Origin: Candidatus Limnocylindria bacterium | GTDB taxonomy: Bacteria > Chloroflexota > Limnocylindria > QHBO01 | DNA length: 64,000 bases | Assembly: GCA_038209995.1 (NCBI GenBank) | Contig: JBBQXD010000002.1 | Coordinates: 136,428 to 200,427, forward strand | Direction of reading: 5' to 3' | Shown here: piece by piece, positions 1 to 64,000 of the stretch | Layout: every line of letters begins with the position of its first letter | Numbering within the stretch: position 1 is the stretch's first letter | The notes under the pieces: generated by a model | Database searches by the model: none | Seen by the model: the letters and a program-made list of their open reading frames with translations, nothing else | Told to the model about the DNA's origin: nothing | Made by a program: the position numbers and the translations under genes

Positions 1-972
1 AGCTTCGCGAGCGCCATTCTCCTGTTCGGCATCTCGTGGACGTTCGGCCTGACCGGCACGACGAGCATCGCCGGCATCGCGCGGGCGCTCGCTGGGCAGG
101 AGCTCGGGCCGGGGCACATGATCGCGATCACGATGCTCACCGTGGGCGGGACGTTCAAGATCGCCGCCGTTCCGTTCCACTACTGGACGCCGGACGCCTA
201 CCAGGGCGCCCCGACGCCGATCACCGGCTTCCTGTCGGTCGGGCCCAAGCTCGGCGCCTTCGCGCTCCTCGTCCGCGTCTTCGCCGAGGCGCTGGCACCG
301 CTCCGCTCGGAGTGGCTCGTCGTGATGAGCATCCTTGCGGTGCTGACGATGACCGGCGGCAACATCGTGGCCCTGGTCCAGACCAACGTGAAGCGGATGC
401 TCGCCTACTCGAGCATCGCGCACACCGGCTACATCATGGTCGGCCTCGCGACGTTCGCAGCCGCGACCTCCACGAGCGTCCAGCGCCAGGGCATCGAGGC
501 GATCCTCTTCTACGTCCTCGGCTACGGGGTCATGAACATCGCCGCCTTCGCCGTGGTCGGCATGCTCCAGCGTGACCCACGCCGCTACGGCGGCCTCGGG
601 TCGTTCGCCGGCCTCGCGTCACGCTCGCCGGGGCTCGCCGCGGCGATGGCGATCCTCCTCCTGAGCCTGACCGGCATCCCGCCGACGGTCGGCTTCTTCG
701 CCAAGTGGTACATCCTGGCCGCCAGCGTCGACGCCGGCCTCGTCTGGCTGGCGGTCGCGATCGTCCTCAATGCCGCGCTGGCGGCGTTCTACTACCTGCG
801 CGTCATCGTCTACATGTACATGCGTGAGCCGGAGGCCGATCCGGCGCCGATCGATGAGGCCGCGACCGGCACGCTCGGCCTCGTCCTGGCCGTCGGTGGG
901 GTCCTCGCGCTCGGCATCCTGCCGAACGCGATCATCCAGATCCTGAGGGCGTCGGCCGGCAGCCTCTTCTAG
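1..972 (+). CDS. nuoN: NADH-quinone oxidoreductase subunit N, C-terminal part (gene truncated by window start)
   Basis: ORF 118..972 in frame 1 is open from nt 1. Polytopic sequence '...FHYWTPDAYQGAPTPITGFLSVGPKLGAFALL...' is typical of NuoN/ND2 antiporter-like subunits. Confidence 0.8.
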   Translation, partial: SFASAILLFGISWTFGLTGTTSIAGIARALAGQELGPGHMIAITMLTVGGTFKIAAVPFHYWTPDAYQGAPTPITGFLSVGPKLGAFALLVRVFAEALAPLRSEWLVVMSILAVLTMTGGNIVALVQTNVKRMLAYSSIAHTGYIMVGLATFAAATSTSVQRQGIEAILFYVLGYGVMNIAAFAVVGMLQRDPRRYGGLGSFAGLASRSPGLAAAMAILLLSLTGIPPTVGFFAKWYILAASVDAGLVWLAVAIVLNAALAAFYYLRVIVYMYMREPEADPAPIDEAATGTLGLVLAVGGVLALGILPNAIIQILRASAGSLF

Positions 973-976
973 CCCC

Positions 977-2518
977 ATGGCGCGTCGCTCGACCGCAGTC
1001 TCCAACGCCGGTCCCGGCGATGACGAGGGGCTCGTTCGCGCCGCGGAGCACCTCCTCGGGGACCGTCGCCTGCTGATCGCCACCAACCGCGGGCCGGTGA
1101 GCTTCGCTGCCGGCGCGGACGGGTCCTTCCGACCCCGCCGCGGCTCGGGCGGCCTCGTCACCGCCCTCGGCCAGATCAACCGGCGCGTGGCGCTCACCTG
1201 GGTCGCGGCGGCCATGGGCGAGGGGGACCGCCGTGCGGCGGCGGATCCGAAGCGGATCGACGCCGCGGTGGCCGACGCGCGCCTGCGGCTCCGCTTCGCC
1301 ACCGTCGAGCGCAGCGTCTACGAAGCCGCGTACAACGTCATCGCCAACCCGCTGCTGTGGTTCCTCCAGCACCAGATGTGGAACCTTCCCGAACGGCCAT
1401 CGATCGACGTCGCGACGATGCGCGCCTGGGAGCAGGGCTACGTCCCCATGAACGAGGCGGTGGCACGCGCCATCCTCGCCGAGGTGCCGCGCCGCGACCG
1501 TGCACCGCGGATCATGCTCCATGACTACCACCTCTACCTCGCCGCGGCCACCATCCGCCGCGCGCGCCCGGATGCCGTCCTCAGCCACTTCACCCACATC
1601 CCGTGGCCACCGTCGTCGATCTGGCAGGTGATGGCGCCCGCGATCCGGGAGGGCATCGTGGCCGGCCTCGCGGCGAACGACGTCGTCGGCTTCCAGACCG
1701 CGCGCTACGCGCACAACTTCCTGCGCACCGCGGAGTCGTTCCTGCACGGCGCGACCGTCGACTACCGCGCCGGCACCGTGACGGGGGCCGATGGGCACGT
1801 GGCCCGCGTGCGCGCCTATCCGATCAGCATCGACGTCGAGGCGACGCGCCGCATCGCCGGCTCCGCCCGCGCCCGGCGTCGCGCTGAGCAGCTGCGGGCG
1901 GAGGCACGCGGGCCGATCATCGTCCGCGTCGACCGCCTCGAGCCGTCGAAGAACATCCTCCGCGGCTTCGCCGCCTTCGAGGCGCTCCTGCAGCGGAACC
2001 CGCGCTACCGCGGCCAGGTCACCTTCCTCGCCTTCCTCGTGCCGTCGCGGACGGGCCTGCGCGAGTACGGCCACTACGCTCGACAGGTGCAGGCGACGAT
2101 CGACCGCATCAACGCCCGCTTCTCGCGCGCCGGGCATCGGCCGATCCAGATCTTCTTCGAGAACGACTACGCGCAGGCGCTCGCCGGTCTGTCGGTGGCC
2201 GATGTCGTGCTCGTCAATCCCCTCGTCGACGGCATGAACCTGGTCGCCAAGGAGGCCGTCATCGTCAGCGGCCGCAACGCGGCGATCGTCCTGTCCGAGA
2301 CGGCCGGGGCACACGACCAGATGGCCGAGGGCGTCATCTCGGTCGCGCCGGCCGACGTGGTCGGCACCGCCGATGCGCTGCGCGACGGCCTCGAGATGCC
2401 GGAGGCGGAGCGCGCGGCGCGTCTCGACCGGCTCCGCGCCGGCGTCGAGCGCGAGGACATCGCCTGGTGGCTGCGCCGCCAGCTCACCGAGCTGGCGGAG
2501 ATCGTCGAGCGCCGCTGA
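977..2518 (+). CDS. otsA: alpha,alpha-trehalose-phosphate synthase (GT20 family)
   Basis: 513 aa ORF with OtsA-like blocks (LIATNRGPVSF, GGLVTAL, HDYHLYL, VGFQT, VNPLVDGMNLVAKE). It begins 5 nt after the nuoN stop. Confidence 0.75.
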   Translation: MARRSTAVSNAGPGDDEGLVRAAEHLLGDRRLLIATNRGPVSFAAGADGSFRPRRGSGGLVTALGQINRRVALTWVAAAMGEGDRRAAADPKRIDAAVADARLRLRFATVERSVYEAAYNVIANPLLWFLQHQMWNLPERPSIDVATMRAWEQGYVPMNEAVARAILAEVPRRDRAPRIMLHDYHLYLAAATIRRARPDAVLSHFTHIPWPPSSIWQVMAPAIREGIVAGLAANDVVGFQTARYAHNFLRTAESFLHGATVDYRAGTVTGADGHVARVRAYPISIDVEATRRIAGSARARRRAEQLRAEARGPIIVRVDRLEPSKNILRGFAAFEALLQRNPRYRGQVTFLAFLVPSRTGLREYGHYARQVQATIDRINARFSRAGHRPIQIFFENDYAQALAGLSVADVVLVNPLVDGMNLVAKEAVIVSGRNAAIVLSETAGAHDQMAEGVISVAPADVVGTADALRDGLEMPEAERAARLDRLRAGVEREDIAWWLRRQLTELAEIVERR

Positions 2519-3326
2519 GAGGTTCGCGCGCGAGCTCGGACAGCAGCGCGACGAGCGCCGCCGGAGATGCCAGGACGGCGTCCGCGGCGTCGGCCACGGC
2601 CTGTGGCACCTCGGGGCCGCCACCGACGGCGAGGATCGCGGCGCTGAGCTCCCCCGCGGCACGCAGCTCGGCGGCGGCGCGGAACATATCGAGGTCGGTC
2701 ACGTCGTCGCCCGCCACGACGAGGCCGCGCAGCCCGAAGCGCATCACAACGGCACGCACGGCGCCGCCCTTGTCGCCCGCTCCCGCCGGACGGAGCTCCA
2801 CGCTCATCCGGCCCTCGCGCACCTCGATCCGGTCGTCCGCGGCGCCCGCGAGGGCGGCGACGATCCGGTCCCGTGCGGCGACCGGGTCCGCGGCGCGGCG
2901 GTAGTGGACCGTCCCGGAGAGGCCCTTCTGGTCGAGCCGGACGCCCGGATCGCCGGCCGCGACCCGCGCCGCGCGCATCCAGCGCGCGAGCGGCCTCGCG
3001 ACCCACTCCAGGCCAGGTGCCGCCAGCGGCTCGACGGTTCCCGGCGCAAGCCACTCCAGCCCGTGGTTGCCGACCACCAGCAGCTCGTCGAGGCCGGCGA
3101 TCGCGCGCGCGTCGCGCGCCGCACGCCCGGTCACGATCCCGACCACCGCCAGGCGCCGCGTGAGCGCGCCGAGCGCATCCGCGGCGCCATCCATGAGCGC
3201 CGCCGCGTGGGGATCGGCCACGATCGGCGCGAGCGTCCCGTCGAGATCGGTCAGCAGCCCTGCCGGCTCGGCGCCAAGCGCGGCACGGGCCAGGACGAAT
3301 GCGGGGTTGGGCATCGGTGAGGTCAT
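2484..3326 (-). CDS. otsB: trehalose-6-phosphate phosphatase (HAD superfamily)
   Basis: HAD motif I 'LLTDLDGTLAPIV' and C-terminal 'GDDVTDLDMF' are present. The likely start is the internal ATG (MTSPMPNPAF...) at about 3326; the ORF-track upstream extension is Arg-rich. Its 3' end overlaps otsA convergently by about 35 nt. Confidence 0.65.
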   Translation of the reverse strand: MTSPMPNPAFVLARAALGAEPAGLLTDLDGTLAPIVADPHAAALMDGAADALGALTRRLAVVGIVTGRAARDARAIAGLDELLVVGNHGLEWLAPGTVEPLAAPGLEWVARPLARWMRAARVAAGDPGVRLDQKGLSGTVHYRRAADPVAARDRIVAALAGAADDRIEVREGRMSVELRPAGAGDKGGAVRAVVMRFGLRGLVVAGDDVTDLDMFRAAAELRAAGELSAAILAVGGGPEVPQAVADAADAVLASPAALVALLSELAREPLSGARRSPPAR

Positions 3327-3344
3327 GCGGCTAGACTCGGCCGC

Positions 3345-4052
3345 GTGAGGCGATTCCGATCCGCCGGCACGTTGGTGCCGCTCGTGCTGGCCGTGGTGGG
3401 CATCGGCCTCATCATCGCAGGCCAGCTCGACCTCGGCCGCACGCCCACGTCGAGCCTGCCGCCGATCCCCGACCCGACGAAGACCCCGCTGGCCGTGGTG
3501 AGCGCCACCGCGTCGAGCTCTGCCGCGCCGACCCCCTCGCCGTCGCCAACCTTCGGATCGACGGCCAACGCGGTCCAGCTCGAGATCCGATCGGTCGGGA
3601 TCAACGTCCGCGTCTTCGAGTCGGGCTCGGCGGCCAACGACGACGACCCCGGCCTGGCGGGCGCGTACATCCTCCGCGACTCGTCGCAGCCGGGGCGTGG
3701 CACGAACTCGTACATCTTCGCGCACGCCCGCAACGTCCCGGTGCCGCTCTTCAAGAACCTGTGGAACGTCCAGCTAGGTGCGGAGGTGCGCATTCTCATG
3801 TCGGATGACATCGTGCTCCGCTACCGGGTGACCGAGATCCATCCGAACGTGTCCTGCCCCGATGACCGCGCGCCGCCCATCCCGCCTGACGCCGAGCCGC
3901 TCGCCCTCAAGTACGCGAAGAGCGACTGCAGCGAGGGCGCCGCCTGGACGCGGTCGACCGACCACGAGCGGCTGACGATGCAGACGAGCCAGGGCTTCAA
4001 CCGCAACTGGGGGGAGCTGATCATCGTCGCCGACCCGATCCTGCCCGGCTAG
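3345..4052 (+). CDS. secreted sortase-family protein with catalytic Cys replaced by Ser (pseudo-sortase?)
   Basis: N-terminal TM/signal anchor (LVPLVLAVVGIGLIIAG) and Pro/Ser/Thr linker. Sortase-like blocks 'LEIRSVGINVRVFESGS', His in 'YIFAHARN', and conserved Arg in 'NRNWGELIIVA'. The TLxTC position reads 'LTMQTSQ', with no Cys. Confidence 0.5.
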   Translation: MRRFRSAGTLVPLVLAVVGIGLIIAGQLDLGRTPTSSLPPIPDPTKTPLAVVSATASSSAAPTPSPSPTFGSTANAVQLEIRSVGINVRVFESGSAANDDDPGLAGAYILRDSSQPGRGTNSYIFAHARNVPVPLFKNLWNVQLGAEVRILMSDDIVLRYRVTEIHPNVSCPDDRAPPIPPDAEPLALKYAKSDCSEGAAWTRSTDHERLTMQTSQGFNRNWGELIIVADPILPG

Positions 4053-5629
4053 GTCGCCGCCGCCCTGAGGCGCCGTCTGCCGGGCAGGAGCAGTGCGGGC
4101 ACCACGGTGACGATCGCCACGCCGAGGGCGATCGTGATCACGAGGTTGAGGACCAGCGCCGCCTGGCCCTTCGACCACGTCTCGAGGAGGTCGACGAGGG
4201 CGAGGCTGGCCCGCGGGTCGACGCCGACGAATTCGGGGCGGCCCAGCTCGCGCACGAGCGCATCGCGCCGCGCCGGATCGTTCACGAGCGCGGTGAGCTC
4301 GTCGATCCGGTTCTGACCGATGCTGGTGAGGATCGCGAGGCCCACGCTCATGCCGATCGTCCGCGTGATCTGGAGCATCGCGCTGGCAACCCCGTAGGCC
4401 GATGCGCCCGCCGCCTCGACGGCGGCCGTCGCGCGCGGGCTCACCGTGAGCCCGAAGCCGGCGCCGTAGATGGCGAGGTCGCGCGCCAGCCGCGGCAGGT
4501 CAGTGTCGGTCCCCCAGCCGAGGGCCAGCACCAGCCCGACGATGCTCACCAGCGCGCCGAGCACCGTCGTCGGGCGCTCGCCGACGAGGGCGGTGATCGC
4601 ACCGCCCGCCACCGCTCCCACCGCGATCGCGGCGGTGAGCGCCGTCAGGGCGGCGGCCGCCTGGCCATCGGTCCCGAACAGGACGCGGCTCACGAACACC
4701 GGTCCGCCGATGATCGCGGTTGCCAGCGTGTACCCGGTCAGCAGGCTGACCGCGTTCGCGGCCGAGAAGCCGCGGTTGGCGAAGAGCCTCGGGTTCACCA
4801 GCGGGTGGGCGCGGCGCAGCTCGAGGCGGACGAAGGCGACGCCGGCGAGGGCGGCGAGGACCAGCGCGCCGACGACGAGCGGATGTCCCCAGCCGTGGGC
4901 GCCGGTCAGCGTCAGGCCACCGACCCCCGCGACGAGCGCGAGCGTGGCGAGGAGCGCTCCGCCGAGATCGATCCCTCCCCTCGCCCGCGGGGTCTCCACA
5001 CCGCCAGCGATGACGTAGATCAGGAAGAAGGTGATGATCGCGGCCGGCACGTTGAGGAAGAAGATCCACTGCCAGCTGACGAGGTCGAGGCCCGGGATCG
5101 GCAGGCTGACGTTCTGCAGGACCCAGGCGCCATAGCTCGGCCCGATCGCCATCCCGACGAACGTGGCCGCGCCCTCGATCCCCAGTGCCGCCGCGCGGGT
5201 GCGGCCGCTGAACAGGTGGCTGGCGAGCGCCATCGAGAGCGGCACGAGCGCTCCGCCGCCAAGGCCCTGGACGACGCGCGCGGCGATCAGCCAGTCGAGC
5301 CCGGCCGCCGGCCCGGCGACGCGCGCGATGCCCGCCCCGGCGCTCCCCAGCGAGAACAGCGCGAGGGCCACCACGTACAGCCGCCGCGCGCCCCACAGGT
5401 CGGCGGCGCGCCCGGCGAGCGGCATGGCCACGATGTAGGCCAGGAGATAGGCATTCACGATCCAGCTGGCGTGGCCGAGGTCGGCCCAGCCGCCGAAGCT
5501 CGCCACGATCGACGGCAGGGCGATCGCGACCACCATGAGCTCCACGCCACCCAAGAAGACGCCGAGCGACGCGGTGATCAGAACGGCCCATGCCGCGACC
5601 GGATGGAGCCGGGTCGTCACCTCGCTCAC
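4049..5629 (-). CDS. MFS transporter, DHA2/EmrB-QacA-like (about 14 TMS)
   Basis: Long hydrophobic ORF with MFS signature regions (LPSIVASFGG..., GRAADLWGARR). The probable GTG start overlaps the stop of the upstream permease (CTGTGA), indicating translational coupling; the Arg-rich upstream ORF extension is rejected. Confidence 0.7.
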   Translation of the reverse strand: MSEVTTRLHPVAAWAVLITASLGVFLGGVELMVVAIALPSIVASFGGWADLGHASWIVNAYLLAYIVAMPLAGRAADLWGARRLYVVALALFSLGSAGAGIARVAGPAAGLDWLIAARVVQGLGGGALVPLSMALASHLFSGRTRAAALGIEGAATFVGMAIGPSYGAWVLQNVSLPIPGLDLVSWQWIFFLNVPAAIITFFLIYVIAGGVETPRARGGIDLGGALLATLALVAGVGGLTLTGAHGWGHPLVVGALVLAALAGVAFVRLELRRAHPLVNPRLFANRGFSAANAVSLLTGYTLATAIIGGPVFVSRVLFGTDGQAAAALTALTAAIAVGAVAGGAITALVGERPTTVLGALVSIVGLVLALGWGTDTDLPRLARDLAIYGAGFGLTVSPRATAAVEAAGASAYGVASAMLQITRTIGMSVGLAILTSIGQNRIDELTALVNDPARRDALVRELGRPEFVGVDPRASLALVDLLETWSKGQAALVLNLVITIALGVAIVTVVPALLLPGRRRLRAAAT

Positions 5630-6315
5630 AGGTCGGCCCGGCTGGCGACGACGAGCGCGGCCCCCCAGACGACGGCACCTGCGGCGAGCGAGACGCCCGC
5701 GGCGCGCAGCGCCAGGGCGGTGACCGGCGCGTCGGCCCCGGGAGCGGCGAGCAGGGCGAGGCCGGCGCCCGGCGCGGCGACGCTCGCGGGAACGAGCAGC
5801 ACGATCGCGACGAGCCATCCCGCCACGAGGACCATGGTCGCCGCCATTGCGGGGCGCGGGGCGGCGACGAGCCCGGCAAGGGTCGCGACCCCGATCGCCG
5901 CCGGCGCGGCGGCGGCGGATGCCGCGAGCGCCGCCGGCAGCGCCGCGTCATGCGTCGGCATCACCGCGAGGCCGCCCAGGACCAGGGCACTGATGCCGGA
6001 GATCGCGAGGCCGACGATCAGCGCCAGCGAGCCGGCGAGCAGCCACCCGGCGAGCAGCGAGGAGCGCGGCACGGCGCGGGCGACCAGCCACCCGGCGAAC
6101 CCGCGCCGCCGGTCGGTGGCGACGGCACCCGCGACCAGGCCCGCCCCGACCGCCATGGCGACGGCCACGCCGAGCGCGAGCGAGCGCCACGCCGTTGCGG
6201 GTGCGGTGGCGACCAGCGCGCCGCCGCTCGCGAAGGCAACGAGCCCGCCGAGCAGACGGAAGCTGATCCACAGCTCGCGGAGCGAGAGCCCCGCCAGCGT
6301 CGCAACCTGCGTCAT
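5626..6315 (-). CDS. ABC-2 type transporter permease (6 TMS)
   Basis: Start 'MTQVATLAGLSLRELWISFRLLGG...'. Its ATG overlaps the stop of the upstream ATPase-like gene (ATGA). Six hydrophobic segments. The ORF-track N-terminal extension to 7080 is an Arg-rich artefact. Confidence 0.6.
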   Translation of the reverse strand: MTQVATLAGLSLRELWISFRLLGGLVAFASGGALVATAPATAWRSLALGVAVAMAVGAGLVAGAVATDRRRGFAGWLVARAVPRSSLLAGWLLAGSLALIVGLAISGISALVLGGLAVMPTHDAALPAALAASAAAAPAAIGVATLAGLVAAPRPAMAATMVLVAGWLVAIVLLVPASVAAPGAGLALLAAPGADAPVTALALRAAGVSLAAGAVVWGAALVVASRADL

Positions 6316-7190
6316 CGCGCCTCGGGTCGCGTGCCGGCGTCGCGAGGGCTCGCCGTTGCTCTGCTCGGCCGCTCGACGCCAAGTGCGGCGAGCTGCTCCA
6401 ACCCGCCGAGCGTCAGCGGCAGGCCGCGTCGCGTGAGCTCTGTGACCGGCGCGTGCACGACCACCCGTCCCTGGCCGATGAATGCCACCTCGCGGGCGAA
6501 GCCCTCCTCGGCGGCCGGCGTGCGGCTGGCCACCACGAGCGTCGCGCGCGGCTCGAGCGCGCCCAAAATCCGCCACCGGTCCCACGGGTCGAGGGCCCGC
6601 AGCGGCTCGTCGAGGACGAGGATCTCCGGGTCGGCGACGAGCGCCGCCGCCAGCGCCACGAGCTCCCGGTGGGCGGTGGCCGCGCGGCGCAACGGCCGGT
6701 CGAGGTCGGGGGTCGTGGCGAGGCCGGCGCCGGACATCGCACGCTCGATCCGCACGGGCCGCTCGGCGTGGTCGAACCCGAGCAAACGCGCAGACAGCTC
6801 GAGCGCCTCGCGGCCCGACATCCAGCCGGGGAGCGCCGAGGTCGGAGGCACGTAGCCGACCCGTCGCGCCCATCCGCCGGGGAGGTCGTCGCTGATGGGC
6901 AGGCCGGCAAGATGAATCGTGCCCTGTTCGGCGCGGGCCACGCCCCCGAGGATGCGGAGCAGCATGGTCGCCGATTCCGAGGGCCGCGAGGCGACCAGGA
7001 GGCGCGCGCCGACCGGCACGATGAGGTTGAGCCCGTCGAGGAGGGTGACGCCGCCGGCCCGGCGCCGCAGCCCGCGGCATGCGATCGCCGAGGGCCGCAG
7101 ATGGCGCAGCGTGCCTGACGCCCAGAGCGCCTCGGGGGTCGACATCGTCACAGTCGGCACGGTAGCACGACGCCTTGACGGCTCCGCCAT
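6312..7190 (-). CDS. ABC ATPase homolog with degenerate Walker A, Q-loop and signature motifs (likely catalytically inactive)
   Basis: Aligns along its length to ABC NBDs. Walker A position reads 'LVASRPSESAT' instead of GxxGxGK(S/T); Q-loop 'YVPP' instead of YLPQ; signature 'ATAHRE' instead of LSGGQ. Walker B 'ILVLDEP' is retained. The alternative start ATG at about 7145 (MSTPEAL) is more likely. Confidence 0.6.
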   Translation of the reverse strand: MAEPSRRRATVPTVTMSTPEALWASGTLRHLRPSAIACRGLRRRAGGVTLLDGLNLIVPVGARLLVASRPSESATMLLRILGGVARAEQGTIHLAGLPISDDLPGGWARRVGYVPPTSALPGWMSGREALELSARLLGFDHAERPVRIERAMSGAGLATTPDLDRPLRRAATAHRELVALAAALVADPEILVLDEPLRALDPWDRWRILGALEPRATLVVASRTPAAEEGFAREVAFIGQGRVVVHAPVTELTRRGLPLTLGGLEQLAALGVERPSRATASPRDAGTRPEAR

Positions 7191-7203
7191 CGGTCCCGTA
7201 GCA

Positions 7204-7217
7204 TAAGCGTCCGCTTA
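7204..7217. promoter_or_regulatory. imperfect palindrome TAAGCGTCCGCTTA in AT-richer divergent intergenic region; candidate ArsR-type operator
   Basis: 12 of 14 positions are palindromic. It lies in the 61-bp gap between the ABC operon (minus) and the arsR-like gene (plus), which is locally AT-rich relative to the 70% GC background. Confidence 0.3.
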
Positions 7218-7251
7218 CATAAGCAGATCTTTGATAAAGAGTGACTCAGGC

Positions 7252-7608
7252 ATGACGCTTCCCCGTGACCGCGTTGACGGCGACCTGCGCCGGCTCCGCG
7301 TGCTCTACCGCGCCCTCGGCGACGCGACCCGGCTGCGGGTGATCGGCATCCTCGCCGAGGCCGGACCGATGCCGGTCGGGCAGCTGTCCATCCGGGTGGG
7401 GCTCTCTCAGCCGCTCATCAGCTGGCACCTCCGCATTCTGCGCGTCGCGGGCCTCATCGATACCCAGAAGCAGGGACGCGAGACGCTCTGCCGCCTCCGG
7501 CTCGCGGCGTTCGAGGAGCTCCACGAGGTCGAGGCCCGGCTCGTGGGCGGCACCAGCGGCGTGACGATGGCGGGGACGCAAGGTCCGGAGGTCCCCGATG
7601 TCGGCTAG
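7252..7608 (+). CDS. ArsR/SmtB-family HTH transcriptional regulator
   Basis: 'LRVLYRALGDATRLRVIGILAEAGPMPVGQLSIRVGLSQPLISWHLRILRVAGLI' is a classic ArsR winged-HTH. The ORF-track start at 7231 is TTG; the in-frame ATG at 7252 is preferred. Confidence 0.65.
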   Translation: MTLPRDRVDGDLRRLRVLYRALGDATRLRVIGILAEAGPMPVGQLSIRVGLSQPLISWHLRILRVAGLIDTQKQGRETLCRLRLAAFEELHEVEARLVGGTSGVTMAGTQGPEVPDVG

Positions 7609-8269
7609 CCACTCCCGCGCCCGCGACCTCGCGCGCGGTGACTCGCTCGCCCCGAGCTGGCTCAAGCAGGCCGGTCGGGCCATCCTCCATCCCATCGTGC
7701 GCGGCGCGCTGGCGGTCGGGATGACCGCGAACGCGATCACCATCATCGGCCTCGCCATCACCGCGGTCGCGGCGGTCCTGATTGGCACCGGCAACCTGCT
7801 CGTCGGGGCTGCGGTGCTGCTCGCGGGCTCGGCGCTCGATGCGGTCGACGGCGAGCTCGCGCGGGCCCAGGGCGGCGGCACCGCATTCGGAGGCTTCCTC
7901 GACTCCACCCTCGACCGCGCCGGCGAGGCGATCCTCTACCTGGGGCTGGCCGCATTCCTGCTGCAGTTCACCGCGGAGCCGATCCTTCCGGTGCTCGGGG
8001 TGAACATCGCCCTCGCCGGATCGTTCATCGTCAGCTACGCCCACGCGCGCGCCCAGGGGATCGGCCTCGAGGCATCGATCGGGCTGGCGCCGCGACCGGA
8101 GCGGCTGGCACTCATCATCGCCGGCATCGCGCTGGCGGGCCTCGGCTGGATGCCGGGCCTGCTCGGCGCCATCGGCCTCATCGCGGTCCTCACCGTGGCG
8201 ACCGCCTTCCAGCGCATCTGGCACGTCTACCGGCTCACTGCCAGCGGGACCGTCGCAGACGATCACTGA
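7598..8269 (+). CDS. CDP-alcohol phosphatidyltransferase (phosphatidylinositol-phosphate synthase-like)
   Basis: Motif D(x)2DG(x)2AR(x)8G(x)3D(x)3D is seen as '[27 protein letters not shown]'. Polytopic; GGAGG SD 6 nt upstream of the ATG. The next gene is ino1, consistent with a PIP synthase using inositol-1-phosphate. Confidence 0.7.
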
Positions 8270-8291
8270 TCAGCAGAAACGGGAGAACAGC

Positions 8292-9521
8292 GTGGCGAAC
8301 AACGGGAAGCATGCCGGCAACGGCAAGGGCGCGAGCAACGGGCACCGGCCGAGTGACGGCAAGGTGCGGGTCGCGATTGTCGGCGTCGGAAACTGCGCCA
8401 GCAGCCTCGTCCAGGGCAGGATCTACTACGCCGATGCGAAGCCGGGCGACTTCATCCCTGGCCTCATGCACGTCGACCTCGGCGGCTACCACGTCCGCGA
8501 CATCGACTTCGTGGCCGCCTTCGACATCGACCGCGAGAAGGTCGGCAAGGACCTCTCCGAGGCGATCTTCTCGGGGCAGAACAACACCTACAAGTTCGCG
8601 GACGTCCCGCATCTCGGCGTCCCTGTCGAGCGCGGGATGACGCATGACGGCCTCGGCAAGTATCTCTCGCAGGTCATCCAGAAGGCGCCCGGGCCGACGG
8701 CCGACATCGTCGGCATCCTTAAGGAGCGCAAGGTCGACGTCATGGTCAGCTACCTGCCGGTCGGCAGCGAGCAGGCCACGAAGTGGTACGCCGAGCAGGC
8801 GCTCCAGGCCGGCGTCGCCTTTGTGAACGCGATCCCGGTCTTCATCGGTCGCGAGCCCTACTGGCAGCGCCGCTTCGCGGAGGCGGGGCTGCCGGTCATC
8901 GGCGACGACATCAAGAGCCAGGTCGGGGCCACCATCACGCACCGGGTCCTCACCCGCCTCTTCATGGATCGCGGGGTCCGCATCGACCGCACCTACCAGC
9001 TGAACTTCGGGGGCAACACCGACTTCCTCAACATGCTCGAGCGCGAGCGGCTGGAGTCGAAGAAGATCAGCAAGACGAACGCGGTCACCTCCATGATCGA
9101 CTACGAGATCGCCGATGACGACGTGCACGTCGGTCCCTCCGACTACGTGCCGTGGCTGAAGGACCGCAAGTGGTGCCACATCCGAATGGAGGGCACGACG
9201 TTCGGCGACGTGCCGCTCAACCTGGAGCTCAAGCTCGAGGTCTGGGACTCGCCGAACAGCGCCGGAGTCATCACCGATGCCATCCGCTGCGCGAAGCTCG
9301 GCCTCGATCGCGGCCTGGCCGGCACGCTCGTCGCGCCGTCGAGCTACTTCATGAAGAGCCCACCGATCCAGATCCACGACGACATCGCCTATAACCGGGT
9401 GGAGGCGTTCATCCGCGGTGAGGACAACGAGACGCTGGTCGGGACCGAGAAGCCGGCGAAGCGGCAGCTCCGGAAGCTCGCCGAGCCGAAGAGGGCGAAG
9501 GCCGCTGCCGCCGCCCGCTGA
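8292..9521 (+). CDS. ino1: myo-inositol-1-phosphate synthase
   Basis: N-terminal NAD-binding '[18 protein letters not shown]' and overall bacterial/archaeal MIPS-like sequence of 409 aa. GTG start with GGGAGA SD. Confidence 0.85.
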
Positions 9522-9525
9522 CACC

Positions 9526-10542
9526 GTGACGGCTCCGACCTCGACGGGCGGGCGCGCGGCGTCCGTCCGTCGCGGCGTGCCGCAGCGGCCCGAGCGCAAG
9601 CGGGAGCTGCTCACCTACTGGGCCTACCGAGCCGCCGAGCGGCTCATCGGCGCGCTGCCGCGCGGCATCGTGCTGCCGATCGCCGCCGCGGCGGGCAATG
9701 CCGCCCACGATCTTTCGGCCGACAAGCGGGCCGTGATGCAGGCGAACATCAGCCAGGCGATGGGCCTCGCGCCGAACGCGCCGCCCGTCGTGCGCGCCAC
9801 GCGCCGCGCGTTCCGCAACTACGGGAAGTACCTCGCCGACGTCATGCGCCTGCCGGCACTCTCGGAGGCCGAGGTGGCGCGCCTGATCGCGATCGACAAC
9901 GTCGAGGTCCTCCCCGAGGCGCGCAGCGGCGAGACCGGGGTCCTGGTGTGCACCGTCCACGTCGGGGGCATGGACATGATCGGTCCGGCGCTGCACCGGG
10001 CGGGCGAGGAGCTCCATGTCGTCGCCGACGACACCACGTACGGGCGGCTCTACGACCACCTCAAGGCCGAGCGCGCCCGTCACGGGCTGCACCTCATCGG
10101 TTGGCGCAACCTGCGGGCGCTCTTCAGGGTCCTCCGCCGCGGCGGCAGCCTCGTCCTGTTCTGCGATGGCGGCTACCGCCCTGGCGACGTGCCGGTCGAG
10201 TTCCTCGGCGCGCCCACGACGTTCCCCGCCGGTCCGGCGACGCTCTCGGCTCGCTCCGGTGCGCCGATGCTCCCCGTCTGGTGCCAGCGCACCGGTCGCG
10301 ACACGTTCATCGCCCGCGGCCTGCCGACGATTCGCACCGAGGGCGACCACCCCGCGTCGATCCAGCGCGCCACCCAGGCGCTCGCCGACGCCCTGGGCGC
10401 GGTGATCGCCGAGGACCCGGGGCAGTGGTACCTCTTCCGCGCCGTCTGGCCACAGACCGATGCGGAGCGCGCCATGGCCGCCGCCGCCCTCGAGCGAGCC
10501 CGACGCGGCGAGGACTGGACGGTGCGCGAGGCGACCGCGTGA
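9526..10542 (+). CDS. lysophospholipid/lipid A-type acyltransferase (LPLAT; PatA-like)
   Basis: HtrB/LpxL-family-like sequence 'VCTVHVGGMDMIGP' ... 'LVLFCDGGYRPGD' ... 'FPAGPATLSARSGAPMLPV'. Probable GTG start just after the ino1 stop. Confidence 0.65.
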   Translation: MTAPTSTGGRAASVRRGVPQRPERKRELLTYWAYRAAERLIGALPRGIVLPIAAAAGNAAHDLSADKRAVMQANISQAMGLAPNAPPVVRATRRAFRNYGKYLADVMRLPALSEAEVARLIAIDNVEVLPEARSGETGVLVCTVHVGGMDMIGPALHRAGEELHVVADDTTYGRLYDHLKAERARHGLHLIGWRNLRALFRVLRRGGSLVLFCDGGYRPGDVPVEFLGAPTTFPAGPATLSARSGAPMLPVWCQRTGRDTFIARGLPTIRTEGDHPASIQRATQALADALGAVIAEDPGQWYLFRAVWPQTDAERAMAAAALERARRGEDWTVREATA

Positions 10543-11432
10543 TGCGATCCCTCGCCCTGCGCATCGGGCTCCGCCTGGCGGACCTCATCATTCCCAGCCT
10601 GCCGGCGCGGGTCGCGTATGCGATCGCCGACGCCGGTGGCCGCGCCTGGTACCGACGCGACGCGACGCGGCGCTCCCGGGTCACCGATGGCCTGCAGCGC
10701 ATCCAGGCCGCGCTCGGTCGCCCGGCCGATGGACCCGCCCTCCGTCGCCTCGTCGAGCGCGCCTTCGTCGAGTACGCCCGCTACTACGTCGAGCTGCTGC
10801 GCGCACCGCACTACCGGCCCCGCGACGTGCGGCGCCACGTGTCGGTGGACGACTGGGAGACGCAGGCGCCGCTCTTCCGCGGCGGAGCGGTCGTCGCGCT
10901 TCCCCACCTCGGCAACTTCGAGCCGTTCGGCCTGTTCGTCGAGGCGGAGGGGATCACCGGCGTCGCGCCGATCGAGGAGACGGAGCCGCCGGAGCTCTTC
11001 GACTTCCTCCGCACACGGCGCGCGGCCGGTCGCGGCATGCGGGTCGTGGCGCTCTCGCGCGCTCGGCGACCGATGATCGACGCGCTGCACGGCGGCGAGA
11101 TCGCCGCCCTCGTGGCAGACCGCGACCTGGCGGCCGACGGCGTCCCGGTCACGATGTTCGGCCACCCCGTCACGCTGCCTGCCGGCCCGGCGTGGCTCGC
11201 CGTCACCACCGGGCGACCGCTCATCATCGCCCGCTGCCTGCGAACCGGACCTGACCGTTTCGCGGCGCGCACATGGCAGCTCGACACCGCCGAACGCGAC
11301 GGCGAGGCGCGCCGGCAGCGGATCGAGCGCATCACGGCAGCGATGGCGCAGGCGTTCGAGGAGGCGGTCGCGGAGGCTCCCGAGCAGTGGTTCGCCATCT
11401 TCCAGCCGTTCTGGACCGATCAGCGCACATGA
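10542..11432 (+). CDS. second LPLAT acyltransferase paralog
   Basis: Paralogous to the previous gene (ALPHLGNFEP..., LVADRDLAADGVPVTMFGHPVTLPAGPAWLA). Its ATG overlaps the upstream stop (TGATG). Confidence 0.65.
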   Translation: MRSLALRIGLRLADLIIPSLPARVAYAIADAGGRAWYRRDATRRSRVTDGLQRIQAALGRPADGPALRRLVERAFVEYARYYVELLRAPHYRPRDVRRHVSVDDWETQAPLFRGGAVVALPHLGNFEPFGLFVEAEGITGVAPIEETEPPELFDFLRTRRAAGRGMRVVALSRARRPMIDALHGGEIAALVADRDLAADGVPVTMFGHPVTLPAGPAWLAVTTGRPLIIARCLRTGPDRFAARTWQLDTAERDGEARRQRIERITAAMAQAFEEAVAEAPEQWFAIFQPFWTDQRT

Positions 11433-12220
11433 GAAAGTCATCAGTCTCGAGCGGGCGCACGACCGGGTCGGGGCGCCGCCCGCGCGGGGGCGGGGCGCGC
11501 GGCAAGGCGGACATGCACCTCCACACCCTGTGGTCCGACGGAACGGCTGCCGTCGCCGAGCTCCTCGACTGGGTCGAGCAGGCGACCGATCTCGACGTCA
11601 TCGCCATCACCGACCATGAGCGGATCGACGGCGCGCAGCGCGCGCTGGAGCTCCACGCGCGGGGCGGCTACGCCTTCGACCTCGTCGTTGGCGAGGAGGT
11701 CACGACCCGGCGCGGCCACCTGCTGGCGCTCTTCCTGACCGATCGCGTCCGCGCCCTGCGCCCGCTCGCTGAGACCCTCGCCGCGGTCCATGCCCAGGGC
11801 GGGCTGGCGATCGCGGCCCATCCGCTTGCGCCGCTCACCCCGTCACTCGGCGCCCGATCGCTCCGCGCGGCCCACGACGCCGCCGATCCGGGGCTGCGCC
11901 TCGACGGGATCGAGCTCATGAACCCATCCGCCGCCGGCCGCTCGCGGCGCGGGACGCGCAATCGGATGAACGCCGAGCTCCTCCACCTGCCCGCGGTCGG
12001 GAACAGCGACGCCCACATCCTCGAGGCGGTCGGGACCGCCTGGACCTGGTTCGACGGGGTCAGCGCCGAAGACTATCGAACCTCGCTCGAGGCGAGCACC
12101 ACCGAGCCGGACGGGGCGTTCTGGACAAGCTGGCACAACGTGCGCATCTACGGCCGCCAGCTCGTCGCCAAGGGACGACACCTGCGGCATACTCTGCGCC
12201 CCACAGGAGAGTGGCGATGA
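11429..12220 (+). CDS. PHP-domain (polymerase/histidinol-phosphatase family) metal-dependent phosphoesterase
   Basis: 'DMHLHTLWSDG' (HxH), 'IAITDHE', 'AIAAHP' and 'GNSDAHI' are PHP metal-binding motifs. ATGA overlap with the upstream acyltransferase stop; an alternative start ATG lies at about 11513. Confidence 0.6.
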   Translation: MRKSSVSSGRTTGSGRRPRGGGARGKADMHLHTLWSDGTAAVAELLDWVEQATDLDVIAITDHERIDGAQRALELHARGGYAFDLVVGEEVTTRRGHLLALFLTDRVRALRPLAETLAAVHAQGGLAIAAHPLAPLTPSLGARSLRAAHDAADPGLRLDGIELMNPSAAGRSRRGTRNRMNAELLHLPAVGNSDAHILEAVGTAWTWFDGVSAEDYRTSLEASTTEPDGAFWTSWHNVRIYGRQLVAKGRHLRHTLRPTGEWR

Positions 12221-13413
12221 CGCAGCTCGAGGCCGCGCCCGCCCGCGAGGCGTCGCCGGCACCCCGGGATCCGCGGGGGATGCTGAAGGTGGGGATCGTG
12301 AGCCCCTACGGGTACCCGCATCCGGGTGGCGTGAACGACCACGTCCGCAACCAGTACGAGCAGCTCACCGCGCTGGGGCATGACGCCTGGATCATCACGA
12401 GCAAGTACGGCCGCCAGCGGGAGAGCGAGGGGCACATCATTCGCCTCGGCACCGGCTGGGCGTTCCCGGCCAATGGCAGCGTGGGACGCGTGACGCTCAG
12501 CCTTCGGTTCAAGGAGCAGGCGCGCGAGCTCCTTGATGCCGAGCGCTTCGACGTTCTCCACTTCCACGAGCCGCTGGTGCCGTTCCTGTCGCCGACCCTG
12601 CTCGACGCCTCGCGCACCGTCAACGTCGCCACGTTCCACGCCTTCGGCGGCTTCAGCCCCAGCTACTGGGTCGGCCGCCGCTTCGCCGGTCGGCTGGCCA
12701 AGCGGCTCCATGGGCGGATCGCCGTCTCCGGCGCCGCACGCCACTTCATCTCTCGCTACTTCCCCGGCGACTACGAGATCATCCCCAACGGCGTCGACCT
12801 CGGCCTCTTTGCCGATGCGGAGCCGTACGACGAGCTCCGCGACGGCACGCTCAACATCCTGTTCGTCGGGCGCTTCGAGGAGCGCAAGGGCCTCACCCAT
12901 CTCCTCAAGGCCTATCACCGGCTGCGGAAGCGGCGCATCGACGCCCGGCTGCTCGTGATCGGGACGGGACCCAAGTCGCGCGAGTATCGGCGCTACATCG
13001 GCCTGCGGGGGATCCGCGACGTCGAGTTCCTGGGCCGCGTGAGCGACCACGACAAGGCCCGCTATTTCGCATCGGCGGACATCTTCTGCGCGCCGGCGAC
13101 CGGCCAGGAGAGCTTCGGCATCGTCCTGCTCGAGGCGATGGCGGCCGGCGTCCCGATCGTCGCGTCCGACATCCACGGCTACAAGCAGGTCGTGCAGCGC
13201 AACGTCCAGGGCCTTCTCGTCGAGCCGCGCAACCAGCGCGCGCTCGCCGCCGGCCTCTACGCGCTTGCGCGCGACCCGGAGCTCCGCCACGAGATGGGCG
13301 AGGCGGGTCGCGCGACGGCACCCGACTACAGCTGGCCGCGGGTCACGGAGCGGATCGTCGAGTTCTACCACGACGTCCGCGCACGCGTGGGCGCGGAGCC
13401 TTCCCGCCGCTAG
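12211..13413 (+). CDS. pimA: GT4 glycosyltransferase, phosphatidylinositol alpha-mannosyltransferase (PimA)-like
   Basis: Blocks shared with mycobacterial PimA: 'PYGYPHPGGVNDHV', 'VLHFHEP', 'GRIAVSGAA', 'IPNGVD', 'FVGRFEERKG', and 'ADIFCAPATGQESFGIVLLEAMAAG' (EX7E region). Confidence 0.75.
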   Translation: MAMTQLEAAPAREASPAPRDPRGMLKVGIVSPYGYPHPGGVNDHVRNQYEQLTALGHDAWIITSKYGRQRESEGHIIRLGTGWAFPANGSVGRVTLSLRFKEQARELLDAERFDVLHFHEPLVPFLSPTLLDASRTVNVATFHAFGGFSPSYWVGRRFAGRLAKRLHGRIAVSGAARHFISRYFPGDYEIIPNGVDLGLFADAEPYDELRDGTLNILFVGRFEERKGLTHLLKAYHRLRKRRIDARLLVIGTGPKSREYRRYIGLRGIRDVEFLGRVSDHDKARYFASADIFCAPATGQESFGIVLLEAMAAGVPIVASDIHGYKQVVQRNVQGLLVEPRNQRALAAGLYALARDPELRHEMGEAGRATAPDYSWPRVTERIVEFYHDVRARVGAEPSRR

Positions 13414-14426
13414 CGCCCGTCCATCGGCCGCCGGTACGCGCGGCTGCGACGATCGACGGCGAAGCCGACCGCCTCGTAGACGCCGAGCGCGCCTGTCGGG
13501 TTCTGCGCGTCCACGCCGAGCGTCGCGCTCGTCATGCCGGCATCACGCGCACCACGCAGCGCATCGGCCACGAGCGCGCGAGCCAGGCCCCGGCCGCGCC
13601 ACGGGCGGCGGACGCTCACCCCGCTCACCTCGATCCGTCGCGCGTCGTGCTCGGCGTTGTAGGAGGTCATGACCTCGACCATCACGACCCCGGCAACCTC
13701 GGTGCCGTCCCACGCCACGCGCCACAGCTCCGGGCGAAAGGCGGGGCCGGAGAAGAAGCCCTCGAACGCGGCATCGGACTCGTCGAAGCCGCCCCAGTGA
13801 TCGTGGAACGCCTCCGCGTCGGCGTCGAAGATCTTGCGATGATCCTCAGGGAGCACCGGCCGGATCTCGAGCCCAGCGGGCAGCGGCGGATCCGGGATCT
13901 CGTCGAGGGTCTGGCGCACCATGTGGAAGAAGTAGCGCGCCACCGTGTAGCCCGCCCGCTCGAGCAGCGCGATGGCACCCAGCTGCTCGTCACCGGCCCA
14001 CGAGTGCAGCAGTGCCCCGTCGGTGCGTCCGAGCTCGGCGAGCGCTCGCTCACGCGCCCGTGCCTCGTTGAACGCCAGCAGCGCCGTCCCCAGCTTGCGC
14101 CGCCGCACGCTTGGATCGACCGCGCCGACGACCGCGAAGACCTCGGTGCCATCCGAATCCGGTCGGTGGCGGACATCGGCATAGGCGACGATCCGGCCAT
14201 CCAGCTCGACCACCACCTCGTCGACCGCTGGATCCCAGCCGGTGGTGTGCTCGAACCAGTGGGCAACGTCCTCCGCGCTGACGCGCATGTTCATCCCGTC
14301 CGCGCGCGCCATCGCGTTGAAGACCTCGCTCGTGCCCGCGTGGTCCTCGGGCAGTCGCGGCCGCCGGAAGACGAGGCCGGGGATCTGCGGCGCGTTCGGG
14401 ACCTCGACGACCACCCCGTCGCTCAT
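13410..14426 (-). CDS. two-domain GNAT acetyltransferase (mycothiol-synthase MshD-like), paralog 1
   Basis: 338 aa with two GNAT cores (RRRKLGTALL... and VRRPWRGRGLARAL). Its ATG overlaps the stop of paralog 2 (ATGA). Confidence 0.65.
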   Translation of the reverse strand: MSDGVVVEVPNAPQIPGLVFRRPRLPEDHAGTSEVFNAMARADGMNMRVSAEDVAHWFEHTTGWDPAVDEVVVELDGRIVAYADVRHRPDSDGTEVFAVVGAVDPSVRRRKLGTALLAFNEARARERALAELGRTDGALLHSWAGDEQLGAIALLERAGYTVARYFFHMVRQTLDEIPDPPLPAGLEIRPVLPEDHRKIFDADAEAFHDHWGGFDESDAAFEGFFSGPAFRPELWRVAWDGTEVAGVVMVEVMTSYNAEHDARRIEVSGVSVRRPWRGRGLARALVADALRGARDAGMTSATLGVDAQNPTGALGVYEAVGFAVDRRSRAYRRPMDGR

Positions 14427-15451
14427 CGCCGGCTCACCTCGTGCGGCTCGCTCAGCTCGGTCGGCCATGGACGGCGCAGGTTCGCGTCGCGCGAGACGAC
14501 CCGGAACCCGGCCCGCTCGTACACGCCGAGCGCGCCGGTCGGGTTCTCGGAGTCGACGCCGAGGATCGCGCTCTCGAGCCCGCGCTCCCTGAGCAGGACC
14601 AGCGAGCGCGCCACGAGCGCCGCCGCCAGACCGTGCCGCCGCCAGGGACGACGCACGAAGACCGAGTCGAGCCATCCCCGCCGCTGGCCGATGAGGGCGT
14701 TCTCGCTCGCATTGATCGTGTTCATCACGCCACCGGCGATCTCGTCGCCGTCCCACGCGACGACGAAGAGGGTCGGGTCGAGCTCCGGCTCGGAGAGCCA
14801 TTCCTCGAACGCCGCGTCCGAGTCGTCGAAGCCGCCCCAGTGATCGCGGAACGCCTCGGCGTCGGCGTCCCAGAGCCGGCGCAGCTGGGCGCGGCCGGCC
14901 ACCGGACGCAGCCCGAGCCCGTCGGGGAGCGGCGGCACCTCGACGTCGTCGAGGGTGGGACGCAGCATCTCGAAGTCCCAGCGCACCGGGGCGTAGCCGC
15001 GCCGCTCGTACGCCGCCATGCGCCACGCCTGGTTCCCCGGGATCCACGCGCCCAGGACCCGTTGCCGCTCGCCGATGGCGGCCGGATCGGCGGCATCCTG
15101 CTCCGCGGCGGCCTCCGCCGCCCGCGCCTCGAGGACATCGAGGAGCGGATCGACGGCAGCGCCTCCATCGGGGAGGGCGAACACGAAGACGCGATGCTCG
15201 CGCAGCCCGTCCGTCGTGTCGACCCAGTTGTGGCGCCCGTAGCCGATCGCCCGACCGCCCTCCTCGGCGAGGACGATGTCGCGGCGCGGGTCGAGGCGCT
15301 CGGTCGGGGTGGCGTACCACGCCGCCATCTGGTCCACCGAGCGTCGCTCGTTGAGACCGTCCGCCTCGGCCATGGCGTTGAAGACGGCGACGAGGTGCGG
15401 CAGGTCCTCCGGGCCAGCGTAGCGCCGGAGGGTGAGCGTCGAGGTCGTCAT
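14423..15451 (-). CDS. two-domain GNAT acetyltransferase (MshD-like), paralog 2
   Basis: 342 aa, same architecture (VFVRRPWRRHGLAAALVARSL). ATGA overlap with paralog 3. Confidence 0.65.
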   Translation of the reverse strand: MTTSTLTLRRYAGPEDLPHLVAVFNAMAEADGLNERRSVDQMAAWYATPTERLDPRRDIVLAEEGGRAIGYGRHNWVDTTDGLREHRVFVFALPDGGAAVDPLLDVLEARAAEAAAEQDAADPAAIGERQRVLGAWIPGNQAWRMAAYERRGYAPVRWDFEMLRPTLDDVEVPPLPDGLGLRPVAGRAQLRRLWDADAEAFRDHWGGFDDSDAAFEEWLSEPELDPTLFVVAWDGDEIAGGVMNTINASENALIGQRRGWLDSVFVRRPWRRHGLAAALVARSLVLLRERGLESAILGVDSENPTGALGVYERAGFRVVSRDANLRRPWPTELSEPHEVSRR

Positions 15452-16479
15452 GCGCCCACATCGAAGGGTCGCTGGAGGGCGTACGAGCGGGTGTCGACGA
15501 CGAACCCGGCCCGCTCGTAGAGGCCGAGCGCGCCGTTCGGGTTGCCACTGTCGACGCCGAGCATCGCCTCATCCATGCCGGCCTCGCGCAGCCGGACAAG
15601 CGAGCGGGCGACGATCGCGGCACCCAGCCCGCGACGCCGCCACGGACGGCGCACAAAGACGGTCTCGAGCCAGCCGCGGCGGCGGTTGAAGGCCGCGTTG
15701 TCGGCAGCCCAGATCGAGTTCGTCACCCCGCCGGCGATCTCGTCCCCGTCCCAGGCGATGACGAACAGGTCCGGGTTGTGATCCGGGTCGGCCATGGCAC
15801 GGTCGAAGTTCGCCTCCGAGTCGTCGAAGCCGCCCCAGTGATCACCGCGGAACGCATCGACATCGGCATCCCAGAGCTGCCTCTGGCTGGCCCGATCGTG
15901 ACCGATCGGCCTCACCTCGAGCCCTGCCGGCATGGGCGGCACGTCGACCTCATCGAGGTTCGTGCGCCGCATCTCGAAGAAGTAGCGCGCGACCTGGTAC
16001 CCGGCGCGCTCGAAGAGGTGCCGCTTGGCGGCGCGCTCCTCAGGCACCCAGGTGCCGTAGGTCTGCGGCGTCGTGGCCTCGCGCGCGGCCGGCAGCGTGG
16101 CGGCGTGCGCTTCCTGCCACGCGAGGAGGGTGCGACCGATGCCGCGCCCCATCCGGTCGGGATGGACGTAGCCGCCGAGGCGGAACTCGCGCGTCCCCTC
16201 GGTCGTGTCCACCCACTCGACCCAGGCGTAGCCGACGAGCGTGCCGTCGACCTCGGCGAGCACGACGTCGCGCGCCGGGTCGAAGTGCTCGCCGGCGTAG
16301 TCGAGCCAGTTCGCGAGCTCGCTCTCGGTGACGTGGGCCTTGAGACCATCCGCGTGGTTGGCGGCCAGCACGAGGGGCGCCATGCGTGCCGCGATGGCCG
16401 GGCTCCCGTCGTGCACGCGCAGGGAGAGGCCCGGCATGACCGGTGGGTCGAGGCGGCTGGCGGTGCTGAGGCTGGTCAT
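15448..16479 (-). CDS. two-domain GNAT acetyltransferase (MshD-like), paralog 3
   Basis: Internal start MTSLSTASRL...; two GNAT cores (GRGIGRTLL..., VFVRRPWRRRGLGAAIVARSL). The upstream ORF extension is rejected. Confidence 0.6.
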   Translation of the reverse strand: MTSLSTASRLDPPVMPGLSLRVHDGSPAIAARMAPLVLAANHADGLKAHVTESELANWLDYAGEHFDPARDVVLAEVDGTLVGYAWVEWVDTTEGTREFRLGGYVHPDRMGRGIGRTLLAWQEAHAATLPAAREATTPQTYGTWVPEERAAKRHLFERAGYQVARYFFEMRRTNLDEVDVPPMPAGLEVRPIGHDRASQRQLWDADVDAFRGDHWGGFDDSEANFDRAMADPDHNPDLFVIAWDGDEIAGGVTNSIWAADNAAFNRRRGWLETVFVRRPWRRRGLGAAIVARSLVRLREAGMDEAMLGVDSGNPNGALGLYERAGFVVDTRSYALQRPFDVGA

Positions 16480-16591
16480 CGGTGAGGCTCCATGGTGGAT
16501 GAGGTGGCTGGCCGCGCGGCGCCGTCCGCCGCGCGGCCCTGGGTGAGGTGTGCCTGCTGCTGCCGATCCATCGGTCCATTCGACGCCGGCA

Positions 16592-17392
16592 TCATCCGAC
16601 ACGCTTCAGCTTGCCGGTCCGCTTCGCGTAGCGCTCGGCGCGACCGAAGGCCCAGATCCCCAAGGGGATGAAGACCGCGCCCATGACCACGAGCGGCCAG
16701 ACGTCGCCGACGAGCGCCGTGATCGGCGTCCCGTCGATGAGGCCGGCGCGCACGCCGTCGAGGACGTACGTCGCGGGGCTGAAGTGGCTCAGCACCTGCA
16801 TCCATCCGGGGAGGATGTCGACGCTGTAGTAGACGCCGCTAATGAGCAGCAGCACCGACTGCAGGACGAAGGTCATCTGCGCCCCGCGCTCGACGTACAT
16901 GAGCGGCAGGATGGCGGTCATGATCCCGATCCCGATGAACGAGAGGGACCCGAGCACCATGAAGATCGCCGCGGTCAGGAAGTTCGCGTGGACGAGGTCG
17001 AGCTCGAAGAAGAGCGCGAGCACGGCGAGCACGACCACGGTGTGGACGAACCCGTAGGCGATCGCGTAGAGCGTCGAACCGACCATCTGCGCGTAGCGGC
17101 GCACGGGGGCCATGAAGGTGTACTCCAGGGTCCCTTCCCAGCGCTCCCAGGCGACCGTCTCGGCAATGAAGCTGAAGACGACCGACAGGTAGTTCCAGAA
17201 GACGGCACCGATGACGAGCGTCAGGAGGAGGCGGTCGTCGCCCTGGTCCTTGCCGATCAGCGACACGGCGAGCGCGCCGGCCACGGCGTAGACGAGGAAC
17301 GCGACCTCCCAGCCCCAGTAGCGCCGGGTGAGGTTGAAGTTCCGCTCGACGAAGGCGTACGAGGCCTTCAGCTCGCGGGTCATCAGGGACAT
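16592..17392 (-). CDS. ABC-2 type exporter permease
   Basis: 266 aa with 6 TMS; GGAGA SD 9 nt upstream of the ATG. Confidence 0.7.
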   Translation of the reverse strand: MSLMTRELKASYAFVERNFNLTRRYWGWEVAFLVYAVAGALAVSLIGKDQGDDRLLLTLVIGAVFWNYLSVVFSFIAETVAWERWEGTLEYTFMAPVRRYAQMVGSTLYAIAYGFVHTVVVLAVLALFFELDLVHANFLTAAIFMVLGSLSFIGIGIMTAILPLMYVERGAQMTFVLQSVLLLISGVYYSVDILPGWMQVLSHFSPATYVLDGVRAGLIDGTPITALVGDVWPLVVMGAVFIPLGIWAFGRAERYAKRTGKLKRVG

Positions 17393-17461
17393 TGCCGTTG
17401 ATCTCCTGTCGGTGGCGGATGCGCCGGCCCGATCCCTCGTGCAGGACCGGACCGACCCACC

Positions 17462-18376
17462 TCATTCGTCGTTGTCATCCTTGTCGTCGTCACCGATGTC
17501 GTCGTCGAGCGACTTGCCGGTGTAGGTCATGAACACGCTCTCCAGCGTCGCGGGCAGGCCACGCTGCTCGGCGATCATCGCCTTCAGCGCGTCGGCGGTG
17601 TCCTCCACCACGAGCCGCCCGTCGTTGATGATCGCGAGCCGATCGCACAGCCGCTCGGCCTCGTCGAGGTCGTGCGTGGTGAGCACGATCGTGGCGTCAT
17701 GCGTGTCCCGCAGCTCCTCGATGAACGACTGGACGTCGAGCTTCGACCGTGGGTCGAGGCCCGTCGTCGGCTCGTCCAGGAGGAGGAGCGTCGGGCTCGT
17801 CAGCAGCGCCCGCGCGATCGCGACCTTCTGCTGCATACCGCGGCTCATCTGCTCGAGCGGCCGATTGAGCCGCTTCTCGCCGATCCCGAGGCGTGCCAGG
17901 ATCTCGATCGCGTCGCGCTTCGCCTTCCCCGCGTCCATCCCGTACAGCCGGGCCGCGTAGGTCAGGTTCTCGTGGGGCGACAGCTTCTTGAAGAAGGCCG
18001 CGTCCACGCTGACGCGGTTGATGACGCGCTTGACGGCCATCTCCTCGCGCTCGATGTCGTGGCCGAAGACCTCCACCCGTCCGGTGTCGAGCGTCAGCAG
18101 GGTGCTGAAGAGCCGGATGAGCGTCGACTTGCCGCTCCCGTTGGCGCCGAGAATCCCGTAGATCTCGCCGCGCGGGATGCGTAGGCTCACATCGTTGACC
18201 GCGATGACCGGCTTCTTCTTGCGGCCCACCACGAAACGCTTCGTGACGTGCTCGGCGAGCAGCGCCGGCACCCCGCCCTCGACGATGGGCTGCCGCCGCG
18301 GCCGCCGCTGGGCGGCGGCCATCGATGCTGGCCGCTGCTGAGGTGCCGTGCTCAATTGTTCCAGCACGCTGGTCAT
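17462..18376 (-). CDS. ABC transporter ATP-binding protein (canonical motifs)
   Basis: Walker A 'GANGSGKST', signature 'MSRGMQQK', Walker B 'LLLLDEPTTGLD', H-loop 'LTTHD'. AAGGAG SD 7 nt upstream of the internal ATG (MTSVLEQL). Acidic C-terminal tail. Confidence 0.75.
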   Translation of the reverse strand: MTSVLEQLSTAPQQRPASMAAAQRRPRRQPIVEGGVPALLAEHVTKRFVVGRKKKPVIAVNDVSLRIPRGEIYGILGANGSGKSTLIRLFSTLLTLDTGRVEVFGHDIEREEMAVKRVINRVSVDAAFFKKLSPHENLTYAARLYGMDAGKAKRDAIEILARLGIGEKRLNRPLEQMSRGMQQKVAIARALLTSPTLLLLDEPTTGLDPRSKLDVQSFIEELRDTHDATIVLTTHDLDEAERLCDRLAIINDGRLVVEDTADALKAMIAEQRGLPATLESVFMTYTGKSLDDDIGDDDKDDNDE

Positions 18377-18779
18377 GCGGTGCTCCTTGTCGTCCTCCGC
18401 CGGGTCAGTCATCGGTTCAGGTGGCCTCGTGGCTCGTTCGTCCCGGACGCAGAACGAGCCGTGATCCCGGGAGGGACCACGGCTCTTGCGCGATGCCTGC
18501 GGGGCATCAAAAAACCGTGGTCCGGATCCGGCCCACGGCTCGTGGCTGTCGTTGGCGGCAGTGCCGCCGATCCATCAGCTCGAGGTGGGCGCAGATCTCC
18601 CGCCTGTGGCGCCACTGAGAGGCGCCTTCGTGCGCGCGGTTGCGCAGATCGGAAGATTCATGGCCAGTTGCCGCTCTCCAATGATGAGTGGTTGCCGGTC
18701 CGCCAGGGACGCTGAGGCCGCGCGCGGGCGCGGCCGGTTCGAATGACGGAGCGGCAGTCTACGTCCGCGCCGCCGGGCG

Positions 18780-18810
18780 TGTCAAGAAACCTCGCCGCAG
18801 TGCGTAGAAT
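18780..18810 (+). promoter_or_regulatory. candidate sigma70-like promoter (-35 TGTCAA/GTCAAG, -10 TAGAAT) ending 6 nt before the pspC-like ATG, implying a leaderless mRNA
   Basis: TAGAAT at 18805..18810; the ATG is at 18817. Spacer is 18-19 nt. Confidence 0.3.
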
Positions 18811-18816
18811 CCGCGC

Positions 18817-19272
18817 ATGAATGGACGCCTGCTGCGCTCAAGGCGCGAACGGATGATCGGGGGCGTGGCCGGCGGCATCGGTCACCAGCTCGGTGTCGAC
18901 CCGACCTGGGTGCGCATCGCATGGGTCGTCCTCGCGATTGCCACCAACGGCGCCGCGATCCTGGTCTACCTGCTCCTCCTCTTCGTCATCCCCGAGGAGG
19001 GGACCGATGCAGCCGCGCCGACCGGGACCGGGACCGATGCCCGCGCGGACGTGCCGGTGGCAGGCAGGGGGCCGACGACGTCGCATCCGCAGCGCGGCTC
19101 ATTCGAAGCGGGGAACGGGGCCCTCATCGTCGGGGGGATCCTCGTCATCGTCGGGGCCTGGGCGCTCGCCTCCCAGTACGTTTCGAACATCCCGTGGGCG
19201 CGGATCTGGCCGATCGGCCTCCTCGTCGCGGGGCTGCTCATCGTGATCGCCTCCTTCACCCGCCGCCGCTGA
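18817..19272 (+). CDS. PspC-domain membrane protein
   Basis: 'RSRRERMIGGVAGGIGHQLGVDPTWVRIAWVVL' is the PspC N-terminal domain. C-terminal TM segments follow. Confidence 0.7.
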   Translation: MNGRLLRSRRERMIGGVAGGIGHQLGVDPTWVRIAWVVLAIATNGAAILVYLLLLFVIPEEGTDAAAPTGTGTDARADVPVAGRGPTTSHPQRGSFEAGNGALIVGGILVIVGAWALASQYVSNIPWARIWPIGLLVAGLLIVIASFTRRR

Positions 19273-22200
19273 GGCAGCGCGCCGCGCGCGCTGGATCTCC
19301 CACCGGTCGCGGCCGAGGAGCGCGAAGACCGCCGCGACGAACCCGACCGCGAGTCCCGCCACGAGCTTCGGCAGGTTGCCGCTGACGAGCTGCGTGCGAT
19401 CCCCGGAGGGAGGCGCCGGAAATTGGAATGCGTAGTTCCACGGCGGCAGGGCACGGGCGGCATTGATGTACCAGTCCGGCATCGCGAGCGCGGAGCCCAG
19501 CGGGAAGACGAGGATGCCGGCGACCGCCGCCAGGCTGAGGAACGCGACCCCGTACGGCCGCCAATCGGGCCGCACCAGGAGCTCGTCGACGGCGTAGGCG
19601 AGGGCCAACATTGCGAACAGCATGGCGGTGAAGTAGTGGTACATGAAGGTCGCGCGCTCGATCCGCGTCCACGGCAGGAACTGGAACGCGAAGGCGACGA
19701 CGACGAGCACGAGCGCCAGCGACCGCCGGCGCCAGGCCATGATCCCGGCGAAGACGAGGGCGGGGATGCCGGCCCAGAGGAGGATCGGGTTGCCGCCGTT
19801 GTAGATGGCGGCGGTGCTGCGGTCGTCGTAGCCGTGGCCGTAGAACCAGGTCGGCTTGAGGTCGAGCGGCCAGCTCCACCACGGTGAGCTCGAGGGGTGG
19901 CCGGCGGTCAGCCCGAAGTGGTAGCCGAACATCTGGGCGTGGAGCTCGTCGAGCGACCAGGCGTAGCCGGGCCCCACGTCGGGCGTCGCGATCGTGTGCC
20001 CCAGCGCCAGGTAGGGCACGTAGGTCAGGAAGTAGACGGTGAGCGGCAGGATGACGAGGCACGCCCCGATCCACGGCCAGGAGAAGCCGCCCAGCTCCTC
20101 CGGCGCCCACCAGCGGGCATCGTCGCGGGTGCGGAGCGACTTGACCGCGCGCGCGCCGACGAGCACGGCCGTCGCGCCGAGCATGATCCACGCCGGCCAT
20201 GCGGCCTGGGCGCCGCGGGAGAGGAACGCGAAGATCGTCTCGATCGCGTCCTTCGGCTGGCGGCCCGCCACCTGGCCGTATGCGAGCGCGAACGCCAGAC
20301 CGATGCCTCCCAGCACGAGCCCGGTGGCCGGCAGCGCCAGCAGCTCCTCGCCGCGCAGCCGGATCGGCCAGCGCCACACGATGAGGATGGCGATCGCGAA
20401 CGCGGCCGCGCACACGACGAGGACCGGCCACGGCGCGTCGATGCCCGCCACGATCAGCAGGAACCCGATCGCCCCCACCAGCAGCAGCCGTCCGAGCGGC
20501 GATCGCACGAGGACGAGGATGAGCAGCCCGGCGAGCGCGTAGAAGCCGACCCACTTGCTCGCTGCCGCCAGACCGATGAGGACCCCGGTGAGCGGCAGCG
20601 CCCACCACGCGCTGCCACGCCATCGGCCTGACCAGACCTGCCAGAAGAGCAGGTACGCGGCGATGATGAAGGTCGCCGTGAAGATGTCGTTCATCGCGAT
20701 CCGGCTCATGACGTAGCTCATGCCGTCGACCGCGACGAAGATTGCGGCGAGGACCGCGATCCGGCGGCGGCGGAACATCGTGGCCGCGAGCAGGTAGATG
20801 AGCCCGACCAGGATCGAGCCGAAGATGACGCCGGCCATCCGCCATGCCACCGCGTCGCCGCGCGTGTCGACGCTCACCAGCGCGCCCGCCGTTCCGCCCG
20901 CGGCCGGGGCGCTGACGACGAGGATCTGCGCGTTGTCGTCGCCGGTCCCGGTATCGACCGCGTCGACCGCGATCGCGAGCGACTCACCGGGGAGCGCCGT
21001 GCTGTCCCACGCCGCGAAGCCGGAGCGCAGCAGTCCCTGCCCGCCGGACTCGCCGTGCGGCTCCACCGCCCACACGACGGGCGCCCCGCCGTCATCGGTG
21101 ACGCCGGTGACGTAGATCATATTCACGACCGGCTCCCACGCGATCTGGCGCGGGGTGCCGGGGAGCGGCGTCGTGCCGATGAGCGTCAGCGTGTGCCCGT
21201 AGACGGCGATCCCGCCGCCCGTGGCCGGGAACGTGCCGGGATCGCCCGGCTGGGGGCCGACCGGCACCCAGACCTGCGCGTCGTTGCCGCTCCCCTGGAC
21301 GATGACCGGGCCGACGGGCGGCGCGCTGGCCTGGAGCGGCTCCTGGTTCTGCGCCGGCTCGAGGGTCGTCGCGTCCAGGACGTTCACCACCCCTCCGGCA
21401 GCGTCGGTGGAGAGGACGAGCGGCGCGGCCTGGTCAATCTTCGGGAGGTAGGCCAGGCCGCCACTGGCGAGCGTCGCAGTGGCGCTGATCACGGTGCCCG
21501 CCGGGTCGAGGCGCGCGATGCGGTCCGGCCCGCGGGCCAGGATCGCGGTCCCGTCGTCCGACACGACGATCTCGTTGACGCTCCCGAGGTCGGTCGCCCA
21601 CGCGACGCCGGCAGGCGGTGGCGCGCGGGGGCCGCTGCCGGGGAGGTAGGCGGCGAGGTCGTAGGCCTGCACCGTGCCGTCGTCGGCGCGGCCGGCGAGC
21701 AGGCGCTGCGCCGCGCCATCCCAGGCGAGCGACGCGATCGGGCCACCCGCGGACCATCGACTCAGCTCGCCGCCGTCGAGGGCATCGCGGCCGACGATCT
21801 GGCCGCTCTCGACGGTGAAGGCGACCGACCGCGGGTGCTGTTGGGAGTTGCGCGCCGGCGCCACCGCCAGCGCGCCACCGGCCGCGCCGAGCTCCGTCGT
21901 CGCGCGGACCTGGTTGGGATCCATGGCCACGATCCCCGCCGCGATGAGGTACTTGGCGAGCATCGGGTGCGTCCACTCGTACGTGTCCCGCGTCCACCCG
22001 TGCTCCCAGTCGGAGAGCCACTCCATGGCCGAGCGGGCGTGGTAGACCTCGTCGAAGTGGTAGCCCTGCGGCACGTCGAGGCGCCAGAGGCGGAAGAGGA
22101 GCCCGAGGCCGACGAGGCCCACGAGGAGGAGCGCGTCGAGCCGATCGAGCCGCCGGCCGCGCTCGCGGAACAGCGGGTCGTCCTCGCGCGACCGCTCCTC

Positions 22201-23949
22201 CACGGACGCCGGCTCGCGCGCGGGCACCCGGGGCACCGGCGGCATGACCATCGCGCCAGGCGAGACCCGCGGCCCATCCTCGGCGGCCCACGCCGGCTCG
22301 ACGGCCGGTGCCTCGCGCACCACGCGCCAGGCGAGCCAGCCGAACGCGACCACGACCACGATGCCCAGCAGGTAGAGCCCGGCATCGGTCCAGATGACGC
22401 CGTCGAAGAATGGCCCGAGGTCCATCGGTCCATCGCCGAAGCCGGGATTCATGGGTGGCAGGCCGGCGAACGTCCAGTCGGCGGTGTAGACCCACAGGAC
22501 GTTGGCGGTCAGCGACACGGTCACCAGGCCGTAGAGCGCCGCCCATCCGAAGCGCAGGAGGAGGGCCGCAGCTGCGATCGCCGCGAGGGGGAACAGGAGG
22601 AGGAACCAGGGGGGCCACGTCCCGTCGGACACGAGCTTGAACCCGGGGACCACGTCGAGGCCTATGGCGACGACTGCCGCCGCGCCGAACGCCATGAGCC
22701 TCCCCGACCGGCGCAGGCGCGGCACCGCCCGCAGGACGAGGGGCGCGGCCAGGCCGACCGCCGGGAAGAGGTACCGCTCGTGGACGCGCGTCGGCACCAC
22801 GAAGAAGGCGACCGCCACGAGGAGCGTGCCGATGACGAGCCCTTCCGGGTCGTCGTGGCGCCATACCTGCCACAGCGCGATCAGCGCCGCAACCGCAAAG
22901 AGCAGGGTGCCGAGGAGCTGCCACGAGACCCCGACGCCCGCGACCGCGATCGCGATCCCGGGGCCGCCACAGCCGAGGTCGGGCGCCACGGCCGGGACGT
23001 CGCAGCCCCACCGGAGGGTGTCGCCGAGGCCGCTCCAGGCATTTCGCCACAGGTTGATCGCGTTGATCGCCAGGCCCTCATAGGTCGTCGCCGCCTCGCC
23101 GAACTTGCCGATCAGGCTGGCGTTCGGATCGGACGAGGGTGACCACACCGACATGCCGAATGGGGCGAGGAGGAGGACGAGCGCGCCGATGCCGACCGCC
23201 ACCGATGTGAGCACCCGGAGCGGGTCGCGCCGCAGGTCCTGCCCTGGGTCGGCGGAGCGGCCGAGGAGGTGGCGCTTGATGCCGACGATCGCCACGATCG
23301 GGATCAGGAAGGCGTACTGGAACTTCACGAGCAGAGCGATCGTGGCGCCGAGCGCGGCGGCCTCGGTCCAGCCGGCCGCGAGCGCGTAGAGGGTGCCGAG
23401 GATGACGAGCGTGCCGACCGAGTCCACCTGGCCCCACACCGCGCTGTTGAAGACGGTGGCCGGGTTGAAGAGGTAGATCGCGGCCGCGACGAGGCCGACC
23501 GCCTCGCCCGACCAGCTCCGCCCTGCGAGCGTGAAGCGGCGGTCGAGGAAGCGCCGTCCGTAGGCGAAGAGCAGCCACGCGACGCCGGCGTCGGCCAGGA
23601 TGCCGGGGATCTTTATGAGGCCCGACGTCGCGTCCTGGCCCACGAGGGGAGCCAGGAGCTTGCCGATCAGGCCGAGGCCCCACAGGACGTAGAGGTAGCC
23701 GGGCGGATAATCACTGAAGTAGCCGGGTGCGTAGAATGCCCCGGGCCCGACACTCGCGAGTCGCTGTCCCCATGCGGAGAAATCGACGATGTCGATCCGG
23801 AACCCGCTCTTCGGCAGCAGGATGCCAGCGATGAGGGCACGCAGCAGCAGACCGATGAGGATGAGCACGCCGAGGAGCATGCCGGCGTCGAGGTGCAGGC
23901 CGTCAGCGAATGGCCTCGCGCCCCGCCGCCGCACGGGACGGGAGGTCAT
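19099..23949 (-). CDS. giant polytopic glycosyltransferase: N-terminal GT-C module fused to a PMT-like (GT39) protein O-mannosyltransferase module that carries a large periplasmic beta-propeller insertion and a PMT_4TMC C-terminus
   Basis: Single uninterrupted frame. Module A is polytopic with the acidic loop 'FRIDIVDF'. Module B starts with the PMT DE motif 'HFDEVYHARSAMEW'. It is followed by about 450 aa of repeat-like soluble sequence (WDGAAQRLLAG.., VVSDDGTAILARGPDRIARLDPAG.., IAVYGHTLTLIG.., VVWAVEPHG..). Then come multiple TMS (RMAGVIFGSILVGLIYLL...) and a C-terminal 'WTRIERATFMYHYFTAMLFAMLALAYAVDEL'. The start is ambiguous (ATG 23949 or 23880); the 3' tail overlaps convergent pspC by about 170 nt. 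Confidence 0.6.
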   Translation of the reverse strand: MTSRPVRRRGARPFADGLHLDAGMLLGVLILIGLLLRALIAGILLPKSGFRIDIVDFSAWGQRLASVGPGAFYAPGYFSDYPPGYLYVLWGLGLIGKLLAPLVGQDATSGLIKIPGILADAGVAWLLFAYGRRFLDRRFTLAGRSWSGEAVGLVAAAIYLFNPATVFNSAVWGQVDSVGTLVILGTLYALAAGWTEAAALGATIALLVKFQYAFLIPIVAIVGIKRHLLGRSADPGQDLRRDPLRVLTSVAVGIGALVLLLAPFGMSVWSPSSDPNASLIGKFGEAATTYEGLAINAINLWRNAWSGLGDTLRWGCDVPAVAPDLGCGGPGIAIAVAGVGVSWQLLGTLLFAVAALIALWQVWRHDDPEGLVIGTLLVAVAFFVVPTRVHERYLFPAVGLAAPLVLRAVPRLRRSGRLMAFGAAAVVAIGLDVVPGFKLVSDGTWPPWFLLLFPLAAIAAAALLLRFGWAALYGLVTVSLTANVLWVYTADWTFAGLPPMNPGFGDGPMDLGPFFDGVIWTDAGLYLLGIVVVVAFGWLAWRVVREAPAVEPAWAAEDGPRVSPGAMVMPPVPRVPAREPASVEERSREDDPLFRERGRRLDRLDALLLVGLVGLGLLFRLWRLDVPQGYHFDEVYHARSAMEWLSDWEHGWTRDTYEWTHPMLAKYLIAAGIVAMDPNQVRATTELGAAGGALAVAPARNSQQHPRSVAFTVESGQIVGRDALDGGELSRWSAGGPIASLAWDGAAQRLLAGRADDGTVQAYDLAAYLPGSGPRAPPPAGVAWATDLGSVNEIVVSDDGTAILARGPDRIARLDPAGTVISATATLASGGLAYLPKIDQAAPLVLSTDAAGGVVNVLDATTLEPAQNQEPLQASAPPVGPVIVQGSGNDAQVWVPVGPQPGDPGTFPATGGGIAVYGHTLTLIGTTPLPGTPRQIAWEPVVNMIYVTGVTDDGGAPVVWAVEPHGESGGQGLLRSGFAAWDSTALPGESLAIAVDAVDTGTGDDNAQILVVSAPAAGGTAGALVSVDTRGDAVAWRMAGVIFGSILVGLIYLLAATMFRRRRIAVLAAIFVAVDGMSYVMSRIAMNDIFTATFIIAAYLLFWQVWSGRWRGSAWWALPLTGVLIGLAAASKWVGFYALAGLLILVLVRSPLGRLLLVGAIGFLLIVAGIDAPWPVLVVCAAAFAIAILIVWRWPIRLRGEELLALPATGLVLGGIGLAFALAYGQVAGRQPKDAIETIFAFLSRGAQAAWPAWIMLGATAVLVGARAVKSLRTRDDARWWAPEELGGFSWPWIGACLVILPLTVYFLTYVPYLALGHTIATPDVGPGYAWSLDELHAQMFGYHFGLTAGHPSSSPWWSWPLDLKPTWFYGHGYDDRSTAAIYNGGNPILLWAGIPALVFAGIMAWRRRSLALVLVVVAFAFQFLPWTRIERATFMYHYFTAMLFAMLALAYAVDELLVRPDWRPYGVAFLSLAAVAGILVFPLGSALAMPDWYINAARALPPWNYAFQFPAPPSGDRTQLVSGNLPKLVAGLAVGFVAAVFALLGRDRWEIQRARRAASAAAGEGGDHDEQPRDEEADRPDPRPRDVRNVLGGERPGPDDDEDPPDDEGPVPRFE

Positions 23950-23964
23950 CGAAGGCGACGCCGG

Positions 23965-25650
23965 ATGCAGCGTCGCCGGGTCTGGCACGGCACGGCGGCG
24001 GTGAGTATACATCGACCCCCGGACGATCCCGATGGCCTCCCGGTTGCGTCGGGGGCCGCGGGCCGACCGCCCCGCCGTCTCCGCGCCGCGCATCCCACGA
24101 TCCCATATGTATCCGGCCCGGTCGCCTGGGCGGCGGCCTTCATCACGCTGGTGGCGTTCGGCATCTACCTCCGCACCCTGATGCCGGCGACCGGCTTCTG
24201 GGACACCGGCGAGGCGCAGACGGTGCCGCACACGCTCTCGATCTTCCACCCCACCGGCTTCCCGACCTATGCGCTCCTGGGATGGCTCTGGAGCCAGCTC
24301 CCGATCGGCGAGGTCGCATATCGCATGAACCTGCTGTCCGCCGTCTGCGTCGCGCTTGCCGCCGGCCTCACGGTGCTCATCACCGCCCACCTCCTGGAGG
24401 AGCGCAACCGCTGGGTCGCAGCGGTTGCCGGCGCAGTCGCGGGCGCCGCGTTCGCGTTCGCCAGCGAGGCCTGGGAGATCGCGCTGCGTGCCGACGTCCA
24501 CGCCGTCCACATCCTCATCGTCGCGCTCATCGTGTGGCTGCTCGTCACCTGGCGCGCCGCCGAACGCGCCGGGTCACCGCGGTGCGGGCGCTGGCTTGCC
24601 GCGGCGGCGCTCATGTTCGGGCTGGGGCTCGGGAACCATCCGCTCATCGGGCTGATGGCCTTCGCCATCGGCCCGTGGCTGTTCATCGTCGACCCCGGCA
24701 TCTGGCGCCGATGGCGACTGGTCGCCGCCTGTGCCGCGCTCCTGGTGCTGGGTCTGCTGGTCTACCTCTACATCCCGATTCGGGCCCATATCTCGCCCGA
24801 GCCTCCGCTCTTCTACGCCCACCCCAGGACGTGGGAGGGTTTCCGCTATCTCGTCTTCGCCGAGCAGTTCCACGGCCTCTTCGACCAGTTCGCCAGCCCC
24901 CTGCAGTACATCGATGCGAAGTGGGCGAAGGTGGAGAGCGTTCTCGCCGCCCAGCTCGTGGGACCCGGCTGGCTCGTCGTCGCGATGGGCGCCGCGAGCC
25001 TCGCGGTCCGTCGCCTCGGGGCGTTCGCGTTCCTCCTCCTGCTCATGGCCTCCAACATCTACTACGCCATGAACTTCCAGGACGGTGACATCGACCGCTA
25101 CTACCTCCTCAGCACGCTCGTCGCCTGCGTCCTCGTGGGCGTGGCGGTCGGGAGCCTCGCGGCGGCGGGCAGCCGCGCCATCGCCCAGGCGACTCGCCGC
25201 ACGCTCGACATCGCCGGCCGCCGCACGGTGGCGCGACTGGCGGGCGGGACGGTGCTCGTGCTCGGGGCGCTGCTGCCGGTCGTGGCGCTCACCACCCGGT
25301 ACGACGTGCGCGACCAGTCGCGGAACCACGAGGCCGACCTGTGGGTGGCGAGCGTCTATCGCGCGCTCCCCCAGGACGCGGTGATCATCAGCTGGTGGAG
25401 CTACAGCACGCCACTGTGGTACCACCGCTGGGTCCTCGGCGACCGGCCGGACATCACGATCATCGACGAGCGGAACATCCTCGACGACGGCTGGGGTACG
25501 ATCAATGCCGCCATTTACGCGTACCTGGGCCGGCGGCCGGTCTACCTGGTTCCGCCCGACTGGGAGGCGGCGAGGCTGCTGGCGGTCTTCCGCACGCGGC
25601 CCGTCGAGACGTACGGCGGCTACACGGAAATCGTCGAGGTGGTGCCCTGA
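23965..25650 (+). CDS. DUF2723/TMEM260-like GT-C family polytopic glycosyltransferase
   Basis: About 560 aa with 11 or more TMS and an N-terminal 'ATGFWDTGEAQTVPHTLSIFHPTGFPTYALLGW' block resembling the DUF2723 WDSGE motif. Large C-terminal soluble domain. Start ATG 23965 or GTG about 24001; only 15 bp from the divergent giant gene if both upstream-most starts are used. Confidence 0.55.
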   Translation: MQRRRVWHGTAAVSIHRPPDDPDGLPVASGAAGRPPRRLRAAHPTIPYVSGPVAWAAAFITLVAFGIYLRTLMPATGFWDTGEAQTVPHTLSIFHPTGFPTYALLGWLWSQLPIGEVAYRMNLLSAVCVALAAGLTVLITAHLLEERNRWVAAVAGAVAGAAFAFASEAWEIALRADVHAVHILIVALIVWLLVTWRAAERAGSPRCGRWLAAAALMFGLGLGNHPLIGLMAFAIGPWLFIVDPGIWRRWRLVAACAALLVLGLLVYLYIPIRAHISPEPPLFYAHPRTWEGFRYLVFAEQFHGLFDQFASPLQYIDAKWAKVESVLAAQLVGPGWLVVAMGAASLAVRRLGAFAFLLLLMASNIYYAMNFQDGDIDRYYLLSTLVACVLVGVAVGSLAAAGSRAIAQATRRTLDIAGRRTVARLAGGTVLVLGALLPVVALTTRYDVRDQSRNHEADLWVASVYRALPQDAVIISWWSYSTPLWYHRWVLGDRPDITIIDERNILDDGWGTINAAIYAYLGRRPVYLVPPDWEAARLLAVFRTRPVETYGGYTEIVEVVP

Positions 25651-26426
25651 ATCAAGAGCCCAGCGGAGAAGCGCGCGAGGCCGAACGTCCCCAGCTCACG
25701 TTCTTCTTCCCCGCCTTCAATGAGGAGGAGAACGTGGAGCGCACCGTCGAGCGGGCGCTGGCCGACATCGGTCCGCTCGTCGGCTCGATGGAGATCGTCA
25801 TCGTCGACGACGGCTCGACCGATCGCACGCCCAAGCTCGCTGACGCGCTGGCCGCCGCCCATCCGGAGGTGCGTGTCGTCCACCAGGAGAACCGCGGCTA
25901 CGGCGGCGCCTTGCGCACCGGCTTCGCCAATTCCCGAGGCCAGCTCATCTCGTTCTCCGACGGCGACCTCCAGTTCGACCTGACCGAGATGGGGCGCCTC
26001 CTCGCCCGCCTCGATGATCCGGCGAAGAAGCCGGTGGACGTCGTCATCGGCTACCGGATCAAGCGTCGCGACCCGGCGCATCGGATCTTCATTGCCAAGA
26101 CGTACAACGCAATCGTGTCGGTCCTCTTCGGCCTCCGAGTCCGCGACATCGACTGCGCGATGAAGCTTTTGCGCCGGGAGGTGTTCGACGGGCTGCGCCT
26201 GGATGCCGACTCGCCGTTCCTCTCCGCCGAGCTGCTCATCAAGCTCCGCGCGCGCGGCGAGCGGATCGCGCAGGTTGGGGTCAACCACTTTCCGCGGACC
26301 GCGGGGACGAACACCGGCGCCTCGTTCCGCAAGATCCTCCGCACGTTCCGGGACATTGGGAAGCTGCGCCTGGCGCTCTGGTTCCACCGGGGTGAGGTGC
26401 TCGGCCCCCGCCGGTCTCGCGGCTAG
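25647..26426 (+). CDS. GT2 polyprenol-phosphate mannose synthase (Ppm1/DPM1)-like; no canonical in-frame start codon near the conserved N-terminus
   Basis: 'LTFFFPAFNEEENVERTV', 'IVIVDDGSTDRT', 'SFSDGDLQFD' and 'IDCAMKLLRREV' are GT2 DPM1-like motifs. The only in-frame ATG/GTG/TTG upstream of the FFFPAFNEE block lies more than 300 nt inside the preceding gene; a CTG at 25647 is the nearest candidate. Confidence 0.55.
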   Translation: MNQEPSGEAREAERPQLTFFFPAFNEEENVERTVERALADIGPLVGSMEIVIVDDGSTDRTPKLADALAAAHPEVRVVHQENRGYGGALRTGFANSRGQLISFSDGDLQFDLTEMGRLLARLDDPAKKPVDVVIGYRIKRRDPAHRIFIAKTYNAIVSVLFGLRVRDIDCAMKLLRREVFDGLRLDADSPFLSAELLIKLRARGERIAQVGVNHFPRTAGTNTGASFRKILRTFRDIGKLRLALWFHRGEVLGPRRSRG

Positions 26427-26568
26427 GCCGGCTCATCTGGCGTTCAGTCCCCGATCGTGACAGCGTGCATCACGTCGGCACGTGCGTCTCGTGCGTCACG
26501 ACGGACCTCCCACGCCCCGCGCCGTCACCCGCCAACGACCCGCACCGCCCACGGGCGCGTGACCGGCC

Positions 26569-27123
26569 CTACGGCTCGTCGGGCGGCGGCCCCGTGTCGC
26601 CCGCGTCGGTGTCGACGTCGAGCGAGTTGATGAACTCGCGAAAGACCGCGAGCTTCTCGTCCTCGGGGCCGGTCTCGCCCTCCTCGAGATGATCCGGCTC
26701 CACGCCGGCCTCGTCGAGGACCCGCTCGTCGACGTAGATTGGCGAGCCGGTGCGGACCGCCACCGCGATCGCGTCGCTCGTCCGCGAGTCGACCTCCGCC
26801 TCCTCGCCGTCTGCGTTCTCCAGGTAGAGGCGGGCATGGAAGGTGCCCTCGTTCACGTGGGTGATGACGATGCGGCTGATGCTCGAATGCAGCGTGGCGA
26901 CCACGCTCACCAGCAGGTCATGGGTGAGCGGCCGCTCGGCGGAGAGGCCCTGGAGGCGCATCGCAATCGCGTTCGCCTCGGCCGGCCCGATCCAGATCGG
27001 CAGGTAGCGGTCCCGCTCATTGTCCTTGAGGATGACCACGTGCTGGCTCGAGAGCATGTGGACGCGGACGCTCTCCACGACCATCTCGATGAGGCGCACG
27101 CGACCATACGGCCCTTCGCCCAT
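26569..27123 (-). CDS. bifunctional nuclease (BFN/DUF151) family protein
   Basis: 'VVILKDNERDRYLPIWIGPAEANAIAMRLQGLSAERPLTHDLL' ... 'VITHVNEGTFHARLYL' matches the BFN-domain pattern. Acidic C-terminal tail. Confidence 0.6.
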   Translation of the reverse strand: MGEGPYGRVRLIEMVVESVRVHMLSSQHVVILKDNERDRYLPIWIGPAEANAIAMRLQGLSAERPLTHDLLVSVVATLHSSISRIVITHVNEGTFHARLYLENADGEEAEVDSRTSDAIAVAVRTGSPIYVDERVLDEAGVEPDHLEEGETGPEDEKLAVFREFINSLDVDTDAGDTGPPPDEP

Positions 27124-27141
27124 GGCCCGATTCTAGCCCGG

Positions 27142-29364
27142 CTACTCGAGGACGACGCGCACCACCCGGTCCGGGGTGGCGAGGAAGGCGACCGGTGGGC
27201 CGTCGGCGACCGAGGCCACCCGCAGGCCGATGACCTCGTCGAGTAGCCCAGCCTGCGCACCGCGGCGGGGTGCCATCCACTGGCCGACGAACGCGCCGTC
27301 CGCGCGTTGGAAGCCGATGATCCGCGCATTCGCCGCGTCGTAGACGAAGAAGAGCTCGCGCTCGCCAATGGTGGCCGCGTCAAAGAGGCGGTAGTCGAGC
27401 GCGTCGCGGACCTTGGCGTCCGGCGGCGGATCGAGGGAGAAATCGGTCTGCGGCAGCGGCGTGCCGAAGTTCACACGCGTCACCGTATTGCTCTGGAGGA
27501 GCCACAGGTTGGCGTCGACGAGGAGGTCGCGGGCGCGCTGCGGCGGGATGTCCGGCTCGGCGGTGAGGAAGGGTTGCGGGGCAGTCGGGAAGGTGACCGG
27601 GATGACCGCGGGCGGTGACCACTTGTCGATCGTGCCGCGCGCCGCATCCACGAGATACAGGTTGAAGATCTGGAGCGGCGGCCGGTGCTGGAGGGCGGCG
27701 AGCAGCCTGCTCTCGGGCGCCACCGCGTCGATGCCGGCGAGCGGCATGCGGTGCGGGGTCAGCTCGCTGAGGTCGATCCGCCACGCCTGCCGCGAGCGAT
27801 CCACCACCACGACGTCGGTGGCCGCGGTCGCGATGAGCCACGGGTCGCCCGCCACCCCGCCGCTGAGCTGCTGCCCGGCCCGGTAAACGACCGTCGCCGA
27901 CCCATCCGCGGGGTCGACGCGGATCACGCGACCGCGCCCGGCATCGGTGAGCCACAGCGCCCCATCGGAGGAGGCGACCATGCGGGATGCGCGCACGCCG
28001 TCGAGGGTGGCGCCGAGATCGGCGACGATCGCGATGTCACGGATCCGCGACACGCGGTAGAGCGCATCGAGGCCGGCATCGACACGCGCGCGGAGCGGCT
28101 CGAGCTCGCTGTCGGCCACGCCGGCGCCGGCGGCCAGCTCGACGGCGCGGAAGGCCTCGTCGAGCCGCGCCTTCGCCTGCTCCGGCGCGCGGGCGACGAG
28201 ATCGCGGCCGTCGACCTGGTCCTCGACCTGGGCGATCAGGTCGTGGGCGCTGGTGATCGCCGCGCGGGCCACCTGGGCGCGCGGGATCGCGTCGGTCGGC
28301 GTCGCCGACGGCAGCGAGCCGACCATGATCCCGGCCGCCGCGATGCCGGCCACCACGACCATCCACGCCAGGCCGAGGCGCCGCCGTCTACCCGACTCCC
28401 GCTCATCGGTCCGCGACACGGTGCGCGGGTACGCAGGCCGGCGTCGCGGCACGAAGGCGAGCAGGACGTTGACCAGTCGGAGGAGTCCGCGGCCGCCCGC
28501 GGCCTGGAGCGCGTCGATCCCCGATCCGGCGCGATGGAGGAGCCGCCCGATGGCATCGGCGAGAGGGACCGGGCTCTCGTCTGGCAGGCCGGCGAGGGGC
28601 TCGGCCGGTCGCACCGGCTCGAGCTGCCGCGTCGTGGTGGTGGCGCTGATCTCGTCCACCTCGAGGACGAGCAGGCCGTCCGACCCACTTCCCCCGCGGA
28701 TCGCGAACAGCTGCTGGAGGTGCTCGGCGGCGGCCGACGGGCGCATCGCATCGAGCGCGTGCTGCAGCTGGTCGATCCCCACCACATGGGCGAGGTTGCG
28801 GCTGACGAGCGCGATGCGGTCGTTGGCGGCCAGCTCACCCTGCCATGTGTACGGGTCGACCTGGAGCGCCTCGCCGAGGGTGCCTGCCACGCGCCGCTTC
28901 CGGACGCGCGGATCCTCGTCGGCGACCGCAGGCGGCGGAGGGAGCTCGTACATCCGACCGCCGCGCACGACGACCGCGCTCGCCGGCCCGAGCTTCGCCA
29001 CGTGGAGCTCGCGGCCCCGAATCGCCACCGCCACCACCCCGATTCCGCCGCGCTTTCCGATCCCGAATTGGCGCCGGTGGTGGTAGAGGCGCCGGTTCGC
29101 GGCCTCGATCGCCTTCGCGAGCGCGCCGAGCGCGCCGACCGACAGGTCGTAGTAATAGTCGCGCTCGATCTCGTCGAGCGCCTCGATGGCCGCGCGGCCG
29201 AGCGAGGCATCGGTCCCGCTCACCTGGGCGAGGAGGAAGAGCGACCCCTTGGTCCGCGCCCGCGCCCCAACCGTCGGCTCGTGGAAGCGGGCGATGTCGA
29301 GCGCCCCGGCAGCGCGTTCCTCGGCTGGGGGCAGACCGATACGAGTGGCGAGGCGAGAGGACAT
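27142..29364 (-). CDS. membrane protein with N-terminal PP2C-like domain carrying degenerate metal-binding motifs (pseudo-phosphatase?) and a large extracytoplasmic C-terminal domain
   Basis: PP2C-like topology blocks: 'IGVVAVAIRGRELHVAKLGPASAVVVRGG' (GDSR position reads GPAS) and 'NDRIALVSRNL' (SDGL position reads SRNL). A single TMS (LAWMVVVAGIAAAGIMVG) follows, then about 400 aa with beta-strand-rich repeats. Confidence 0.5.
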   Translation of the reverse strand: MSSRLATRIGLPPAEERAAGALDIARFHEPTVGARARTKGSLFLLAQVSGTDASLGRAAIEALDEIERDYYYDLSVGALGALAKAIEAANRRLYHHRRQFGIGKRGGIGVVAVAIRGRELHVAKLGPASAVVVRGGRMYELPPPPAVADEDPRVRKRRVAGTLGEALQVDPYTWQGELAANDRIALVSRNLAHVVGIDQLQHALDAMRPSAAAEHLQQLFAIRGGSGSDGLLVLEVDEISATTTTRQLEPVRPAEPLAGLPDESPVPLADAIGRLLHRAGSGIDALQAAGGRGLLRLVNVLLAFVPRRRPAYPRTVSRTDERESGRRRRLGLAWMVVVAGIAAAGIMVGSLPSATPTDAIPRAQVARAAITSAHDLIAQVEDQVDGRDLVARAPEQAKARLDEAFRAVELAAGAGVADSELEPLRARVDAGLDALYRVSRIRDIAIVADLGATLDGVRASRMVASSDGALWLTDAGRGRVIRVDPADGSATVVYRAGQQLSGGVAGDPWLIATAATDVVVVDRSRQAWRIDLSELTPHRMPLAGIDAVAPESRLLAALQHRPPLQIFNLYLVDAARGTIDKWSPPAVIPVTFPTAPQPFLTAEPDIPPQRARDLLVDANLWLLQSNTVTRVNFGTPLPQTDFSLDPPPDAKVRDALDYRLFDAATIGERELFFVYDAANARIIGFQRADGAFVGQWMAPRRGAQAGLLDEVIGLRVASVADGPPVAFLATPDRVVRVVLE

Positions 29365-29423
29365 GAGCAGGACCTACCGGAGCGCGGTGGGAGTCGACCG
29401 ATGCTGAGTATAGGAACCCGCGG

Positions 29424-29756
29424 TCACTCCCAGCGACCCACCGAAACGGCCACCCCGCGCAACTCGATGGTCGCCCCCGGACGACCCGCCATGCGGCGGT
29501 TCACCGCCCACGCCAGGGCCTCGCCCCGCATCCGGAGCTCGGAGGCGAGGATCGGCTCGGAGGCCTCGATCTGCGCGATCCCGCTCGCGACCTTCACCAC
29601 CCGGCTGCGCATGCCGCCGCGCGCGAGACCCGCCTCCTCGACGACCTCCTCCCATGCCAGGCGCGCCTGGGCCTGGGCGATCTCCGCCGCGGCGCCGGGA
29701 CCGATGCAGGCCAGCAGCGCGCGCTGCAGGGCGGCGCCGGACTCCTCGCCCGACAC
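29424..29756 (-). CDS. DUF721 domain protein (DciA-like), recF-associated
   Basis: 110 aa, GTG start 2 nt after the recF stop. Pattern 'RVVKVASGIAQIEASEPILASELRMRGEALAWAVNRR...ATIELRGVAVSV' matches DUF721. Position after recF is conserved. Confidence 0.6.
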   Translation of the reverse strand: MSGEESGAALQRALLACIGPGAAAEIAQAQARLAWEEVVEEAGLARGGMRSRVVKVASGIAQIEASEPILASELRMRGEALAWAVNRRMAGRPGATIELRGVAVSVGRWE

Positions 29757-29758
29757 CG

Positions 29759-30928
29759 TCAGGCGACCCGCGGCGCGAGCGAGAGCCGCCCGTCATCCAC
29801 GTGCCAGATCGGCACCCGCGCCCGCCTGGCCGGCGGCAGCGCCTCCGGATCAGCGGTCGTGACCAGCACCTGCCCGCGCTCTCCGAGCAGTGCCAGCGCC
29901 CGCTCCGATCGCTCCGGGTCGAGCTCACTGAACAGGTCGTCGAGGAGGACGATGGGCCGCGAGCCGTCGACACCCAACAGGTCGGTCTCCGCGAGCTTGA
30001 GGGCGAGGATGATCGTCCGCTGCTGGCCACGGCTGGCGTGCTCGGCGACGCCGCGTCCGCCGAGCTCGACGACGAGGTCGTCGCGCTGCGGGCCGACGAG
30101 CGAGACCCCGTTCCAGAGCTCCTTCTGGCGCACGTCCGCCAGCCGGCGCCGATAGGCGGCCTCCAGGGTCGTCACGTCATGCGCCCCGTCGGAGCGGCCC
30201 TGCCAGGCGTCCTTGAGCGAGTCGGCGTAGGCCACCCGTACCGTGTCGGCGCGCTCGTCGGCCGGGGCGACCGCATCGTGGAGCGGCCCGATGCGCGCCG
30301 CGAGCTCCCCGACCAGCGCCAGGCGCGCCGCGGTGACCCGGGCGCCGATGGTGACGAGCTCTTCGTCCCAGAACGGCATCCCGTCGGCGCCGGCCTCCTC
30401 GCGCCGGATCGCGCGGAGCAGCGCGTTGCGCTGGGCGAGCACGCGGGCGAGGTCGACGAGGTCGCGCGCCACGCGGCGGTCACGCTGGGCAAGGATGGCG
30501 TCGAGGAAGCGGCGACGCTCCCCCGGCGATCCGACGAGAAGGAGCATCTCCTCGGGGCGGAACAGGACGGCGCGCACGACCTCGCCGATCGACGTCGATC
30601 GCCGCGCCAGGCCGTTGACGGTCATCCGCTTGCGCAGGCCGACCGGCGGGTCCGCTCCCGGAAGGACCGCCTCGACCCGTGCCCCATCACCACCGTCCGG
30701 GTCGGCCAGGTCGAGCCGGATGCGGGCGAATGGCGAGCCGTGCTGGACCAGCTCGCTCTCGACCGCCGCGCGTGCGGAGCGGCCGGTGATCGCCACCACG
30801 ATCGCCTCGAGGAGGTTCGTCTTGCCTGCCCCGTTCGGCCCGGCGACGATCGTCAGGCCGGGCTCGAGATGGAGCTCCGCGCTCTCATAGCTGCGGAAGT
30901 GGTCGAGCGTCAGGCGGGCCAGGCGCAT
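29759..30928 (-). CDS. recF: DNA replication and repair protein RecF
   Basis: 'MRLARLTLDHFRSYESAELHLEPGLTIVAGPNGAGKTNLLEAI' Walker A and SMC-like signature. 389 aa. Confidence 0.9.
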   Translation of the reverse strand: MRLARLTLDHFRSYESAELHLEPGLTIVAGPNGAGKTNLLEAIVVAITGRSARAAVESELVQHGSPFARIRLDLADPDGGDGARVEAVLPGADPPVGLRKRMTVNGLARRSTSIGEVVRAVLFRPEEMLLLVGSPGERRRFLDAILAQRDRRVARDLVDLARVLAQRNALLRAIRREEAGADGMPFWDEELVTIGARVTAARLALVGELAARIGPLHDAVAPADERADTVRVAYADSLKDAWQGRSDGAHDVTTLEAAYRRRLADVRQKELWNGVSLVGPQRDDLVVELGGRGVAEHASRGQQRTIILALKLAETDLLGVDGSRPIVLLDDLFSELDPERSERALALLGERGQVLVTTADPEALPPARRARVPIWHVDDGRLSLAPRVA

Positions 30929-30962
30929 CGGTCAGGCCCTCATCGGTGCGGCCGGCGCTGCG

Positions 30963-32093
30963 TCAGGACGCGGTGCGGACCGGCATGATGACGTGGACGT
31001 AGTCGTCCTTGCCGATGCCGCGGATGACGCCCGGTGCGAGTGGGCCGGAGAGCTCGAGCGCCGCCTCGTCCGAGCCGAGGTTGCTCAGCACGTCGATCAG
31101 GTAGCGTGCGTTGAAGGCGATGGTGGTGGGAGATCCCTCGACCGTGGCATCGAGCGCGTCGGCCGCGTCACCGATGTCGGCCGCGTGCGCCGAGATCGAC
31201 ACCGCCGAGGCATCCTCCTCCTCGCTGCCCACCGCGATCTTCACGATGTTCGCGCTGTCGCGGGCGAAGATGCTCGCCCGTCGCGCGCCGGCCAGGAAGG
31301 CCTCGCGGTCGATGATCGCCCGGGAGGTGTGCGCCGTCGGGATGACCGGCTCGTAGTTCGGGAACTGGCCCTCGATGAGGCGGCTGACGAGGTCGATCCC
31401 CTCGGTGTGGAAGAGGACCTGGCTCTTGTTCGGGGTGACGGTGATCTCGACCGCCGCATCGCCGTCGGGCAGGATCCGCATGAGCTCGCCGTACGAGCGG
31501 CCCGGGACCACGATGAGCACCTCGCCGCTCACCGGCGAGGCGAGCTCCAGGTGACGCACCGCGATCCGATAGTTGTCCGCGGCGGCGAGCGTCATCCGGC
31601 TGCCGGCGAGCCGGGTCAGGACACCGGTCAGGATGGGTCGGCTCTCGTCGGTCGCGGCTGCGAAGACCACCTCCCCCAGGGCCTCGCGGAGCGCCCGCGC
31701 GTCGACGGTCGTGGCCGGCGCGTCACCGATCGCCGCGACGACCGGAAACTCGTCGGCCTCGATGCCCTTGATCGAGCTCCTGTTGCCGGCGCAGCTGACC
31801 TTCAGGGTGCGGTCCTTCGGGGAGAGGACGAGGTCGATCCGCTGGTTCGGGAAGCTGCCAACGAGATCGGAGAGCAGCTTGGCCGGGACGGTGATCTCAC
31901 CCTCCTCGCTCACCTTGCCGGGCACCCAGCAGTTGATACCGATCTCGAGGTTCGTGGCGGTCAGCTTCAGGCCGGCGTCCTGGGTGCGGAGGAGGACGTT
32001 CGCCAGCACGGGCAGCGTGGCCCGGCTGCTCACCGCGCGGCTCACGATTCCGAGCCCGCGCGCCAGGTTCTCCTGCATCACCGAGACGTTCAT
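30963..32093 (-). CDS. dnaN: DNA polymerase III beta subunit (sliding clamp)
   Basis: Internal start 'MNVSVMQENLARGLGIVSRAVSSRATLPVLANVLL' is the typical DnaN N-terminus. 377 aa. The ORF-track extension to 32369 is rejected. Confidence 0.85.
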   Translation of the reverse strand: MNVSVMQENLARGLGIVSRAVSSRATLPVLANVLLRTQDAGLKLTATNLEIGINCWVPGKVSEEGEITVPAKLLSDLVGSFPNQRIDLVLSPKDRTLKVSCAGNRSSIKGIEADEFPVVAAIGDAPATTVDARALREALGEVVFAAATDESRPILTGVLTRLAGSRMTLAAADNYRIAVRHLELASPVSGEVLIVVPGRSYGELMRILPDGDAAVEITVTPNKSQVLFHTEGIDLVSRLIEGQFPNYEPVIPTAHTSRAIIDREAFLAGARRASIFARDSANIVKIAVGSEEEDASAVSISAHAADIGDAADALDATVEGSPTTIAFNARYLIDVLSNLGSDEAALELSGPLAPGVIRGIGKDDYVHVIMPVRTAS

Positions 32094-32466
32094 GCCGGTC
32101 CAGCGACCTCCTGCTCGGACGCAGCGCAGATCCACATCCACCGGCTGCGCGATACGACGACGAATGGTTCTCTCGAAGAATACTTCCAATCCGTCGTCGT
32201 CCCTAGTAGGGGTGTGGACGGCGTGGACATCTGCTCGATTCGTGCCCGGAACGACCCGTGGCGCGCGGTGGTCCGGTGGTCGACGAGGCGGTTGGATGGA
32301 GTGGGAAAGCGGGCTCCCGTGGTGGACGAGGGCTCCGTGCCGAAACCGTTGTGCGGCGTATTTCTCCACACGCAGCCGAGGATATCCACGAGAAGGTCGG
32401 AGTTATCCACCTCGACCGAGCCGGAGGTACCACCGGGCGCCCATGTCGCGTGCCGGCGGCGGTCCG
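32094..32466. other. candidate oriC: dnaA-dnaN intergenic region with clustered DnaA-box-like 9-mers and an AT-rich stretch
   Basis: Same-orientation boxes TTCTCCACA (about 32363), ATATCCACG (about 32382) and TTATCCACC (about 32402). Further box-like 9-mers in both orientations: GATCCACAT/CATCCACC (about 32130) and TGTGGACGG/CGTGGACAT (about 32214, 32222). AT-rich 'gaatggttctctcgaagaatacttccaatcc' (about 32160..32192) is a possible DNA unwinding element. Confidence 0.5.
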
Positions 32467-33807
32467 TCATTCGGAGTAGATCATCTCCCGCACCGCGTTG
32501 ATCTCACGGCGCATCTCGTCGTTCTCGCCGAGCTCGCGCGCGATCTTGTCGTAGGCGTGGAGCACCGTCGAGTGGTCGCGGCCGCCGAGCTCGGCGCCGA
32601 TGCGGAGAAGGCTGATGTCGGTCTCCTCCCGCATGAGGTACATCGCGATCTGGCGCGGCACGACGATCGCGCGGTCGCGCTTGCTGCTGCGCAGCAGGTC
32701 GAGGTTCACCCCGTAGTAGTCGGCCACGGCGCGCACGATGCGCTGCGGCGTGATCGACCGCTTCTTCGGGTTGTACATGACGTTCGACAGCACGGCCGAT
32801 GCGAGCTCGATGCTGATCGGCATGCCGGACATGCTCGCGTAGGCGATCACGCGGTTCAGGGCGCCCTCGAGCTCGCGGACGTTGCTCACCACCTTGCGTG
32901 CGATGAAGTCGATGACGTCGGGCGGGATGAGGTCGAGCTGATCCTCGGCCTTGCTGCGCAGGATGGCGATCCGCGTCTCGAGGTCCGGCGGCGTGAGGTC
33001 GGCGATGAGGCCCCACTCGAACCGGCTGCGGAGACGCTCCTCCAGGGTGGTGATCGCCTTGGGCGGACGATCCGAGGAGAGCACGATCTGCTTGCCGGCC
33101 TCGTGGATCGCGTTGAAGGTATGGAAGAACTCCTCTTGGGTCCGCTCACGCTCGGCGATGAACTGGATGTCGTCGATCAGGAGGACATCGATGCGGCGGT
33201 ATCGGTTCCGGAAGTCTTCCATCTTCTGCTCCCGGATCGAGTTGATGAAGTCATTCGTGAACTTCTCGCTCGATGCGTAGAGGACGCGCTTGCGGGGGAA
33301 CTTGGTCGCCACCGCGTTGCCGATGGCGTGCATGAGGTGCGTCTTGCCGAGGCCGACCCCGCCATAGAGGAAGAGCGGGTTGTACGCGTGTCCGGGCCGC
33401 TCCGCGACCGAGAGCGCGGCGGCGTGCGCGAGCCGGTTGGCCGATCCGACGATGAAGTTGGAAAAGACGTAGCGCCCGTTGAGGTTCAGGGCATTGCCGC
33501 CCGCCGAGAGTGGCGGCAGCTGGAGCGTCTCCTCGGAGGCCTGGTCGGGCAGCGGCCCCGGCGCGTCGGCCACCACGAATTCGACCTGGACCGATCCGCC
33601 GACGACGCGAGCCAGCGTCTGGCTGATGAGGGTGCGGTATCGGTTGTCGAGCCAGTCCCGTGCGAAGCCGTTCGGCGCGGCGATGCGGAAGCGGTTGTCG
33701 TCGATCTCGACGAGCTGCGTGTCCTTCAGCCAGGTCTCGAAGTTCGCCGGCGAGAGGCTGACCTCCAGCTCGCCCAACACGGCGCGCCAGACCTGCTTCG
33801 CATCCAT
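32467..33807 (-). CDS. dnaA: chromosomal replication initiator DnaA
   Basis: Start [10 protein letters not shown]; AAA+ Walker A '[11 protein letters not shown]', box VII, and C-terminal DNA-binding HTH '[13 protein letters not shown]...STVLHA'. 446 aa. Confidence 0.9.
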
Positions 33808-34002
33808 CAACAGCCGTCTCCACACGCCCGCAGCGCGGGCCTCGAAAGGGTCGAATAGCCACTCCGCGGGAGCGGACGGAAGGGTGTCGAGAGGGCTTCC
33901 GGTCCGCGGGGTCGCGGTAGTGTAGCAGCCCGGTTTCGGCCCGGGCAATGGAATCGTACGACACGGACGCGACCGACTCGCGCCAATCGTCTCGATCCCC
34001 GT

Positions 34003-34031
34003 TTGACCCCTGTCGGCAGGCTCCGTACAAT
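34003..34031 (+). promoter_or_regulatory. near-consensus sigma70 promoter for rpmH operon (-35 TTGACC, 17-nt spacer, -10 TACAAT)
   Basis: TTGACC at 34003..34008 and TACAAT at 34026..34031, about 125 nt upstream of the rpmH ATG. Confidence 0.45.
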
Positions 34032-34157
34032 CCGCGAGGAACCGCACCACGGCCACGGTGGGCGCTGCCCGCCGGCTGGCTCGGCCAGCCGCTCGCATCT
34101 TGCTGCAGCGCGATGCGCACCGCCTGACCAGCTCGTAACGAGGACGATCACGGACCC

Positions 34158-34295
34158 ATGGGAAAGCCGACCTACCAGCCCAAGCGTCGCGCCCGCAAGC
34201 GCGAGCATGGCTTCATGGCGCGCATGGCGTCCAAGGGTGGTCGCCGGGTACTCGCCCGCCGTCGCGCGAAGGGTCGCAAGCGGCTGACCGTCTGA
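34158..34295 (+). CDS. rpmH: 50S ribosomal protein L34
   Basis: 45 aa '[45 protein letters not shown]'. Confidence 0.85.
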
Positions 34296-34320
34296 CGCGG
34301 GCGACCGAAGCGCTCGGCTC

Positions 34321-34656
34321 GTGCCGCCGCTGGTCACGCTCAGCCATCGCGCCGATTTCAACGCGGTGATGCGCAGCGGAACAGCACGGTCGCATCGGCT
34401 GATCGTCCTGCGCTGGCTCCGGACCGATCGCGCGGAGACGCGCGTGGGGTTCAGCACTCCCCGCACGCTCGGGGGGGCGGTGGTACGGAACCGGGTGCGC
34501 CGTCGCCTGCGCGAGATCGTGCGGGAGCGGCTGGATCTCATCGGTGGAGGCCGGGACCTCCTCGTGATCGCGCGGCCGGAGGCGGCCGCGGTTGACTACG
34601 CCGAGCTGCGCGCGGCCTTCGCGACGCTCCTCGAGCGCTCGAGACTCGGAAGATGA
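34321..34656 (+). CDS. rnpA: ribonuclease P protein component
   Basis: 111 aa, basic, '[24 protein letters not shown]' matches the RnpA RNR-motif region. GTG start. Position after rpmH. Confidence 0.8.
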
Positions 34657-34859
34657 GGAAGATCGGGCTGGGACTGATCATCGCGTACCAGAAGCTCACC
34701 TTCTGGATGCCGCCGACCTGCCGCTACACGCCGAGCTGCTCGCGCTACGCCTACGAGGCGATCGAGCGCTACGGCCTCCTGCGTGGCTCCGCGATGGGGA
34801 TGCGTCGCATCGCCCGCTGCAATCCACTCCACCCGGGCGGCCATGACCCCGTGCAGTAG
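34653..34859 (+). CDS. yidD: membrane protein insertion efficiency factor YidD
   Basis: 68 aa '[38 protein letters not shown]...[13 protein letters not shown]'. ATGA overlap with rnpA. Confidence 0.8.
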
Positions 34860-34876
34860 GCGGCGCTGAGCCGATC

Positions 34877-36028
34877 ATGAACCCCGTCATCGCCGCCGGC
34901 TTCCTGGGCATCGAGCACTTCACGCCGCCCTGGGACGTCTTCTTCCTGCCGCTCTTCAACCTGCTGATCGCGCTCTACAAGCTGCTGTTCAACGACTTCG
35001 CGCTCGCGATCATCGTCTTCACCATCGTCATCCGTATCCTCGTCGCGCCACTCTTCAACGCCCAGATCCGTTCGCAGAAGGAGATGCAGCGGATGCAGCC
35101 CCTCGTGCGGGAGCTGCAGCGGAAGCACAAGGGCAACCGGCAGAAGATCGCCGAAGAGACGATGGCGCTCTACCGCGAGCACGGCGTCAACCAGTTCGGT
35201 GGCTGCCTGCCGCTCCTCATCCAGCTGCCGTTCCTGCTCGCGCTCTACCAGGCGCTCATCCGCGCCGCGAACGTCGTGACGCTCACGACCCAACAGGTCG
35301 CGGACGACAGGTTCACGCAGCTCAAGGCGGCCCTCCCGGGGATCGTGCCGGTCGCCGGGTCCACGACGCAGTTCAACGCGCCGATCGGCGGCAGCTGCGA
35401 CGTGTCGCAGTTCTCGATCGCCGAGTTCAGCCATTTCCTGCCGCTGAACTGCCAGCTCATCGACCCGCTGAAGCTCCTTTCGGCGGTGAACACCAAGGTC
35501 GCCTGGCTGGGCGGCCTGGATCTCGCACGGCCCGATCACGTCTTCGCGATCATCATCCCGGGACTCGGCTTCGGGCTGTCGCTCATCGCGGTCCTCACCG
35601 CGATCCTCCAGTTCATCCAGGTGCGGATGACGTCGCCGCGTGCCAACCCGGACGATCCGACGGCCACGGCGACCAGCACGATGACGTACCTGTTTCCGTT
35701 CCTGACCGTCTTCTGGGGCGGCATCTTCCCCAGCGGTCTGATCCTCTACTACCTGGTCTACACGGCCTTCCTGGTCGTGCAGCAGTACTTCATCATGGGT
35801 TGGGGCAACCTCTTCCCGCTCTTCGGCTGGCAGCCCGCGTGGGCGCCGGCGACGGTAGAGCCAGCTCCCCGACCGCGCCGGCGCGACGATGATTCGAACG
35901 CGACGCACGACGACGGGGGCGAGGGCGGCCGCACGGCCGCCACGGCCCGGCCCACCTCCCCTCGCCCGACACAACCCGGCCAGCGGCCGGTGCGCAAGGG
36001 CGGCAAACGACGAGGCCGAAAGCGATGA
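34877..36028 (+). CDS. yidC: membrane protein insertase YidC/Oxa1 family
   Basis: 383 aa, multi-TMS with 'GGCLPLLIQLPFLLALYQAL'. Basic C-terminal tail. Confidence 0.85.
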   Translation: MNPVIAAGFLGIEHFTPPWDVFFLPLFNLLIALYKLLFNDFALAIIVFTIVIRILVAPLFNAQIRSQKEMQRMQPLVRELQRKHKGNRQKIAEETMALYREHGVNQFGGCLPLLIQLPFLLALYQALIRAANVVTLTTQQVADDRFTQLKAALPGIVPVAGSTTQFNAPIGGSCDVSQFSIAEFSHFLPLNCQLIDPLKLLSAVNTKVAWLGGLDLARPDHVFAIIIPGLGFGLSLIAVLTAILQFIQVRMTSPRANPDDPTATATSTMTYLFPFLTVFWGGIFPSGLILYYLVYTAFLVVQQYFIMGWGNLFPLFGWQPAWAPATVEPAPRPRRRDDDSNATHDDGGEGGRTAATARPTSPRPTQPGQRPVRKGGKRRGRKR

Positions 36029-37140
36029 CATTCAGAGAGTTCACCGGTAAGAACGTCGAGGAAGCGATCCGGACCGCGATGAAGGAATTCGCGTCCGATC
36101 TCAGCGACCTCGACATCGAGATCCTGTCCCAGGGCAGCCGCGGCATCCTCGGGGTCGGGGGCGAGGAGGCGCGCATCCTTGCCGCGCCGAAGTCCGCCGT
36201 TGCCGCCGCATCAAGCGTCCGCCCATCCGCACCGCCCGAGCCTCCGGCGCCGGGCGCGGAGTCCAGCGCGGAGCCCGGCTCGGACGTCGAAGCCGAAGCC
36301 GACGCAGTTGCCGCCCCCGCGCCGCGCGGCCGGGGTCGGGGCCGTGCCCGGACGACCGATCCCGCGGAGGTCGTGGCCGAAGCCGAGCCCGCGGCAGTGC
36401 CGTCGGAGCCATCGGCCGGCGACGAGGCCGTGGCAGCACGCGGCGATGACCAGGCGACCGAGCGCGCGGCGTACGAGGTCGGCGAGACTGGTGGCGCCGG
36501 GGAGCTGTCGGACGAGCGACGGCGCGGTCGCCGCGGTGGCCGTGGTCGCAACGGGCGCGAGCGACCCTCGGCCGCGCCGCGCGAGCGGGATCGGGACCGA
36601 GACCGAGATCGCCCGGCCCGTGAGCCGGCCCCGTTCGTGCCGGCCAAGCCGCTCGCCGAGCTGTCGGAGGAAGAGCGGAAGGTCCTCGAGGACGCGACCA
36701 CCGTCCTCGAGGAGCTCCTGCGCCTCATGGGCGTGCCGGGGACCGTGGAGGTCGCCATGGGTCACGAGGCGTCGAAGCTCAACGTGAAGGGCGACGGGCT
36801 CGGCCTGCTCATCGGCCGCCGCGGGGAGAAGCTGGCGAGCCTCCAGCACATCGTGAACCTCATGGTCGCGCGTGGCGAGGCACAGCACCACCGCATCATG
36901 GTCGACGTCGAGAACTACCGCGGCCGCCGCGAGGACCAGCTCCGCGACGTCGCCGAGCGGGCCGCGAAGCGGGTTCTCCAGACCGGGAAGATCATCCAGC
37001 TCGAGGCCATGCCGGCCGTGGAGCGGCGAATCGTCCACATGGCGCTGGTCGAGAACCCGCGGATTCGGACGCAGAGCGTCGGCGTCGAGCCGAACCGCCG
37101 GATCGTGATCCTGCCGGCCGGCCAGGTCGAGCCGCGCTGA
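36025..37140 (+). CDS. khpB: Jag/KhpB RNA-binding protein (Jag_N, KH and R3H domains) with long low-complexity linker
   Basis: ATGA overlap with yidC. C-terminal 'GVPGTVEVAMGHE...LLIGRRGEKLASLQHIVNLM' (KH) and 'RIMVDVENYRGRREDQLRDVAERAAKRVLQTGKIIQLEAMPAVERRIVHMAL' (R3H). Confidence 0.75.
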   Translation: MTFREFTGKNVEEAIRTAMKEFASDLSDLDIEILSQGSRGILGVGGEEARILAAPKSAVAAASSVRPSAPPEPPAPGAESSAEPGSDVEAEADAVAAPAPRGRGRGRARTTDPAEVVAEAEPAAVPSEPSAGDEAVAARGDDQATERAAYEVGETGGAGELSDERRRGRRGGRGRNGRERPSAAPRERDRDRDRDRPAREPAPFVPAKPLAELSEEERKVLEDATTVLEELLRLMGVPGTVEVAMGHEASKLNVKGDGLGLLIGRRGEKLASLQHIVNLMVARGEAQHHRIMVDVENYRGRREDQLRDVAERAAKRVLQTGKIIQLEAMPAVERRIVHMALVENPRIRTQSVGVEPNRRIVILPAGQVEPR

Positions 37141-37162
37141 CCGCCGACTGGGCCGATTCGCC

Positions 37163-37618
37163 GTGGACCGTCACGGCATCACGCTCGCTGCCGTGGGACG
37201 GCTGCCGGGAGGAGGCGATGCGCCCTGCGTCGGCGTGGTGGCGGAGGAGCCCGGCCCTGCGCTCGGCTTCCTCGGCCCGGACGGGACGCTGCTCGTCGCC
37301 CGCCCAGTGGACGGCCGCGAGCTGCTGGCGGCGGTGATCGCCTGGTTCGAGGAGTCGCTCGCCGACCCGCCCCAGGACCTCGAGGCGACCCAGGAGGACC
37401 TCGCGTCGGTCGTGCGCTGGCTCGCCGGCGCGTCGCTCGAGGCGCCGCTGCACGGCCTGCTGTCCGAGGCATGCGACGCGATCGATGATGGCCTGGCCGA
37501 GGATGTCGTCGTGCGTCGCCTGACGCTGGCCGCCGATGCGATGCGGGGGGATGCAGACGAGCAGGCCGACTGGGTCGACCTGCTCGTGGAGCGCTATCGC
37601 GTGCTGCGCGGCGCCTAG
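37163..37618 (+). CDS. hypothetical protein
   Basis: 151 aa ORF with balanced composition immediately after jag. No recognizable motifs. Confidence 0.3.
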   Translation: MDRHGITLAAVGRLPGGGDAPCVGVVAEEPGPALGFLGPDGTLLVARPVDGRELLAAVIAWFEESLADPPQDLEATQEDLASVVRWLAGASLEAPLHGLLSEACDAIDDGLAEDVVVRRLTLAADAMRGDADEQADWVDLLVERYRVLRGA

Positions 37619-37631
37619 CGCCGCATCGGTC

Positions 37632-38201
37632 CTACGACGGCATCGAGTCGTCGTGCTCCGACGGGGTCGTCGGCGGCGCCATCGGTGGAGCGGCGGGCGG
37701 TGCGACGGCATCGGCCGGAGCGGGCGGAGCCGCCGGCGCCGGGGTGGCAGCCGGCGCTGACGGCGCAGCGGAGGCTGCGCTGCTCGAGCCGAGCTGGAAC
37801 TTGCCGCCCTCAGCCTGGAACTCGCGCCAGCCACCCCATCCCATCATCAGCCCGCCGGCGATGCTCAGCAGCAGCGCGAGGAACGGGATGAGGAAGAGGC
37901 CCGCGTACGCGGCAAGCACGCCGAGGAAGGCGAGGAATGACAGGAGGCCAAGCAGCGCGCCGATGGCGGCGATGCCACCGATGACGAGCATCAGCGAGCC
38001 CTTCGACCCCGGCAGGTTCGTGCTCGGCGACCACTGCGGCATGAAGACGACCGCCAACATGGCGATGCCCAGCAGCAGCGTGAGGATGAGCCCGCCGCCC
38101 GCGCCGTAGGAACCGAAGAAGACGAGGATCCCGCCGACGATCGACGCGATCGCGCCCCACGTGGCGAGCCGCTCGTTCGAGTTGAGCTTGGAGAAGTCCA
38201 T
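37632..38201 (-). CDS. small membrane protein (4 predicted TMS) with Ala/Pro-rich C-terminal tail
   Basis: Internal start MDFSKLNSNERLATWGAIASIVGG... with AAGGAGG SD upstream. The ORF-track 5' extension is rejected. Confidence 0.45.
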   Translation of the reverse strand: MDFSKLNSNERLATWGAIASIVGGILVFFGSYGAGGGLILTLLLGIAMLAVVFMPQWSPSTNLPGSKGSLMLVIGGIAAIGALLGLLSFLAFLGVLAAYAGLFLIPFLALLLSIAGGLMMGWGGWREFQAEGGKFQLGSSSAASAAPSAPAATPAPAAPPAPADAVAPPAAPPMAPPTTPSEHDDSMPS

Positions 38202-38359
38202 CGGTACCGGATGCCTCCTTATCCGCGGCGCTTGCTCCGAGCAGGATGCCAGATGCGATGAGACCGATCGGCCGCGGTGCCGCGCGAGGGTAGCACCCGG
38301 CGCCGCCCGTGAACAGGGCCACGCGGATCGTGCGCCAGCGAACGCGGCGCGAGGAGGAA

Positions 38360-38724
38360 TGGTGGAGATGGGGGAGAATCGAACTCCCCGTCCAGAACCT
38401 AGTCGCCGGAAACTTCCTACAAGCGTTTCCGGCTTACTTGCATTTCGCGTCGCGGGCCCCCAACCGGCGGGGTGCCTCACTGGCTATCCGGTTGGCCTTG
38501 TGAGCCTCTTTGACGTCGCTCACCGGAGTCGGCGACGCCGCACCTCCCCTGATGACATCTTCGCCGTCCGGGGAGGGGAGACGGCGTCGATGTTCACTGC
38601 CTAAGCAGCGAAGGCGTAGCTGGGCTTGTTGCCAGTTACTTTTGGTGCCCTCTTTTTACGAGGCCTGAGGGCGCCTCGGCTTGCGATTCCCGGTCCCTGA
38701 GCCCTGTCGAAACCTGACATCCCC
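38360..38724 (-). ncRNA. ssrA: tmRNA (transfer-messenger RNA)
   Basis: The minus-strand 5' end 'GGGGATGTCAGGTTTCGACAGGGC...' and 3' end '...GGACGGGGAGTTCGATTCTCCCCCATCTCCACCA' are a canonical tRNA-like domain with encoded CCA. Internal ORF 'GGC AAC AAG CCC AGC TAC GCC TTC GCT GCT TAG' gives tag GNKPSYAFAA. Located next to smpB. Confidence 0.8.
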
Positions 38725-38826
38725 ACAGACCAATCTGCCTTCGAGTTTATCACAGGCCGCCAACGAAGTGAACAGCCGTTCTATCGGGTGGTGCGCAGGC
38801 GCAGATTGACGCTCCGCACATCGGTG

Positions 38827-39288
38827 TCAGAGCTTGATGCGAGCGTTCTTCGCCTCGCGCTGCAGCTCGCGCCGCATGTCACGCTCGGCAATCGTGCGGC
38901 GCTTGTCATGCGTCTTCTTCCCGCGCGCCACGGCGATCTCGAGCTTCGCGTTGCCGCCGCGGATGTAGAGGCGCAGCGGCACGATGGTGAGCCCCTTCTG
39001 GTTCGTCAGCCCCACGAGCTCGGCGATCTGGTCGCGGTGGAGCAGGAGCTTCCGTGTCCGGGTCGGCTCGTGGTTCCAGCGATTGCCCTGCGCATAGGTC
39101 GCGATGTGCGCGCCCACGAGCCACGCCTCGCCGTGGTCGATCCGCGCGTAGGCCTCGGCCAGGTTCACGCGATGCGCGCGGACCGACTTGATCTCGGTCC
39201 CGGTCAGCACGATGCCCGCCTCGAGCGTCTCCTCGATGGCGTACTCGTGTCGCGCGCGCCGGTTGACGGCGATCGTCTCGTCGGGCAT
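38827..39288 (-). CDS. smpB: SsrA-binding protein SmpB
   Basis: 153 aa 'NRRARHEYAIEETLEAGIVLTGTEIKSVR...KLLLHRDQIAEL...GLTIVPLRLYIRGGNAKLEIAVARGKK'. Confidence 0.85.
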   Translation of the reverse strand: MPDETIAVNRRARHEYAIEETLEAGIVLTGTEIKSVRAHRVNLAEAYARIDHGEAWLVGAHIATYAQGNRWNHEPTRTRKLLLHRDQIAELVGLTNQKGLTIVPLRLYIRGGNAKLEIAVARGKKTHDKRRTIAERDMRRELQREAKNARIKL

Positions 39289-39527
39289 CGGTCTGGTCTC
39301 TTCCGGGGCTGTCCTCTGCGGGCATGGAAAGAGCCGGCCGTTTCGGCCGGCTCGTCTCCGTCGCTACCACGCGAAGTGGGCTATCGCACCGCCTCGGTGG
39401 TGGCGTGCTTGGAACTACTCACTTGCACACCACCTCCTTTCGTTGCCCCGATGCTAGCACGCCCTCCGCGGGCCGCACAAGGCACCCGGCTGAACGGTCC
39501 GCCCGTGCCGTCACCTAGACTCGAATC

Positions 39528-40769
39528 GTGCGACTTCCACGGTCACTCGACGTGCTCCACGAGCGCAGCTTTGCCCGCTACCTGGCGGCCGTCACGGTCT
39601 CCACCCTCGGTTCGGGCATGGCGATGGTGGCGCTCGCATTTGCGGTGCTGGAGTTCGGTGGCGCTGTCGATCTCGGCATCGTGCTCCTGGCGCGCGAGAT
39701 CCCGATCGTCGTCCTCCTGCTGATCGGCGGGGTCTTTGCCGACCGCATGCCGCGGCGCACCATCCTCGTCGGGAGCGACGTCGTGAAGGGGACCGCGCAG
39801 GTCGTGACCGCCGCCATCCTCTTCTCCGGGACGGCGACCGTGTGGAACGTCGCCGCCATGCAGATGGTGTTCGGCGTGGCGGCCGCCTTCTCGCGGCCCG
39901 CGACGATCGGGCTGATCCGGGAGGCGGTGAGCGATGAACGACTCCAGGAGGCCAACGCGCTCCTTGGGCTGTCGAGCAGCGTGCTCTCGATCGCAGGCCC
40001 CGCCATCGGGGCGCTCGTCGTCGCCGCGGGCAGCCCGGCGTGGGCGATTGCGGTCGACTCGATCACCTTCTTCGCATCCGCCGGGTTGACGGCCTCGATG
40101 CGTCTCGGACCTGCGGTGCGGATCGCGTCGGCGTCGATCCTCGGAGACCTGCGCGACGGCTGGCACGAATTCGTCTCGCGCTCGTGGGCCGTGGCGATGG
40201 TCGTGTCGTTCGGCCTCTTCCAGCTCAGCTACTTCCCTGCCCTGCTCGTGCTCGGGCCGCTCGTGGCGAAGGGCGAGCTGGGTGGAGCCCCGGCCTGGGG
40301 CACCCTTTTGGCCATCGAATCCCTCGGCGCCGTCGTCGGCGGCATGTTCGCCCTGCGCCTCAGGGTCCAGAGGCCGCTGGTCGCCAGCGAGCTGTTCGTG
40401 CTCCCGGCGGGCGTGTTCCTCGCCACGCTCGCCGTCCCGCTCCCGCTCGTCGCCCTCGCCGGCGTCAGCTTCGTCGTCGGCATCGGCTTTGCCGTCGGCA
40501 ACACGCTCTGGACCACGGCGCTCCAACGCAACGTGCCGCAACATGCGCTGTCGCGGATCAGCTCGTTCGACTGGCTTGGCTCGGTGGCGCTCAACCCGAT
40601 CGGTTATGCGCTGATCGGACCGATCGCCGCAGCGATCGGAACGTCACAGACGCTCGTCATCGCCGCCGTTCTCAACGTAGCTGTCTGCCTCAGCGTCGTC
40701 CTCTTGCCGTCCGTCCGCAGCGTCGGCATGAACGCGCCGGTGGCGGTCGCGGTCGCGGTGGCTGAATAG
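39528..40769 (+). CDS. MFS transporter (12 TMS)
   Basis: 413 aa polytopic with 'GGVFADRMPRR' MFS motif-A-like loop. Confidence 0.75.
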   Translation: MRLPRSLDVLHERSFARYLAAVTVSTLGSGMAMVALAFAVLEFGGAVDLGIVLLAREIPIVVLLLIGGVFADRMPRRTILVGSDVVKGTAQVVTAAILFSGTATVWNVAAMQMVFGVAAAFSRPATIGLIREAVSDERLQEANALLGLSSSVLSIAGPAIGALVVAAGSPAWAIAVDSITFFASAGLTASMRLGPAVRIASASILGDLRDGWHEFVSRSWAVAMVVSFGLFQLSYFPALLVLGPLVAKGELGGAPAWGTLLAIESLGAVVGGMFALRLRVQRPLVASELFVLPAGVFLATLAVPLPLVALAGVSFVVGIGFAVGNTLWTTALQRNVPQHALSRISSFDWLGSVALNPIGYALIGPIAAAIGTSQTLVIAAVLNVAVCLSVVLLPSVRSVGMNAPVAVAVAVAE

Positions 40770-41016
40770 GCTCGCTGCTGCTTGCCACGGATTGGTTACG
40801 GACCTGAAGGTCGGAGGTTCGAGCCCATTCCTCCCGACCAGTAGGCCGTCCTTTTGGTCAGTGGATTACGAAGTCGAGCCGCATGCCGAGCGGCCTCTCT
40901 CGGCCCCTGCCGACTGCGAGGAAAAGCCGCGCTTGCACAATCCGAGCAAGCCCTTCCTCCCTTGCGTGTGTCACGTTGCCCGCGCCACTGACGCCGTCAG
41001 TTGAGGGAGCGAAAGG

Positions 41017-41487
41017 TCAGCCGGGTTGTGCCGGCGGCAGATTCCGCTGTCCGTGCCGACGCGCAATCTCGTCCATGGCCTCGGGACTTGCCTGCCCGCT
41101 CGAGATGGCCTCGTTCATGTCCCAGAAGTAGCCATCGAATGCAGCGGGCCACACGCACAGCAGCTTCCCGCCCTTAGGTCCAACGCTGAAACCGTGGCGC
41201 GTGTCGGGCGGAATGAAAACGAGGCTTCCAGGTCCGACCTCGCGGTCGTCACTTTCGGTGAAGAAGGTGTACGTGCCCTCGAGGACGTAGAACGCCTCGG
41301 GCTCGCTGTGAGTGTGCGGGGTGTTGACGAAACCTGGGTTCGGATTCTCGCCGACGCCGAGTGCCCACCGATGGCCCGTGTCTGTGGACGTAATCTTGCG
41401 GGCCATCCGAACGCCGTTGCGGAACTGGATGATGTCGCCGTCTGTTGGTCCGATGATCCTCACGCTACCTGGAGACTCGCTTACCAT
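41017..41487 (-). CDS. cupin-domain protein
   Basis: Internal start MVSESPGSVR with GGAGAGGG SD. 'GFVNTPHTHSEPEAFYVLEGTYTF' and 'GSLVFIPPDTRHGF' are the two cupin motifs. Confidence 0.55.
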   Translation of the reverse strand: MVSESPGSVRIIGPTDGDIIQFRNGVRMARKITSTDTGHRWALGVGENPNPGFVNTPHTHSEPEAFYVLEGTYTFFTESDDREVGPGSLVFIPPDTRHGFSVGPKGGKLLCVWPAAFDGYFWDMNEAISSGQASPEAMDEIARRHGQRNLPPAQPG

Positions 41488-41895
41488 CTGAATCGGCCCT
41501 CTCCGTGTTGTTCCAGCCGCAGTTGTCGAGGTTAGGGTCCTCTCGCCTCGCGCCGGGGTCAATGCTTACCCGAGGATTCGCGGCAAGGCTGTTGGGAAGG
41601 TAAAGGGGACAGGTATCGGAAACTACCGGCACGACGATTAGCCGGCGAGGGCAAATGTGACGAACTCGGGCAGAACGATCTTGCACCTGGGTATCGCCGG
41701 CTTAAGACCTCTCGCCCCGACCAATACCGCTGGCGAACGGTGTCGAGCCCCCGGTCCCTCAAGGGGCTCCAGTAGCCGTTCTTCCCGATGCGGGCACAAC
41801 CCCGTGGCGGTCGTCCGCCCGAAGCTACCGGCGTTGCCGGCGATGAGCCGATCGGCGCAGACGGCGATGTCGCCGGGCGCTCGTGCTGCCATACC

Positions 41896-42590
41896 TCAGC
41901 TCGGCACCGATGGCACCTGGTGGTCCAAGACACCGGCGAGGGTGCAGCGCCCTCCTACCTCAACGGTTCCATCTGGTCCAAGTCGAACGTGAATCTCCGA
42001 GCCCGCTCCCTGCCGGATCGTGACTGCTTGTCCCAGCCGATCTCCCATGAGGACCGCCGCAGCACCGCTGGCCTCATCCTCAGCGATGCCGGCCCAGGTC
42101 GGGAATGAGCGCGAGCGGAGGCGCCCCGCGCTTTCGTCTTCCCAGGCCCAGGCATACAGCCACGGCTCGCTGGCGTGATCGGGCAACGCATCAACTTGCT
42201 GGACAGTGCGGTACTCGACGAAGCGCGGGAGGACGGGAAAGTCGACCCACGCGGGGCGGGCGCGGATCCAGGTTAGATCACCATCACGCCAGGTCGGCAC
42301 CTTACCGACCGTGGCCCGAAGCAATGTTGCGGGGTGGCCAAGCTCCGCCAAGAGCCATGCAGTCCCGACGATTGGGTGGCCAGCAAACGGGACTTCCGCG
42401 GCGGGGACGAAGATGGCGATGCGAGCGGTTGCAAGATCATCGACGAACACCGTCTCGCTGAATCCGAGCTCTGCCGTCAGGGCGAGGCGCCTGTGCGGGG
42501 GAATCACCTTGCCATCCAGAAAGACGCCGAGCTCATTTCCTCCGTTGCCGCCCGGTCCGACGAACACCCGCACGACGTGGAGCTCGGTCA
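41896..42590 (-). CDS. PhzF-family (phenazine biosynthesis-like) isomerase/epimerase-fold protein
   Basis: 'MTELHVVRVFVGPGGNGGNELGVFLDG' is the PhzF N-terminal block. GGAAGGG SD upstream of tandem ATGs. Confidence 0.55.
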
Positions 42591-42655
42591 TCATTCCCTT
42601 CCTGAAGTGTTCCGGCATTCGGTACCTGCCGGGCCGACTCGCCCCGACCAGGGCG

Positions 42656-44131
42656 CTAGGCGGAGCCCGCGGTGGGGATCGCAGCCCGCTCCTCCGCTCG
42701 GTCCACAACCCGCATGTGGTCGGTCATGGCGCCTCCGCCGCTGACTGCGCCCGGCAGCGCCGCCGCCGGCGAGCCGGATGGCTGCGGCTGGCCGACACCC
42801 TCGGTGGCGAGGAACTGGACGGCGCGGTCGAGGAACAGGTCCTTCTCCGGCGGCGTCTGCGGCGGAACCTCGACCGCGATGTCCGGCTGGACGCCATCCG
42901 GATGGACGCTGTGGTGCTGTGGCGTGAACCAGCGGCTGATCGTGATCCGCACGCCACCCTCGTTCTGGAGCGGCACCCAGACCTGGACGGTGTTCTTGCC
43001 GAACGTGTGCTCACCGATGATGGTCGCCCGCCCCGACTCCTTCAGCGCCGCCGCCACGATCTCCGAGGCCGATGCGCTCCCGGCGTTGGTGAGGACGGCG
43101 ACCGGGATGCTCGTGCTCGTGGCCGCTCCGCTCCCGGTGGCCTCCCAGCGGGTGACCTGGCCACCGGATGACTCCTGGCTGAAGATGAGGCCCGAAGCGA
43201 CGAACTCGCTCGCGATCTTCCGCGCGGCCTCGATGTAGCCGCCGGGGTTGTCGCGGAGGTCGAACACGATCTCGTCGGCCCCGTCGTCGAGCAGCTTCGT
43301 GAGCGCCTGGTGGAACTGGTCCGACGAGGACTGGCTGAACCCGTGCAGCGCGATGTAGCCGATGTGCGCGGCGATCATCTTCGTGGTCACCTCGCGCGTC
43401 GTGATCTCCGCCCGCGTGATCGTGACGTCGAACGTGCGCGTGTCGCGCTTGATGGTGAGCGTCACCTTCGTGCCCACGGGGCCGCGGACCTTGGTGATCT
43501 GATCCTGCATCTGGGTGCCGTTGACGCTCTTCCCGTCGACGGCGAGCACGAGGTCGCCCGCCTGGAGCCCCGCCGCCTCGGCCGGCGAGCCTGAGAGCCG
43601 CGCGACCACCACGAGGACGCACGTGTCGGAGAGCGCGGTGCAGACCGCGAGATTGCCCGGGTCGGCGAGGTTCTTCATCGCCATCTCGGCGCCGATGCCG
43701 GTGAACTTGCCGGAGAGGTCACCGAGCGCCTGCTGGTACTGGTCGGGCGGCATGTAGCCGCTGAAGGGATCCGCGACCCCGTACTGGAACATGCCCTGGA
43801 TGGCGCCCTCGGCGAGCTTCTTGTCGTCCAGCGTGTCGACGTACTCGCGCTTCAGCTTGTCGTACGCCTCGCAGAGAGCGGCAAACGCCGCGCTCGGCGC
43901 GGTACAGGAGCCGGAGCCGCTAGCTCCCCCGCCGCGCACGAGGTAGCCCGCGGAGAACAGGAGCGCGCCCACGACCGCGGCCAGGACGAGGCTCACCAGC
44001 CATGCGGCGGCGGACGACATCGGGCGCGGCGAGCCGCCGGACGCGGGCATGCTGCCGCCGGGCTCGGGGCGGGGCGAGGTGGGGTCCGAATCGGGCGGCA
44101 TCGCTGAGGCGCCCGGAGCACGATCAGTCAT
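42656..44131 (-). CDS. ctpA: carboxyl-terminal processing protease (S41 family) with PDZ domain
   Basis: N-terminal membrane anchor, PDZ 'GSPAEAAGLQAGDLVLAVDG', and S41 catalytic region 'VAVLTNAGSASASEIVAAAL' ... 'GKNTVQ'. Confidence 0.75.
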   Translation of the reverse strand: MTDRAPGASAMPPDSDPTSPRPEPGGSMPASGGSPRPMSSAAAWLVSLVLAAVVGALLFSAGYLVRGGGASGSGSCTAPSAAFAALCEAYDKLKREYVDTLDDKKLAEGAIQGMFQYGVADPFSGYMPPDQYQQALGDLSGKFTGIGAEMAMKNLADPGNLAVCTALSDTCVLVVVARLSGSPAEAAGLQAGDLVLAVDGKSVNGTQMQDQITKVRGPVGTKVTLTIKRDTRTFDVTITRAEITTREVTTKMIAAHIGYIALHGFSQSSSDQFHQALTKLLDDGADEIVFDLRDNPGGYIEAARKIASEFVASGLIFSQESSGGQVTRWEATGSGAATSTSIPVAVLTNAGSASASEIVAAALKESGRATIIGEHTFGKNTVQVWVPLQNEGGVRITISRWFTPQHHSVHPDGVQPDIAVEVPPQTPPEKDLFLDRAVQFLATEGVGQPQPSGSPAAALPGAVSGGGAMTDHMRVVDRAEERAAIPTAGSA

Positions 44132-44206
44132 GGAGCGTCGCCGGAGTGTAGCACCGGATTCCTTCGCGCCCGGTTACGCCGCCATATGCGTTTCGCAACG
44201 CGCCCC

Positions 44207-45112
44207 TCACGCGGCGGCCGACAGGTAGGACCGCACGCTGATCCATGACCCGACGGCGCCGATCCCGACCCCCACCCCGAAGAGCAGGGCGGACAGCGAG
44301 CCGAGGTTGCGGGCGCTCACCGCAGTCGGCATCTGGAACACGCTCACCAAGATCGGCTGGATCGGGTCCCAGACGATGGTCACCAGGATGACGGCGACCA
44401 CCGCACCGATGAGGCCGCAGAGGATCCCCTCGAGGATGAACGGCCATCGGATGAAGGAGTCCGAGGCGCCGACGAGGCGCATGATCTCGATCTCGCTGGC
44501 GCGGCTGTAGACGGCGATCCGGATGGTGTTGACGATCATGAACAGGACCGTCAGGCCGATGAGCCCGATCGCCACCAGCCCCACCGTGCGGATGACATTG
44601 ATCACGCCGAGCAGGGTGTCGATCTCCTCCTGCTTGGTGATGACCTTTCGAACGCCGGCGGCATCGACCAGGGCGAGGCTGACCGCGCTCGCGCGCGACG
44701 GATCGCTGAGCGTGATCTCGAGCGTCGCCTGCAGCTGGACGTTCGATCCGGCGAGGTCGAGGGTCTGGCCGCGCTCCGCGAACGCCTCCCTCAGCCGCTG
44801 CATCGCATCCTCGGGCGACACGTACGCGACCCCGGTGACCCCGGGCAGATCCCGCGTCGTGGCGATGAGCGCCTCGCGGTCCGCCGGCGGGAGGTCGTCG
44901 ATGAGCTCGGCGGTCACGCCGACCTTGCGCTCGATGAAGTCGATGCCCGAGTTGAGGCCGGTGAGGACGATGAACAGGCCCGACAGCAGGACGAGCATGA
45001 GGATGACCGTCGCAGTCGCGGCGAGGCTCATCATCGCGTTGCGCCAGAAGCCCTGCCAGGCGCGCACGACGGAGAAGCCGCAGAAGCGCAGGAAGCCGGT
45101 GAGGTGATGCAT
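44207..45112 (-). CDS. ftsX: cell division permease-like protein FtsX
   Basis: 301 aa with 4 TMS and a large extracytoplasmic loop. Directly downstream of ftsE. Confidence 0.8.
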   Translation of the reverse strand: MHHLTGFLRFCGFSVVRAWQGFWRNAMMSLAATATVILMLVLLSGLFIVLTGLNSGIDFIERKVGVTAELIDDLPPADREALIATTRDLPGVTGVAYVSPEDAMQRLREAFAERGQTLDLAGSNVQLQATLEITLSDPSRASAVSLALVDAAGVRKVITKQEEIDTLLGVINVIRTVGLVAIGLIGLTVLFMIVNTIRIAVYSRASEIEIMRLVGASDSFIRWPFILEGILCGLIGAVVAVILVTIVWDPIQPILVSVFQMPTAVSARNLGSLSALLFGVGVGIGAVGSWISVRSYLSAAA

Positions 45113-45115
45113 CGG

Positions 45116-45850
45116 TCAGTACTCGCGCTCGTAGGCCGCGCCGGCTTCGTCGCGGACGAGCGTCCCGCCCTCGAGGGCCAGCACGCGGCGCCGCATGGCG
45201 TTGACGATCTCCTGGTTGTGGGTCGCCATGAGCACGGTGGTGCCGAGCTCGTTGATCTGGATGAGGAGCTGGATGATCTCCCAGCTCGTGACCGGGTCGA
45301 GGTTGCCGGTGGGCTCGTCGGCGATGAGGATCGCCGGGTCGTGGACCAGCGCCCGGGCGATGGCGGTGCGCTGCTGCTCGCCACCGGAGAGCTGGGTCGG
45401 CAGGTGGTTCGCGTGGTCCTGGAGGCCCACCAGGTTCAGGAGCTGCGGCACCCGGCTGCGAATGACCGATGACGGCGTTCCCGTCACCTCGAGCGCAAAG
45501 CCGACGTTCTCCGCGACCGTCTTGTTCGGCAGCAGCCGGAAGTCCTGGAAGACGATCCCGATCCGGCGCCGCAGCTTCGGCACCTGGCCGCGCCGCATGC
45601 GCCCGAGATCCCGCCCCGCGACCTCGACGCGGCCCTGGCTGGCGACGAGCTCGCGGATGAGGAGCCGGATGAAGGTGCTCTTCCCGGCGCCTGACGGCCC
45701 GACGAGGAACACGAAGTCGCCGGCCGGGATCGTGACGTTCACGTCGCCGAGCGCGACCTTGCCGTTCGGGTAGGTGAGGCCGGCGTCGACCATGCTGATG
45801 ACCGGGCCGGTCGCGTCGGGTCGCGCCGATCGGCGCAGGAGGGAGGTCAT
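45116..45850 (-). CDS. ftsE: cell division ATP-binding protein FtsE
   Basis: Walker A 'GPSGAGKST', signature 'LSGGEQQR', Walker B 'ILIADEPTGNLD'. Start MTSLLRR at 45850 or MVDAGL at 45793; the ORF-track extension is rejected. Confidence 0.8.
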   Translation of the reverse strand: MTSLLRRSARPDATGPVISMVDAGLTYPNGKVALGDVNVTIPAGDFVFLVGPSGAGKSTFIRLLIRELVASQGRVEVAGRDLGRMRRGQVPKLRRRIGIVFQDFRLLPNKTVAENVGFALEVTGTPSSVIRSRVPQLLNLVGLQDHANHLPTQLSGGEQQRTAIARALVHDPAILIADEPTGNLDPVTSWEIIQLLIQINELGTTVLMATHNQEIVNAMRRRVLALEGGTLVRDEAGAAYEREY

Positions 45851-45900
45851 CGGTCTGTGCCGGGTCATCCTAGCATCGGTGGCCGGGCGGGCAGGATCGG

Positions 45901-47023
45901 TCAGGAGGCGGTCTCGTGCTCCTCGCCGATGCGCGAGCGGAGGTAGCCGTCGATGAACGCATCCAGGTCCCCGTCGAGGACGGCGGTCGGATTCGCGGTC
46001 TCGACCCCAGTGCGAAGGTCCTTCACCATCGTGTACGGCTGGAGGACGTAGCTGCGGATCTGGTTCCCCCAGCCCGCCTCGACGTGCTGGCCGCGCAGGC
46101 GGAGCATCTCCGCCTCGCGCTCCTCCTCCTGCCGCTCGATGAGCTTCGCGCGCAGCACGGTCATCGCCCGCTCGCGGTTCTGGTGCTGGCTCCGTTCGTT
46201 CTGCACCGCCACCACGATCTTCGTGGGGAGGTGGGTGATCCGAACGGCCGAGTCGGTCTTGTTGACGTGCTGGCCGCCGGCGCCGCTGGACCGATAGGTG
46301 TCGATTCGAAGGTCCTTCTCGTCGATCTCGACCTGGGCGTCCTCGGGGACCTCGGGCATCACCTCGACGAGTGCGAAGCTCGTGTGGCGCCGCTTCTGCG
46401 AGTCGAATGGGCTGATGCGCACCAGTCGATGCACGCCGCGCTCGGACTTCATTCTGCCGTACGCCCAGCGGCCGTCGATCTGGAAGGTCACCGACTTCAG
46501 CCCCGCCTCCTCGCCCTCGGTCGCCTCGAGGATCTCGGTGTGGTAGCGCTGCCGCTCTGCCCAGCGGAGGTACATGCGGAGCAGCATCTCCGCCCAGTCC
46601 TGCGACTCGGTGCCGCCCGCCCCGGCATGCACGGCCACGATCGCGGAGCGCTCGTCGAACGGCTCGGAGAGGAGGAGCTGGCCCTCCATGCGCGTCCAAT
46701 CGGTCTGCAGGCCTCGCAGGTCGCGCTCGAGGTCGGGCAGCATGGCCGCGTTCTCCTCGGGGTCGACCGCCGCCAGCTCGGCCATGTCGGCGAGCGCGTC
46801 GGCGCGCGCGGCGAGGTCACGCCAGGTGCCGATCTCGGTGCGCAGCTCCTCGGCACGGCGCATGAGCGCCTGTGCCGCAGCCGGGTCGTCCCAGAGTGTT
46901 GGATCGGAGCTCTCGCGCGTCAGCGCCTCGAGCTCGCCCTCCTTCGCCGCGAGGTCAAAGGCGCACCGATGTGTCGGCGATCAGGCGCGCGAGCCGCTGC
47001 GCCTCGTCCTTAACCGCGTCCAA
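45901..47023 (-). CDS. prfB: peptide chain release factor 2, with programmed +1 frameshift site CTT TGA C at about 46954..46960
   Basis: Main frame 45901..46863 contains 'SPFDSQKRRHTS' and 'GGQHVNKTDSAVRITHLPT' (GGQ). Upstream frame-0 segment 'LDAVKDEAQRLARLIADTSVRL' ends at an in-frame TGA within CTTTGAC. The +1 frame continues 'DLAAKEGELEALTRESSDPTLWDDPAAAQALMRRAEEL', matching the RF2 N-terminus. Only TTG at about 47021..47023 is an available start. Confidence 0.8.
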
Positions 47024-47303
47024 CGTTGACCATCGGCAGCTCGAGCTCGCCGAGGTGCGTCGTCTTGGCGCGTAGCTTGGCGGGGTTGACGCACGGGCAG
47101 TAGCTCTGGCGTGGGCACGAGCCGCAGTTGCCGTCGCACCCGAGGGTCGCCGCGTAGGAGCAGCGGACGCAGTCGCGCTCGCAGACGATGAGGTCTTCGT
47201 AGGGTTGGTCGGGGTCGCGGAAGCGGGTGACGAGTGGGAGTGAAGCTGCATTCGAGGCGGGGATCTCCGCCGGTGTTCGGCTGGGGGCCGTCAGCTGCTT
47301 CAC
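47010..47303 (-). CDS. hypothetical Cys-rich small protein (97 aa; 10 Cys)
   Basis: GTG start with GGAGGG SD 4 nt upstream. 'CERDCVRCSYAATLGCDGNCGSCPRQSYCPC' cluster. Its stop overlaps the putative TTG start of prfB. Confidence 0.35.
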   Translation of the reverse strand: MKQLTAPSRTPAEIPASNAASLPLVTRFRDPDQPYEDLIVCERDCVRCSYAATLGCDGNCGSCPRQSYCPCVNPAKLRAKTTHLGELELPMVNVGRG

Positions 47304-47495
47304 TCAACCCTCCGCGCTATGGGGGAGCAGGGGGCTCATCGTGGCCGCGCTCCGCGTGATCGGACCATGCTAGCGCCGTTCGCCGATCTCGCCAACCCCC
47401 TTTCTCGCGGAACCTGTACTTAGTAAAGGTAAGGAGTTGGGGTCACCCGGTGGTGGGGCACCGCGGAGCGCTGGATGCCGAGCGCGATGCCGGGG

Positions 47496-50354
<2,859 letters not shown>

Positions 50355-50409
50355 CGGGAGGCCGAGTATACGGCTGCCTGACCGATGTGGCTGGCGCGGG
50401 CCAGGCTCG

Positions 50410-51372
50410 TCAGGCGCGCTCCACCATCGGCTTGACCTCGCCGATCCACCGCTCGAGCGTTTCGGCGTCGTACGGCGCCGGCATCTCGGCCAGGAAGGTC
50501 GAGAAGCCGATCTCGCGGCAGGCAATCATATGTGCCGCGATCTCGTCGGCGGTCCCGACCCAGAACGTGTCGTCGTCCCTCACGTCGTCCATCGGCGTGC
50601 GGTTCGCCGCCATCTGCTCCTCCCAGGCCCGCTGCGCTGCCTCGTGCGTGTCCCGGATGAGCGGCTTGCAGCCGACGGTGCGCTCGATCTCCGCCTGATC
50701 GCGGCCGACCTCGGCGCAGTGGCGGCGCAGCACCTCGTCCTTGTGGCGCAGCTTCTCAATGCTGCCCATCGCGTTCCACATGTCGGCGTAGCGAGCCACG
50801 GTGCGGAGCGTCTTCCGCTCACCCGACCCGCCGATCATGATCGGCAGGTGCCGCTGGAGCGGCAGCGGGGCGTGGCGCAGGTCGTCCAGGCGATAGTGGC
50901 CATCCGGCGGCGAGGTCACCGCCTCGCCGCCGAGGACAGCGCGCATCGCCCCCACCGATTCGTCGAGCCAGGTCAAGCGCTCACCCGGGCTGTGGCCGAA
51001 CTCGATGCCATGCGCGGTGTGCTCGAGCTCGAACCACGCCCCGCCGATCCCGAGGATCGCGCGGCCCTGGCTGAGGTGGTCGAGCGTGGCAGCCTGCTTC
51101 GCGACGAGGCCGGGGTTGCGGAACGTGTTGGCCCCGACCAGCAGGCCCAGCCGCACCTGGGTCGTGACCTTCGCCCAGGCGGCGAGCGTCGTCCAGCCCT
51201 CGAAGATCGGCTGATACGGGTCGCCGAAGATCGCGTAGAGGTGGTCCCACGTCCAGAGGAAGTCATAACCCAGCTCGTCGACGCGCCGCGCCGCGCGCTC
51301 GAATGCGGGCCAATCGCTCGCCTGGCTCCAGAGGAGGATGCCGAGCCGGACGTCGCCCATGGTGTGGCTCAA
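50410..51372 (-). CDS. luciferase-like monooxygenase (LLM) family flavin/F420-dependent oxidoreductase
   Basis: 320 aa TIM-barrel LLM pattern ('[11 protein letters not shown]', '[38 protein letters not shown]'). Confidence 0.7.
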
Positions 51373-52427
51373 GTCGCGCCTATCCGGGAGGGCTCGCGCT
51401 CCTCGTCCGGCGCCGCGCCGTCCTCGGTCGCCGCATCCTCCGAGTCCTCCGACCAGAACGTCATCTCCTCGACCATGTCGACCTCGGAGCTGAACAGGGC
51501 GCCCACGCTCTCGCCGCGGTGAATGCGACGGATGGCCTCGCCGATGAGGGGCGCGACCGACAGGATGGTGACCTTCGCGTCGTCAACGCCTGCCTGGAGC
51601 GGGATCGTGTCGGTGACCACGACCTCGGTGATGGCGCTGTCATTGATCCGCTCGAGCGCGGCGCCGCTGAAGACCCCGTGCGTTGCGAGGGAGTAGATCG
51701 CGGTCGCGCCATCCGCCTGGAGCGCGCCGACCGCCTCCATGAGCGAGCCGGCGGTGTCGATCTCGTCGTCGATGATGACCGCCGTCTTGCCGCTCACCTC
51801 GCCGATGACGTTCATCAGCTCGGTCTTGTCCTGGTTCCCGACGCGCCGCTTCTCGACGATCGCCAGCGGTGCGGAAAGCAGCTCGGCGAAGTTGCGGGCC
51901 TTCTTCGCGAAGCCGAGCTCGCTGACGACGACGATGTCCGAGAGGCTTTTACCCTTGATGTAGCCGGCCAGCAGGTTGACCGCGGTCAGCTCGTCGACGG
52001 GGATGCTGAAGAAGCCCTGGATCTGGCCCTGGTGGAGGTCCATGGTCAGGACGCGGTCCGCGCCGGCCACGGTGAGCATGTCCGCGATGAGGCGCGCGGT
52101 GATGGGGACGCGCGGCTGGTCCTTCTTGTCGGAGCGGCCGTACGCGTAGTACGGGATGACCGCCGTGATCCGGCCCGCGGAGGCGCGCTTGAAGGCGTCG
52201 ATCATGATCAGCAGCTCCATGATCGAGTCGTTGACCGGGCGGCTCGTGGGTTGGACGAGGAAGACGTCCTGCTCGCGCACGTTCTCCAGCACCCGGACGA
52301 AGGTGTTCTCGTTGCTGAACTGGAAGACCTCCACAGCGCCCATCGGGGTGTGGAGATAGGCGCAGATCCGTCGCGCCAGCGCGCGGTTCGCGTTGCCGGT
52401 GTAGATGCTGAACTCGTCGGTGTACAA
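51369..52427 (-). CDS. prs: ribose-phosphate pyrophosphokinase with acidic C-terminal extension
   Basis: 'VFLVQPTS', 'ITAVIPYYAYGRSDKK' and 'AVIIDDEIDTAGSL' PRPP-synthase motifs. An extra acidic tail of about 35 aa. Confidence 0.85.
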   Translation of the reverse strand: MYTDEFSIYTGNANRALARRICAYLHTPMGAVEVFQFSNENTFVRVLENVREQDVFLVQPTSRPVNDSIMELLIMIDAFKRASAGRITAVIPYYAYGRSDKKDQPRVPITARLIADMLTVAGADRVLTMDLHQGQIQGFFSIPVDELTAVNLLAGYIKGKSLSDIVVVSELGFAKKARNFAELLSAPLAIVEKRRVGNQDKTELMNVIGEVSGKTAVIIDDEIDTAGSLMEAVGALQADGATAIYSLATHGVFSGAALERINDSAITEVVVTDTIPLQAGVDDAKVTILSVAPLIGEAIRRIHRGESVGALFSSEVDMVEEMTFWSEDSEDAATEDGAAPDEEREPSRIGAT

Positions 52428-52508
52428 GTCGCTCTCCTGCGGCTTTCGGATCTGCCCGCACCAGATTCTAGCGGCTCGCCGGCAGCCCTCGGGGCGCGGT
52501 GCCCCCGG

Positions 52509-55019
<2,511 letters not shown>

Positions 55020-55060
55020 CGGTCTGTTTTCCTACTGTGTCGTCAATGTCGTGATTGTCG

Positions 55061-55581
55061 TCATGCCGGTCGCTTCCGCGCACCGACGTCCGGCGGAACG
55101 CCGTAGCGGGCCTTCAGGTTGCGCTTCTCGGTCGGCGCTGCGCCGAGGAAGCGCCCCTGCGCCTCCGCGATCAGCCGGCCGTCCTCGCCCCGCACCTCGC
55201 CGGCCACGTGGTAGATCCGTCGTCGCCGATCGGTCACGTGCCCGGTGGCCACGAGCCGCTCCCCGGGGTTCGCCGGCGCGCGGAATCGGATCCGCATTTC
55301 GGCGGTGACCGCCCACGAGTCGTGGCTCGCCGGCGCCCAGGCCATCACCTCGTCGAGGAGGGTCGCCAGGATCCCGCCGTGGACCTTCTCCTCCCAGCCC
55401 ACGAAGTTCGCGCTCGGCACCCACTCGGTCCGGGCCGTCCCGTCGCCGAGCTCGATGCCGAGGTGCATCCCGATGGGGTTCTGCCCACCGCAGGCGAAGC
55501 AGTTGTGATCGGCGAACGCGTAGCGCCGGCCATCGGTCCCGACGATCGCCTGGCTCGAGCCGATGCTCGGCGAGCTGCTCA
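55061..55581 (-). CDS. PaaI/hotdog-fold thioesterase
   Basis: 'NCFACGGQNPIGMHL' and 'VHGGILATLLDEVMA' are the typical 4HBT/PaaI motifs. Probable GTG start at about 55581. Confidence 0.6.
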
Positions 55582-55830
55582 CCAGCCCTCTTCCTCGTCG
55601 TCGTACCCGCCGTACCCGCCGCCCCACTCGTCGTCACCGGAGCTCCGGAGGCAGTGCGCCGCGATGGCGAGCGCGAAGGCATGGCTGACGGCGTAGCCGT
55701 CCCGCAGCAGGTTTACCGCCTCGCGGCGCTCGGCAACGCCGTTCGCCTCGAGCAGCTCGCACCACTCCTCGATCGAGCGACCGGTCTTGGCGCCCACCTG
55801 GCGGATGTCAGCGGTGTGTCGCGATGGCAT
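55579..55830 (-). CDS. small DUF4287-like protein with Gly/acidic tail
   Basis: 83 aa 'DIRQVGAKTGRSIEEWCELLEANG...DGYAVSHAFALAIAAHCL' resembles DUF4287. Confidence 0.4.
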   Translation of the reverse strand: MPSRHTADIRQVGAKTGRSIEEWCELLEANGVAERREAVNLLRDGYAVSHAFALAIAAHCLRSSGDDEWGGGYGGYDDEEEGW

Positions 55831-55864
55831 CGGTCTGTCGTCTCGTGCGTCGGTGTGTGCTTGT

Positions 55865-58811
<2,947 letters not shown>

Positions 58812-59654
58812 CGGCCCCGCGCGAGGCAGGGTCGTACAGCGCGACCGGCAGCCCGTGGCTTGGGGCCTCGGAGAGACGCACGCTGCGCGGCACGACCGTG
58901 TCGTAGACCGATCCGTTCATGTGGCGCCGCACCTCGGCGGCCACCTGCGCGGACAGCCGCGTGCGGCCGTCGTACATCGTCAGCAGCACGCCGTCGATCT
59001 CGAGTCGGGGGTTGAGCCCCTCGCGAATGAGGCGAATCGTGTTCACCAGCTGGCTCAGGCCCTCCAGGGCGTAGTACTCGGTCTGGATCGGGATCAACAC
59101 TCCATCGGCCGCCGTCAATGCGTTCACCGTCAGCAGGCCGAGCGACGGCGGGCAATCGATGAAGACCCGCTCGTAGCGGCCGTTCAGCCCAGCCAGGCTC
59201 GCTGCCAGCCGCCGCTCGCGCGCCGGCACCGACACCAGCTCCACCTCCGCCCCGGACAGGCCCGGTGTCGAGGGCAGCAGATCCAGGCCCGCGATCGACG
59301 TGCCCACGACGAGCTCATCGAGGGGCACCCCGTCCATGAGGAGGTCGTAGACCGAGCGATCGAGCGAGCGCCGGTCCACTCCCAGGCCGCTCGTCGCGTT
59401 TCCCTGGGGGTCGATGTCGATGACGAGGGTGGGTGATCCGGAGAGGGCCAGATAGGCCGCCAGGTTGACCACGGTCGTCGTCTTGCCGACGCCGCCCTTC
59501 TGGTTTGTGCAGGCCGTGACCCTGACCACGAGCACTCCGCAGCGAGTTCAGATGGGCATCGCCATTCTACCAGTTTCGGCCCACTCAGGCCGCTTAGCGC
59601 CGCCTTATCGGGCTCGCCCGCTCGGTCTCCGTTCGTTGTTTCACGTGCAACAAT

Positions 59655-60245
59655 GTGGATAACCTCCGGAGGCGCGGGACGCGTCGCGCGGCCGCGTATA
59701 CTCGAGCGCAGCCGCCCATCCAACGGTCTCCGGGAGCTCCGGTCATCACCTACACCAGCGTCCTCATCGCCATCCTTGCCGGCATCGTGCATGCCGGCCT
59801 CGCGCCAGTGATCCAGGTCGCCGGCGTCTACCCGGACCTCGTGCTCGTGGCCGTCGTTCTCGTCACCGCAGTCTTCGGGTTCACCCAGGGCCTGATCTGG
59901 GCCTTCGTTGCCGGCCTCACCGCGAACCTCCTGGTCGCGGCCCCGCTCGGCAGCCTTCCACTGGCACTGCTCCTCGTCAGCGCCCTGGTGACGGGCGGCG
60001 GCATGCTGCTCGGTCGCCTGGTGTGGGTCTACCCGGTGGTCGCAACACTCGCCGCGAGCATCGTGGCCGACGTGATCGCGCTGCTCGTGTCGCAGCTGGT
60101 CGGCGACCCGATCAATCTCGCCGACGCCCTCGATATCATCCTCCCCGCTGCGGTGCTCAACGCCGTCATCGCCGGCATCCTGCTGCCATTCGTGCGCCTG
60201 GCGGCCCTGCGCCTCGGGGTTTTCGAGGAGCGCCCGGCGTGGTGA
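59655..60245 (+). CDS. mreD: rod shape-determining protein MreD-like
   Basis: Small polytopic protein directly upstream of mrdA-rodA. The true start is likely internal (GTG, 'VITYTSVLIAILAG'). Confidence 0.5.
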   Translation: MDNLRRRGTRRAAAYTRAQPPIQRSPGAPVITYTSVLIAILAGIVHAGLAPVIQVAGVYPDLVLVAVVLVTAVFGFTQGLIWAFVAGLTANLLVAAPLGSLPLALLLVSALVTGGGMLLGRLVWVYPVVATLAASIVADVIALLVSQLVGDPINLADALDIILPAAVLNAVIAGILLPFVRLAALRLGVFEERPAW

Positions 60246-60254
60246 GCCGCCGCC

Positions 60255-62168
60255 GTGGCTGACCTCAACGAGGGCCGCCTCGACCGGCCCCGGTCCCGCG
60301 CACGCTTCCTCGCCTTCGGTGCGACGGCGATCGTCATCTTCACCGCGCTCGGTGGCCGCCTCTTCCAGCTCCAGGTGATCGACGGAGCGACCTACGCGGC
60401 TCGCGCGCAGGCCGTGACGACCATCGAGGTCCCGATCGCCGCCGCCCGCGGCCAGATCTTCGACCGATCTGGCCGGCCGCTCGCCATCAATGTCCCGTCG
60501 TGGACGGTCAAGGCACGGCCGGCCGACCTTCCCGGTGCGCGCACCGGGATCGTCCTCGGTGAGGTCGCGCGGGTCACGGGCGTTGATCCGCGCGACCTGC
60601 GCCGTCGCCTGGACGCCTTCCGCGGGTCGCCATTCGATCTCGTGCCGCTCGCGCGCGGCATCGGCCGCGACGCCGCCCTCGTGCTGGGCGAGCGTGCCGA
60701 CGCGCTGCCGGGCATCGTCGTCGAGGCCGAGCCGATGCGCCAGTACCTCGACGAGAAGGGCAAGGCCGACGGGACGCTGCTGGCGCATCTCGTGGGCTAC
60801 ACCGGCGCCGTCAGCGCCGACGAGCTCGACGCCCTCGAGCCGAAGGGATACCTGCCCGATGACGCGATCGGCCGCGCCGGCGTGGAGCGCAGCTTCGAGG
60901 CGGAGCTCCGCGGGATGTACGGTGCCGAGCTCGTCGAGCGCCTCGCTGGCGGACGGCCCGGAAACGTCCTCGAGACGCTTCGGCAGCCGGTCGCCGGCAG
61001 GAACCTGCAGCTGACCATCGATGCCAACGTCCAGCGCGTGGCCTCGAATGCGCTGCGCTGGGGCATGAGCGCGGCCGGCCTCAAGCAGGGCGTCACGATC
61101 GTCATGAACCCGCAGACCGGCGAGATCCTCGCCATGGTCTCGCTCCCCTCGTTCGACAACAACAAGTTCGCCGGGGGCATCAGCGCCGCCGACTACCAGG
61201 CCTACCTCACTGCGCCGGGCCAGCCGCTCCGCAACCATGCCATCTCGGACGTCTACCCGCCCGGCTCGACGTTCAAGCTCGTCACCGGCCTGGCGGCGCT
61301 CGAGGAGGGCGTGACGACCGTCTCGCGCCGCTGGCCGACGTACGGCTGCTACCAGATTCCCGATGCGCCGAAGGGCCAATGCCTGTTCGACTGGAATCAC
61401 GCCGGCTTCGGCCCGCTCGACATCACCGATGCCTACGCGATCAGCTCCGACACGTTCTTCTACCAGATGGCCGTGAAGCTCGGGGTCGACAAGCTCGGCT
61501 TCTGGGCCGATCGCCTGGGCTTCGGGAAGCGGACGCAGGTTCGCCTCCCCGACGAGGCGTCGGGGATCGTGGCGAGCACGAAGTGGGCACAGTCACAGGG
61601 ACGCCCCGGCGTCTTCACCGGCGAGCTGGCGCAGGCCGGCATCGGGCAGAACGTCATCGCCGTCACGCCGCTCCAGCTCCTGAACGCCTACTGCACGCTC
61701 GCCAACGGCGGCCGCGTCATGGAGCCGATGATCGTCCGCGGCGAGGCGGACGCGAGCGGGAAGCTCACGACGGCGTACGACCCGGTGGCGCTCGCCAAGG
61801 TGGGCGCCAACGACGCCAACATGCAGACGATGCGGATCGGCACGCGCGAGGTGATCACCACCGGCCACGCCTACAACATCCGCGACCTCCACCTTCCTGG
61901 CGCACTGTCCGGGAAGACGGGCACCGCGGAGTTCGGGCAGCCGACGAGCGAGGGTGTCCTTCCGTTCCACTCCTGGTTCGTCGCCTACCTGCCCAGCAAG
62001 CCGGGCGCGACCGACGCGGACCTGGCGGTGATCACCTTCTCCTACTCGGCCATCGTGCCGGGCAACGTCTCGCTGGAGGTGGTGAAGTACTTCCTCCAGC
62101 AGTACTACCACCTCGACCAGGATCTGCGGCTCGACCCGCGCAACTTCTCGCTCGTGGCGGCGAACTGA
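60255..62168 (+). CDS. mrdA: penicillin-binding protein 2 (elongasome transpeptidase)
   Basis: N-terminal anchor; 'STFK' active-site serine motif (PPGSTFKLVTG), 'SDT', and 'KTGTA' motifs. 637 aa. Confidence 0.85.
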   Translation: MADLNEGRLDRPRSRARFLAFGATAIVIFTALGGRLFQLQVIDGATYAARAQAVTTIEVPIAAARGQIFDRSGRPLAINVPSWTVKARPADLPGARTGIVLGEVARVTGVDPRDLRRRLDAFRGSPFDLVPLARGIGRDAALVLGERADALPGIVVEAEPMRQYLDEKGKADGTLLAHLVGYTGAVSADELDALEPKGYLPDDAIGRAGVERSFEAELRGMYGAELVERLAGGRPGNVLETLRQPVAGRNLQLTIDANVQRVASNALRWGMSAAGLKQGVTIVMNPQTGEILAMVSLPSFDNNKFAGGISAADYQAYLTAPGQPLRNHAISDVYPPGSTFKLVTGLAALEEGVTTVSRRWPTYGCYQIPDAPKGQCLFDWNHAGFGPLDITDAYAISSDTFFYQMAVKLGVDKLGFWADRLGFGKRTQVRLPDEASGIVASTKWAQSQGRPGVFTGELAQAGIGQNVIAVTPLQLLNAYCTLANGGRVMEPMIVRGEADASGKLTTAYDPVALAKVGANDANMQTMRIGTREVITTGHAYNIRDLHLPGALSGKTGTAEFGQPTSEGVLPFHSWFVAYLPSKPGATDADLAVITFSYSAIVPGNVSLEVVKYFLQQYYHLDQDLRLDPRNFSLVAAN

Positions 62169-62171
62169 CCG

Positions 62172-63308
62172 ATGGGTGTCGTGAGTTCCACGTTCGTGGG
62201 TGCCGTCACCCGTCGCGGGTGGCGCAGCTTCGACGTGCAGCTCCTGGCGTACGTGTTGCTCCTCGTCGGGTTCGGGATCGTGATGGGTTACTCGGCCAGC
62301 CATAACGATCCCGGAGCGAACGGCGGCATCGCGCAGCCGGTGAAGACCGCGATCTGGGCGGCGATCGGGCTCAGCCTGTTCTTCGTGGCCGCCAGCATCG
62401 ATTACCACTGGCTCGAGCCGTTCATCGTGCCGATCTACCTTGCCGTGCTCGGCCTGCTGGCGCTCACGATGGTCATCGGCACCAGCATCTTCGGCGCGCA
62501 GATGTCGATCACCGTGGCTGGGCTCGACTTCCAGTTCAGCGAGGTCAGCAAGGTGCTCATGATCGTCGTCCTGGCGGCGTTCCTCGCCGGCCGGCGTGAG
62601 CGCATCGGTCGCCTGTCGACGATCGTGGGCGCCGCCCTGCTCATGGCCATCCCGACGTTCCTCGTCTTCCGCCAGCCGGACCTCGGCACCGCGCTCGTCT
62701 TCGTCGCCATCCTGGCCGCGATGCTGTTCATGAGCGGCGCGAGCATCGGCTGGCTCGCGATCCTCGCCGGCGTCGTCGTCGGCGTGGCCCCGATCGCGAT
62801 CAACGCGCTCCAGGGCTACCAGCGCCAGCGTCTCTTCTGCTTCCTCGATCCGTATGCCGGCGCTCAGGGCGCGTGCTACCAGCTTGTGCAGGCGATGAAC
62901 GCGGTGGGATCCGGCGGCCTGCTGGGGCAGGGGCTCACTGCAGGGCGCCAGAACCAATCCGGGCTGCTGCCCGTGCAGAGCACCGATTTCATCTTCACCG
63001 TCGTCGGGGAGGAGCTCGGCCTCGTCGGTGGCCTACTTCTGCTGGCGCTGTTCGCGCTCCTGGTCTGGCGAATCCTGCTGATCGGCTGGCAGGCCCGCGA
63101 CACGCTCGGATCGATGGTCGCGGTGGGCCTCGCGAGCATGATCCTGTTCCAGGTCCTCGTGAACGTCGGGATGGTGATCGGGATCATGCCGGTGACCGGC
63201 ATCCCGCTGCCGTTCGTCACCTACGGCGGCTCGTCCCTCATCTCACTGCTGTTCGGGATGGGGATCCTCGAGTCGGTGCGCATGCACTCCCGGAAGCCGA
63301 CCTTCTAG
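62172..63308 (+). CDS. rodA: SEDS-family peptidoglycan glycosyltransferase RodA
   Basis: 378 aa polytopic protein, 'DFIFTVVGEELG' ... 'GIPLPFVTYGGSSL' typical of FtsW/RodA. Follows mrdA. Confidence 0.85.
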   Translation: MGVVSSTFVGAVTRRGWRSFDVQLLAYVLLLVGFGIVMGYSASHNDPGANGGIAQPVKTAIWAAIGLSLFFVAASIDYHWLEPFIVPIYLAVLGLLALTMVIGTSIFGAQMSITVAGLDFQFSEVSKVLMIVVLAAFLAGRRERIGRLSTIVGAALLMAIPTFLVFRQPDLGTALVFVAILAAMLFMSGASIGWLAILAGVVVGVAPIAINALQGYQRQRLFCFLDPYAGAQGACYQLVQAMNAVGSGGLLGQGLTAGRQNQSGLLPVQSTDFIFTVVGEELGLVGGLLLLALFALLVWRILLIGWQARDTLGSMVAVGLASMILFQVLVNVGMVIGIMPVTGIPLPFVTYGGSSLISLLFGMGILESVRMHSRKPTF

Positions 63309-64000
63309 GCGTCTCGGCTCGGCCGCCGCCGCCGCGTCGTTGCGCGGGGGCAGCGCATCACCGTCCGCGGTGAGCTCGTCCTCGTCAGCTACCGCGTCGG
63401 CTACCGCGTCATCGGGCCTGCGTTCCTCGTGCTCCCGGAGCGCCGCCGAGCGCGATGGGCCGACGGAAGTGCCGGACAGGCGGAGGAACCCGTAGCGGTA
63501 GAGGTCACGCCCGATCGCGACCGTCGGCGCGGCGAGGATCGCGCCGCCGAGGCCGAAGAGCGCCCCGCCGAGCACGAGGGCGACGATCATCACCGCCGGA
63601 TGGAGCTCCACCGCGTCGCCCATCACCTTCGGCACCAGCAGGTTGTTCTCGAGCTGCTGGACGGCGGTGTAGAGGATCACGACCGCCACCGCCGCGGCCG
63701 GCGAGACCGTCAGCGCGATGAGGATCGCCGGGATGGCGGCGATGATCGGACCGATGATCGGGAACCATTCGAGCACGCCGGCGATGAGCGCCAGCACGAG
63801 CGTGAACTTTCCGAGCTCCGCAAAGCCGATGGCGGTGAGGATCGTCAGCCCCGCCGCGGTCGCCAGGAAGATCGACGCGCCGAGCAGCAGCTGGCCGCGG
63901 ACCCATCGTCCTCCGAGGCGGGCGAGGATGGCGAGGATGGCGTCCGCGTCCGCGCGCCACGCGGGCGGGAGCGCACCCTGCACGGCGCGTGGGAGGCGCT
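63243..64000 (-). CDS. AI-2E (PerM/UPF0118) family transporter, partial (N-terminus beyond window end)
   Basis: 'LEWFPIIGPIIAAIPAILIALTVSPAAAV...LLVPKVMGDAVELHPAVMIVALVLGGALFG' is typical of the AI-2E family. The 3' end overlaps rodA convergently. Confidence 0.5.
   Translation of the reverse strand, partial: RLPRAVQGALPPAWRADADAILAILARLGGRWVRGQLLLGASIFLATAAGLTILTAIGFAELGKFTLVLALIAGVLEWFPIIGPIIAAIPAILIALTVSPAAAVAVVILYTAVQQLENNLLVPKVMGDAVELHPAVMIVALVLGGALFGLGGAILAAPTVAIGRDLYRYGFLRLSGTSVGPSRSAALREHEERRPDDAVADAVADEDELTADGDALPPRNDAAAAAEPRRLEGRLPGVHAHRLEDPHPEQQ

Follow-up and report, generated by a model that had tools for sequence, protein, structure and literature searches.

A translationally coupled operon of a rebuilt ABC nucleotide-binding domain, a type V permease and an Rv1410-like MFS transporter in Candidatus Limnocylindria

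Candidatus Limnocylindria (Chloroflexota; soil lineage), known here from sequences that all derive from uncultured MAGs, keep a translationally coupled operon that encodes a pseudo-nucleotide-binding domain (pNBD), a type V permease and a DHA2-type MFS transporter of the Rv1410 kind. The pNBD is a rebuilt ABC NBD domain, conserved across the lineage. We tentatively read the operon as a proton-driven lipid exporter with a putative non-catalytic ABC accessory, a possibility that is weighed below against five others.

The three-gene operon

In the window, i.e. the whole 64,000-nucleotide stretch of DNA that was analysed, the three genes lie on the minus strand as intact open reading frames, with a GC3 of 0.90–0.94 in the called frames: pNBD (6312..7151, 279 aa from GTG 7151), the small six-helix permease (5626..6315, 229 aa) and the MFS transporter (4049..5629, 526 aa). 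A preliminary description of this DNA had claimed the ATGA overlap between pNBD and permease and the GTGA overlap between permease and MFS, and with them the coupling of an ABC ATPase homologue to an ABC-2-like permease and a DHA2-type MFS; both overlaps were found, and are largely kept in six related loci. At the pNBD/permease junction, four of these loci show ATGA or GTGA, L002 has the genes overlapping by one base, and L174 has them 23 nt apart; permease and MFS are joined by GTGA in five loci and by TTGA in L002. Whether loci were searched from the pNBD or from the MFS, the three genes remained together with the permease/MFS overlap of 4 nt intact, error-prone long-read assemblies excepted, and no locus found from the MFS lacked the pNBD and permease genes. 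The three-gene arrangement thus recurs in the well-assembled related loci examined, and the block persists in loci without the neighbouring otsAB genes. Nevertheless, the whole 12-kb neighbourhood is syntenic within the lineage, so that gene order alone is a weak sign of functional linkage. Four-base overlaps are also common in this genome (e.g. ArsR/PIPS and MFS/sortase). A sortase gene adjoins the MFS gene.

Regarding the beginning of the operon, an alignment of 11 loci has one start column common to all, [G/C/A]TG-ACG-AGC, which yields the N-terminus M-T-S-S-T-P-D-A-L-W and corresponds to GTG 7151 in the window, the best start; NCBI places the start at ATG 7145 (277 aa). The initially proposed ATG 7190, 39–45 nt too far upstream, is almost certainly wrong as a start, since the promoter of the divergent operon (7175-7204) falls within the extension and the 11-locus column lies elsewhere.

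An ABC NBD with a rebuilt ATP site

Alignment to PF00005, which had been suggested as a way to score motif loss, gave 38.5 bits for the pNBD over HMM positions 25-136 only, which leaves the Walker A stretch of the model unaligned, versus 115.8 bits over positions 1-137 for a canonical NBD of the same window. We then compared 100 family members (the pNBD plus 99 homologues on contigs of Candidatus Limnocylindria type) with 12 canonical relatives, which retain the motifs, although their Q-loop position may be Glu. In the family, the A-loop Tyr/Phe is replaced by Val/Gln, and the Walker A GPNGAGKTT by S-R-P-[E/D]-x-S-A-S (SRPSESAT in the window), in which three glycines and the lysine are gone and a proline and an acidic residue stand inside the loop; the Lys column holds Ala in 84, Gly in 12, Thr in 2 and Pro in 2 of the 100 sequences, and Lys in none. 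The Q-loop residue is Pro in 85/100, the signature Ser is Gly in 90/100 (the window reads AATAH), and the D-loop Ser and the H-loop His are both Arg, in 93/100 and 90/100, respectively. Walker B is retained (its Asp by 91 and its Glu by 88 of the sequences), as is a Ser/Thr at the Mg-ligand position, at the end of the P-loop. The earlier identification of an ABC NBD homologue with lost ATP-site motifs and a kept Walker B is therefore borne out by this census and by the fold; as to the Q-loop, a residue has been lost in the family as stated, but the closest canonical relatives carry Glu, not Gln.

No shifted Walker A motif was seen: a regex scan for GxxGxGK[ST] found it in all canonical matches and in none of the family proteins P0001-P0095, in agreement with the alignment. 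The AlphaFold2 model of the pNBD (pLDDT 86, pTM 0.81) reaches a pLDDT of about 97 at the motif regions, and the alignment stays in frame, from which we conclude that the motifs are neither shifted nor lost by a frameshift in a miscalled N-terminal region. The same in-frame alignment, the conserved replacements and a dN/dS of 0.24-0.35 ruled out a pseudogene. Foldseek retrieved ABC NBDs as best matches of the model (E 1e-18), and a RasP-EcsA model was among the fold matches; PDB sequence matches were ABCA3, Rv1218c and NosF (E 1e-17 to 1e-14), and the best sequence and profile matches overall were DrrA (TIGR01188), NodI, ABCA-family NBDs, Rv1218c and NosF. By sequence, the nearest canonical relative is P0097, a member of an ordinary pair of an NBD and an ABC2_membrane_2 protein.

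Judging from the residues replaced, canonical ATP binding or hydrolysis by the pNBD would not be possible. Activity as a non-canonical ATPase, with nucleotide bound or hydrolysed through the Walker B Asp/Glu, the Ser/Thr at the P-loop end and the new arginines, is highly improbable. The Walker B Asp (91%) and catalytic Glu (88%) are kept for no obvious structural reason, the Mg-ligand position is retained and several arginines could contact phosphates; nevertheless, the P-loop has lost its glycines and lysine and gained a proline and an acidic residue, the A-loop aromatic, signature Ser and H-loop His are gone, and no ABC NBD that works through such a site is known to us.

Degeneration of one site is a well-known feature of some ABC exporters, and heterodimers of this type (TM287/288, BmrCD, CFTR and ABCG5/G8) also retain, in functional form, an NBD whose catalytic motifs are lost. 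In them, the degenerate site still has its Walker A and binds ATP, and a second, active site is present, whereas the pNBD, the sole NBD of its operon, has neither Walker A nor signature. Two canonical NBD genes are present in the window, and one of them, or another elsewhere, could in principle supply a partner that restores one working ATP site. We regard such a heterodimer as highly improbable, since the loss of both Walker A and signature damages both composite sites, one NBD gene with one permease gene is the usual homodimer layout, and the window's two other NBDs, only 27% identical to the pNBD, each have their own permease (an ABC-2 permease and FtsX), no orphan canonical NBD being found in the 64 kb.

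About 100 intact, full-length homologues of the pNBD were collected, with identities down to about 40%, and at least 90% of members share the replacement motifs as well as motifs at the N- and C-termini. Among the latter is a family-specific N-terminal peptide, M-T-[S/M]-S-T-P-[D/E]-A-L-W-A-S, which is modelled with low confidence. The three best conserved ten-residue blocks (residues 61-70, 0.84; 191-200, 0.87; 221-230, 0.84) all fall in the former ATP pocket, where conserved arginines are found (R63 in 100%, R169 in 95%, R198 in 93% and R223 in 90%). Since conservation is highest in this pocket, to speak of a "remnant" is mistaken, and the pNBD represents a conserved family, not a one-off degenerate copy. 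In established ABC structures the segment around the Q-loop contacts the permease, and the pNBD retains a conserved segment in this region.

The permease and the rates of evolution

The permease falls below the Pfam ABC-2 threshold (13 bits, cut-off 31.6), and 5 of its 21 homologues have a precomputed PF12698 match. Its AlphaFold2 model (pLDDT 90, pTM 0.88) was nonetheless closest in Foldseek to NosY (TM-score 0.63-0.69), followed by Rv1217c, ABCG2 and ABCA, which points to a small, NosY-like type V ABC fold; the initial ABC-2 assignment thus misses the sequence threshold and agrees with the predicted fold. An N-terminal helix (LxLRELWISFRLL) and a cytoplasmic TM2-TM3 motif (E/D-R-R-R-G-x-x-G-W-L-x-x-R-A-V-P-R-S) are conserved, and the transmembrane helices poorly so.

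For the closest pairs, dN/dS was 0.24-0.35 for the pNBD, 0.41-0.50 for the permease and 0.07-0.10 for the MFS. Identities, with the three proteins compared within one set of genome pairs, were 43-49%, 33-43% and 66-75%, respectively. Purifying selection on the pNBD and permease continues, while the two evolve 3-5 times faster than the MFS and are the fastest genes of the block. This pace, together with the poorly conserved permease helices, speaks against a TM-TM interface that is tight and specific, and against a substrate cavity in the permease.

These rates bear on two other readings. The pNBD and permease may form an ATP-independent complex with a role of its own, the MFS acting alone and the overlaps reflecting a compact operon. 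The sharply different rates of the ABC pair and the MFS, the weakly conserved helices and the frequency of four-base overlaps in the genome are consistent with such independence, which we consider rather unlikely, given that the permease/MFS overlap is kept in every well-assembled locus (TTGA in L002, GTGA elsewhere) and that the MFS was never seen without the pair in the loci searched. The two genes could also be relics of an ancestral ABC-2 exporter that lost its ATPase, persisting under relaxed selection with no real function. Their speed relative to the MFS, their higher dN/dS and the frameshifts or fusions in some relatives would fit decay, but this is very improbable: the homologues remain intact at great divergence with their motifs conserved, dN/dS is well under 1, and the frameshifted copies all occur in long-read assemblies, which show indels in neighbouring essential genes as well (L009).

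The MFS transporter

The third protein matches TIGR00711 (195.5 bits) and PF07690 (109 bits), in line with the DHA2-type transporter described beforehand, the 14 TMS being inferred from the DHA2 alignment. It is a DHA2 family member whose closest solved relative, as judged by sequence comparison, is by far the Rv1410 homologue 8pnl_A, a "putative triacylglyceride transporter" (160 bits; EfpA 88, EmrB 75), and JGI annotates two orthologues as "triacylglyceride efflux pump". The reference features of Rv1410, namely a TM1 carboxylate, the TM4 Arg/Gln, the TM11 ion-lock Arg and an insert between TM11 and TM12 (PMC10576003), are conserved. Across 120 sequences (119 orthologues and the window), E30, R118, Q121, E152 and R423 show no or almost no variation (E30 is present in 119), and a conserved hydrophilic insert of ~47 residues (about 440-487) precedes the last TM. 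In contrast to Rv1410, the TM1 acidic residue is Glu, not Asp, and the ion-lock Glu is off its aligned position, which is occupied by F157, with E152 five residues earlier. Homology to Rv1410 and EfpA, together with the gene neighbourhood, suggests a lipid or glycolipid as cargo in place of a drug, and we do not regard the transporter as a generic drug pump.

The control region and the divergent lipid operon

The pump operon shares a control region of ~100 bp (7152..7251) with a divergent operon. A promoter scan identified a sigma-70-like promoter of the ArsR/PI operon, TTGACG-18-TAGCAT (7175-7204, plus strand), one being found versus 0.1 expected from shuffles. On the minus strand, an extended -10, TGcTACCGT (7167-7159), lies only 7 nt upstream of GTG 7151, so that the pNBD mRNA is near-leaderless. 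The AT-rich boxes TCTTTATCAAA (7240-7230), GCTTATGTAAGC (7224-7213; a palindrome) and GCTTATGCTA (7208-7199) are invariant or nearly so in the 11 aligned loci, in which the pNBD proteins are only about 45% identical, and may be operators.

The divergent operon begins with an ArsR/SmtB-family winged-helix regulator (7252..7608, plus strand, 118 aa; PF01022 44 bits, NF033788 71.8 bits with a cut-off of 55), translationally coupled to the PIP synthase gene through GGAGGT-N6-ATG(7598) within the last ArsR codons. The phosphatidylinositol/acyl-PIM-like glycolipid operon that follows (7598..13413, plus strand), outside the pump and considered here as context, encodes a PIP synthase (NF045883, 141 bits, below the cut-off of 170), an inositol-1-phosphate synthase, two PatA-like acyltransferases (123 and 161 bits to the NF005919 PIM acyltransferase model, below its cut-off of 209), a PHP/CehA-like metallohydrolase and a GT4 glycosyltransferase, in the same order in all related loci. 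Control from a divergent ArsR-type promoter region, as first proposed, has to be qualified: the two operons do share this region, with its conserved promoters and palindromes, but the ArsR heads the lipid operon and is not a dedicated pump regulator. It lacks the classic metal sites, a single Cys being conserved and neither an alpha-3 CxC nor an alpha-5 His cluster present, so that the earlier suggestion to test metal stress has no specific support.

SdpI sequesters the ArsR-family repressor SdpR at the membrane, and an analogous sensor or regulatory module is conceivable, in which the rebuilt pNBD pocket, lined by arginines at the pre-P-loop strand, P-loop, signature, D-loop and H-loop, would bind another, putatively anionic ligand (candidates being inositol phosphate, the PIP headgroup or another phospho-metabolite) and the membrane-anchored pNBD-permease complex would gate the MFS or hold the ArsR-family repressor at the membrane. 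The best conserved part of the pNBD is this Arg-rich pocket, the adjoining operon makes inositol phosphate and PIP, and the N-terminal peptide, conserved yet modelled with low confidence, looks as expected of a docking motif. As in SdpR-SdpI, an ArsR-family regulator without metal sites lies beside genes for polytopic membrane proteins; here, however, it is co-transcribed with lipid biosynthesis genes, and its match to the SdpR subfamily is weak (44 bits), far under the cut-off of 100. The pocket arginines may also just pair with conserved acidic residues. Overall, we consider a sensor unlikely.

Comparison with known systems

The type V two-gene systems NosFY, DrrAB/NatAB and Rv1217c-Rv1218c have, like the present operon, adjacent overlapping genes for an NBD and a six-helix permease, and the resemblance to NosFY and Rv1217c-Rv1218c extends to the pNBD sequence (NosF, Rv1218c) and the predicted permease fold (NosY, Rv1217c). 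Differently from two-gene ABC-2 systems, the ATP-contacting motifs of the pNBD are all replaced save Walker B, the DUF4162 C-terminal domain is absent and an N-terminal peptide of its own is present, the permease fails the Pfam thresholds, and a translationally coupled MFS gene is added.

In EcsAB-RasP, BceAB-BceS, CcmABC and SUR-Kir6.2, the ABC NBD-TMD unit is not a transporter in its own right but serves another membrane protein in an accessory, regulatory or sensory capacity, and resembles in this the accessory role that may be proposed here. All of these still use ATP, and none, to our knowledge, is paired with an MFS transporter.

The lprG-rv1410c (P55) operon is also small and combines an MFS gene of DHA2 architecture with a non-MFS partner, and the present transporter shares with Rv1410 the TM1 carboxylate, TM4 Arg/Gln, TM11 Arg and long insert between the last two helices. 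Lipoarabinomannans are lipoglycans built on PIM anchors. They are reported as LprG/Rv1410 cargo (PMC6519032); here, genes for PI/PIM-type lipids adjoin the MFS operon. The partner, in contrast, is an ATP-dead ABC module instead of the periplasmic lipoprotein LprG, and the host belongs to Chloroflexota and has a sortase gene beside the pump.

A possible lipid exporter with an ATP-independent ABC module

For a proton-driven lipid exporter with an ABC accessory, the reading that we tentatively prefer, the pNBD and permease would still form an NBD2-TMD2-like membrane complex, probably locked in one state by protein-protein contacts, in which the new arginines of signature, D-loop and H-loop would face acidic residues, either kept or newly acquired, in Walker B and P-loop. 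Transport energy would come from the proton gradient through the MFS, and the cargo may be a lipid or glycolipid, by homology to Rv1410 and EfpA. The ATP-dead module, which holds the operon slot of LprG in mycobacteria, could serve as a cytoplasmic platform anchored to the membrane, a scaffold on which lipid is loaded, or a gate, and the intergenic region common to both operons may, under ArsR control, coordinate pump expression with PI/acyl-PIM-type lipid synthesis. The conserved triad with its overlaps, the conserved replacements, the confident folds, purifying selection, the homology to Rv1410, the PI/PIM-like neighbour operon, the conserved intergenic promoters and palindromes and the assignment of every other NBD of the window to its own permease count in favour of this reading; the misplaced ion-lock Glu, the Glu in place of Asp in TM1, the faster evolution of the pNBD and permease and the weak conservation of transmembrane helices count against it. 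With its ATP-site motifs lost and an MFS gene coupled, the system is, as had been proposed, not a standard exporter, and the operon suggests that here an ABC scaffold operates independently of ATP.

The NBD-like subunit

Scanning of the window for open reading frames yielded three intact consecutive genes on the minus strand between positions 4049 and 7190, coding for a pseudo-nucleotide-binding domain (pNBD, 6312–7151), a permease (5626–6315) and an MFS transporter (4049–5629). The G+C content of the window is 73%, and GC3 in the three called frames (0.90–0.94) equals that of the neighbouring housekeeping genes. The pNBD protein matches PF00005 with 38.5 bits (cut-off 25), covering only HMM positions 25–136, and scores far below the cut-offs of all DrrA, NodI, RbbA and CcmA-type models of NCBIfam; its PDB matches in phmmer reach an E-value of 3e-17. 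The AF2 model, built from the family alignment, has a pLDDT of 86 and a pTM of 0.81 (pLDDT around 97 in the P-loop region), and Foldseek relates it to the NBDs of CbiO, MalK, FtsE and MacB (E 1e-18 to 1e-16). By profile and by structure pNBD thus has the fold of an ABC NBD, with a RecA-like core and a helical subdomain.

Searching 5.8 billion proteins retrieved about 95 homologues of pNBD (E 1e-169 to 1e-33), below which the score drops sharply to canonical ABC ATPases (E 1e-21 or worse). All family sequences come from uncultured MAGs and metagenomes, and those members that carry a name belong to MAGs of Chloroflexota or Candidatus Limnocylindria. The preliminary description had reported the loss of the ATP-site motifs together with retention of Walker B, and this was borne out by the partial PF00005 match and by a census of 100 family members aligned with 12 canonical relatives, ordinary ABC ATPases. 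Walker A, GxxGxGK[S/T], is present in 12/12 canonical relatives and in 0/100 family members; a regular expression for GxxGxGK[ST] likewise found no match in the homologues P0001–P0095, and matched every canonical protein retrieved. Where canonical proteins have G-P-N-G-A-G-K-T-T, the family has S-R-P-[E/D]-x-S-A-S-[M/L], the Lys column being occupied by Ala (84), Gly (12), Thr (2) or Pro (2). The A-loop Tyr/Phe is replaced by Val, Gln or a gap, the Q-loop Glu (Gln in one canonical relative) by Pro in 85/100, the signature Ser by Gly in 90/100 (the window copy, AATAH, is more divergent), the D-loop Ser by Arg in 93/100, with ALD retained, and the H-loop His by Arg in 90/100. Walker B is kept as LLLDEP, with its Asp in 91/100 and its Glu in 88/100 sequences.

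We considered whether the motifs might merely be shifted, with the true Walker A elsewhere, or whether an N-terminal frameshift might have led to a miscalled gene. Both explanations fail, because the alignment with canonical relatives is unbroken and in frame, the AF2 model is confident at the P-loop and Foldseek returns ABC NBDs; the replacements are, in addition, conserved in 100 homologues. Judging from its residues, pNBD probably makes no canonical use of ATP. Non-canonical nucleotide binding, for which the retained Walker B could be invoked, seems very improbable in a protein with every other ATP-site motif replaced.

The pocket has been rebuilt rather than left to decay. Of all 10-residue blocks in the family, the three with the highest conservation lie in this former ATP pocket: residues 61–70 (0.84), a strand plus the degenerate P-loop; residues 191–200 (0.87), Walker B and the D-loop; and residues 221–230 (0.84), A-S-R-Y-P-A-S-E at the H-loop. 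Besides an N-terminal peptide (see below), the family has conserved motifs of its own: G-W-A-R-R, which precedes the Q-loop strand, D-x-P-x-R-R-G-G, located at the signature site, and R-G-L-x-L-S-x-R-G-I, close to the C-terminus. In the closest pairs, dN/dS (Nei-Gojobori) is 0.24–0.35 for pNBD and 0.41–0.50 for the permease, against 0.07–0.10 for MFS, 0.09–0.13 for the ArsR regulator encoded divergently and 0.07 for Ino1; pNBD and permease therefore evolve 3–5 times faster than their neighbours, still under purifying selection. Identity to the window proteins, in matched genome pairs, follows the same order (permease 33–43%, pNBD 43–49%, MFS 66–75%, Ino1 around 88%). The fast evolution and the motif loss could be read as marks of a relic, which we regard as improbable given the purifying selection and the rebuilt pocket.

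The permease subunit

The permease scores 13 bits against PF12698 (ABC2_membrane_3; cut-off 31.6) and has no NCBIfam match; among 21 permease homologues a precomputed PF12698 match is found in 5. Its AF2 model (pLDDT 90, pTM 0.88) has NosY as best Foldseek match in the PDB, with a TM-score of 0.63–0.69 and a probability of 1.0 but an E-value of only about 2e-3, followed by Rv1217c, ABCG2 and ABCA proteins. The model thus points to a type V (ABC-2) ABC fold, with a predicted N-terminal amphipathic helix and six TM helices. Conservation is centred on the N-terminal helix (L-x-L-R-E-L-W-I-S-F-R-L-L) and on the loop after TM2 (E/D-R-R-R-G-x-x-G-W-L-x-x-R-A-V-P-R-S), which we take to resemble the coupling region of ABC-2 permeases (E-x-x-x-G-T-x-E-x-L-x-x-x-P-x-S-R), and the TM helices vary freely among homologues. 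Since the cytoplasmic coupling elements are the best-conserved parts, pNBD and permease may still form an ABC-like complex.

A canonical ABC-2 exporter pair is encoded at 16592–18412 on the minus strand (ABC_tran 115.8 bits, ABC2_membrane 73 bits), and provides an internal reference against which the weak pNBD score can be set. Recent duplication of this pair, 10 kb away, was ruled out as the origin of the pNBD and permease genes: the two NBDs share 27% identity, the permeases lack a profile match, no hhalign match being obtained between the permease and the PF01061 permease of the same window. The canonical NBD could in principle supply an active partner to pNBD in a heterodimer, which we regard as highly improbable. 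In known degenerate ABC sites Walker A is kept and the second site is active, whereas pNBD is the sole NBD of its operon and lacks both halves of the composite site. Elsewhere in the window, at 42656–46699 on the minus strand, we found an FtsE-FtsX pair and, after it, a CtpB-like S41/PDZ peptidase. The ORF given for FtsE has 527 amino acid residues; its true start is probably much later, because the NBD begins near residue 318.

The MFS transporter

The third gene product belongs to MFS_1 and appears to be of the DHA2 EmrB type, TIGR00711 being its best family (195.5 bits), yet under the cut-off of 230. All 12 PDB matches passing an E-value of 1e-5 are named as MFS efflux or export proteins, among them a Rv1410 homologue, EfpA (88 bits), EmrB (75 bits) and QacA (62 bits), which we take to be DHA2 transporters. 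The top match is 8pnl_A, a 'putative triacylglyceride transporter' (the Rv1410 homologue MHAS2168; 160 bits, E 8e-46), and two orthologues carry the JGI name 'DHA2 family, triacylglyceride efflux pump'. A crude hydropathy scan gave only overlapping segments, from which helices are not countable. The MFS-seeded search, aimed at remote homologues with another partner, listed 120 matches, all of them Limnocylindria-type orthologues with at least 73% identity.

We compared the residues described for Rv1410 in a census of 120 sequences, comprising 119 orthologues and the window protein. R118 and Q121, the Arg and Gln of TM4, do not vary, the ion-lock Arg of TM11 (R423) is present in 120/120 sequences, and the TM1 carboxylate is a Glu (E30) in 119/120, where Rv1410 has an Asp (D22 in the M. 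tuberculosis protein, D35 in MHAS2168). The D22N/D35N mutants were compromised, in agreement with previously studied mutants that include D22E (PMC10576003). In Rv1410/MHAS2168 the ion lock pairs a TM5 Glu (E157 in MHAS2168) with the TM11 Arg (R426), and periplasmic extensions of TM11 and TM12 hand the lipid to LprG (PMC10576003, Remm et al. 2023). The proteins studied here depart from Rv1410/P55 in two respects, the placement of the ion-lock Glu and the lack of an LprG partner. Phe or Tyr stands at the TM5 site (F157 in the window protein), and E152, five residues before it, is invariant; no lipoprotein gene was present in any related locus examined, the operon partners being pNBD and permease. 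Some 47 hydrophilic residues (about 440–487), strongly conserved, are inserted before the last TM helix, where Rv1410 has its TM11/TM12 extensions. By its best PDB match the transporter is thus Rv1410-like, and its sequence places it closest to Rv1410 homologues, suggesting a relationship of the Rv1410/P55 type.

Conservation of the gene arrangement

The preliminary description proposed translational coupling of the three genes and a survey of other genomes for their arrangement. The overlaps were found as described, with an ATGA at 6315–6312, in which the pNBD stop overlaps the permease ATG, and a GTGA at 5629–5626, in which the permease stop overlaps the MFS GTG; the order pNBD-permease-MFS was retrieved in every locus examined. 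Related loci were seeded by pNBD homologues (42–70% identity) and by three MFS orthologues selected solely for their long contigs. Pattern scans of genome and metagenome contigs gave 3 and 0 true family loci, respectively, both being swamped by generic Walker B matches. All loci contain ArsR, the divergent pNBD-permease-MFS genes and then a convergent sortase. The 4-nt overlap between permease and MFS is kept in all well-assembled loci, and overlap of pNBD and permease is usual (1 nt in locus L002, a 23-nt gap in locus L174). The closest canonical relative of pNBD belongs to an ordinary two-gene ABC-2 system without MFS.

In four loci, L001 (6777–7488), L009, L090 and L173 (2583–4004), all from long-read assemblies, ORFs of pNBD, permease or MFS are frameshifted or fused; L009 is also broken in Ino1, PIPS and OtsA, and these frameshifts and fusions are probably indel errors. 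NBD-permease or permease-MFS fusions (locus L173 and protein P0291) were accordingly set aside as Rosetta-stone evidence, coming from long-read assemblies with indels in neighbouring genes.

The sortase gene of the window (3345–4052, plus strand) converges on MFS with a 4-nt 3' overlap, the same in all related loci, and no terminator was detected between the two genes. Genes for trehalose-6-phosphate synthase and phosphatase (otsA and otsB, 977–3300) flank the block in the window and in the majority of relatives. L172 and L174 lack them; there nuo genes directly follow the sortase and the block is intact. One locus, L008 (DATHTR010000104.1), is labelled Candidatus Angelobacter sp. (Acidobacteriota), is fully syntenic with the Limnocylindria loci and has 74–87% identity to the window in Ino1, MFS and OtsA, so that its label looks like a taxonomy or binning conflict. 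The window also contains, on the minus strand, a tmRNA (38360–38724; RF00023, 147 bits), the sole Rfam match, and a very long ORF of 1803 amino acid residues (19099–24510).

That pNBD and permease function independently of MFS is rather unlikely. Three observations argue against a tight complex with MFS: the genes differ in evolutionary rate, the TM helices of the permease are poorly conserved, and the whole region is syntenic in the Limnocylindria lineage.

The control region and the divergent lipid operon

The pNBD operon and a PI/PIM-like lipid operon have a common regulatory region (7152–7251). The start of pNBD had been placed at ATG 7190, a codon that lies upstream of an extended -10 element (TGcTACCGT, 7167–7159). 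In an intergenic alignment of 11 loci, all share the start column [G/C/A]TG-ACG-AGC-TCG-ACG-CCG-GAC-GCG-CTG-TGG, which in the window corresponds to GTG 7151; NCBI calls ATG 7145 (P0001, 277 amino acid residues). ATG 7190 was ruled out in favour of GTG 7151 or ATG 7145, on the basis of this column and of promoter overlap. The encoded peptide, M-T-S-S-T-P-D-A-L-W, is conserved at the protein level, because synonymous third positions vary; its low AF2 confidence (pLDDT around 55) would fit a tail docking onto a partner protein.

The sole sigma-70-like promoter in 3.5 kb, TTGACG-18-TAGCAT (7175–7204, plus strand; 0.1 expected by chance), points toward ArsR and lies partly within 7190–7151. Three AT-rich boxes vary little or not at all from locus to locus: TCTTTATCAAA; GCTTATGTAAGC, which is palindromic and has the family consensus CTTATATAAG; and GCTTATG-TA, which overlaps the -10. 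The GCTTATGTAAGC and GCTTATGCTA boxes are candidate ArsR binding sites, and the region may consist of back-to-back promoters with ArsR operators. Rfam detected no structured RNA in the region, and no intrinsic terminator was identified.

ArsR (7252–7608) is an ArsR/SmtB winged helix-turn-helix protein (NF033788, 71.8 bits, cut-off 55; PF01022, 44 bits). In nine aligned orthologues we observed neither an alpha-3 CxC nor an alpha-5 Asp/His cluster, only one Cys and one His being conserved; metal sensing by ArsR is therefore not supported. It is the first cistron of an operon on the plus strand (7252–13413), followed by PIP synthase, Ino1, two PatA-like acyltransferases, a PHP-type hydrolase and a GT4, and the same genes lie on the ArsR side, overlapping ArsR, in related loci. 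Translation of PIP synthase is coupled to that of ArsR, with GGAGGT-N6-ATG inside the final ArsR codons; at its C-terminus ArsR has a conserved tail, E-V-x-D-V-G, at the very place where the Shine-Dalgarno and ATG of PIP synthase lie. Both acyltransferases have the PIM acyltransferase as best model (123 and 161 bits, cut-off 209). The PI/PIM pathway is usually linked to Actinomycetota. The PHP/CehA-like metallohydrolase (11273–12220, plus strand) is kept inside the operon in all relatives and could be the phosphatase that forms PI from PIP, an activity that, to our knowledge, has no assigned gene in many organisms.

A rebuilt pNBD pocket could also serve for ligand sensing or for sequestering the repressor, a possibility that we regard as less likely.

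Functional implications

An ABC NBD homologue devoid of an ATP site, conserved and under selection, is coupled here to a type V permease and a Rv1410-like MFS transporter. Its components are those of known superfamilies (ABC NBD fold, type V permease fold, DHA2 MFS and ArsR); their combination matches no curated family in Pfam or NCBIfam, and we found no precedent in the literature searched for a pseudo-ATPase ABC protein or an ABC plus MFS lipid operon. ABC modules that aid other membrane proteins are represented by EcsAB-RasP, BceAB-BceS, CcmABC and SUR, all of which still use ATP.

We tentatively favour, as quite possible, that the pNBD-permease pair keeps forming an ABC-like complex, without canonical ATP use, and that this complex would serve as an accessory to MFS, which would export a lipid or glycolipid driven by protons. 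A more specific proposal, which we consider rather unlikely, is that pNBD2-permease2 would form a scaffold indispensable to a Rv1410-type proton-driven MFS, as a subunit of it, for exporting phosphatidylinositol-based glycolipids, constituting an ATP-independent hybrid of ABC and MFS transporters. The ABC part would then contribute structure or sensing and MFS the energy, and the NBD pocket would act as a permanent protein latch or as a novel binding site whose ligand might be an inositol phosphate or PIP headgroup. Should the ABC scaffold turn out to be a subunit that an MFS lipid exporter cannot do without, or a new ligand sensor, its novelty would be considerably greater.

Roughly 100 database entries bear the label 'ABC-type multidrug transport system ATPase' for proteins that almost certainly are no ATPases. 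What defines ABC transporters is the ATP-driven dimerization of their NBDs, and pNBD keeps the fold, the permease and a conserved pocket without the ATP-binding residues, thus constituting a natural experiment on a nucleotide-free ABC scaffold. The coupling of a Rv1410-like MFS beside a PI/acyl-PIM operon would offer a tractable non-mycobacterial system for asking how inositol glycolipids and related lipids leave or cross the cytoplasmic membrane, and which partner proteins such MFS exporters have.

Follow-up and report, generated by a model that had tools for sequence, protein, structure and literature searches.

It is not well understood how bacterial protein-O-mannosyltransferases (PMTs) choose their substrates and why they require accessory proteins. 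Evidence of a complex of Pmt with a GT87-like protein and a β-propeller was first presented in a preprint of July 2026 (bioRxiv 10.64898/2026.07.15.738315). The locus described here, which lies within a 64,000-nucleotide stretch of Candidatus Limnocylindria DNA (the window), raises a related question: a first-pass annotation had described one very long reading frame as two GT-C glycosyltransferase modules with a propeller embedded in the second, and had stated that this architecture was not recognised. It has to be asked whether this frame is one gene, which enzymes it encodes and what they might act on.

The gene is located at 19099..23949 on the minus strand and consists of 1,616 codons and a TGA stop. 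It lies in a stop-free frame that spans positions 19099-24510 of the window, and translation from the ATG at 23949 results in a product of 1,616 aa, which is 100% identical to the protein deposited at NCBI (P0001); the N-termini of homologs agree with this start. The G+C content at the third codon position (GC3) is 0.84-1.00 in a single frame from ~24100 down to ~19400. The final 174 nt of the frame overlap a convergent PspC gene, and the codon-position signal in this overlap tracks PspC and not the giant frame. A database search with the query yielded more than 1,500 proteins at E <= 1e-5, and nearly all of the best 120 are full-length. The same architecture and synteny are kept in 119 clusters of full-length proteins and in the genomes of 72 species, and the carriers are nearly all Candidatus Limnocylindria (Chloroflexota). 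Limnocylindria are an abundant, uncultured class of soil and freshwater bacteria.

A long frame of this kind could also be an artefact in which a GT87-like gene and a pmt gene were fused by a frameshift, an overlooked stop or chimeric assembly. The DNA evidently stems from a metagenome-assembled genome, chance stop-free frames are common at 70% G+C, with antisense ORFs of up to 793 aa in the region, and some database relatives of ~1,000 aa resemble separate genes for a PMT with a propeller. However, at least some of these shorter forms are truncated calls: P0122 and P0139 carry the label 'partial', and the cluster of P0128 also contains a protein of 1,798 aa. The GC3 phase does not switch at the junction between the N-terminal module (module A) and the PMT module (module B), and the homologs from the 119 independent clusters and from the 72 genomes, which come from many studies, can be aligned over their full length, including the linker and both modules. 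Since the unbroken fusion is kept in all of these, a frameshift or assembly error could be excluded; the artefact reading has a negligible probability and is effectively refuted. The single unbroken frame and the presence of two GT-C modules within it were correctly described, the frame being supported by the continuous GC3 phase and the modules by Pfam and by structure. All three motifs quoted in the first-pass annotation were found, namely FRIDIVDF (aa 50-57), HFDEVYH (aa 631-637) and WTRIERATFMYHYF (aa 1427-1440), and a Pfam profile check returned PIG-U (aa 110-257), PMT (aa 1032-1148) and PMT_4TMC (aa 1335-1482), each above its curated cut-off. The novelty of the architecture, in contrast, was overstated, given the more than 1,500 matches and the previous description of GT87-GT39 fusions and of the complex (bioRxiv 10.64898/2026.07.15.738315).

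Module B proved to be a complete PMT module with a DE motif and a PMT_4TMC-type end, as had been proposed. Its N-terminal part (aa 601-676; 21922..22149, minus strand) comprises TM1, the DE motif and a juxtamembrane helix with the sequence HPMLAK. GT39 enzymes carry their catalytic Asp-Glu in outer loop 1, ahead of the first horizontal helix (PMC12331936); in the query, HFDEVYH (22039-22059, minus strand) directly follows TM1. D633 and E634 are present in 58/58 sequences, and H661, P662 and K666 are conserved. The PMT core and PMT_4TMC region (aa 1033-1492; 19474..20853, minus strand) was delimited by Pfam and by alignment to yeast Pmt1. The PMT profile (PF02366) reaches 59.3 bits against a gathering score of 22.7, with profile positions 81-198 at aa 1032-1148, and PMT_4TMC (PF16192) reaches 69.9 bits against 32.4. 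Residues 1035-1146 of the query align with residues 136-248 of yeast Pmt1, and Pmt1 539-690 is also aligned. R1037 (87/87) aligns with R138, the TM2 arginine of yeast Pmt1, and R1432 (87/87) and F1435 (81/87) are the counterpart of the EL5 Arg/aromatic pair R441/Y444 of MtPMT; D1088, K1132, Y1437 and H1438 are conserved in the core as well. D74, R441 and Y444 of MtPMT were shown to be essential (PMC12331936), and they are matched by the invariant D633/E634, R1037 and R1432 of the query. As judged from its sequence, module B is a GT39/PMT-family GT-C enzyme in which all family-conserved residues that were checked are present. The actinobacterial Pmt equivalog model NF058602 (NCBIfam) is matched with 44.9 bits against a cut-off of 800, and functional orthology to actinobacterial Pmt is therefore not established.

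The PMT module is joined to module A by a linker (aa 547-600; 22150..22311, minus strand), which is predicted to be cytoplasmic, contains 9 K/R residues and has a conservation of 0.27-0.29. Based on hydropathy and charge, the extension that follows the PMT module (aa 1493-1616; 19102..19473, minus strand) consists of a short outer segment, an extra TM helix (aa 1524-1548; 19306-19380, minus strand), which is conserved with an occupancy of 0.99, and an acidic, Pro-rich and poorly conserved (0.36) tail on the same strand (aa 1549-1616), which is presumably cytoplasmic.

The insert was expected to be a propeller-like domain of about 450 aa. The fold was confirmed, but the length was not: the seven-bladed β-propeller comprises 356 aa (aa 677-1032; 20854..21921, minus strand). 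All structure models are models of isolated domains, each predicted separately. Modelled alone by AF2, the insert is all-β with ~27 strands (pLDDT 92.6, pTM 0.92) and forms a closed toroid of four-stranded blades. When this model was compared with the PDB by Foldseek, 1,214 hits were obtained at E <= 0.001, and the top ones are seven-bladed propellers with TM scores of 0.58-0.65. Seven-bladed propellers of the WD40, YncE and YVTN kinds are matched; RACK1, Tup1, YncE, YVTN and BamB match at TM 0.5-0.65 and ~12% identity. No propeller repeat family of Pfam or NCBIfam matches the insert of the query. The insert of one distant relative matches PQQ_2 weakly. The propeller is conserved across the 119 homologs, and its proposed position in the first outer loop of the PMT module withstood three independent checks: the alignment to Pmt1, the insertion-free relatives, in which the PMT halves directly adjoin with a gap of <= 5 aa, and the hydropathy and charge of residues 627-1008, which are net acidic and contain no hydrophobic stretch of TM grade. 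The propeller has thus been shown to be a true insertion between the juxtamembrane helix and TM2 of the PMT, and it must lie outside the membrane.

Module A (aa 1-546; 22312..23949, minus strand) is a GT-C glycosyltransferase module of the GT87/ALG6/PIG-like type. It has ~14 TM helices in the query and ~12 in most homologs, with both termini in the cytoplasm. A lineage-specific insertion (aa 414-468; 22546..22710, minus strand) with a column occupancy of 0.18-0.20 among the 119 homologs is modelled as two long helices (aa 414-441 and 449-467), and the topology is preserved because the number of inserted helices is even. In Pfam, the query matches PIG-U, a member of the GT-C clan, at aa 110-257 (33.3 bits, cut-off 24.5) and not GT87 (PF09594); module A of the homologs P0091 and P0092, however, matches GT87 with 31.5 and 29.0 bits (cut-off 25), and Paenibacillus-type relatives do so with 31.7-39.8 bits. 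The model shows the GT-C membrane fold, in line with the earlier assignment, and its structural neighbours are all GT-C enzymes, namely ALG6, ALG3, GPI-MT1, PimE and ArnT; the best of these is ALG6, a glucosyltransferase.

The acidic first-loop motif that had been noticed in module A also held up. FRIDIVDF (23779..23802, minus strand) lies in outer loop 1 and contains the candidate catalytic residue D53 at the start of the first juxtamembrane helix, which spans aa 51-67 in the model. D53 is invariant in 72/72 close and 37/37 divergent homologs, down to 24% identity, and matches the position of the catalytic PimE residue D58, which sits at the JM1 tip (PMC12041525). A second invariant loop, PTRVHERYLFPA (aa 386-397; 22759..22794, minus strand), carries H390, E391, R392 and Y393, each found in 37/37 homologs, and partly overlaps a weak match to the Alg6_Alg8 profile (aa 347-395). 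By analogy to H322 and K195 of PimE, this H-E-R-Y loop is likely a lipid-phosphate binding site (PMC12041525); K209 and H390, both invariant in 37/37, are located in predicted outer turns and occur in the same order as K195 and H322, a correspondence that is based on order and not on structural alignment. Altogether, D53, Y73, D80, K113, D120, W172, Q174, D176, K209, Q211 and H390-Y393 are retained in 34 or more of the 37 divergent homologs (24-38% overall identity), most of them in 37/37. By order and spacing, this set parallels the residues D58, Y92, Q163, K195 and H322 of PimE (PMC12041525). Module A is probably a second active enzyme, since the invariant PimE-like residue set is kept, unlike in mycobacterial Rv0051 as reported.

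The neighbouring genes point to a lipid-linked sugar donor. A TMEM260-like GT-C gene (formerly DUF2723; 24001..25650, plus strand; Pfam PF11028, E 1.8e-31) is divergently oriented and probably starts with the GTG at 24001, so that 51 bp separate it from the start of the giant gene; both this spacing and the 539-aa call recur in an 83%-identical relative. The next gene (25416..26426, plus strand) encodes a GT2 of the polyprenyl-phosphate-sugar synthase type (Pfam Glycos_transf_2, E 5e-29), whose start is uncertain and whose domain begins at ~25689. The GT2 is adjacent and divergent to the giant gene in 54 loci, 37 of which also contain the TMEM260-like gene, and the downstream region contains a conserved ABC-2 type transporter pair. 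The second GT-C that had been noted next to the giant gene is thus present, but the proposed mannose-specific synthase had to be broadened to the polyprenyl-phosphate-sugar synthase type: in NCBIfam it comes closest to dolichyl-phosphate hexose transferase, ArnC, AglJ and PpgS, and hexose, Ara4N and GalNAc synthases match about equally, all below cut-off.

The product of the gene is probably a protein O-glycosylation machine that works as a single chain in the cytoplasmic membrane of Limnocylindria, with O-mannosylation as its most likely activity; we infer mannose as the sugar and protein as the acceptor. The GT2 would produce a polyprenyl-phosphate-sugar on the cytoplasmic face and thereby feed the giant protein. 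Once this donor was flipped, the PMT module would attach the first sugar to Ser/Thr residues of exported proteins. The propeller might be positioned over the active site of the PMT to select or gate acceptors, a role that has also been proposed for MIR domains. Module A may pack beside the PMT, resulting in a covalently tethered pseudo-heterodimer similar to Pmt1-Pmt2 or Pmt-Rv0051, and could add a further sugar, as PimE does for the O-mannose chains of mycobacteria; the latter step is proposed because the conserved residues of active-site type are kept. The suggestion that the enzyme is processive found no support.

Two other functions have to be weighed against this proposal. Module A could be a non-catalytic scaffold, a tethered dimer partner that stabilizes the PMT or recruits the acceptor, so that only the PMT would transfer sugar. 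This is a live alternative because the mycobacterial GT87-like partner was reported to be non-catalytic: ML2687c/Rv0051, the only studied analogue, was described as lacking catalytic residues and is nevertheless needed for Pmt function (bioRxiv 10.64898/2026.07.15.738315). Similar roles have been proposed for Rv0051/ML2687c in mycobacteria and Pmt2 in yeast, and PIG-U, the Pfam match of module A, is itself a non-catalytic subunit with a GT-C fold. However, D53, Y73, W172, Q174, D176, K209 and H390-Y393 are invariant in 37/37 homologs at 24-38% identity, and an outward-facing polar set that parallels the catalytic and phosphate-binding residues of PimE is unexpected for a pure scaffold, which makes this explanation unlikely. 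It is even less probable that the acceptor is a lipoglycan, a cell-wall polysaccharide or a glycolipid and that the propeller binds the polymer, comparable to the carbohydrate-binding domains of EmbC and AftD, two GT-C enzymes of mycobacteria. Such an acceptor would be in agreement with the structural neighbours ALG6, ALG3, GPI-MT1, PimE and ArnT, which all act on lipid-linked glycans, with the discoidin and CBM_4_9 carbohydrate-binding domains that Firmicutes relatives possess at the corresponding place, with the conserved ABC-2 type transporter pair and with the additional match of some homologs to PMT_2, an ArnT-like family. Module B, however, scores above the cut-offs of both Pfam models that are specific for PMTs, and it retains the DE motif together with the R/aromatic pair of the peptide-binding groove. 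To our knowledge, all characterised GT39 enzymes act on Ser/Thr of proteins. In the mycobacterial Pmt complex, moreover, the propeller, which has its own gene, was tied to protein mannosylation phenotypes (bioRxiv 10.64898/2026.07.15.738315).

Protein O-glycosylation by the giant protein, the preferred reading, implies that Limnocylindria glycosylate exported proteins. A natural three-part fusion that is kept across a bacterial class is independent comparative evidence that the parts work together: GT39, GT87-like GT-C and propeller are all present in cis, their physical co-action follows from the covalent linkage, and from this we infer functional co-action. The conserved residues of module A further suggest that a GT87-like partner can be catalytically active. 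More tentatively, the Limnocylindria protein could preserve a catalytic hetero-pair, consisting of a GT39 initiator and an active GT87-like extender, together with an acceptor-selecting propeller, and Rv0051 and Rv3212 would be degenerate or fissioned versions of it. If this is true, the protein would back the recently proposed Pmt holo-complex with independent 'Rosetta-stone' evidence and provide a single-polypeptide 26-TM model for substrate choice and hand-over to elongation. It also lends itself, as a one-gene construct, to cryo-EM and heterologous reconstitution.

The closest functional parallel is found in mycobacteria, where Pmt/Rv1002c works with the GT87-like protein Rv0051, the propeller protein Rv3212 and the DivIVA-like protein Rv1209; Pmt co-purifies with the GT87-like protein and an eight-bladed periplasmic propeller, which was modelled above the active site, and acceptor selection or gating was proposed for the Rv3212/ML0810c propeller (bioRxiv 10.64898/2026.07.15.738315). 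Both systems share a GT39 with a DE motif, a GT87-type GT-C beside it and an extracytoplasmic propeller at the region of the first loop and active site, and a polyprenyl-phosphate-sugar donor is implied in both. The likeness is one of part type: the mycobacterial components are separate subunits, whereas the query is a single chain whose propeller is inserted in outer loop 1. The number of propeller blades differs as well, with seven in the query and eight in Rv3212, and no DivIVA-like gene was identified among the immediate neighbours of the giant gene. PimE, which extends O-mannose in mycobacteria (PMC12757957), is a polyprenyl-phosphate-mannose-dependent alpha-1,2-mannosyltransferase of family GT87 (PDB 9DM5/9DM7) with an identity of ~14-19% to module A; module A, however, scores with PIG-U rather than GT87, and ALG6, GPI-MT1 and ALG3 are structurally closer to it.

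A GT39 fused to a GT87 has been noted in Paenibacillus (UniProt V9WAU2; bioRxiv 10.64898/2026.07.15.738315), and such fusions occur in Paenibacillus, Bacillus, Clostridia and Nitrospirae (for example P0301, P0305 and P0315). They share the order of a GT87-like N-terminus and a C-terminal PMT with PMT_4TMC, and module A is homologous to their GT87 half (HMM E 1e-33 to 3e-37). In contrast to the query, these proteins of 1,000-1,340 aa have an uninterrupted PMT without a propeller; a discoidin (F5/8 type C) domain, in some cases accompanied by CBM_4_9, separates their GT87 module from the DE motif. Among eukaryotic PMTs, yeast Pmt1-Pmt2 (PDB 6P25) and the Pmt4 homodimer (9I5K) align with the query in GT39 fold and motifs, and they share the side-by-side GT-C bodies and a soluble, β-rich, non-cytoplasmic domain implicated in acceptor recognition. 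Their partner, however, is a second GT39 on a separate chain and not a GT87-like module on the same chain, and their accessory domain is a MIR β-trefoil in the TM7-TM8 loop instead of a propeller in loop 1. The accessory β-domain is thus interchangeable by lineage, with a loop-1 propeller in Limnocylindria, discoidin in Firmicutes and MIR in eukaryotes.

At a G+C content of about 70%, which is that of the window, chance alone produces long frames without stops on both strands, and the region of the giant gene is itself overlapped by antisense ORFs as long as 793 aa; the open frame alone therefore proves little. Within the minus-strand frame 19099-24510, the G+C content at the third codon position stays at 0.84-1.00 in a single phase between roughly 24100 and 19400, and this phase is unchanged between the two proposed modules. 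Translation from the ATG at 23949 yields a protein of 1,616 aa, which is identical to the NCBI-deposited protein P0001 and whose N-terminus agrees with the conserved homolog N-terminus MT(R/S)xxVRRRGARP. Pfam matches above the curated cut-offs comprise PIG-U of the GT-C clan (aa 110-257), PMT (profile positions 81-198 at aa 1032-1148) and PMT_4TMC (aa 1335-1482). Relatives were sought among 5.8 billion proteins, which returned more than 1,500; the best 120 of these are labelled mostly Chloroflexota or Candidatus Limnocylindria, are almost all 1,500-1,650 aa long and cover the query end to end with 50-83% identity. When 119 full-length sequences are aligned, column occupancy is around 1.0 in the two modules, in the insert and in the additional C-terminal helix, and only three segments are poorly conserved, namely the inter-module linker, aa 414-468 of module A and the acidic tail. 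The giant gene is furthermore found in 72 species-representative genomes. The codon-position phase, the alignment and these genomes rule out a frameshift or assembly artefact, and it is extremely improbable that the long frame is an artefact. Thus, the one unbroken frame for both modules that the first-pass annotation had proposed is borne out by the single phase, the full-length homologs and the 72 genomes, and the three motifs quoted there were all found at their positions.

A second clade of fusions of 1,640-1,730 aa, which are around 35-40% identical to the giant protein, occurs in Limnocylindria and Limnocylindrales (database proteins within P0389-P0503; P0127-P0175), and rarer forms of 2,012-2,390 aa carry extra, unassigned sequence (P0156, P0157, P0175). 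Proteins of around 1,000 aa from a 50%-cluster library, consisting of PMT and propeller, had been read as stand-alone forms; this reading was withdrawn because P0139 and P0122 carry the label partial, a cluster mate of P0128 has 1,798 aa, and the starts of P0137 and P0158 lie inside TM1.

The gene order around the giant gene is kept across the class. In oriented loci, dnaA, dnaN, recF, a gene encoding a membrane protein of 740 aa and one with a BFN domain are followed by the GT2 and TMEM260-like genes, both on the opposite strand, and the giant gene, beyond which lie the convergent PspC gene, an ABC-2 transporter and GNAT genes. recF-dnaN-dnaA are located about 8 kb from the giant gene, and the class-wide synteny with these genes places it near the replication origin. 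The syntenic neighbourhood of around 20 kb (window 13400-34212; loci L001-L072) runs from dnaA past the ABC-2 transporter as far as the tandem double-GNAT genes. Of the loci, 54 contain GT2, and 37 of these also possess the TMEM260-like GT-C. The 740-aa protein (27142-29364 (-)), encoded between recF and the BFN gene and conserved in 49 loci, weakly resembles a PP2C phosphatase at its N-terminus, contains one TM helix and shows weak BamB/SGL propeller-like matches in its C-terminal region. The giant gene with the same neighbours is also found on contigs from bins labelled Binatia, Zixibacteria, Steroidobacteraceae, Acidobacteriota and Pleomorphomonadaceae (L020, L021, L036, L050, L061, L062 and L070); these contigs are probably Limnocylindria DNA placed in the wrong bins.

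With its final 174 nt (19099-19272), the giant ORF overlaps the 3' end of the convergent PspC-domain gene (18817-19272 (+); Pfam E 6e-22), and codon-position G+C in the overlap tracks the PspC frame rather than the giant ORF. Comparable overlaps of about 167 nt and 95 nt are present in the related loci L001 and L002, respectively. A contig look-up by the exact sequence of the giant protein gave no match, and a relative with 83% identity was taken in its place; in this relative, PspC was left uncalled by a gene caller. At the other end, the TMEM260-like gene (24001-25650 (+)) most likely starts at GTG 24001, since its TM1 must be included. The start codons of the giant and TMEM260-like genes are then separated by 51 bp (23950-24001), with identical spacing in locus L073; this distance hardly holds two promoters, and the promoters of both genes are therefore probably located inside the adjoining coding regions. 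The GT2 gene (25416-26426 (+)) has no in-frame ATG, GTG or TTG between 25416 and 25734, and its domain motif FFFPAFNEEE starts near 25689. It may start at 25416, thereby overlapping the end of the TMEM260-like gene by 235 nt; a non-canonical start or a local frame error is also possible. In a relative, GT2 was called with 230 aa and a start apparently past this motif.

The PMT module begins with TM1 (aa 603-622); behind it lie D633/E634, which form the DE motif, and the HPMLAK helix (aa 661-676). The topology of loop 1 was derived from the papers on MtPMT and PimE and from a hydropathy analysis of the giant protein. In insertion-free relatives, family domain HMMs place the N-terminal part of PMT at most 5 residues from its core, which makes the 356 residues of aa 677-1032 a genuine insertion in outer loop 1, with the second juxtamembrane helix before it and TM2 after it. 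Beyond the insert, the protein can be aligned to yeast Pmt1 from Pmt1 residue 136, its TM2, onwards. The insert lacks any TM-grade hydrophobic stretch, and the loop 627-1008 is strongly acidic with 17 K/R versus 41 D/E. It is predicted to form around 27 beta-strands (pLDDT 92.6, pTM 0.92), and its structural matches are the seven-bladed propellers RACK1, Tup1, Groucho, YncE, archaeal YVTN and BamB (TM 0.5-0.65, about 12% identity); this all-strand fold and these matches support the beta-propeller that had been suspected in the first PMT loop. A cytoplasmic propeller was rejected, as TM2 and the remaining PMT fold would be inverted and the segment is net acidic. Among 58 to 87 divergent cluster representatives, D633/E634 (58/58), R1037, which aligns with yeast Pmt1 R138, and R1432 (both 87/87) are kept, as are D1088, K1132, F1435, Y1437 and H1438. 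An extra conserved TM helix after PMT_4TMC (aa 1524-1548) should bring the acidic tail, which is poorly conserved, back to the cytoplasmic side.

Module A (aa 1-546) is predicted to be a polytopic helical bundle (pLDDT 89) with 14 TM helices versus 12 in most homologs, as deduced from the model helices and the positive-inside rule. A hairpin of two TM helices (aa 414-468; window 22546-22710; 55 aa) occurs only in the closest relatives, about 18-20% of the 119 homologs; the topology is retained because an even number of helices is added. By this reading, both termini are cytoplasmic, which enables PMT TM1, next after the K/R-rich linker (aa 547-600), to enter the membrane from the cytoplasmic side. 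A search of solved structures with the full-protein profile matched the PMT part alone, and the profile of module A yielded no match at E <= 10, so that a fold comparison was required. An initial assignment of module A to GT-C_B was dropped because PimE and ALG6 are classed as GT-C_A (PMC12041525). In 37 representatives with only 24-38% identity to the query, R37, D53, Y73, D80, Y81, P83, K113, D120, P163, W172, Q174, D176, K209, Q211 and H390-E391-R392-Y393 are invariant or nearly so. D53 begins the modelled first juxtamembrane helix (51-67); in PimE, the catalytic base D58 occupies this site, as does the catalytic Asp in ALG6, ArnT and PglB (PMC12041525). PimE additionally requires Y92, Q163, K195 and H322 (PMC12041525), for which mapping by order and predicted sidedness gives invariant counterparts in the same order: Y85 or Y87, Q174, K209 and H390. 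This residue pattern makes a strong but indirect case for a catalytic module A.

For each part, fold and family are established, and so are the topology constraints; active-site-type residues are conserved in both GT-C modules, and the adjacent synthase is conserved as well. In the proposed mechanism, the transferred sugar would be mannose and the acceptor Ser/Thr residues of proteins; the propeller could act as cap and gate of the PMT site, module A would extend the glycan, and both modules may be packed as a pseudo-heterodimer. The best NCBIfam matches of GT2 are polyprenyl/dolichyl-phosphate sugar synthases (hexose, Ara4N, AglJ, PpgS), all of which score far below cut-off, so that they do not fix the donor sugar. 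M. tuberculosis PMT requires D74, D176, R441 and Y444 (PMC12331936), to which conserved residues of the PMT module correspond. A non-protein acceptor is regarded as improbable. Somewhat less improbable, but still unlikely, is a purely scaffolding module A; Rv0051, the GT87-like partner in the mycobacterial Pmt complex, is said to be devoid of catalytic residues (bioRxiv 10.64898/2026.07.15.738315).

The logic of this real and conserved architecture is already anticipated by the mycobacterial complex, which was predicted and supported by pull-down in a July 2026 preprint (bioRxiv 10.64898/2026.07.15.738315). There, the eight-bladed periplasmic propeller Rv3212 is placed by modelling directly over the active site of Pmt and is compared to MIR domains, and the small, DivIVA-like Rv1209 is a further member. 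PimE (GT87) elongates O-mannose on mycobacterial glycoproteins once Pmt has added the first residue (PMC12757957). GT87-GT39 fusions are also on record, as the GT39 enzymes of Paenibacillus form one protein with a GT87 enzyme (bioRxiv 10.64898/2026.07.15.738315). The module A HMM matches the N-terminal half of proteins of around 1,000-1,300 aa, and a search seeded with one of these, P0236, retrieves proteins annotated as 'glycosyltransferase family 39 protein' from Paenibacillus, Bacillus, Clostridia, Nitrospirae and Atribacteria; sequence homology thus links the giant protein to this class. In P0301, P0315, P0294 and P0236 from Paenibacillus and relatives, F5/8 type C lies immediately before the DE motif of PMT; CBM_4_9 is present at the N-terminus of some Firmicutes-type fusions. 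The PMT TM1 segment upstream of the DE motif had no match in the Firmicutes-type representatives checked (P0234, P0236 and similar), and their junction topology may differ. The Pfam order in Paenibacillus-type fusions is GT87, F5/8 type C, PMT and PMT_4TMC; these proteins thus contain a discoidin domain, whereas those of Limnocylindria possess a propeller within loop 1 instead. New here are this propeller insertion, the presence of all three kinds of part on a single chain, and a GT87-like module that, from its conserved residues, is apparently active.

Follow-up and report, generated by a model that had tools for sequence, protein, structure and literature searches.

The 64,000-nucleotide stretch of DNA analyzed here (the window), from a Candidatus Limnocylindria bacterium, carries a divergent arrangement of predicted glycosyltransferase genes. 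A very large gene is transcribed from the minus strand, and two smaller genes follow one another on the plus strand. These genes and the features of the divergent start region are as follows.

19099..23949, minus strand: main ORF of a giant double GT-C protein (1616 aa; PF06728, PF02366, PF16192).
23950..24012, minus strand: translated 21-codon leader of the giant gene, beginning with a conserved ATG at 24012..24010 (ATG TAT ACT, MYTH...).
23954..23977, minus strand: hairpin with the minus-strand RNA sequence GGCGACGC / loop / GCGUCGCC, rich in GC and ending 4 nt upstream of the giant gene's main ATG.
24001..24012, no strand assigned: head-to-head start-codon overlap of 12 nt (GTGAGTATACAT), with GTG 24001 on the plus strand and ATG 24012 on the minus strand.
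24022..24047, minus strand: candidate ECF-sigma-like promoter of the giant gene, with GCAAC (24047..24043), a 17-nt spacer, CGTC (24025..24022), and 9 nt to ATG 24012.
24001..25650, plus strand: DUF2723/TMEM260-like GT-C gene (549 aa when counted from GTG 24001, which is conserved; PF11028).
25647..26426, plus strand: predicted GT2 polyprenyl-phosphate glycosyltransferase gene (corrected model, 259 aa; PF00535).

The giant protein is composed of an N-terminal PIG-U-like GT-C portion, a large central non-membrane region, and C-terminal PMT and PMT_4TMC domains, with approximately 25 hydrophobic segments overall. An NCBIfam search returned a weak match to protein O-mannosyltransferase. In nearly all loci, homology detected by tblastn begins at the second methionine, ATG 23949. 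The short leader that precedes this codon shares the frame of the main ORF in the window; in other lineages it is a separate upstream ORF of 20-22 codons whose TGA overlaps the main ATG. Among 81 distinct sequences, the leader and the main ORF are in frame in 56, share an ATGA overlap in 21, and overlap by 1 nt in 2, while the third frame relation is never seen.

Explicit pair counting at the hairpin gave pairing in 81.5% of cells versus 25-42% in slid controls. Its G.U pairs suit the minus strand only, and some of the changes are compensatory. RNAalifold returned an empty consensus structure on both strands for the head-to-head region that includes the hairpin, and an Rfam scan of 23800-24200 by E-value gave nothing credible. 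When the whole window was scanned at Rfam gathering thresholds, only tmRNA was reported. The core of the start-codon overlap, AGTATACAT, is invariant and is present in 122 related loci. Upstream of the giant gene, the pattern G[CGA]AAC-N17-CGTC-N9-11-ATG was found in 97 of 115 distinct sequences, compared to an average of 0.6 in shuffles; the spacer sequence is variable, although its length is 17 nt in 95 of the 97 matches and CGTC is present in all of them. Promoters of the ECF type have AAC in the -35 element, CGT or CGTC in the -10 element, and a spacer of 14-17 bp (PMC5758882). If this candidate is indeed an ECF-type promoter, it would yield a leaderless or near-leaderless giant GT-C mRNA. 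A Pfam search of 13 proteins, all encoded within about 10 kb on either side of the locus, gave no match to a sigma-factor family.

The first plus-strand gene had been described in an initial annotation as encoding a DUF2723/TMEM260-like polytopic protein with an FWDTGE motif. This description is confirmed by a plus-strand Pfam match to PF11028 (E = 1e-31; 110.6 bits against a cut-off of 24.2), by approximately 11 hydrophobic segments, and by the location of FWDTGE (encoded at 24196-24213) behind the first of these segments. The gene ends with TGA 25648-25650, and its start is most likely GTG 24001 rather than 23965: the GTG is kept in 65 of 65 loci that contain DUF2723 (and in 16 of 56 loci that do not), whereas ATG 23965 is not a conserved alternative. 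A scan of 23500-27200 for sigma-70 promoters and terminators gave nothing useful. The conserved motifs read on the plus strand (GGAC-N18-GTT) were considered as a promoter for the DUF2723 gene and set aside because transcription would begin downstream of the conserved GTG 24001.

The GT2 reading frame is -1 relative to that of DUF2723, ends at 26426, and encodes LTFFFPAFNEEENVE, DDGSTDRT, and DGDLQFD. The product matches PF00535 (Pfam, E = 2e-29). An AF2 model (pLDDT 82) places beta1 at residues 17-22, alpha1 at residues 30-44, and C-terminal helices at residues 227-246 and 248-252. When this model was searched with Foldseek, 5mlz (PfDPMS) was the top hit (TMq 0.71) and ArnC and GtrB were also among the best ranked, with E-values of 1e-11 to 3e-13. 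Residues 22-27 (PAFNEE) align with PVYNEQ of ArnC, and the ArnC alignment extends to residue 236. No transmembrane segment was called in GT2, for which the highest Kyte-Doolittle 19-residue mean is 1.46. NCBIfam matches to hexose, Ara4FN, and GalNAc transferases were every one far under cut-off, and a cluster look-up of the public GT2 protein gave neither a name nor an accession.

From its sequence and predicted fold, we assign the protein to the DPMS/ArnC/GtrB class of polyprenyl-phosphate glycosyltransferases and consider its gene to be functional. An earlier match to polyprenol-phosphate mannose synthases thus stands with respect to glycosyltransferase class, for which PfDPMS, ArnC, and GtrB are the best hits, whereas the mannose or “Ppm1” label holds at the class level only. 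The neighboring PMT-type and TMEM260-type GT-C genes are only a suggestive pointer to the use of GDP-mannose. The giant GT-C and GT2 genes are divergent neighbors in all 113 loci, and the DUF2723 gene lies between them in about half. This synteny supports the proposal that the three genes belong to one module. We regard the giant double GT-C and the donor-synthase-like GT2, joined by DUF2723 in about half of lineages, as a putative conserved glycosylation unit of Limnocylindria, equipped with a candidate ECF-type promoter.

Analysis of the junction between the two plus-strand genes involves the following additional features.

25603..25647, plus strand: final 15 DUF2723 codons, a putative GT2 translation-initiation region with no synonymous change in the clade that carries CTG (the CTG clade).
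25636..25641, plus strand: Shine-Dalgarno-like GAGGTG, 5 nt upstream of CTG and invariant in the clade.
25647..25649, plus strand: proposed GT2 start CTG, the only near-cognate codon common to seven variants; orthologs have ATG, GTG, or TTG there.
25677..25679, plus strand: GAG at the site of the former GTG start, where the sister clade has GTG ACC GAY (junction alignment and NJ tree).

The GT2 frame contains no ATG, GTG, or TTG from 25419 to 25733. The first canonical codon past the DUF2723 stop is GTG 25734, located behind the codons for FFFPAFNEEEN, and the reported lack of a canonical start between this stop and the first conserved GT2 block is therefore confirmed. The same annotation erred in placing the nearest in-frame canonical start over 300 nt into the DUF2723 gene: there are in-frame GTG codons at 25341, 25395, and 25416, and the nearest is 232 nt within the gene. 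By composition alone, the chance of finding no canonical triplet over 17-105 codons of such a frame is approximately 0.3-0.8. The oddity is not the absence of these triplets itself, but that a start is missing clade-wide from a gene under strong purifying selection. CTG 25647 is in the GT2 frame and overlaps the DUF2723 stop as CTGA. No RNA structure was accepted at the junction because RNAfold analysis of 25580-25720 gave z = 0.6. No other CTGA junction lacking a canonical start was found in the window, and CTGA-junction matches in other loci were rejected as antisense artefacts of a convergent gene.

Members of the CTG clade were found through exact-protein look-ups and comprise seven variants drawn from distinct assemblies of JGI, ENA, NCBI, and Logan (L001, L161/162, L163-165, L166/170, L167, L168/169, and the window). 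A metagenome scan with GT2 recovered relatives of at most 84% identity and no clade member. In all seven variants the junction reads CCC TGA, and its CTG, in frame with GT2, lies exactly 54 nt upstream of the first Phe codon of FFF. In L001, L166/170, and L168/169, the open GT2 frame is bounded by in-frame stops at -249, -213, and -141 and lacks a canonical start entirely. The upstream GTG codons are therefore ruled out. A canonical start is missing in 11 of 155 analyzable loci, all of which belong to the CTG clade, and an NJ tree places this clade as one group nested among GTG-start sequences. The GTG start was thus lost once. Sister lineages have this GTG where the window has GAG 25677, and the position differs even inside the clade (GAG, or AAG in L163). 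Most DUF2723-containing orthologous loci (about 50) have an ATGA, GTGA, or TTGA start at the same overlap that is occupied by CTGA in the clade.

Within this single clade, GT2 has a dN/dS of 0.05-0.09 at a dS of 0.33-0.57. The region upstream of GT2 is also constrained. In the final 15 DUF2723 codons, just 1 of 15 third positions varies, through a non-synonymous change, which is the minimum among 353 windows (median 7). The same measure gave 6, 10, and 7 in three control groups with canonical starts and 7 of 15 in the sister clade. Synonymous sites upstream of GT2 are therefore frozen in the CTG clade only. Likewise, the GAGGTG site is invariant in the clade, while the sister clade has GAGGTC or GAAGTC, and the spacer is always 53 nt long in the clade compared to 52, 52, 52, 37, and 58 nt in the sister clade. 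Compared with the sister clade, the junction differs by a single-base indel that determines the frame relation between DUF2723 and GT2.

We consider the best explanation for these observations to be initiation of a functional GT2 at CUG 25647, probably coupled to termination on DUF2723, and we assign this reading a probability of roughly 0.65. The ancestral GTG start of GT2 mutated to GAG in one Limnocylindria clade, and the translation start would have moved 10 codons upstream to CUG 25647. The Shine-Dalgarno-like GAGGUG located 5 nt upstream would place the ribosome at CUG, where a ribosome would re-initiate directly after terminating on DUF2723 or a fresh 30S subunit would bind, and the initiator tRNA would decode CUG as fMet. 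The resulting 259-aa product would have a short disordered tail before beta1. CUG is presumably the codon in actual use, GT2 initiation would depend on DUF2723 translation, and GT2 expression is expected to be low. In E. coli, CUG initiates at 1-2% of the level of AUG, and annotations occasionally list it as a start (bioRxiv 10.1101/063800). Furthermore, ATGA-overlapping gene pairs are subject to termination-reinitiation coupling, usually helped by a Shine-Dalgarno sequence inside the upstream gene (PMC6728339). Of the options originally listed for this gene, the comparative data favor a CTG start or coupling, and the seven variants from independent assemblies and their dN/dS of 0.05-0.09 refute a pseudogene or a sequencing error.

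Several observations weaken the case for CUG. The first base of CTG doubles as the third base of the Pro codon CCC, and the sister clade too has C at this position, without a start there, so its conservation is uninformative. Every synonymous change of this base would make a canonical start, but none has been fixed in the clade, and CUG is a poor start codon in E. coli. The 10 new codons carry no frame-specific GC3 signal and a weak third-position excess of substitutions (7 of 14), and GC3 by frame across the 17-codon extension does not separate the frames.

Among the alternatives, the one that fares best is another non-canonical start within 25650-25700, either GAG 25677 or ACG 25698, although we judge this to be unlikely. 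In the window, GGAG (25665-25668) precedes GAG 25677 by 8 nt, as it precedes the start in the GTG-start sister clade, but it is 18 nt away in other clade members. GAG also has two mismatches to AUG, is not among the known start codons, and alternates with the AAG of L163 within the clade. ACG occurs at 25698 in the window only and is elsewhere in L001.

Slightly less probable is a DUF2723-GT2 fusion, in which a ribosome paused at CCC UGA slips by -1 (CCC to GCC), reads CUG as Leu, and enters GT2 to make a two-domain protein like the fused Ppm1 of M. tuberculosis, with the junction peptide ...VEVVP-LNQEPSG... / ...VEVVPLNQEPSG.... In its favor, GT2 occupies the -1 frame, a ribosome that slipped in this way at CCC would read CUG next, and GT2, which lacks its own membrane segment, requires a membrane partner. 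The 45 frozen nt upstream might be a stimulatory element. A fuller version, in which the -1 shift couples synthesis of a lipid-linked donor to its GT-C user and the frozen 45 nt are stimulatory, is a shade more doubtful. However, the final 28 DUF2723 codons contain no X XXY YYZ slippery heptamer, and re-pairing would mismatch at the first codon position because G precedes CCC in all members. A slip of +1 at CCC_U lands in the wrong frame, and stable RNA structure was not found at the junction (z = 0.6). A check of orthologs for a fusion found none: in all 65 DUF2723-containing loci, the two proteins are encoded separately and each has its own start.

The annotated gene model, in which a truncated and possibly non-functional GT2 starts at GTG 25734 or downstream, is very improbable. 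It agrees with every public call in the clade, all of which begin at 25734 or later (230, 226, 215, or 212 aa; P0001 is the public 230-aa call). However, GTG 25734 is not conserved, being GTC in L166/170 and L167, and variation in the 12 codons that precede it (FFFPAFNEEENV) is almost confined to third positions (0, 1, and 4 variable sites at first, second, and third positions). The dN/dS of 0.05-0.09 also counts against this model, and GT2 translated from 25734 would lack its beta1 strand and the PAFNEE donor-binding loop. This loop matches the region of PfDPMS Tyr10 and Glu12, residues with roles in binding the donor ribose and locking the acceptor loop (PMC5526996). Given the likely CTG start, the public calls would therefore drop 29 essential residues from the beginning of GT2.

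Two further readings have almost no claim. A long N-terminal extension from GTG 25341, 25395, or 25416 that overlaps DUF2723 is hardly credible: these codons are present in the window and some also in relatives (-306, -285), but they are missing from the three variants with in-frame stops noted above, and the stretch has the codon usage of DUF2723 rather than its own. The chance of a sequencing or assembly error or a recent pseudogene is practically negligible; the frame relation does hang on a single-base indel, but the junction is identical in seven variants from independent assembly sources, purifying selection has been strong since the start was lost, and a check of orthologs revealed neither an overlooked canonical start nor a sequencing error.

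If the CUG start is correct, public GT2 calls throughout the clade (NCBI, JGI, ENA, Logan) share a systematic annotation error that makes them 29-47 residues short and removes the first beta-strand and donor-binding loop. The locus would also be a naturally occurring example, replicated across lineages, of a gene whose canonical start was lost and apparently replaced by a CUG at a stop/start overlap. This arrangement has lasted through a dS of about 0.5, with extra constraint on the upstream initiation region, and it could therefore serve as a test case for how weak starts are tolerated or compensated at coupled junctions.

The components of this locus can be compared with several known systems. 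TMEM260 is a human protein O-mannosyltransferase (PMC10214176). The DUF2723 protein shares with it the N-terminal GT-C module (Pfam), polytopy, and an acidic first-loop motif (FWDTGE), and is a bacterial homolog known by sequence. The GCAAC-N17-CGTC element that precedes the giant GT-C gene in 97 of 115 sequences resembles ECF promoters (PMC5758882) and is a candidate from sequence. With PfDPMS (5mlz), ArnC (9bhc), and GtrB (5ekp), GT2 shares the GT-A fold, PxxNE after beta1, and the metal/diphosphate motif D-x-D-L-Q, the last of these being DGDLQF in GT2 and DADLQH in PfDPMS (PMC5526996). Sequence identity is only 22-26%. In actinobacteria, the catalytic Ppm1 protein lacks transmembrane helices and has the membrane partner Ppm2. 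GT2 likewise lacks such helices, but its candidate partner is the DUF2723 GT-C or the giant GT-C rather than Ppm2.

The junction differs from sites of programmed -1 frameshifting in having neither a slippery heptamer (in the final 28 DUF2723 codons) nor a stimulatory structure (z = 0.6). It resembles the ATGA/GTGA coupled pairs of Huber et al. 2019 (PMC6728339), with a 4-nt stop/start overlap and a Shine-Dalgarno-like motif in the 3' end of the upstream gene. Indeed, orthologs of the DUF2723-GT2 pair use ATGA, GTGA, or TTGA. The overlap start in those pairs is canonical, whereas it is CTG in all seven variants of this clade, and coupling here is putative. Among non-canonical bacterial starts, the AUU of E. 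coli infC is the classical example. CUG, AUU, AUC, and AUA all function as E. coli starts at 1-2% of AUG (bioRxiv 10.1101/063800). The start proposed here is similar in being a one-position near-cognate of AUG that serves a gene under purifying selection. It differs in that it would have arisen by loss of a GTG and a shift to the stop overlap, and in that it has been kept through a dS of approximately 0.5.

The window has a G+C content of 70%, and its nearest relatives are Candidatus Limnocylindria (Chloroflexota) MAGs. Two plus-strand genes meet at the junction of interest:

To TGA 25648-25650, plus strand: TMEM260-like/DUF2723 polytopic protein (Pfam PF11028, E = 1e-31; about 11 hydrophobic segments)
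24196-24213, plus strand: FWDTGE motif of the DUF2723 protein
To TAG 26424-26426, plus strand, -1 frame relative to DUF2723: GT2 glycosyltransferase (PF00535, E = 2e-29)

The initial annotation reported that the GT2 frame has no canonical start between the DUF2723 stop and its first conserved block, and this is borne out: after the GTG triplets at 25341, 25395, and 25416, the next is GTG 25734, which falls 3' of the conserved FFFPAFNEEEN block. It also put the only in-frame canonical start over 300 nt into DUF2723, whereas the nearest actually lies 232 nt inside. A start-triplet-free stretch of such length is unremarkable from base composition (P ~0.3-0.8), and the oddity of the start-less GT2 is biological, not statistical. 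The GT2 frame contains CTG 25647, whose last two bases are also the first two of the DUF2723 stop TGA, forming CTGA.

The protein database entry for this GT2 (P0001) is a 230-aa call that starts at GTG 25734. Every call for proteins with 92-94% identity is 230, 226, 215, or 212 aa, and more distant GT2 relatives (80-89% identity) are 248-259 aa with an M/V-T-D N-terminus. The DNA behind the truncated calls, together with locus L001 from a genome collection, comprises seven distinct variants drawn from JGI, ENA, NCBI, and Logan assemblies. In all seven, DUF2723 ends with ...GAG GTG CTG CCC TGA, the first Phe codon of GT2 lies exactly 54 nt 3' of the in-frame CTG of CTGA, and that frame lacks a canonical start within 285 nt. 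The recurrence of this junction across such sources contradicts a sequencing error. Furthermore, the upstream GTG triplets of the window are excluded as the conserved start because three variants (L001, L166/170, and L168/169) have no ATG, GTG, or TTG in the whole open frame, which is bounded by in-frame stops 249, 213, and 141 nt upstream, respectively.

The annotated start at GTG 25734 cannot be right. Among clade members, variation in the 12 codons 5' of it (FFFPAFNEEENV) is almost confined to third positions, and the GTG itself is GTC in two lineages. Residues 17-28 of GT2 (LTFFFPAFNEEE) align with ArnC VSVVIPVYNEQE where the ArnC fold begins, and an AlphaFold model (pLDDT 82) has beta1 at residues 17-22, alpha1 at residues 30-44, and residues 1-10 disordered. 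The annotated start, at residue 30, would remove beta1 together with the loop between it and alpha1. The equivalent loop of PfDPMS binds the donor ribose through Tyr10 and locks the acceptor loop through Glu12 (PMC5526996).

A canonical start is missing in only 11 of 155 analysable related loci, all from the clade of the window. DUF2723 precedes GT2 in about 50 of 80 genome loci, where the usual form is a 4-nt overlap (ATGA, GTGA, or TTGA), and the GT2 N-terminus at these overlaps is M-T-D/E. In the closest outgroup (L002-L006, 85-88% identity), DUF2723 likewise ends with ...CTG CCC TGA, followed by a 9-25 nt spacer containing GGAG and then by GTG ACC GAY CGN CCC, eight codons ahead of LTFFFP. 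In the clade, this GTG position is GAG (25677; AAG in L163), the in-frame TGA of the outgroup spacer is GGA, and one additional spacer base places the CTG of CTGA in the GT2 frame. The spacer is 53 nt in every clade variant, compared to 52, 52, 52, 37, and 58 nt in the sister clade. In a neighbor-joining tree, the start-less sequences group as a single clade inside the GTG-start group, which indicates that the canonical start was lost a single time. Pairwise dN/dS values of 0.05-0.09 at dS 0.33-0.57 within this clade point to strong purifying selection on GT2 across considerable divergence since that loss, contradicting the earlier suggestion of a recent pseudogene.

We consider the odds to be roughly two in three that GT2 initiates at CUG, probably coupled to DUF2723 termination. 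This reading is favored because CTG 25647 is the sole near-cognate codon common to all variants (ACG and AAG are lineage-specific), occupies the same overlap position as the starts of orthologs, and lies 5 nt 3' of GAGGTG (25636-25641), all six bases of which match the canonical anti-SD; the sister clade carries GAGGTC or GAAGTC here, both synonymous. Moreover, the last 15 DUF2723 codons (25603-25647) have zero synonymous differences among six clade lineages, the lowest of 353 fifteen-codon windows (median of 7 variable third positions). The same codons have 6, 10, and 7 variable third positions in three similarly diverged control groups that use canonical NTGA starts, and 7 in the sister clade, so extra nucleotide-level constraint just 5' of the CTG is confined to sequences with a weak start codon. 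In E. coli, CUG initiation is 1-2% of that from AUG (bioRxiv 10.1101/063800), and overlapping gene pairs use termination-reinitiation coupling, usually aided by an SD within the upstream gene (PMC6728339). Comparison thus favors two of the options raised in the initial annotation, CTG 25647 and coupling. Several points weaken this reading: the C of the CTG is also kept in the sister clade, where it ends a Pro codon; the ten new codons have no frame-specific composition; and no clade member has fixed a change of CCC to CCG, CCA, or CCT, though it would be synonymous and create a canonical start.

A much less probable alternative is -1 slippage at G CCC UGA, with CUG read as Leu to yield a DUF2723-GT2 fusion. 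The site has no slippery heptamer, re-pairing after the slip would mismatch, and no RNA structure is predicted at the junction (z = 0.6). Separate proteins are encoded in all 65 DUF2723-containing orthologous loci, none with the fusion that had been considered at the outset. Initiation at GAG 25677 is unlikely given two mismatches to AUG, a codon that is not constant within the clade, and inconsistent SD spacing. A +1 slip gives the wrong frame.

DUF2723 is transcribed divergently from the giant GT-C gene (main ORF 19099-23949, minus strand), and the head-to-head region includes these features:

24001-24012: 12-mer GTGAGTATACAT, overlap of the probable DUF2723 GTG start (plus strand) and the conserved ATG of giant GT-C (minus strand)
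23947-24012, minus strand: 20-22-codon leader of giant GT-C, from a conserved ATG further upstream to the main ATG
23954-23977, minus-strand RNA: predicted GC-rich 6-8 bp hairpin whose 3' end is 4 nt before the main ATG
24022-24047, minus strand: candidate ECF-sigma-like promoter GCAAC-N17-CGTC, 9 nt 5' of ATG 24012

The 12-mer is present in 122 related loci, including those that lack DUF2723, with an invariant core (AGTATACAT) that stands out as AT-rich against the 70% GC genome. Its plus-strand GTG occurs in 65/65 loci with DUF2723, opening an ORF of at least 440 aa, versus only 16/56 loci without it, and DUF2723 most likely starts at 24001 (VSIHR...) rather than at ATG 23965, which is missing from close relatives. 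On the minus strand, the 12-mer reads ATG TAT ACT, and homology of the giant protein starts at a second ATG, 60-66 nt downstream (window 23949). Across 81 distinct sequences, the first ATG is in frame with the main ORF (56), opens a separate 20-22-codon ORF with a TGA that overlaps the main ATG as ATGA (21), or begins a leader overlapping the main ATG by one base (2); the third frame relation is never used. This pattern suggests translation of the leader, which would feed into the main ORF. Hairpin pairing is kept in 81.5% of cells versus 25-42% in slid controls, and its G.U pairs can form only in the minus-strand RNA.

The arrangement G[CGA]AAC-N17-CGTC-N9-11-ATG, with variable spacer sequence, occurs in 97 of 115 sequences and agrees with the AAC/CGT pattern that marks ECF sigma promoters (PMC5758882). 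A transcript from this putative promoter would begin at the ATG or adjacent to it, yielding a leaderless mRNA. Pfam gave no sigma-factor family match among 13 proteins within ~10 kb on either side, and a promoter for the DUF2723-GT2 operon was not found.

The neighboring genes are ordinary. One flank carries a PspC-domain protein, an ABC transporter, and GNAT acetyltransferases; the other carries a BFN nuclease, a 740-aa protein, recF, dnaN, and dnaA.

26569-27123: BFN-domain nuclease gene, adjoining the 740-aa protein gene
27142-29364, minus strand: conserved protein, 740 aa, no Pfam match
29424-34098, minus strand: dnaA, dnaN, recF, and a small ORF
38360-38724, minus strand: tmRNA gene, tag peptide GNKPSYAFAA (Rfam/ARAGORN)

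The nuclease/740-aa pair also lies 3' of GT2 in related clade loci. Because dnaA, dnaN, and recF are grouped, the locus is ~3-8 kb from the probable replication origin region. The true dnaN and dnaA starts are probably further downstream, since the first canonical starts of these ORFs lie ~90-100 codons upstream of the Pfam domains. Besides the tmRNA, there is no Rfam or ARAGORN match in the window.

As judged from sequence and a structural model, GT2 belongs to the polyprenyl-phosphate glycosyltransferase class. Its PDB sequence matches are ArnC (7e-17), PfDPMS (1e-11), and GtrB (6e-10), and Foldseek ranks PfDPMS 5mlz on top (TMq 0.71), followed by ArnC and GtrB; NCBIfam matches are all far under cut-offs. 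In the giant protein, a PIG-U-like GT-C module is joined to a PMT plus PMT_4TMC module. A homolog of it, divergently oriented, adjoins GT2 in all 113 loci with enough sequence, with DUF2723 between them in 63 and absent in 50. The conserved core is therefore giant GT-C paired with GT2, which fits a donor-synthase and transferase unit. From the three-gene module proposed earlier, this pairing is retained, and DUF2723 is not a constant member. In the 50 loci without DUF2723 (L009, L012, L013, L023, L024, and others), GT2 is directly divergent from giant GT-C, and the distance from the AGTATACAT motif to GT2 is 90-190 nt.

The start-less GT2 is a real finding and is largely explained. A functional gene has lost its canonical start throughout the clade, most probably with replacement by CUG at the stop/start overlap, and a consequence is the systematic truncation of GT2 in public annotation. 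The GT2 motif DGDLQF resembles DADLQH of PfDPMS, and GT2 has no transmembrane segment, as is also true of actinobacterial Ppm1. Non-canonical starts and translational coupling are each already known separately, and the GT2 junction adds a further case.
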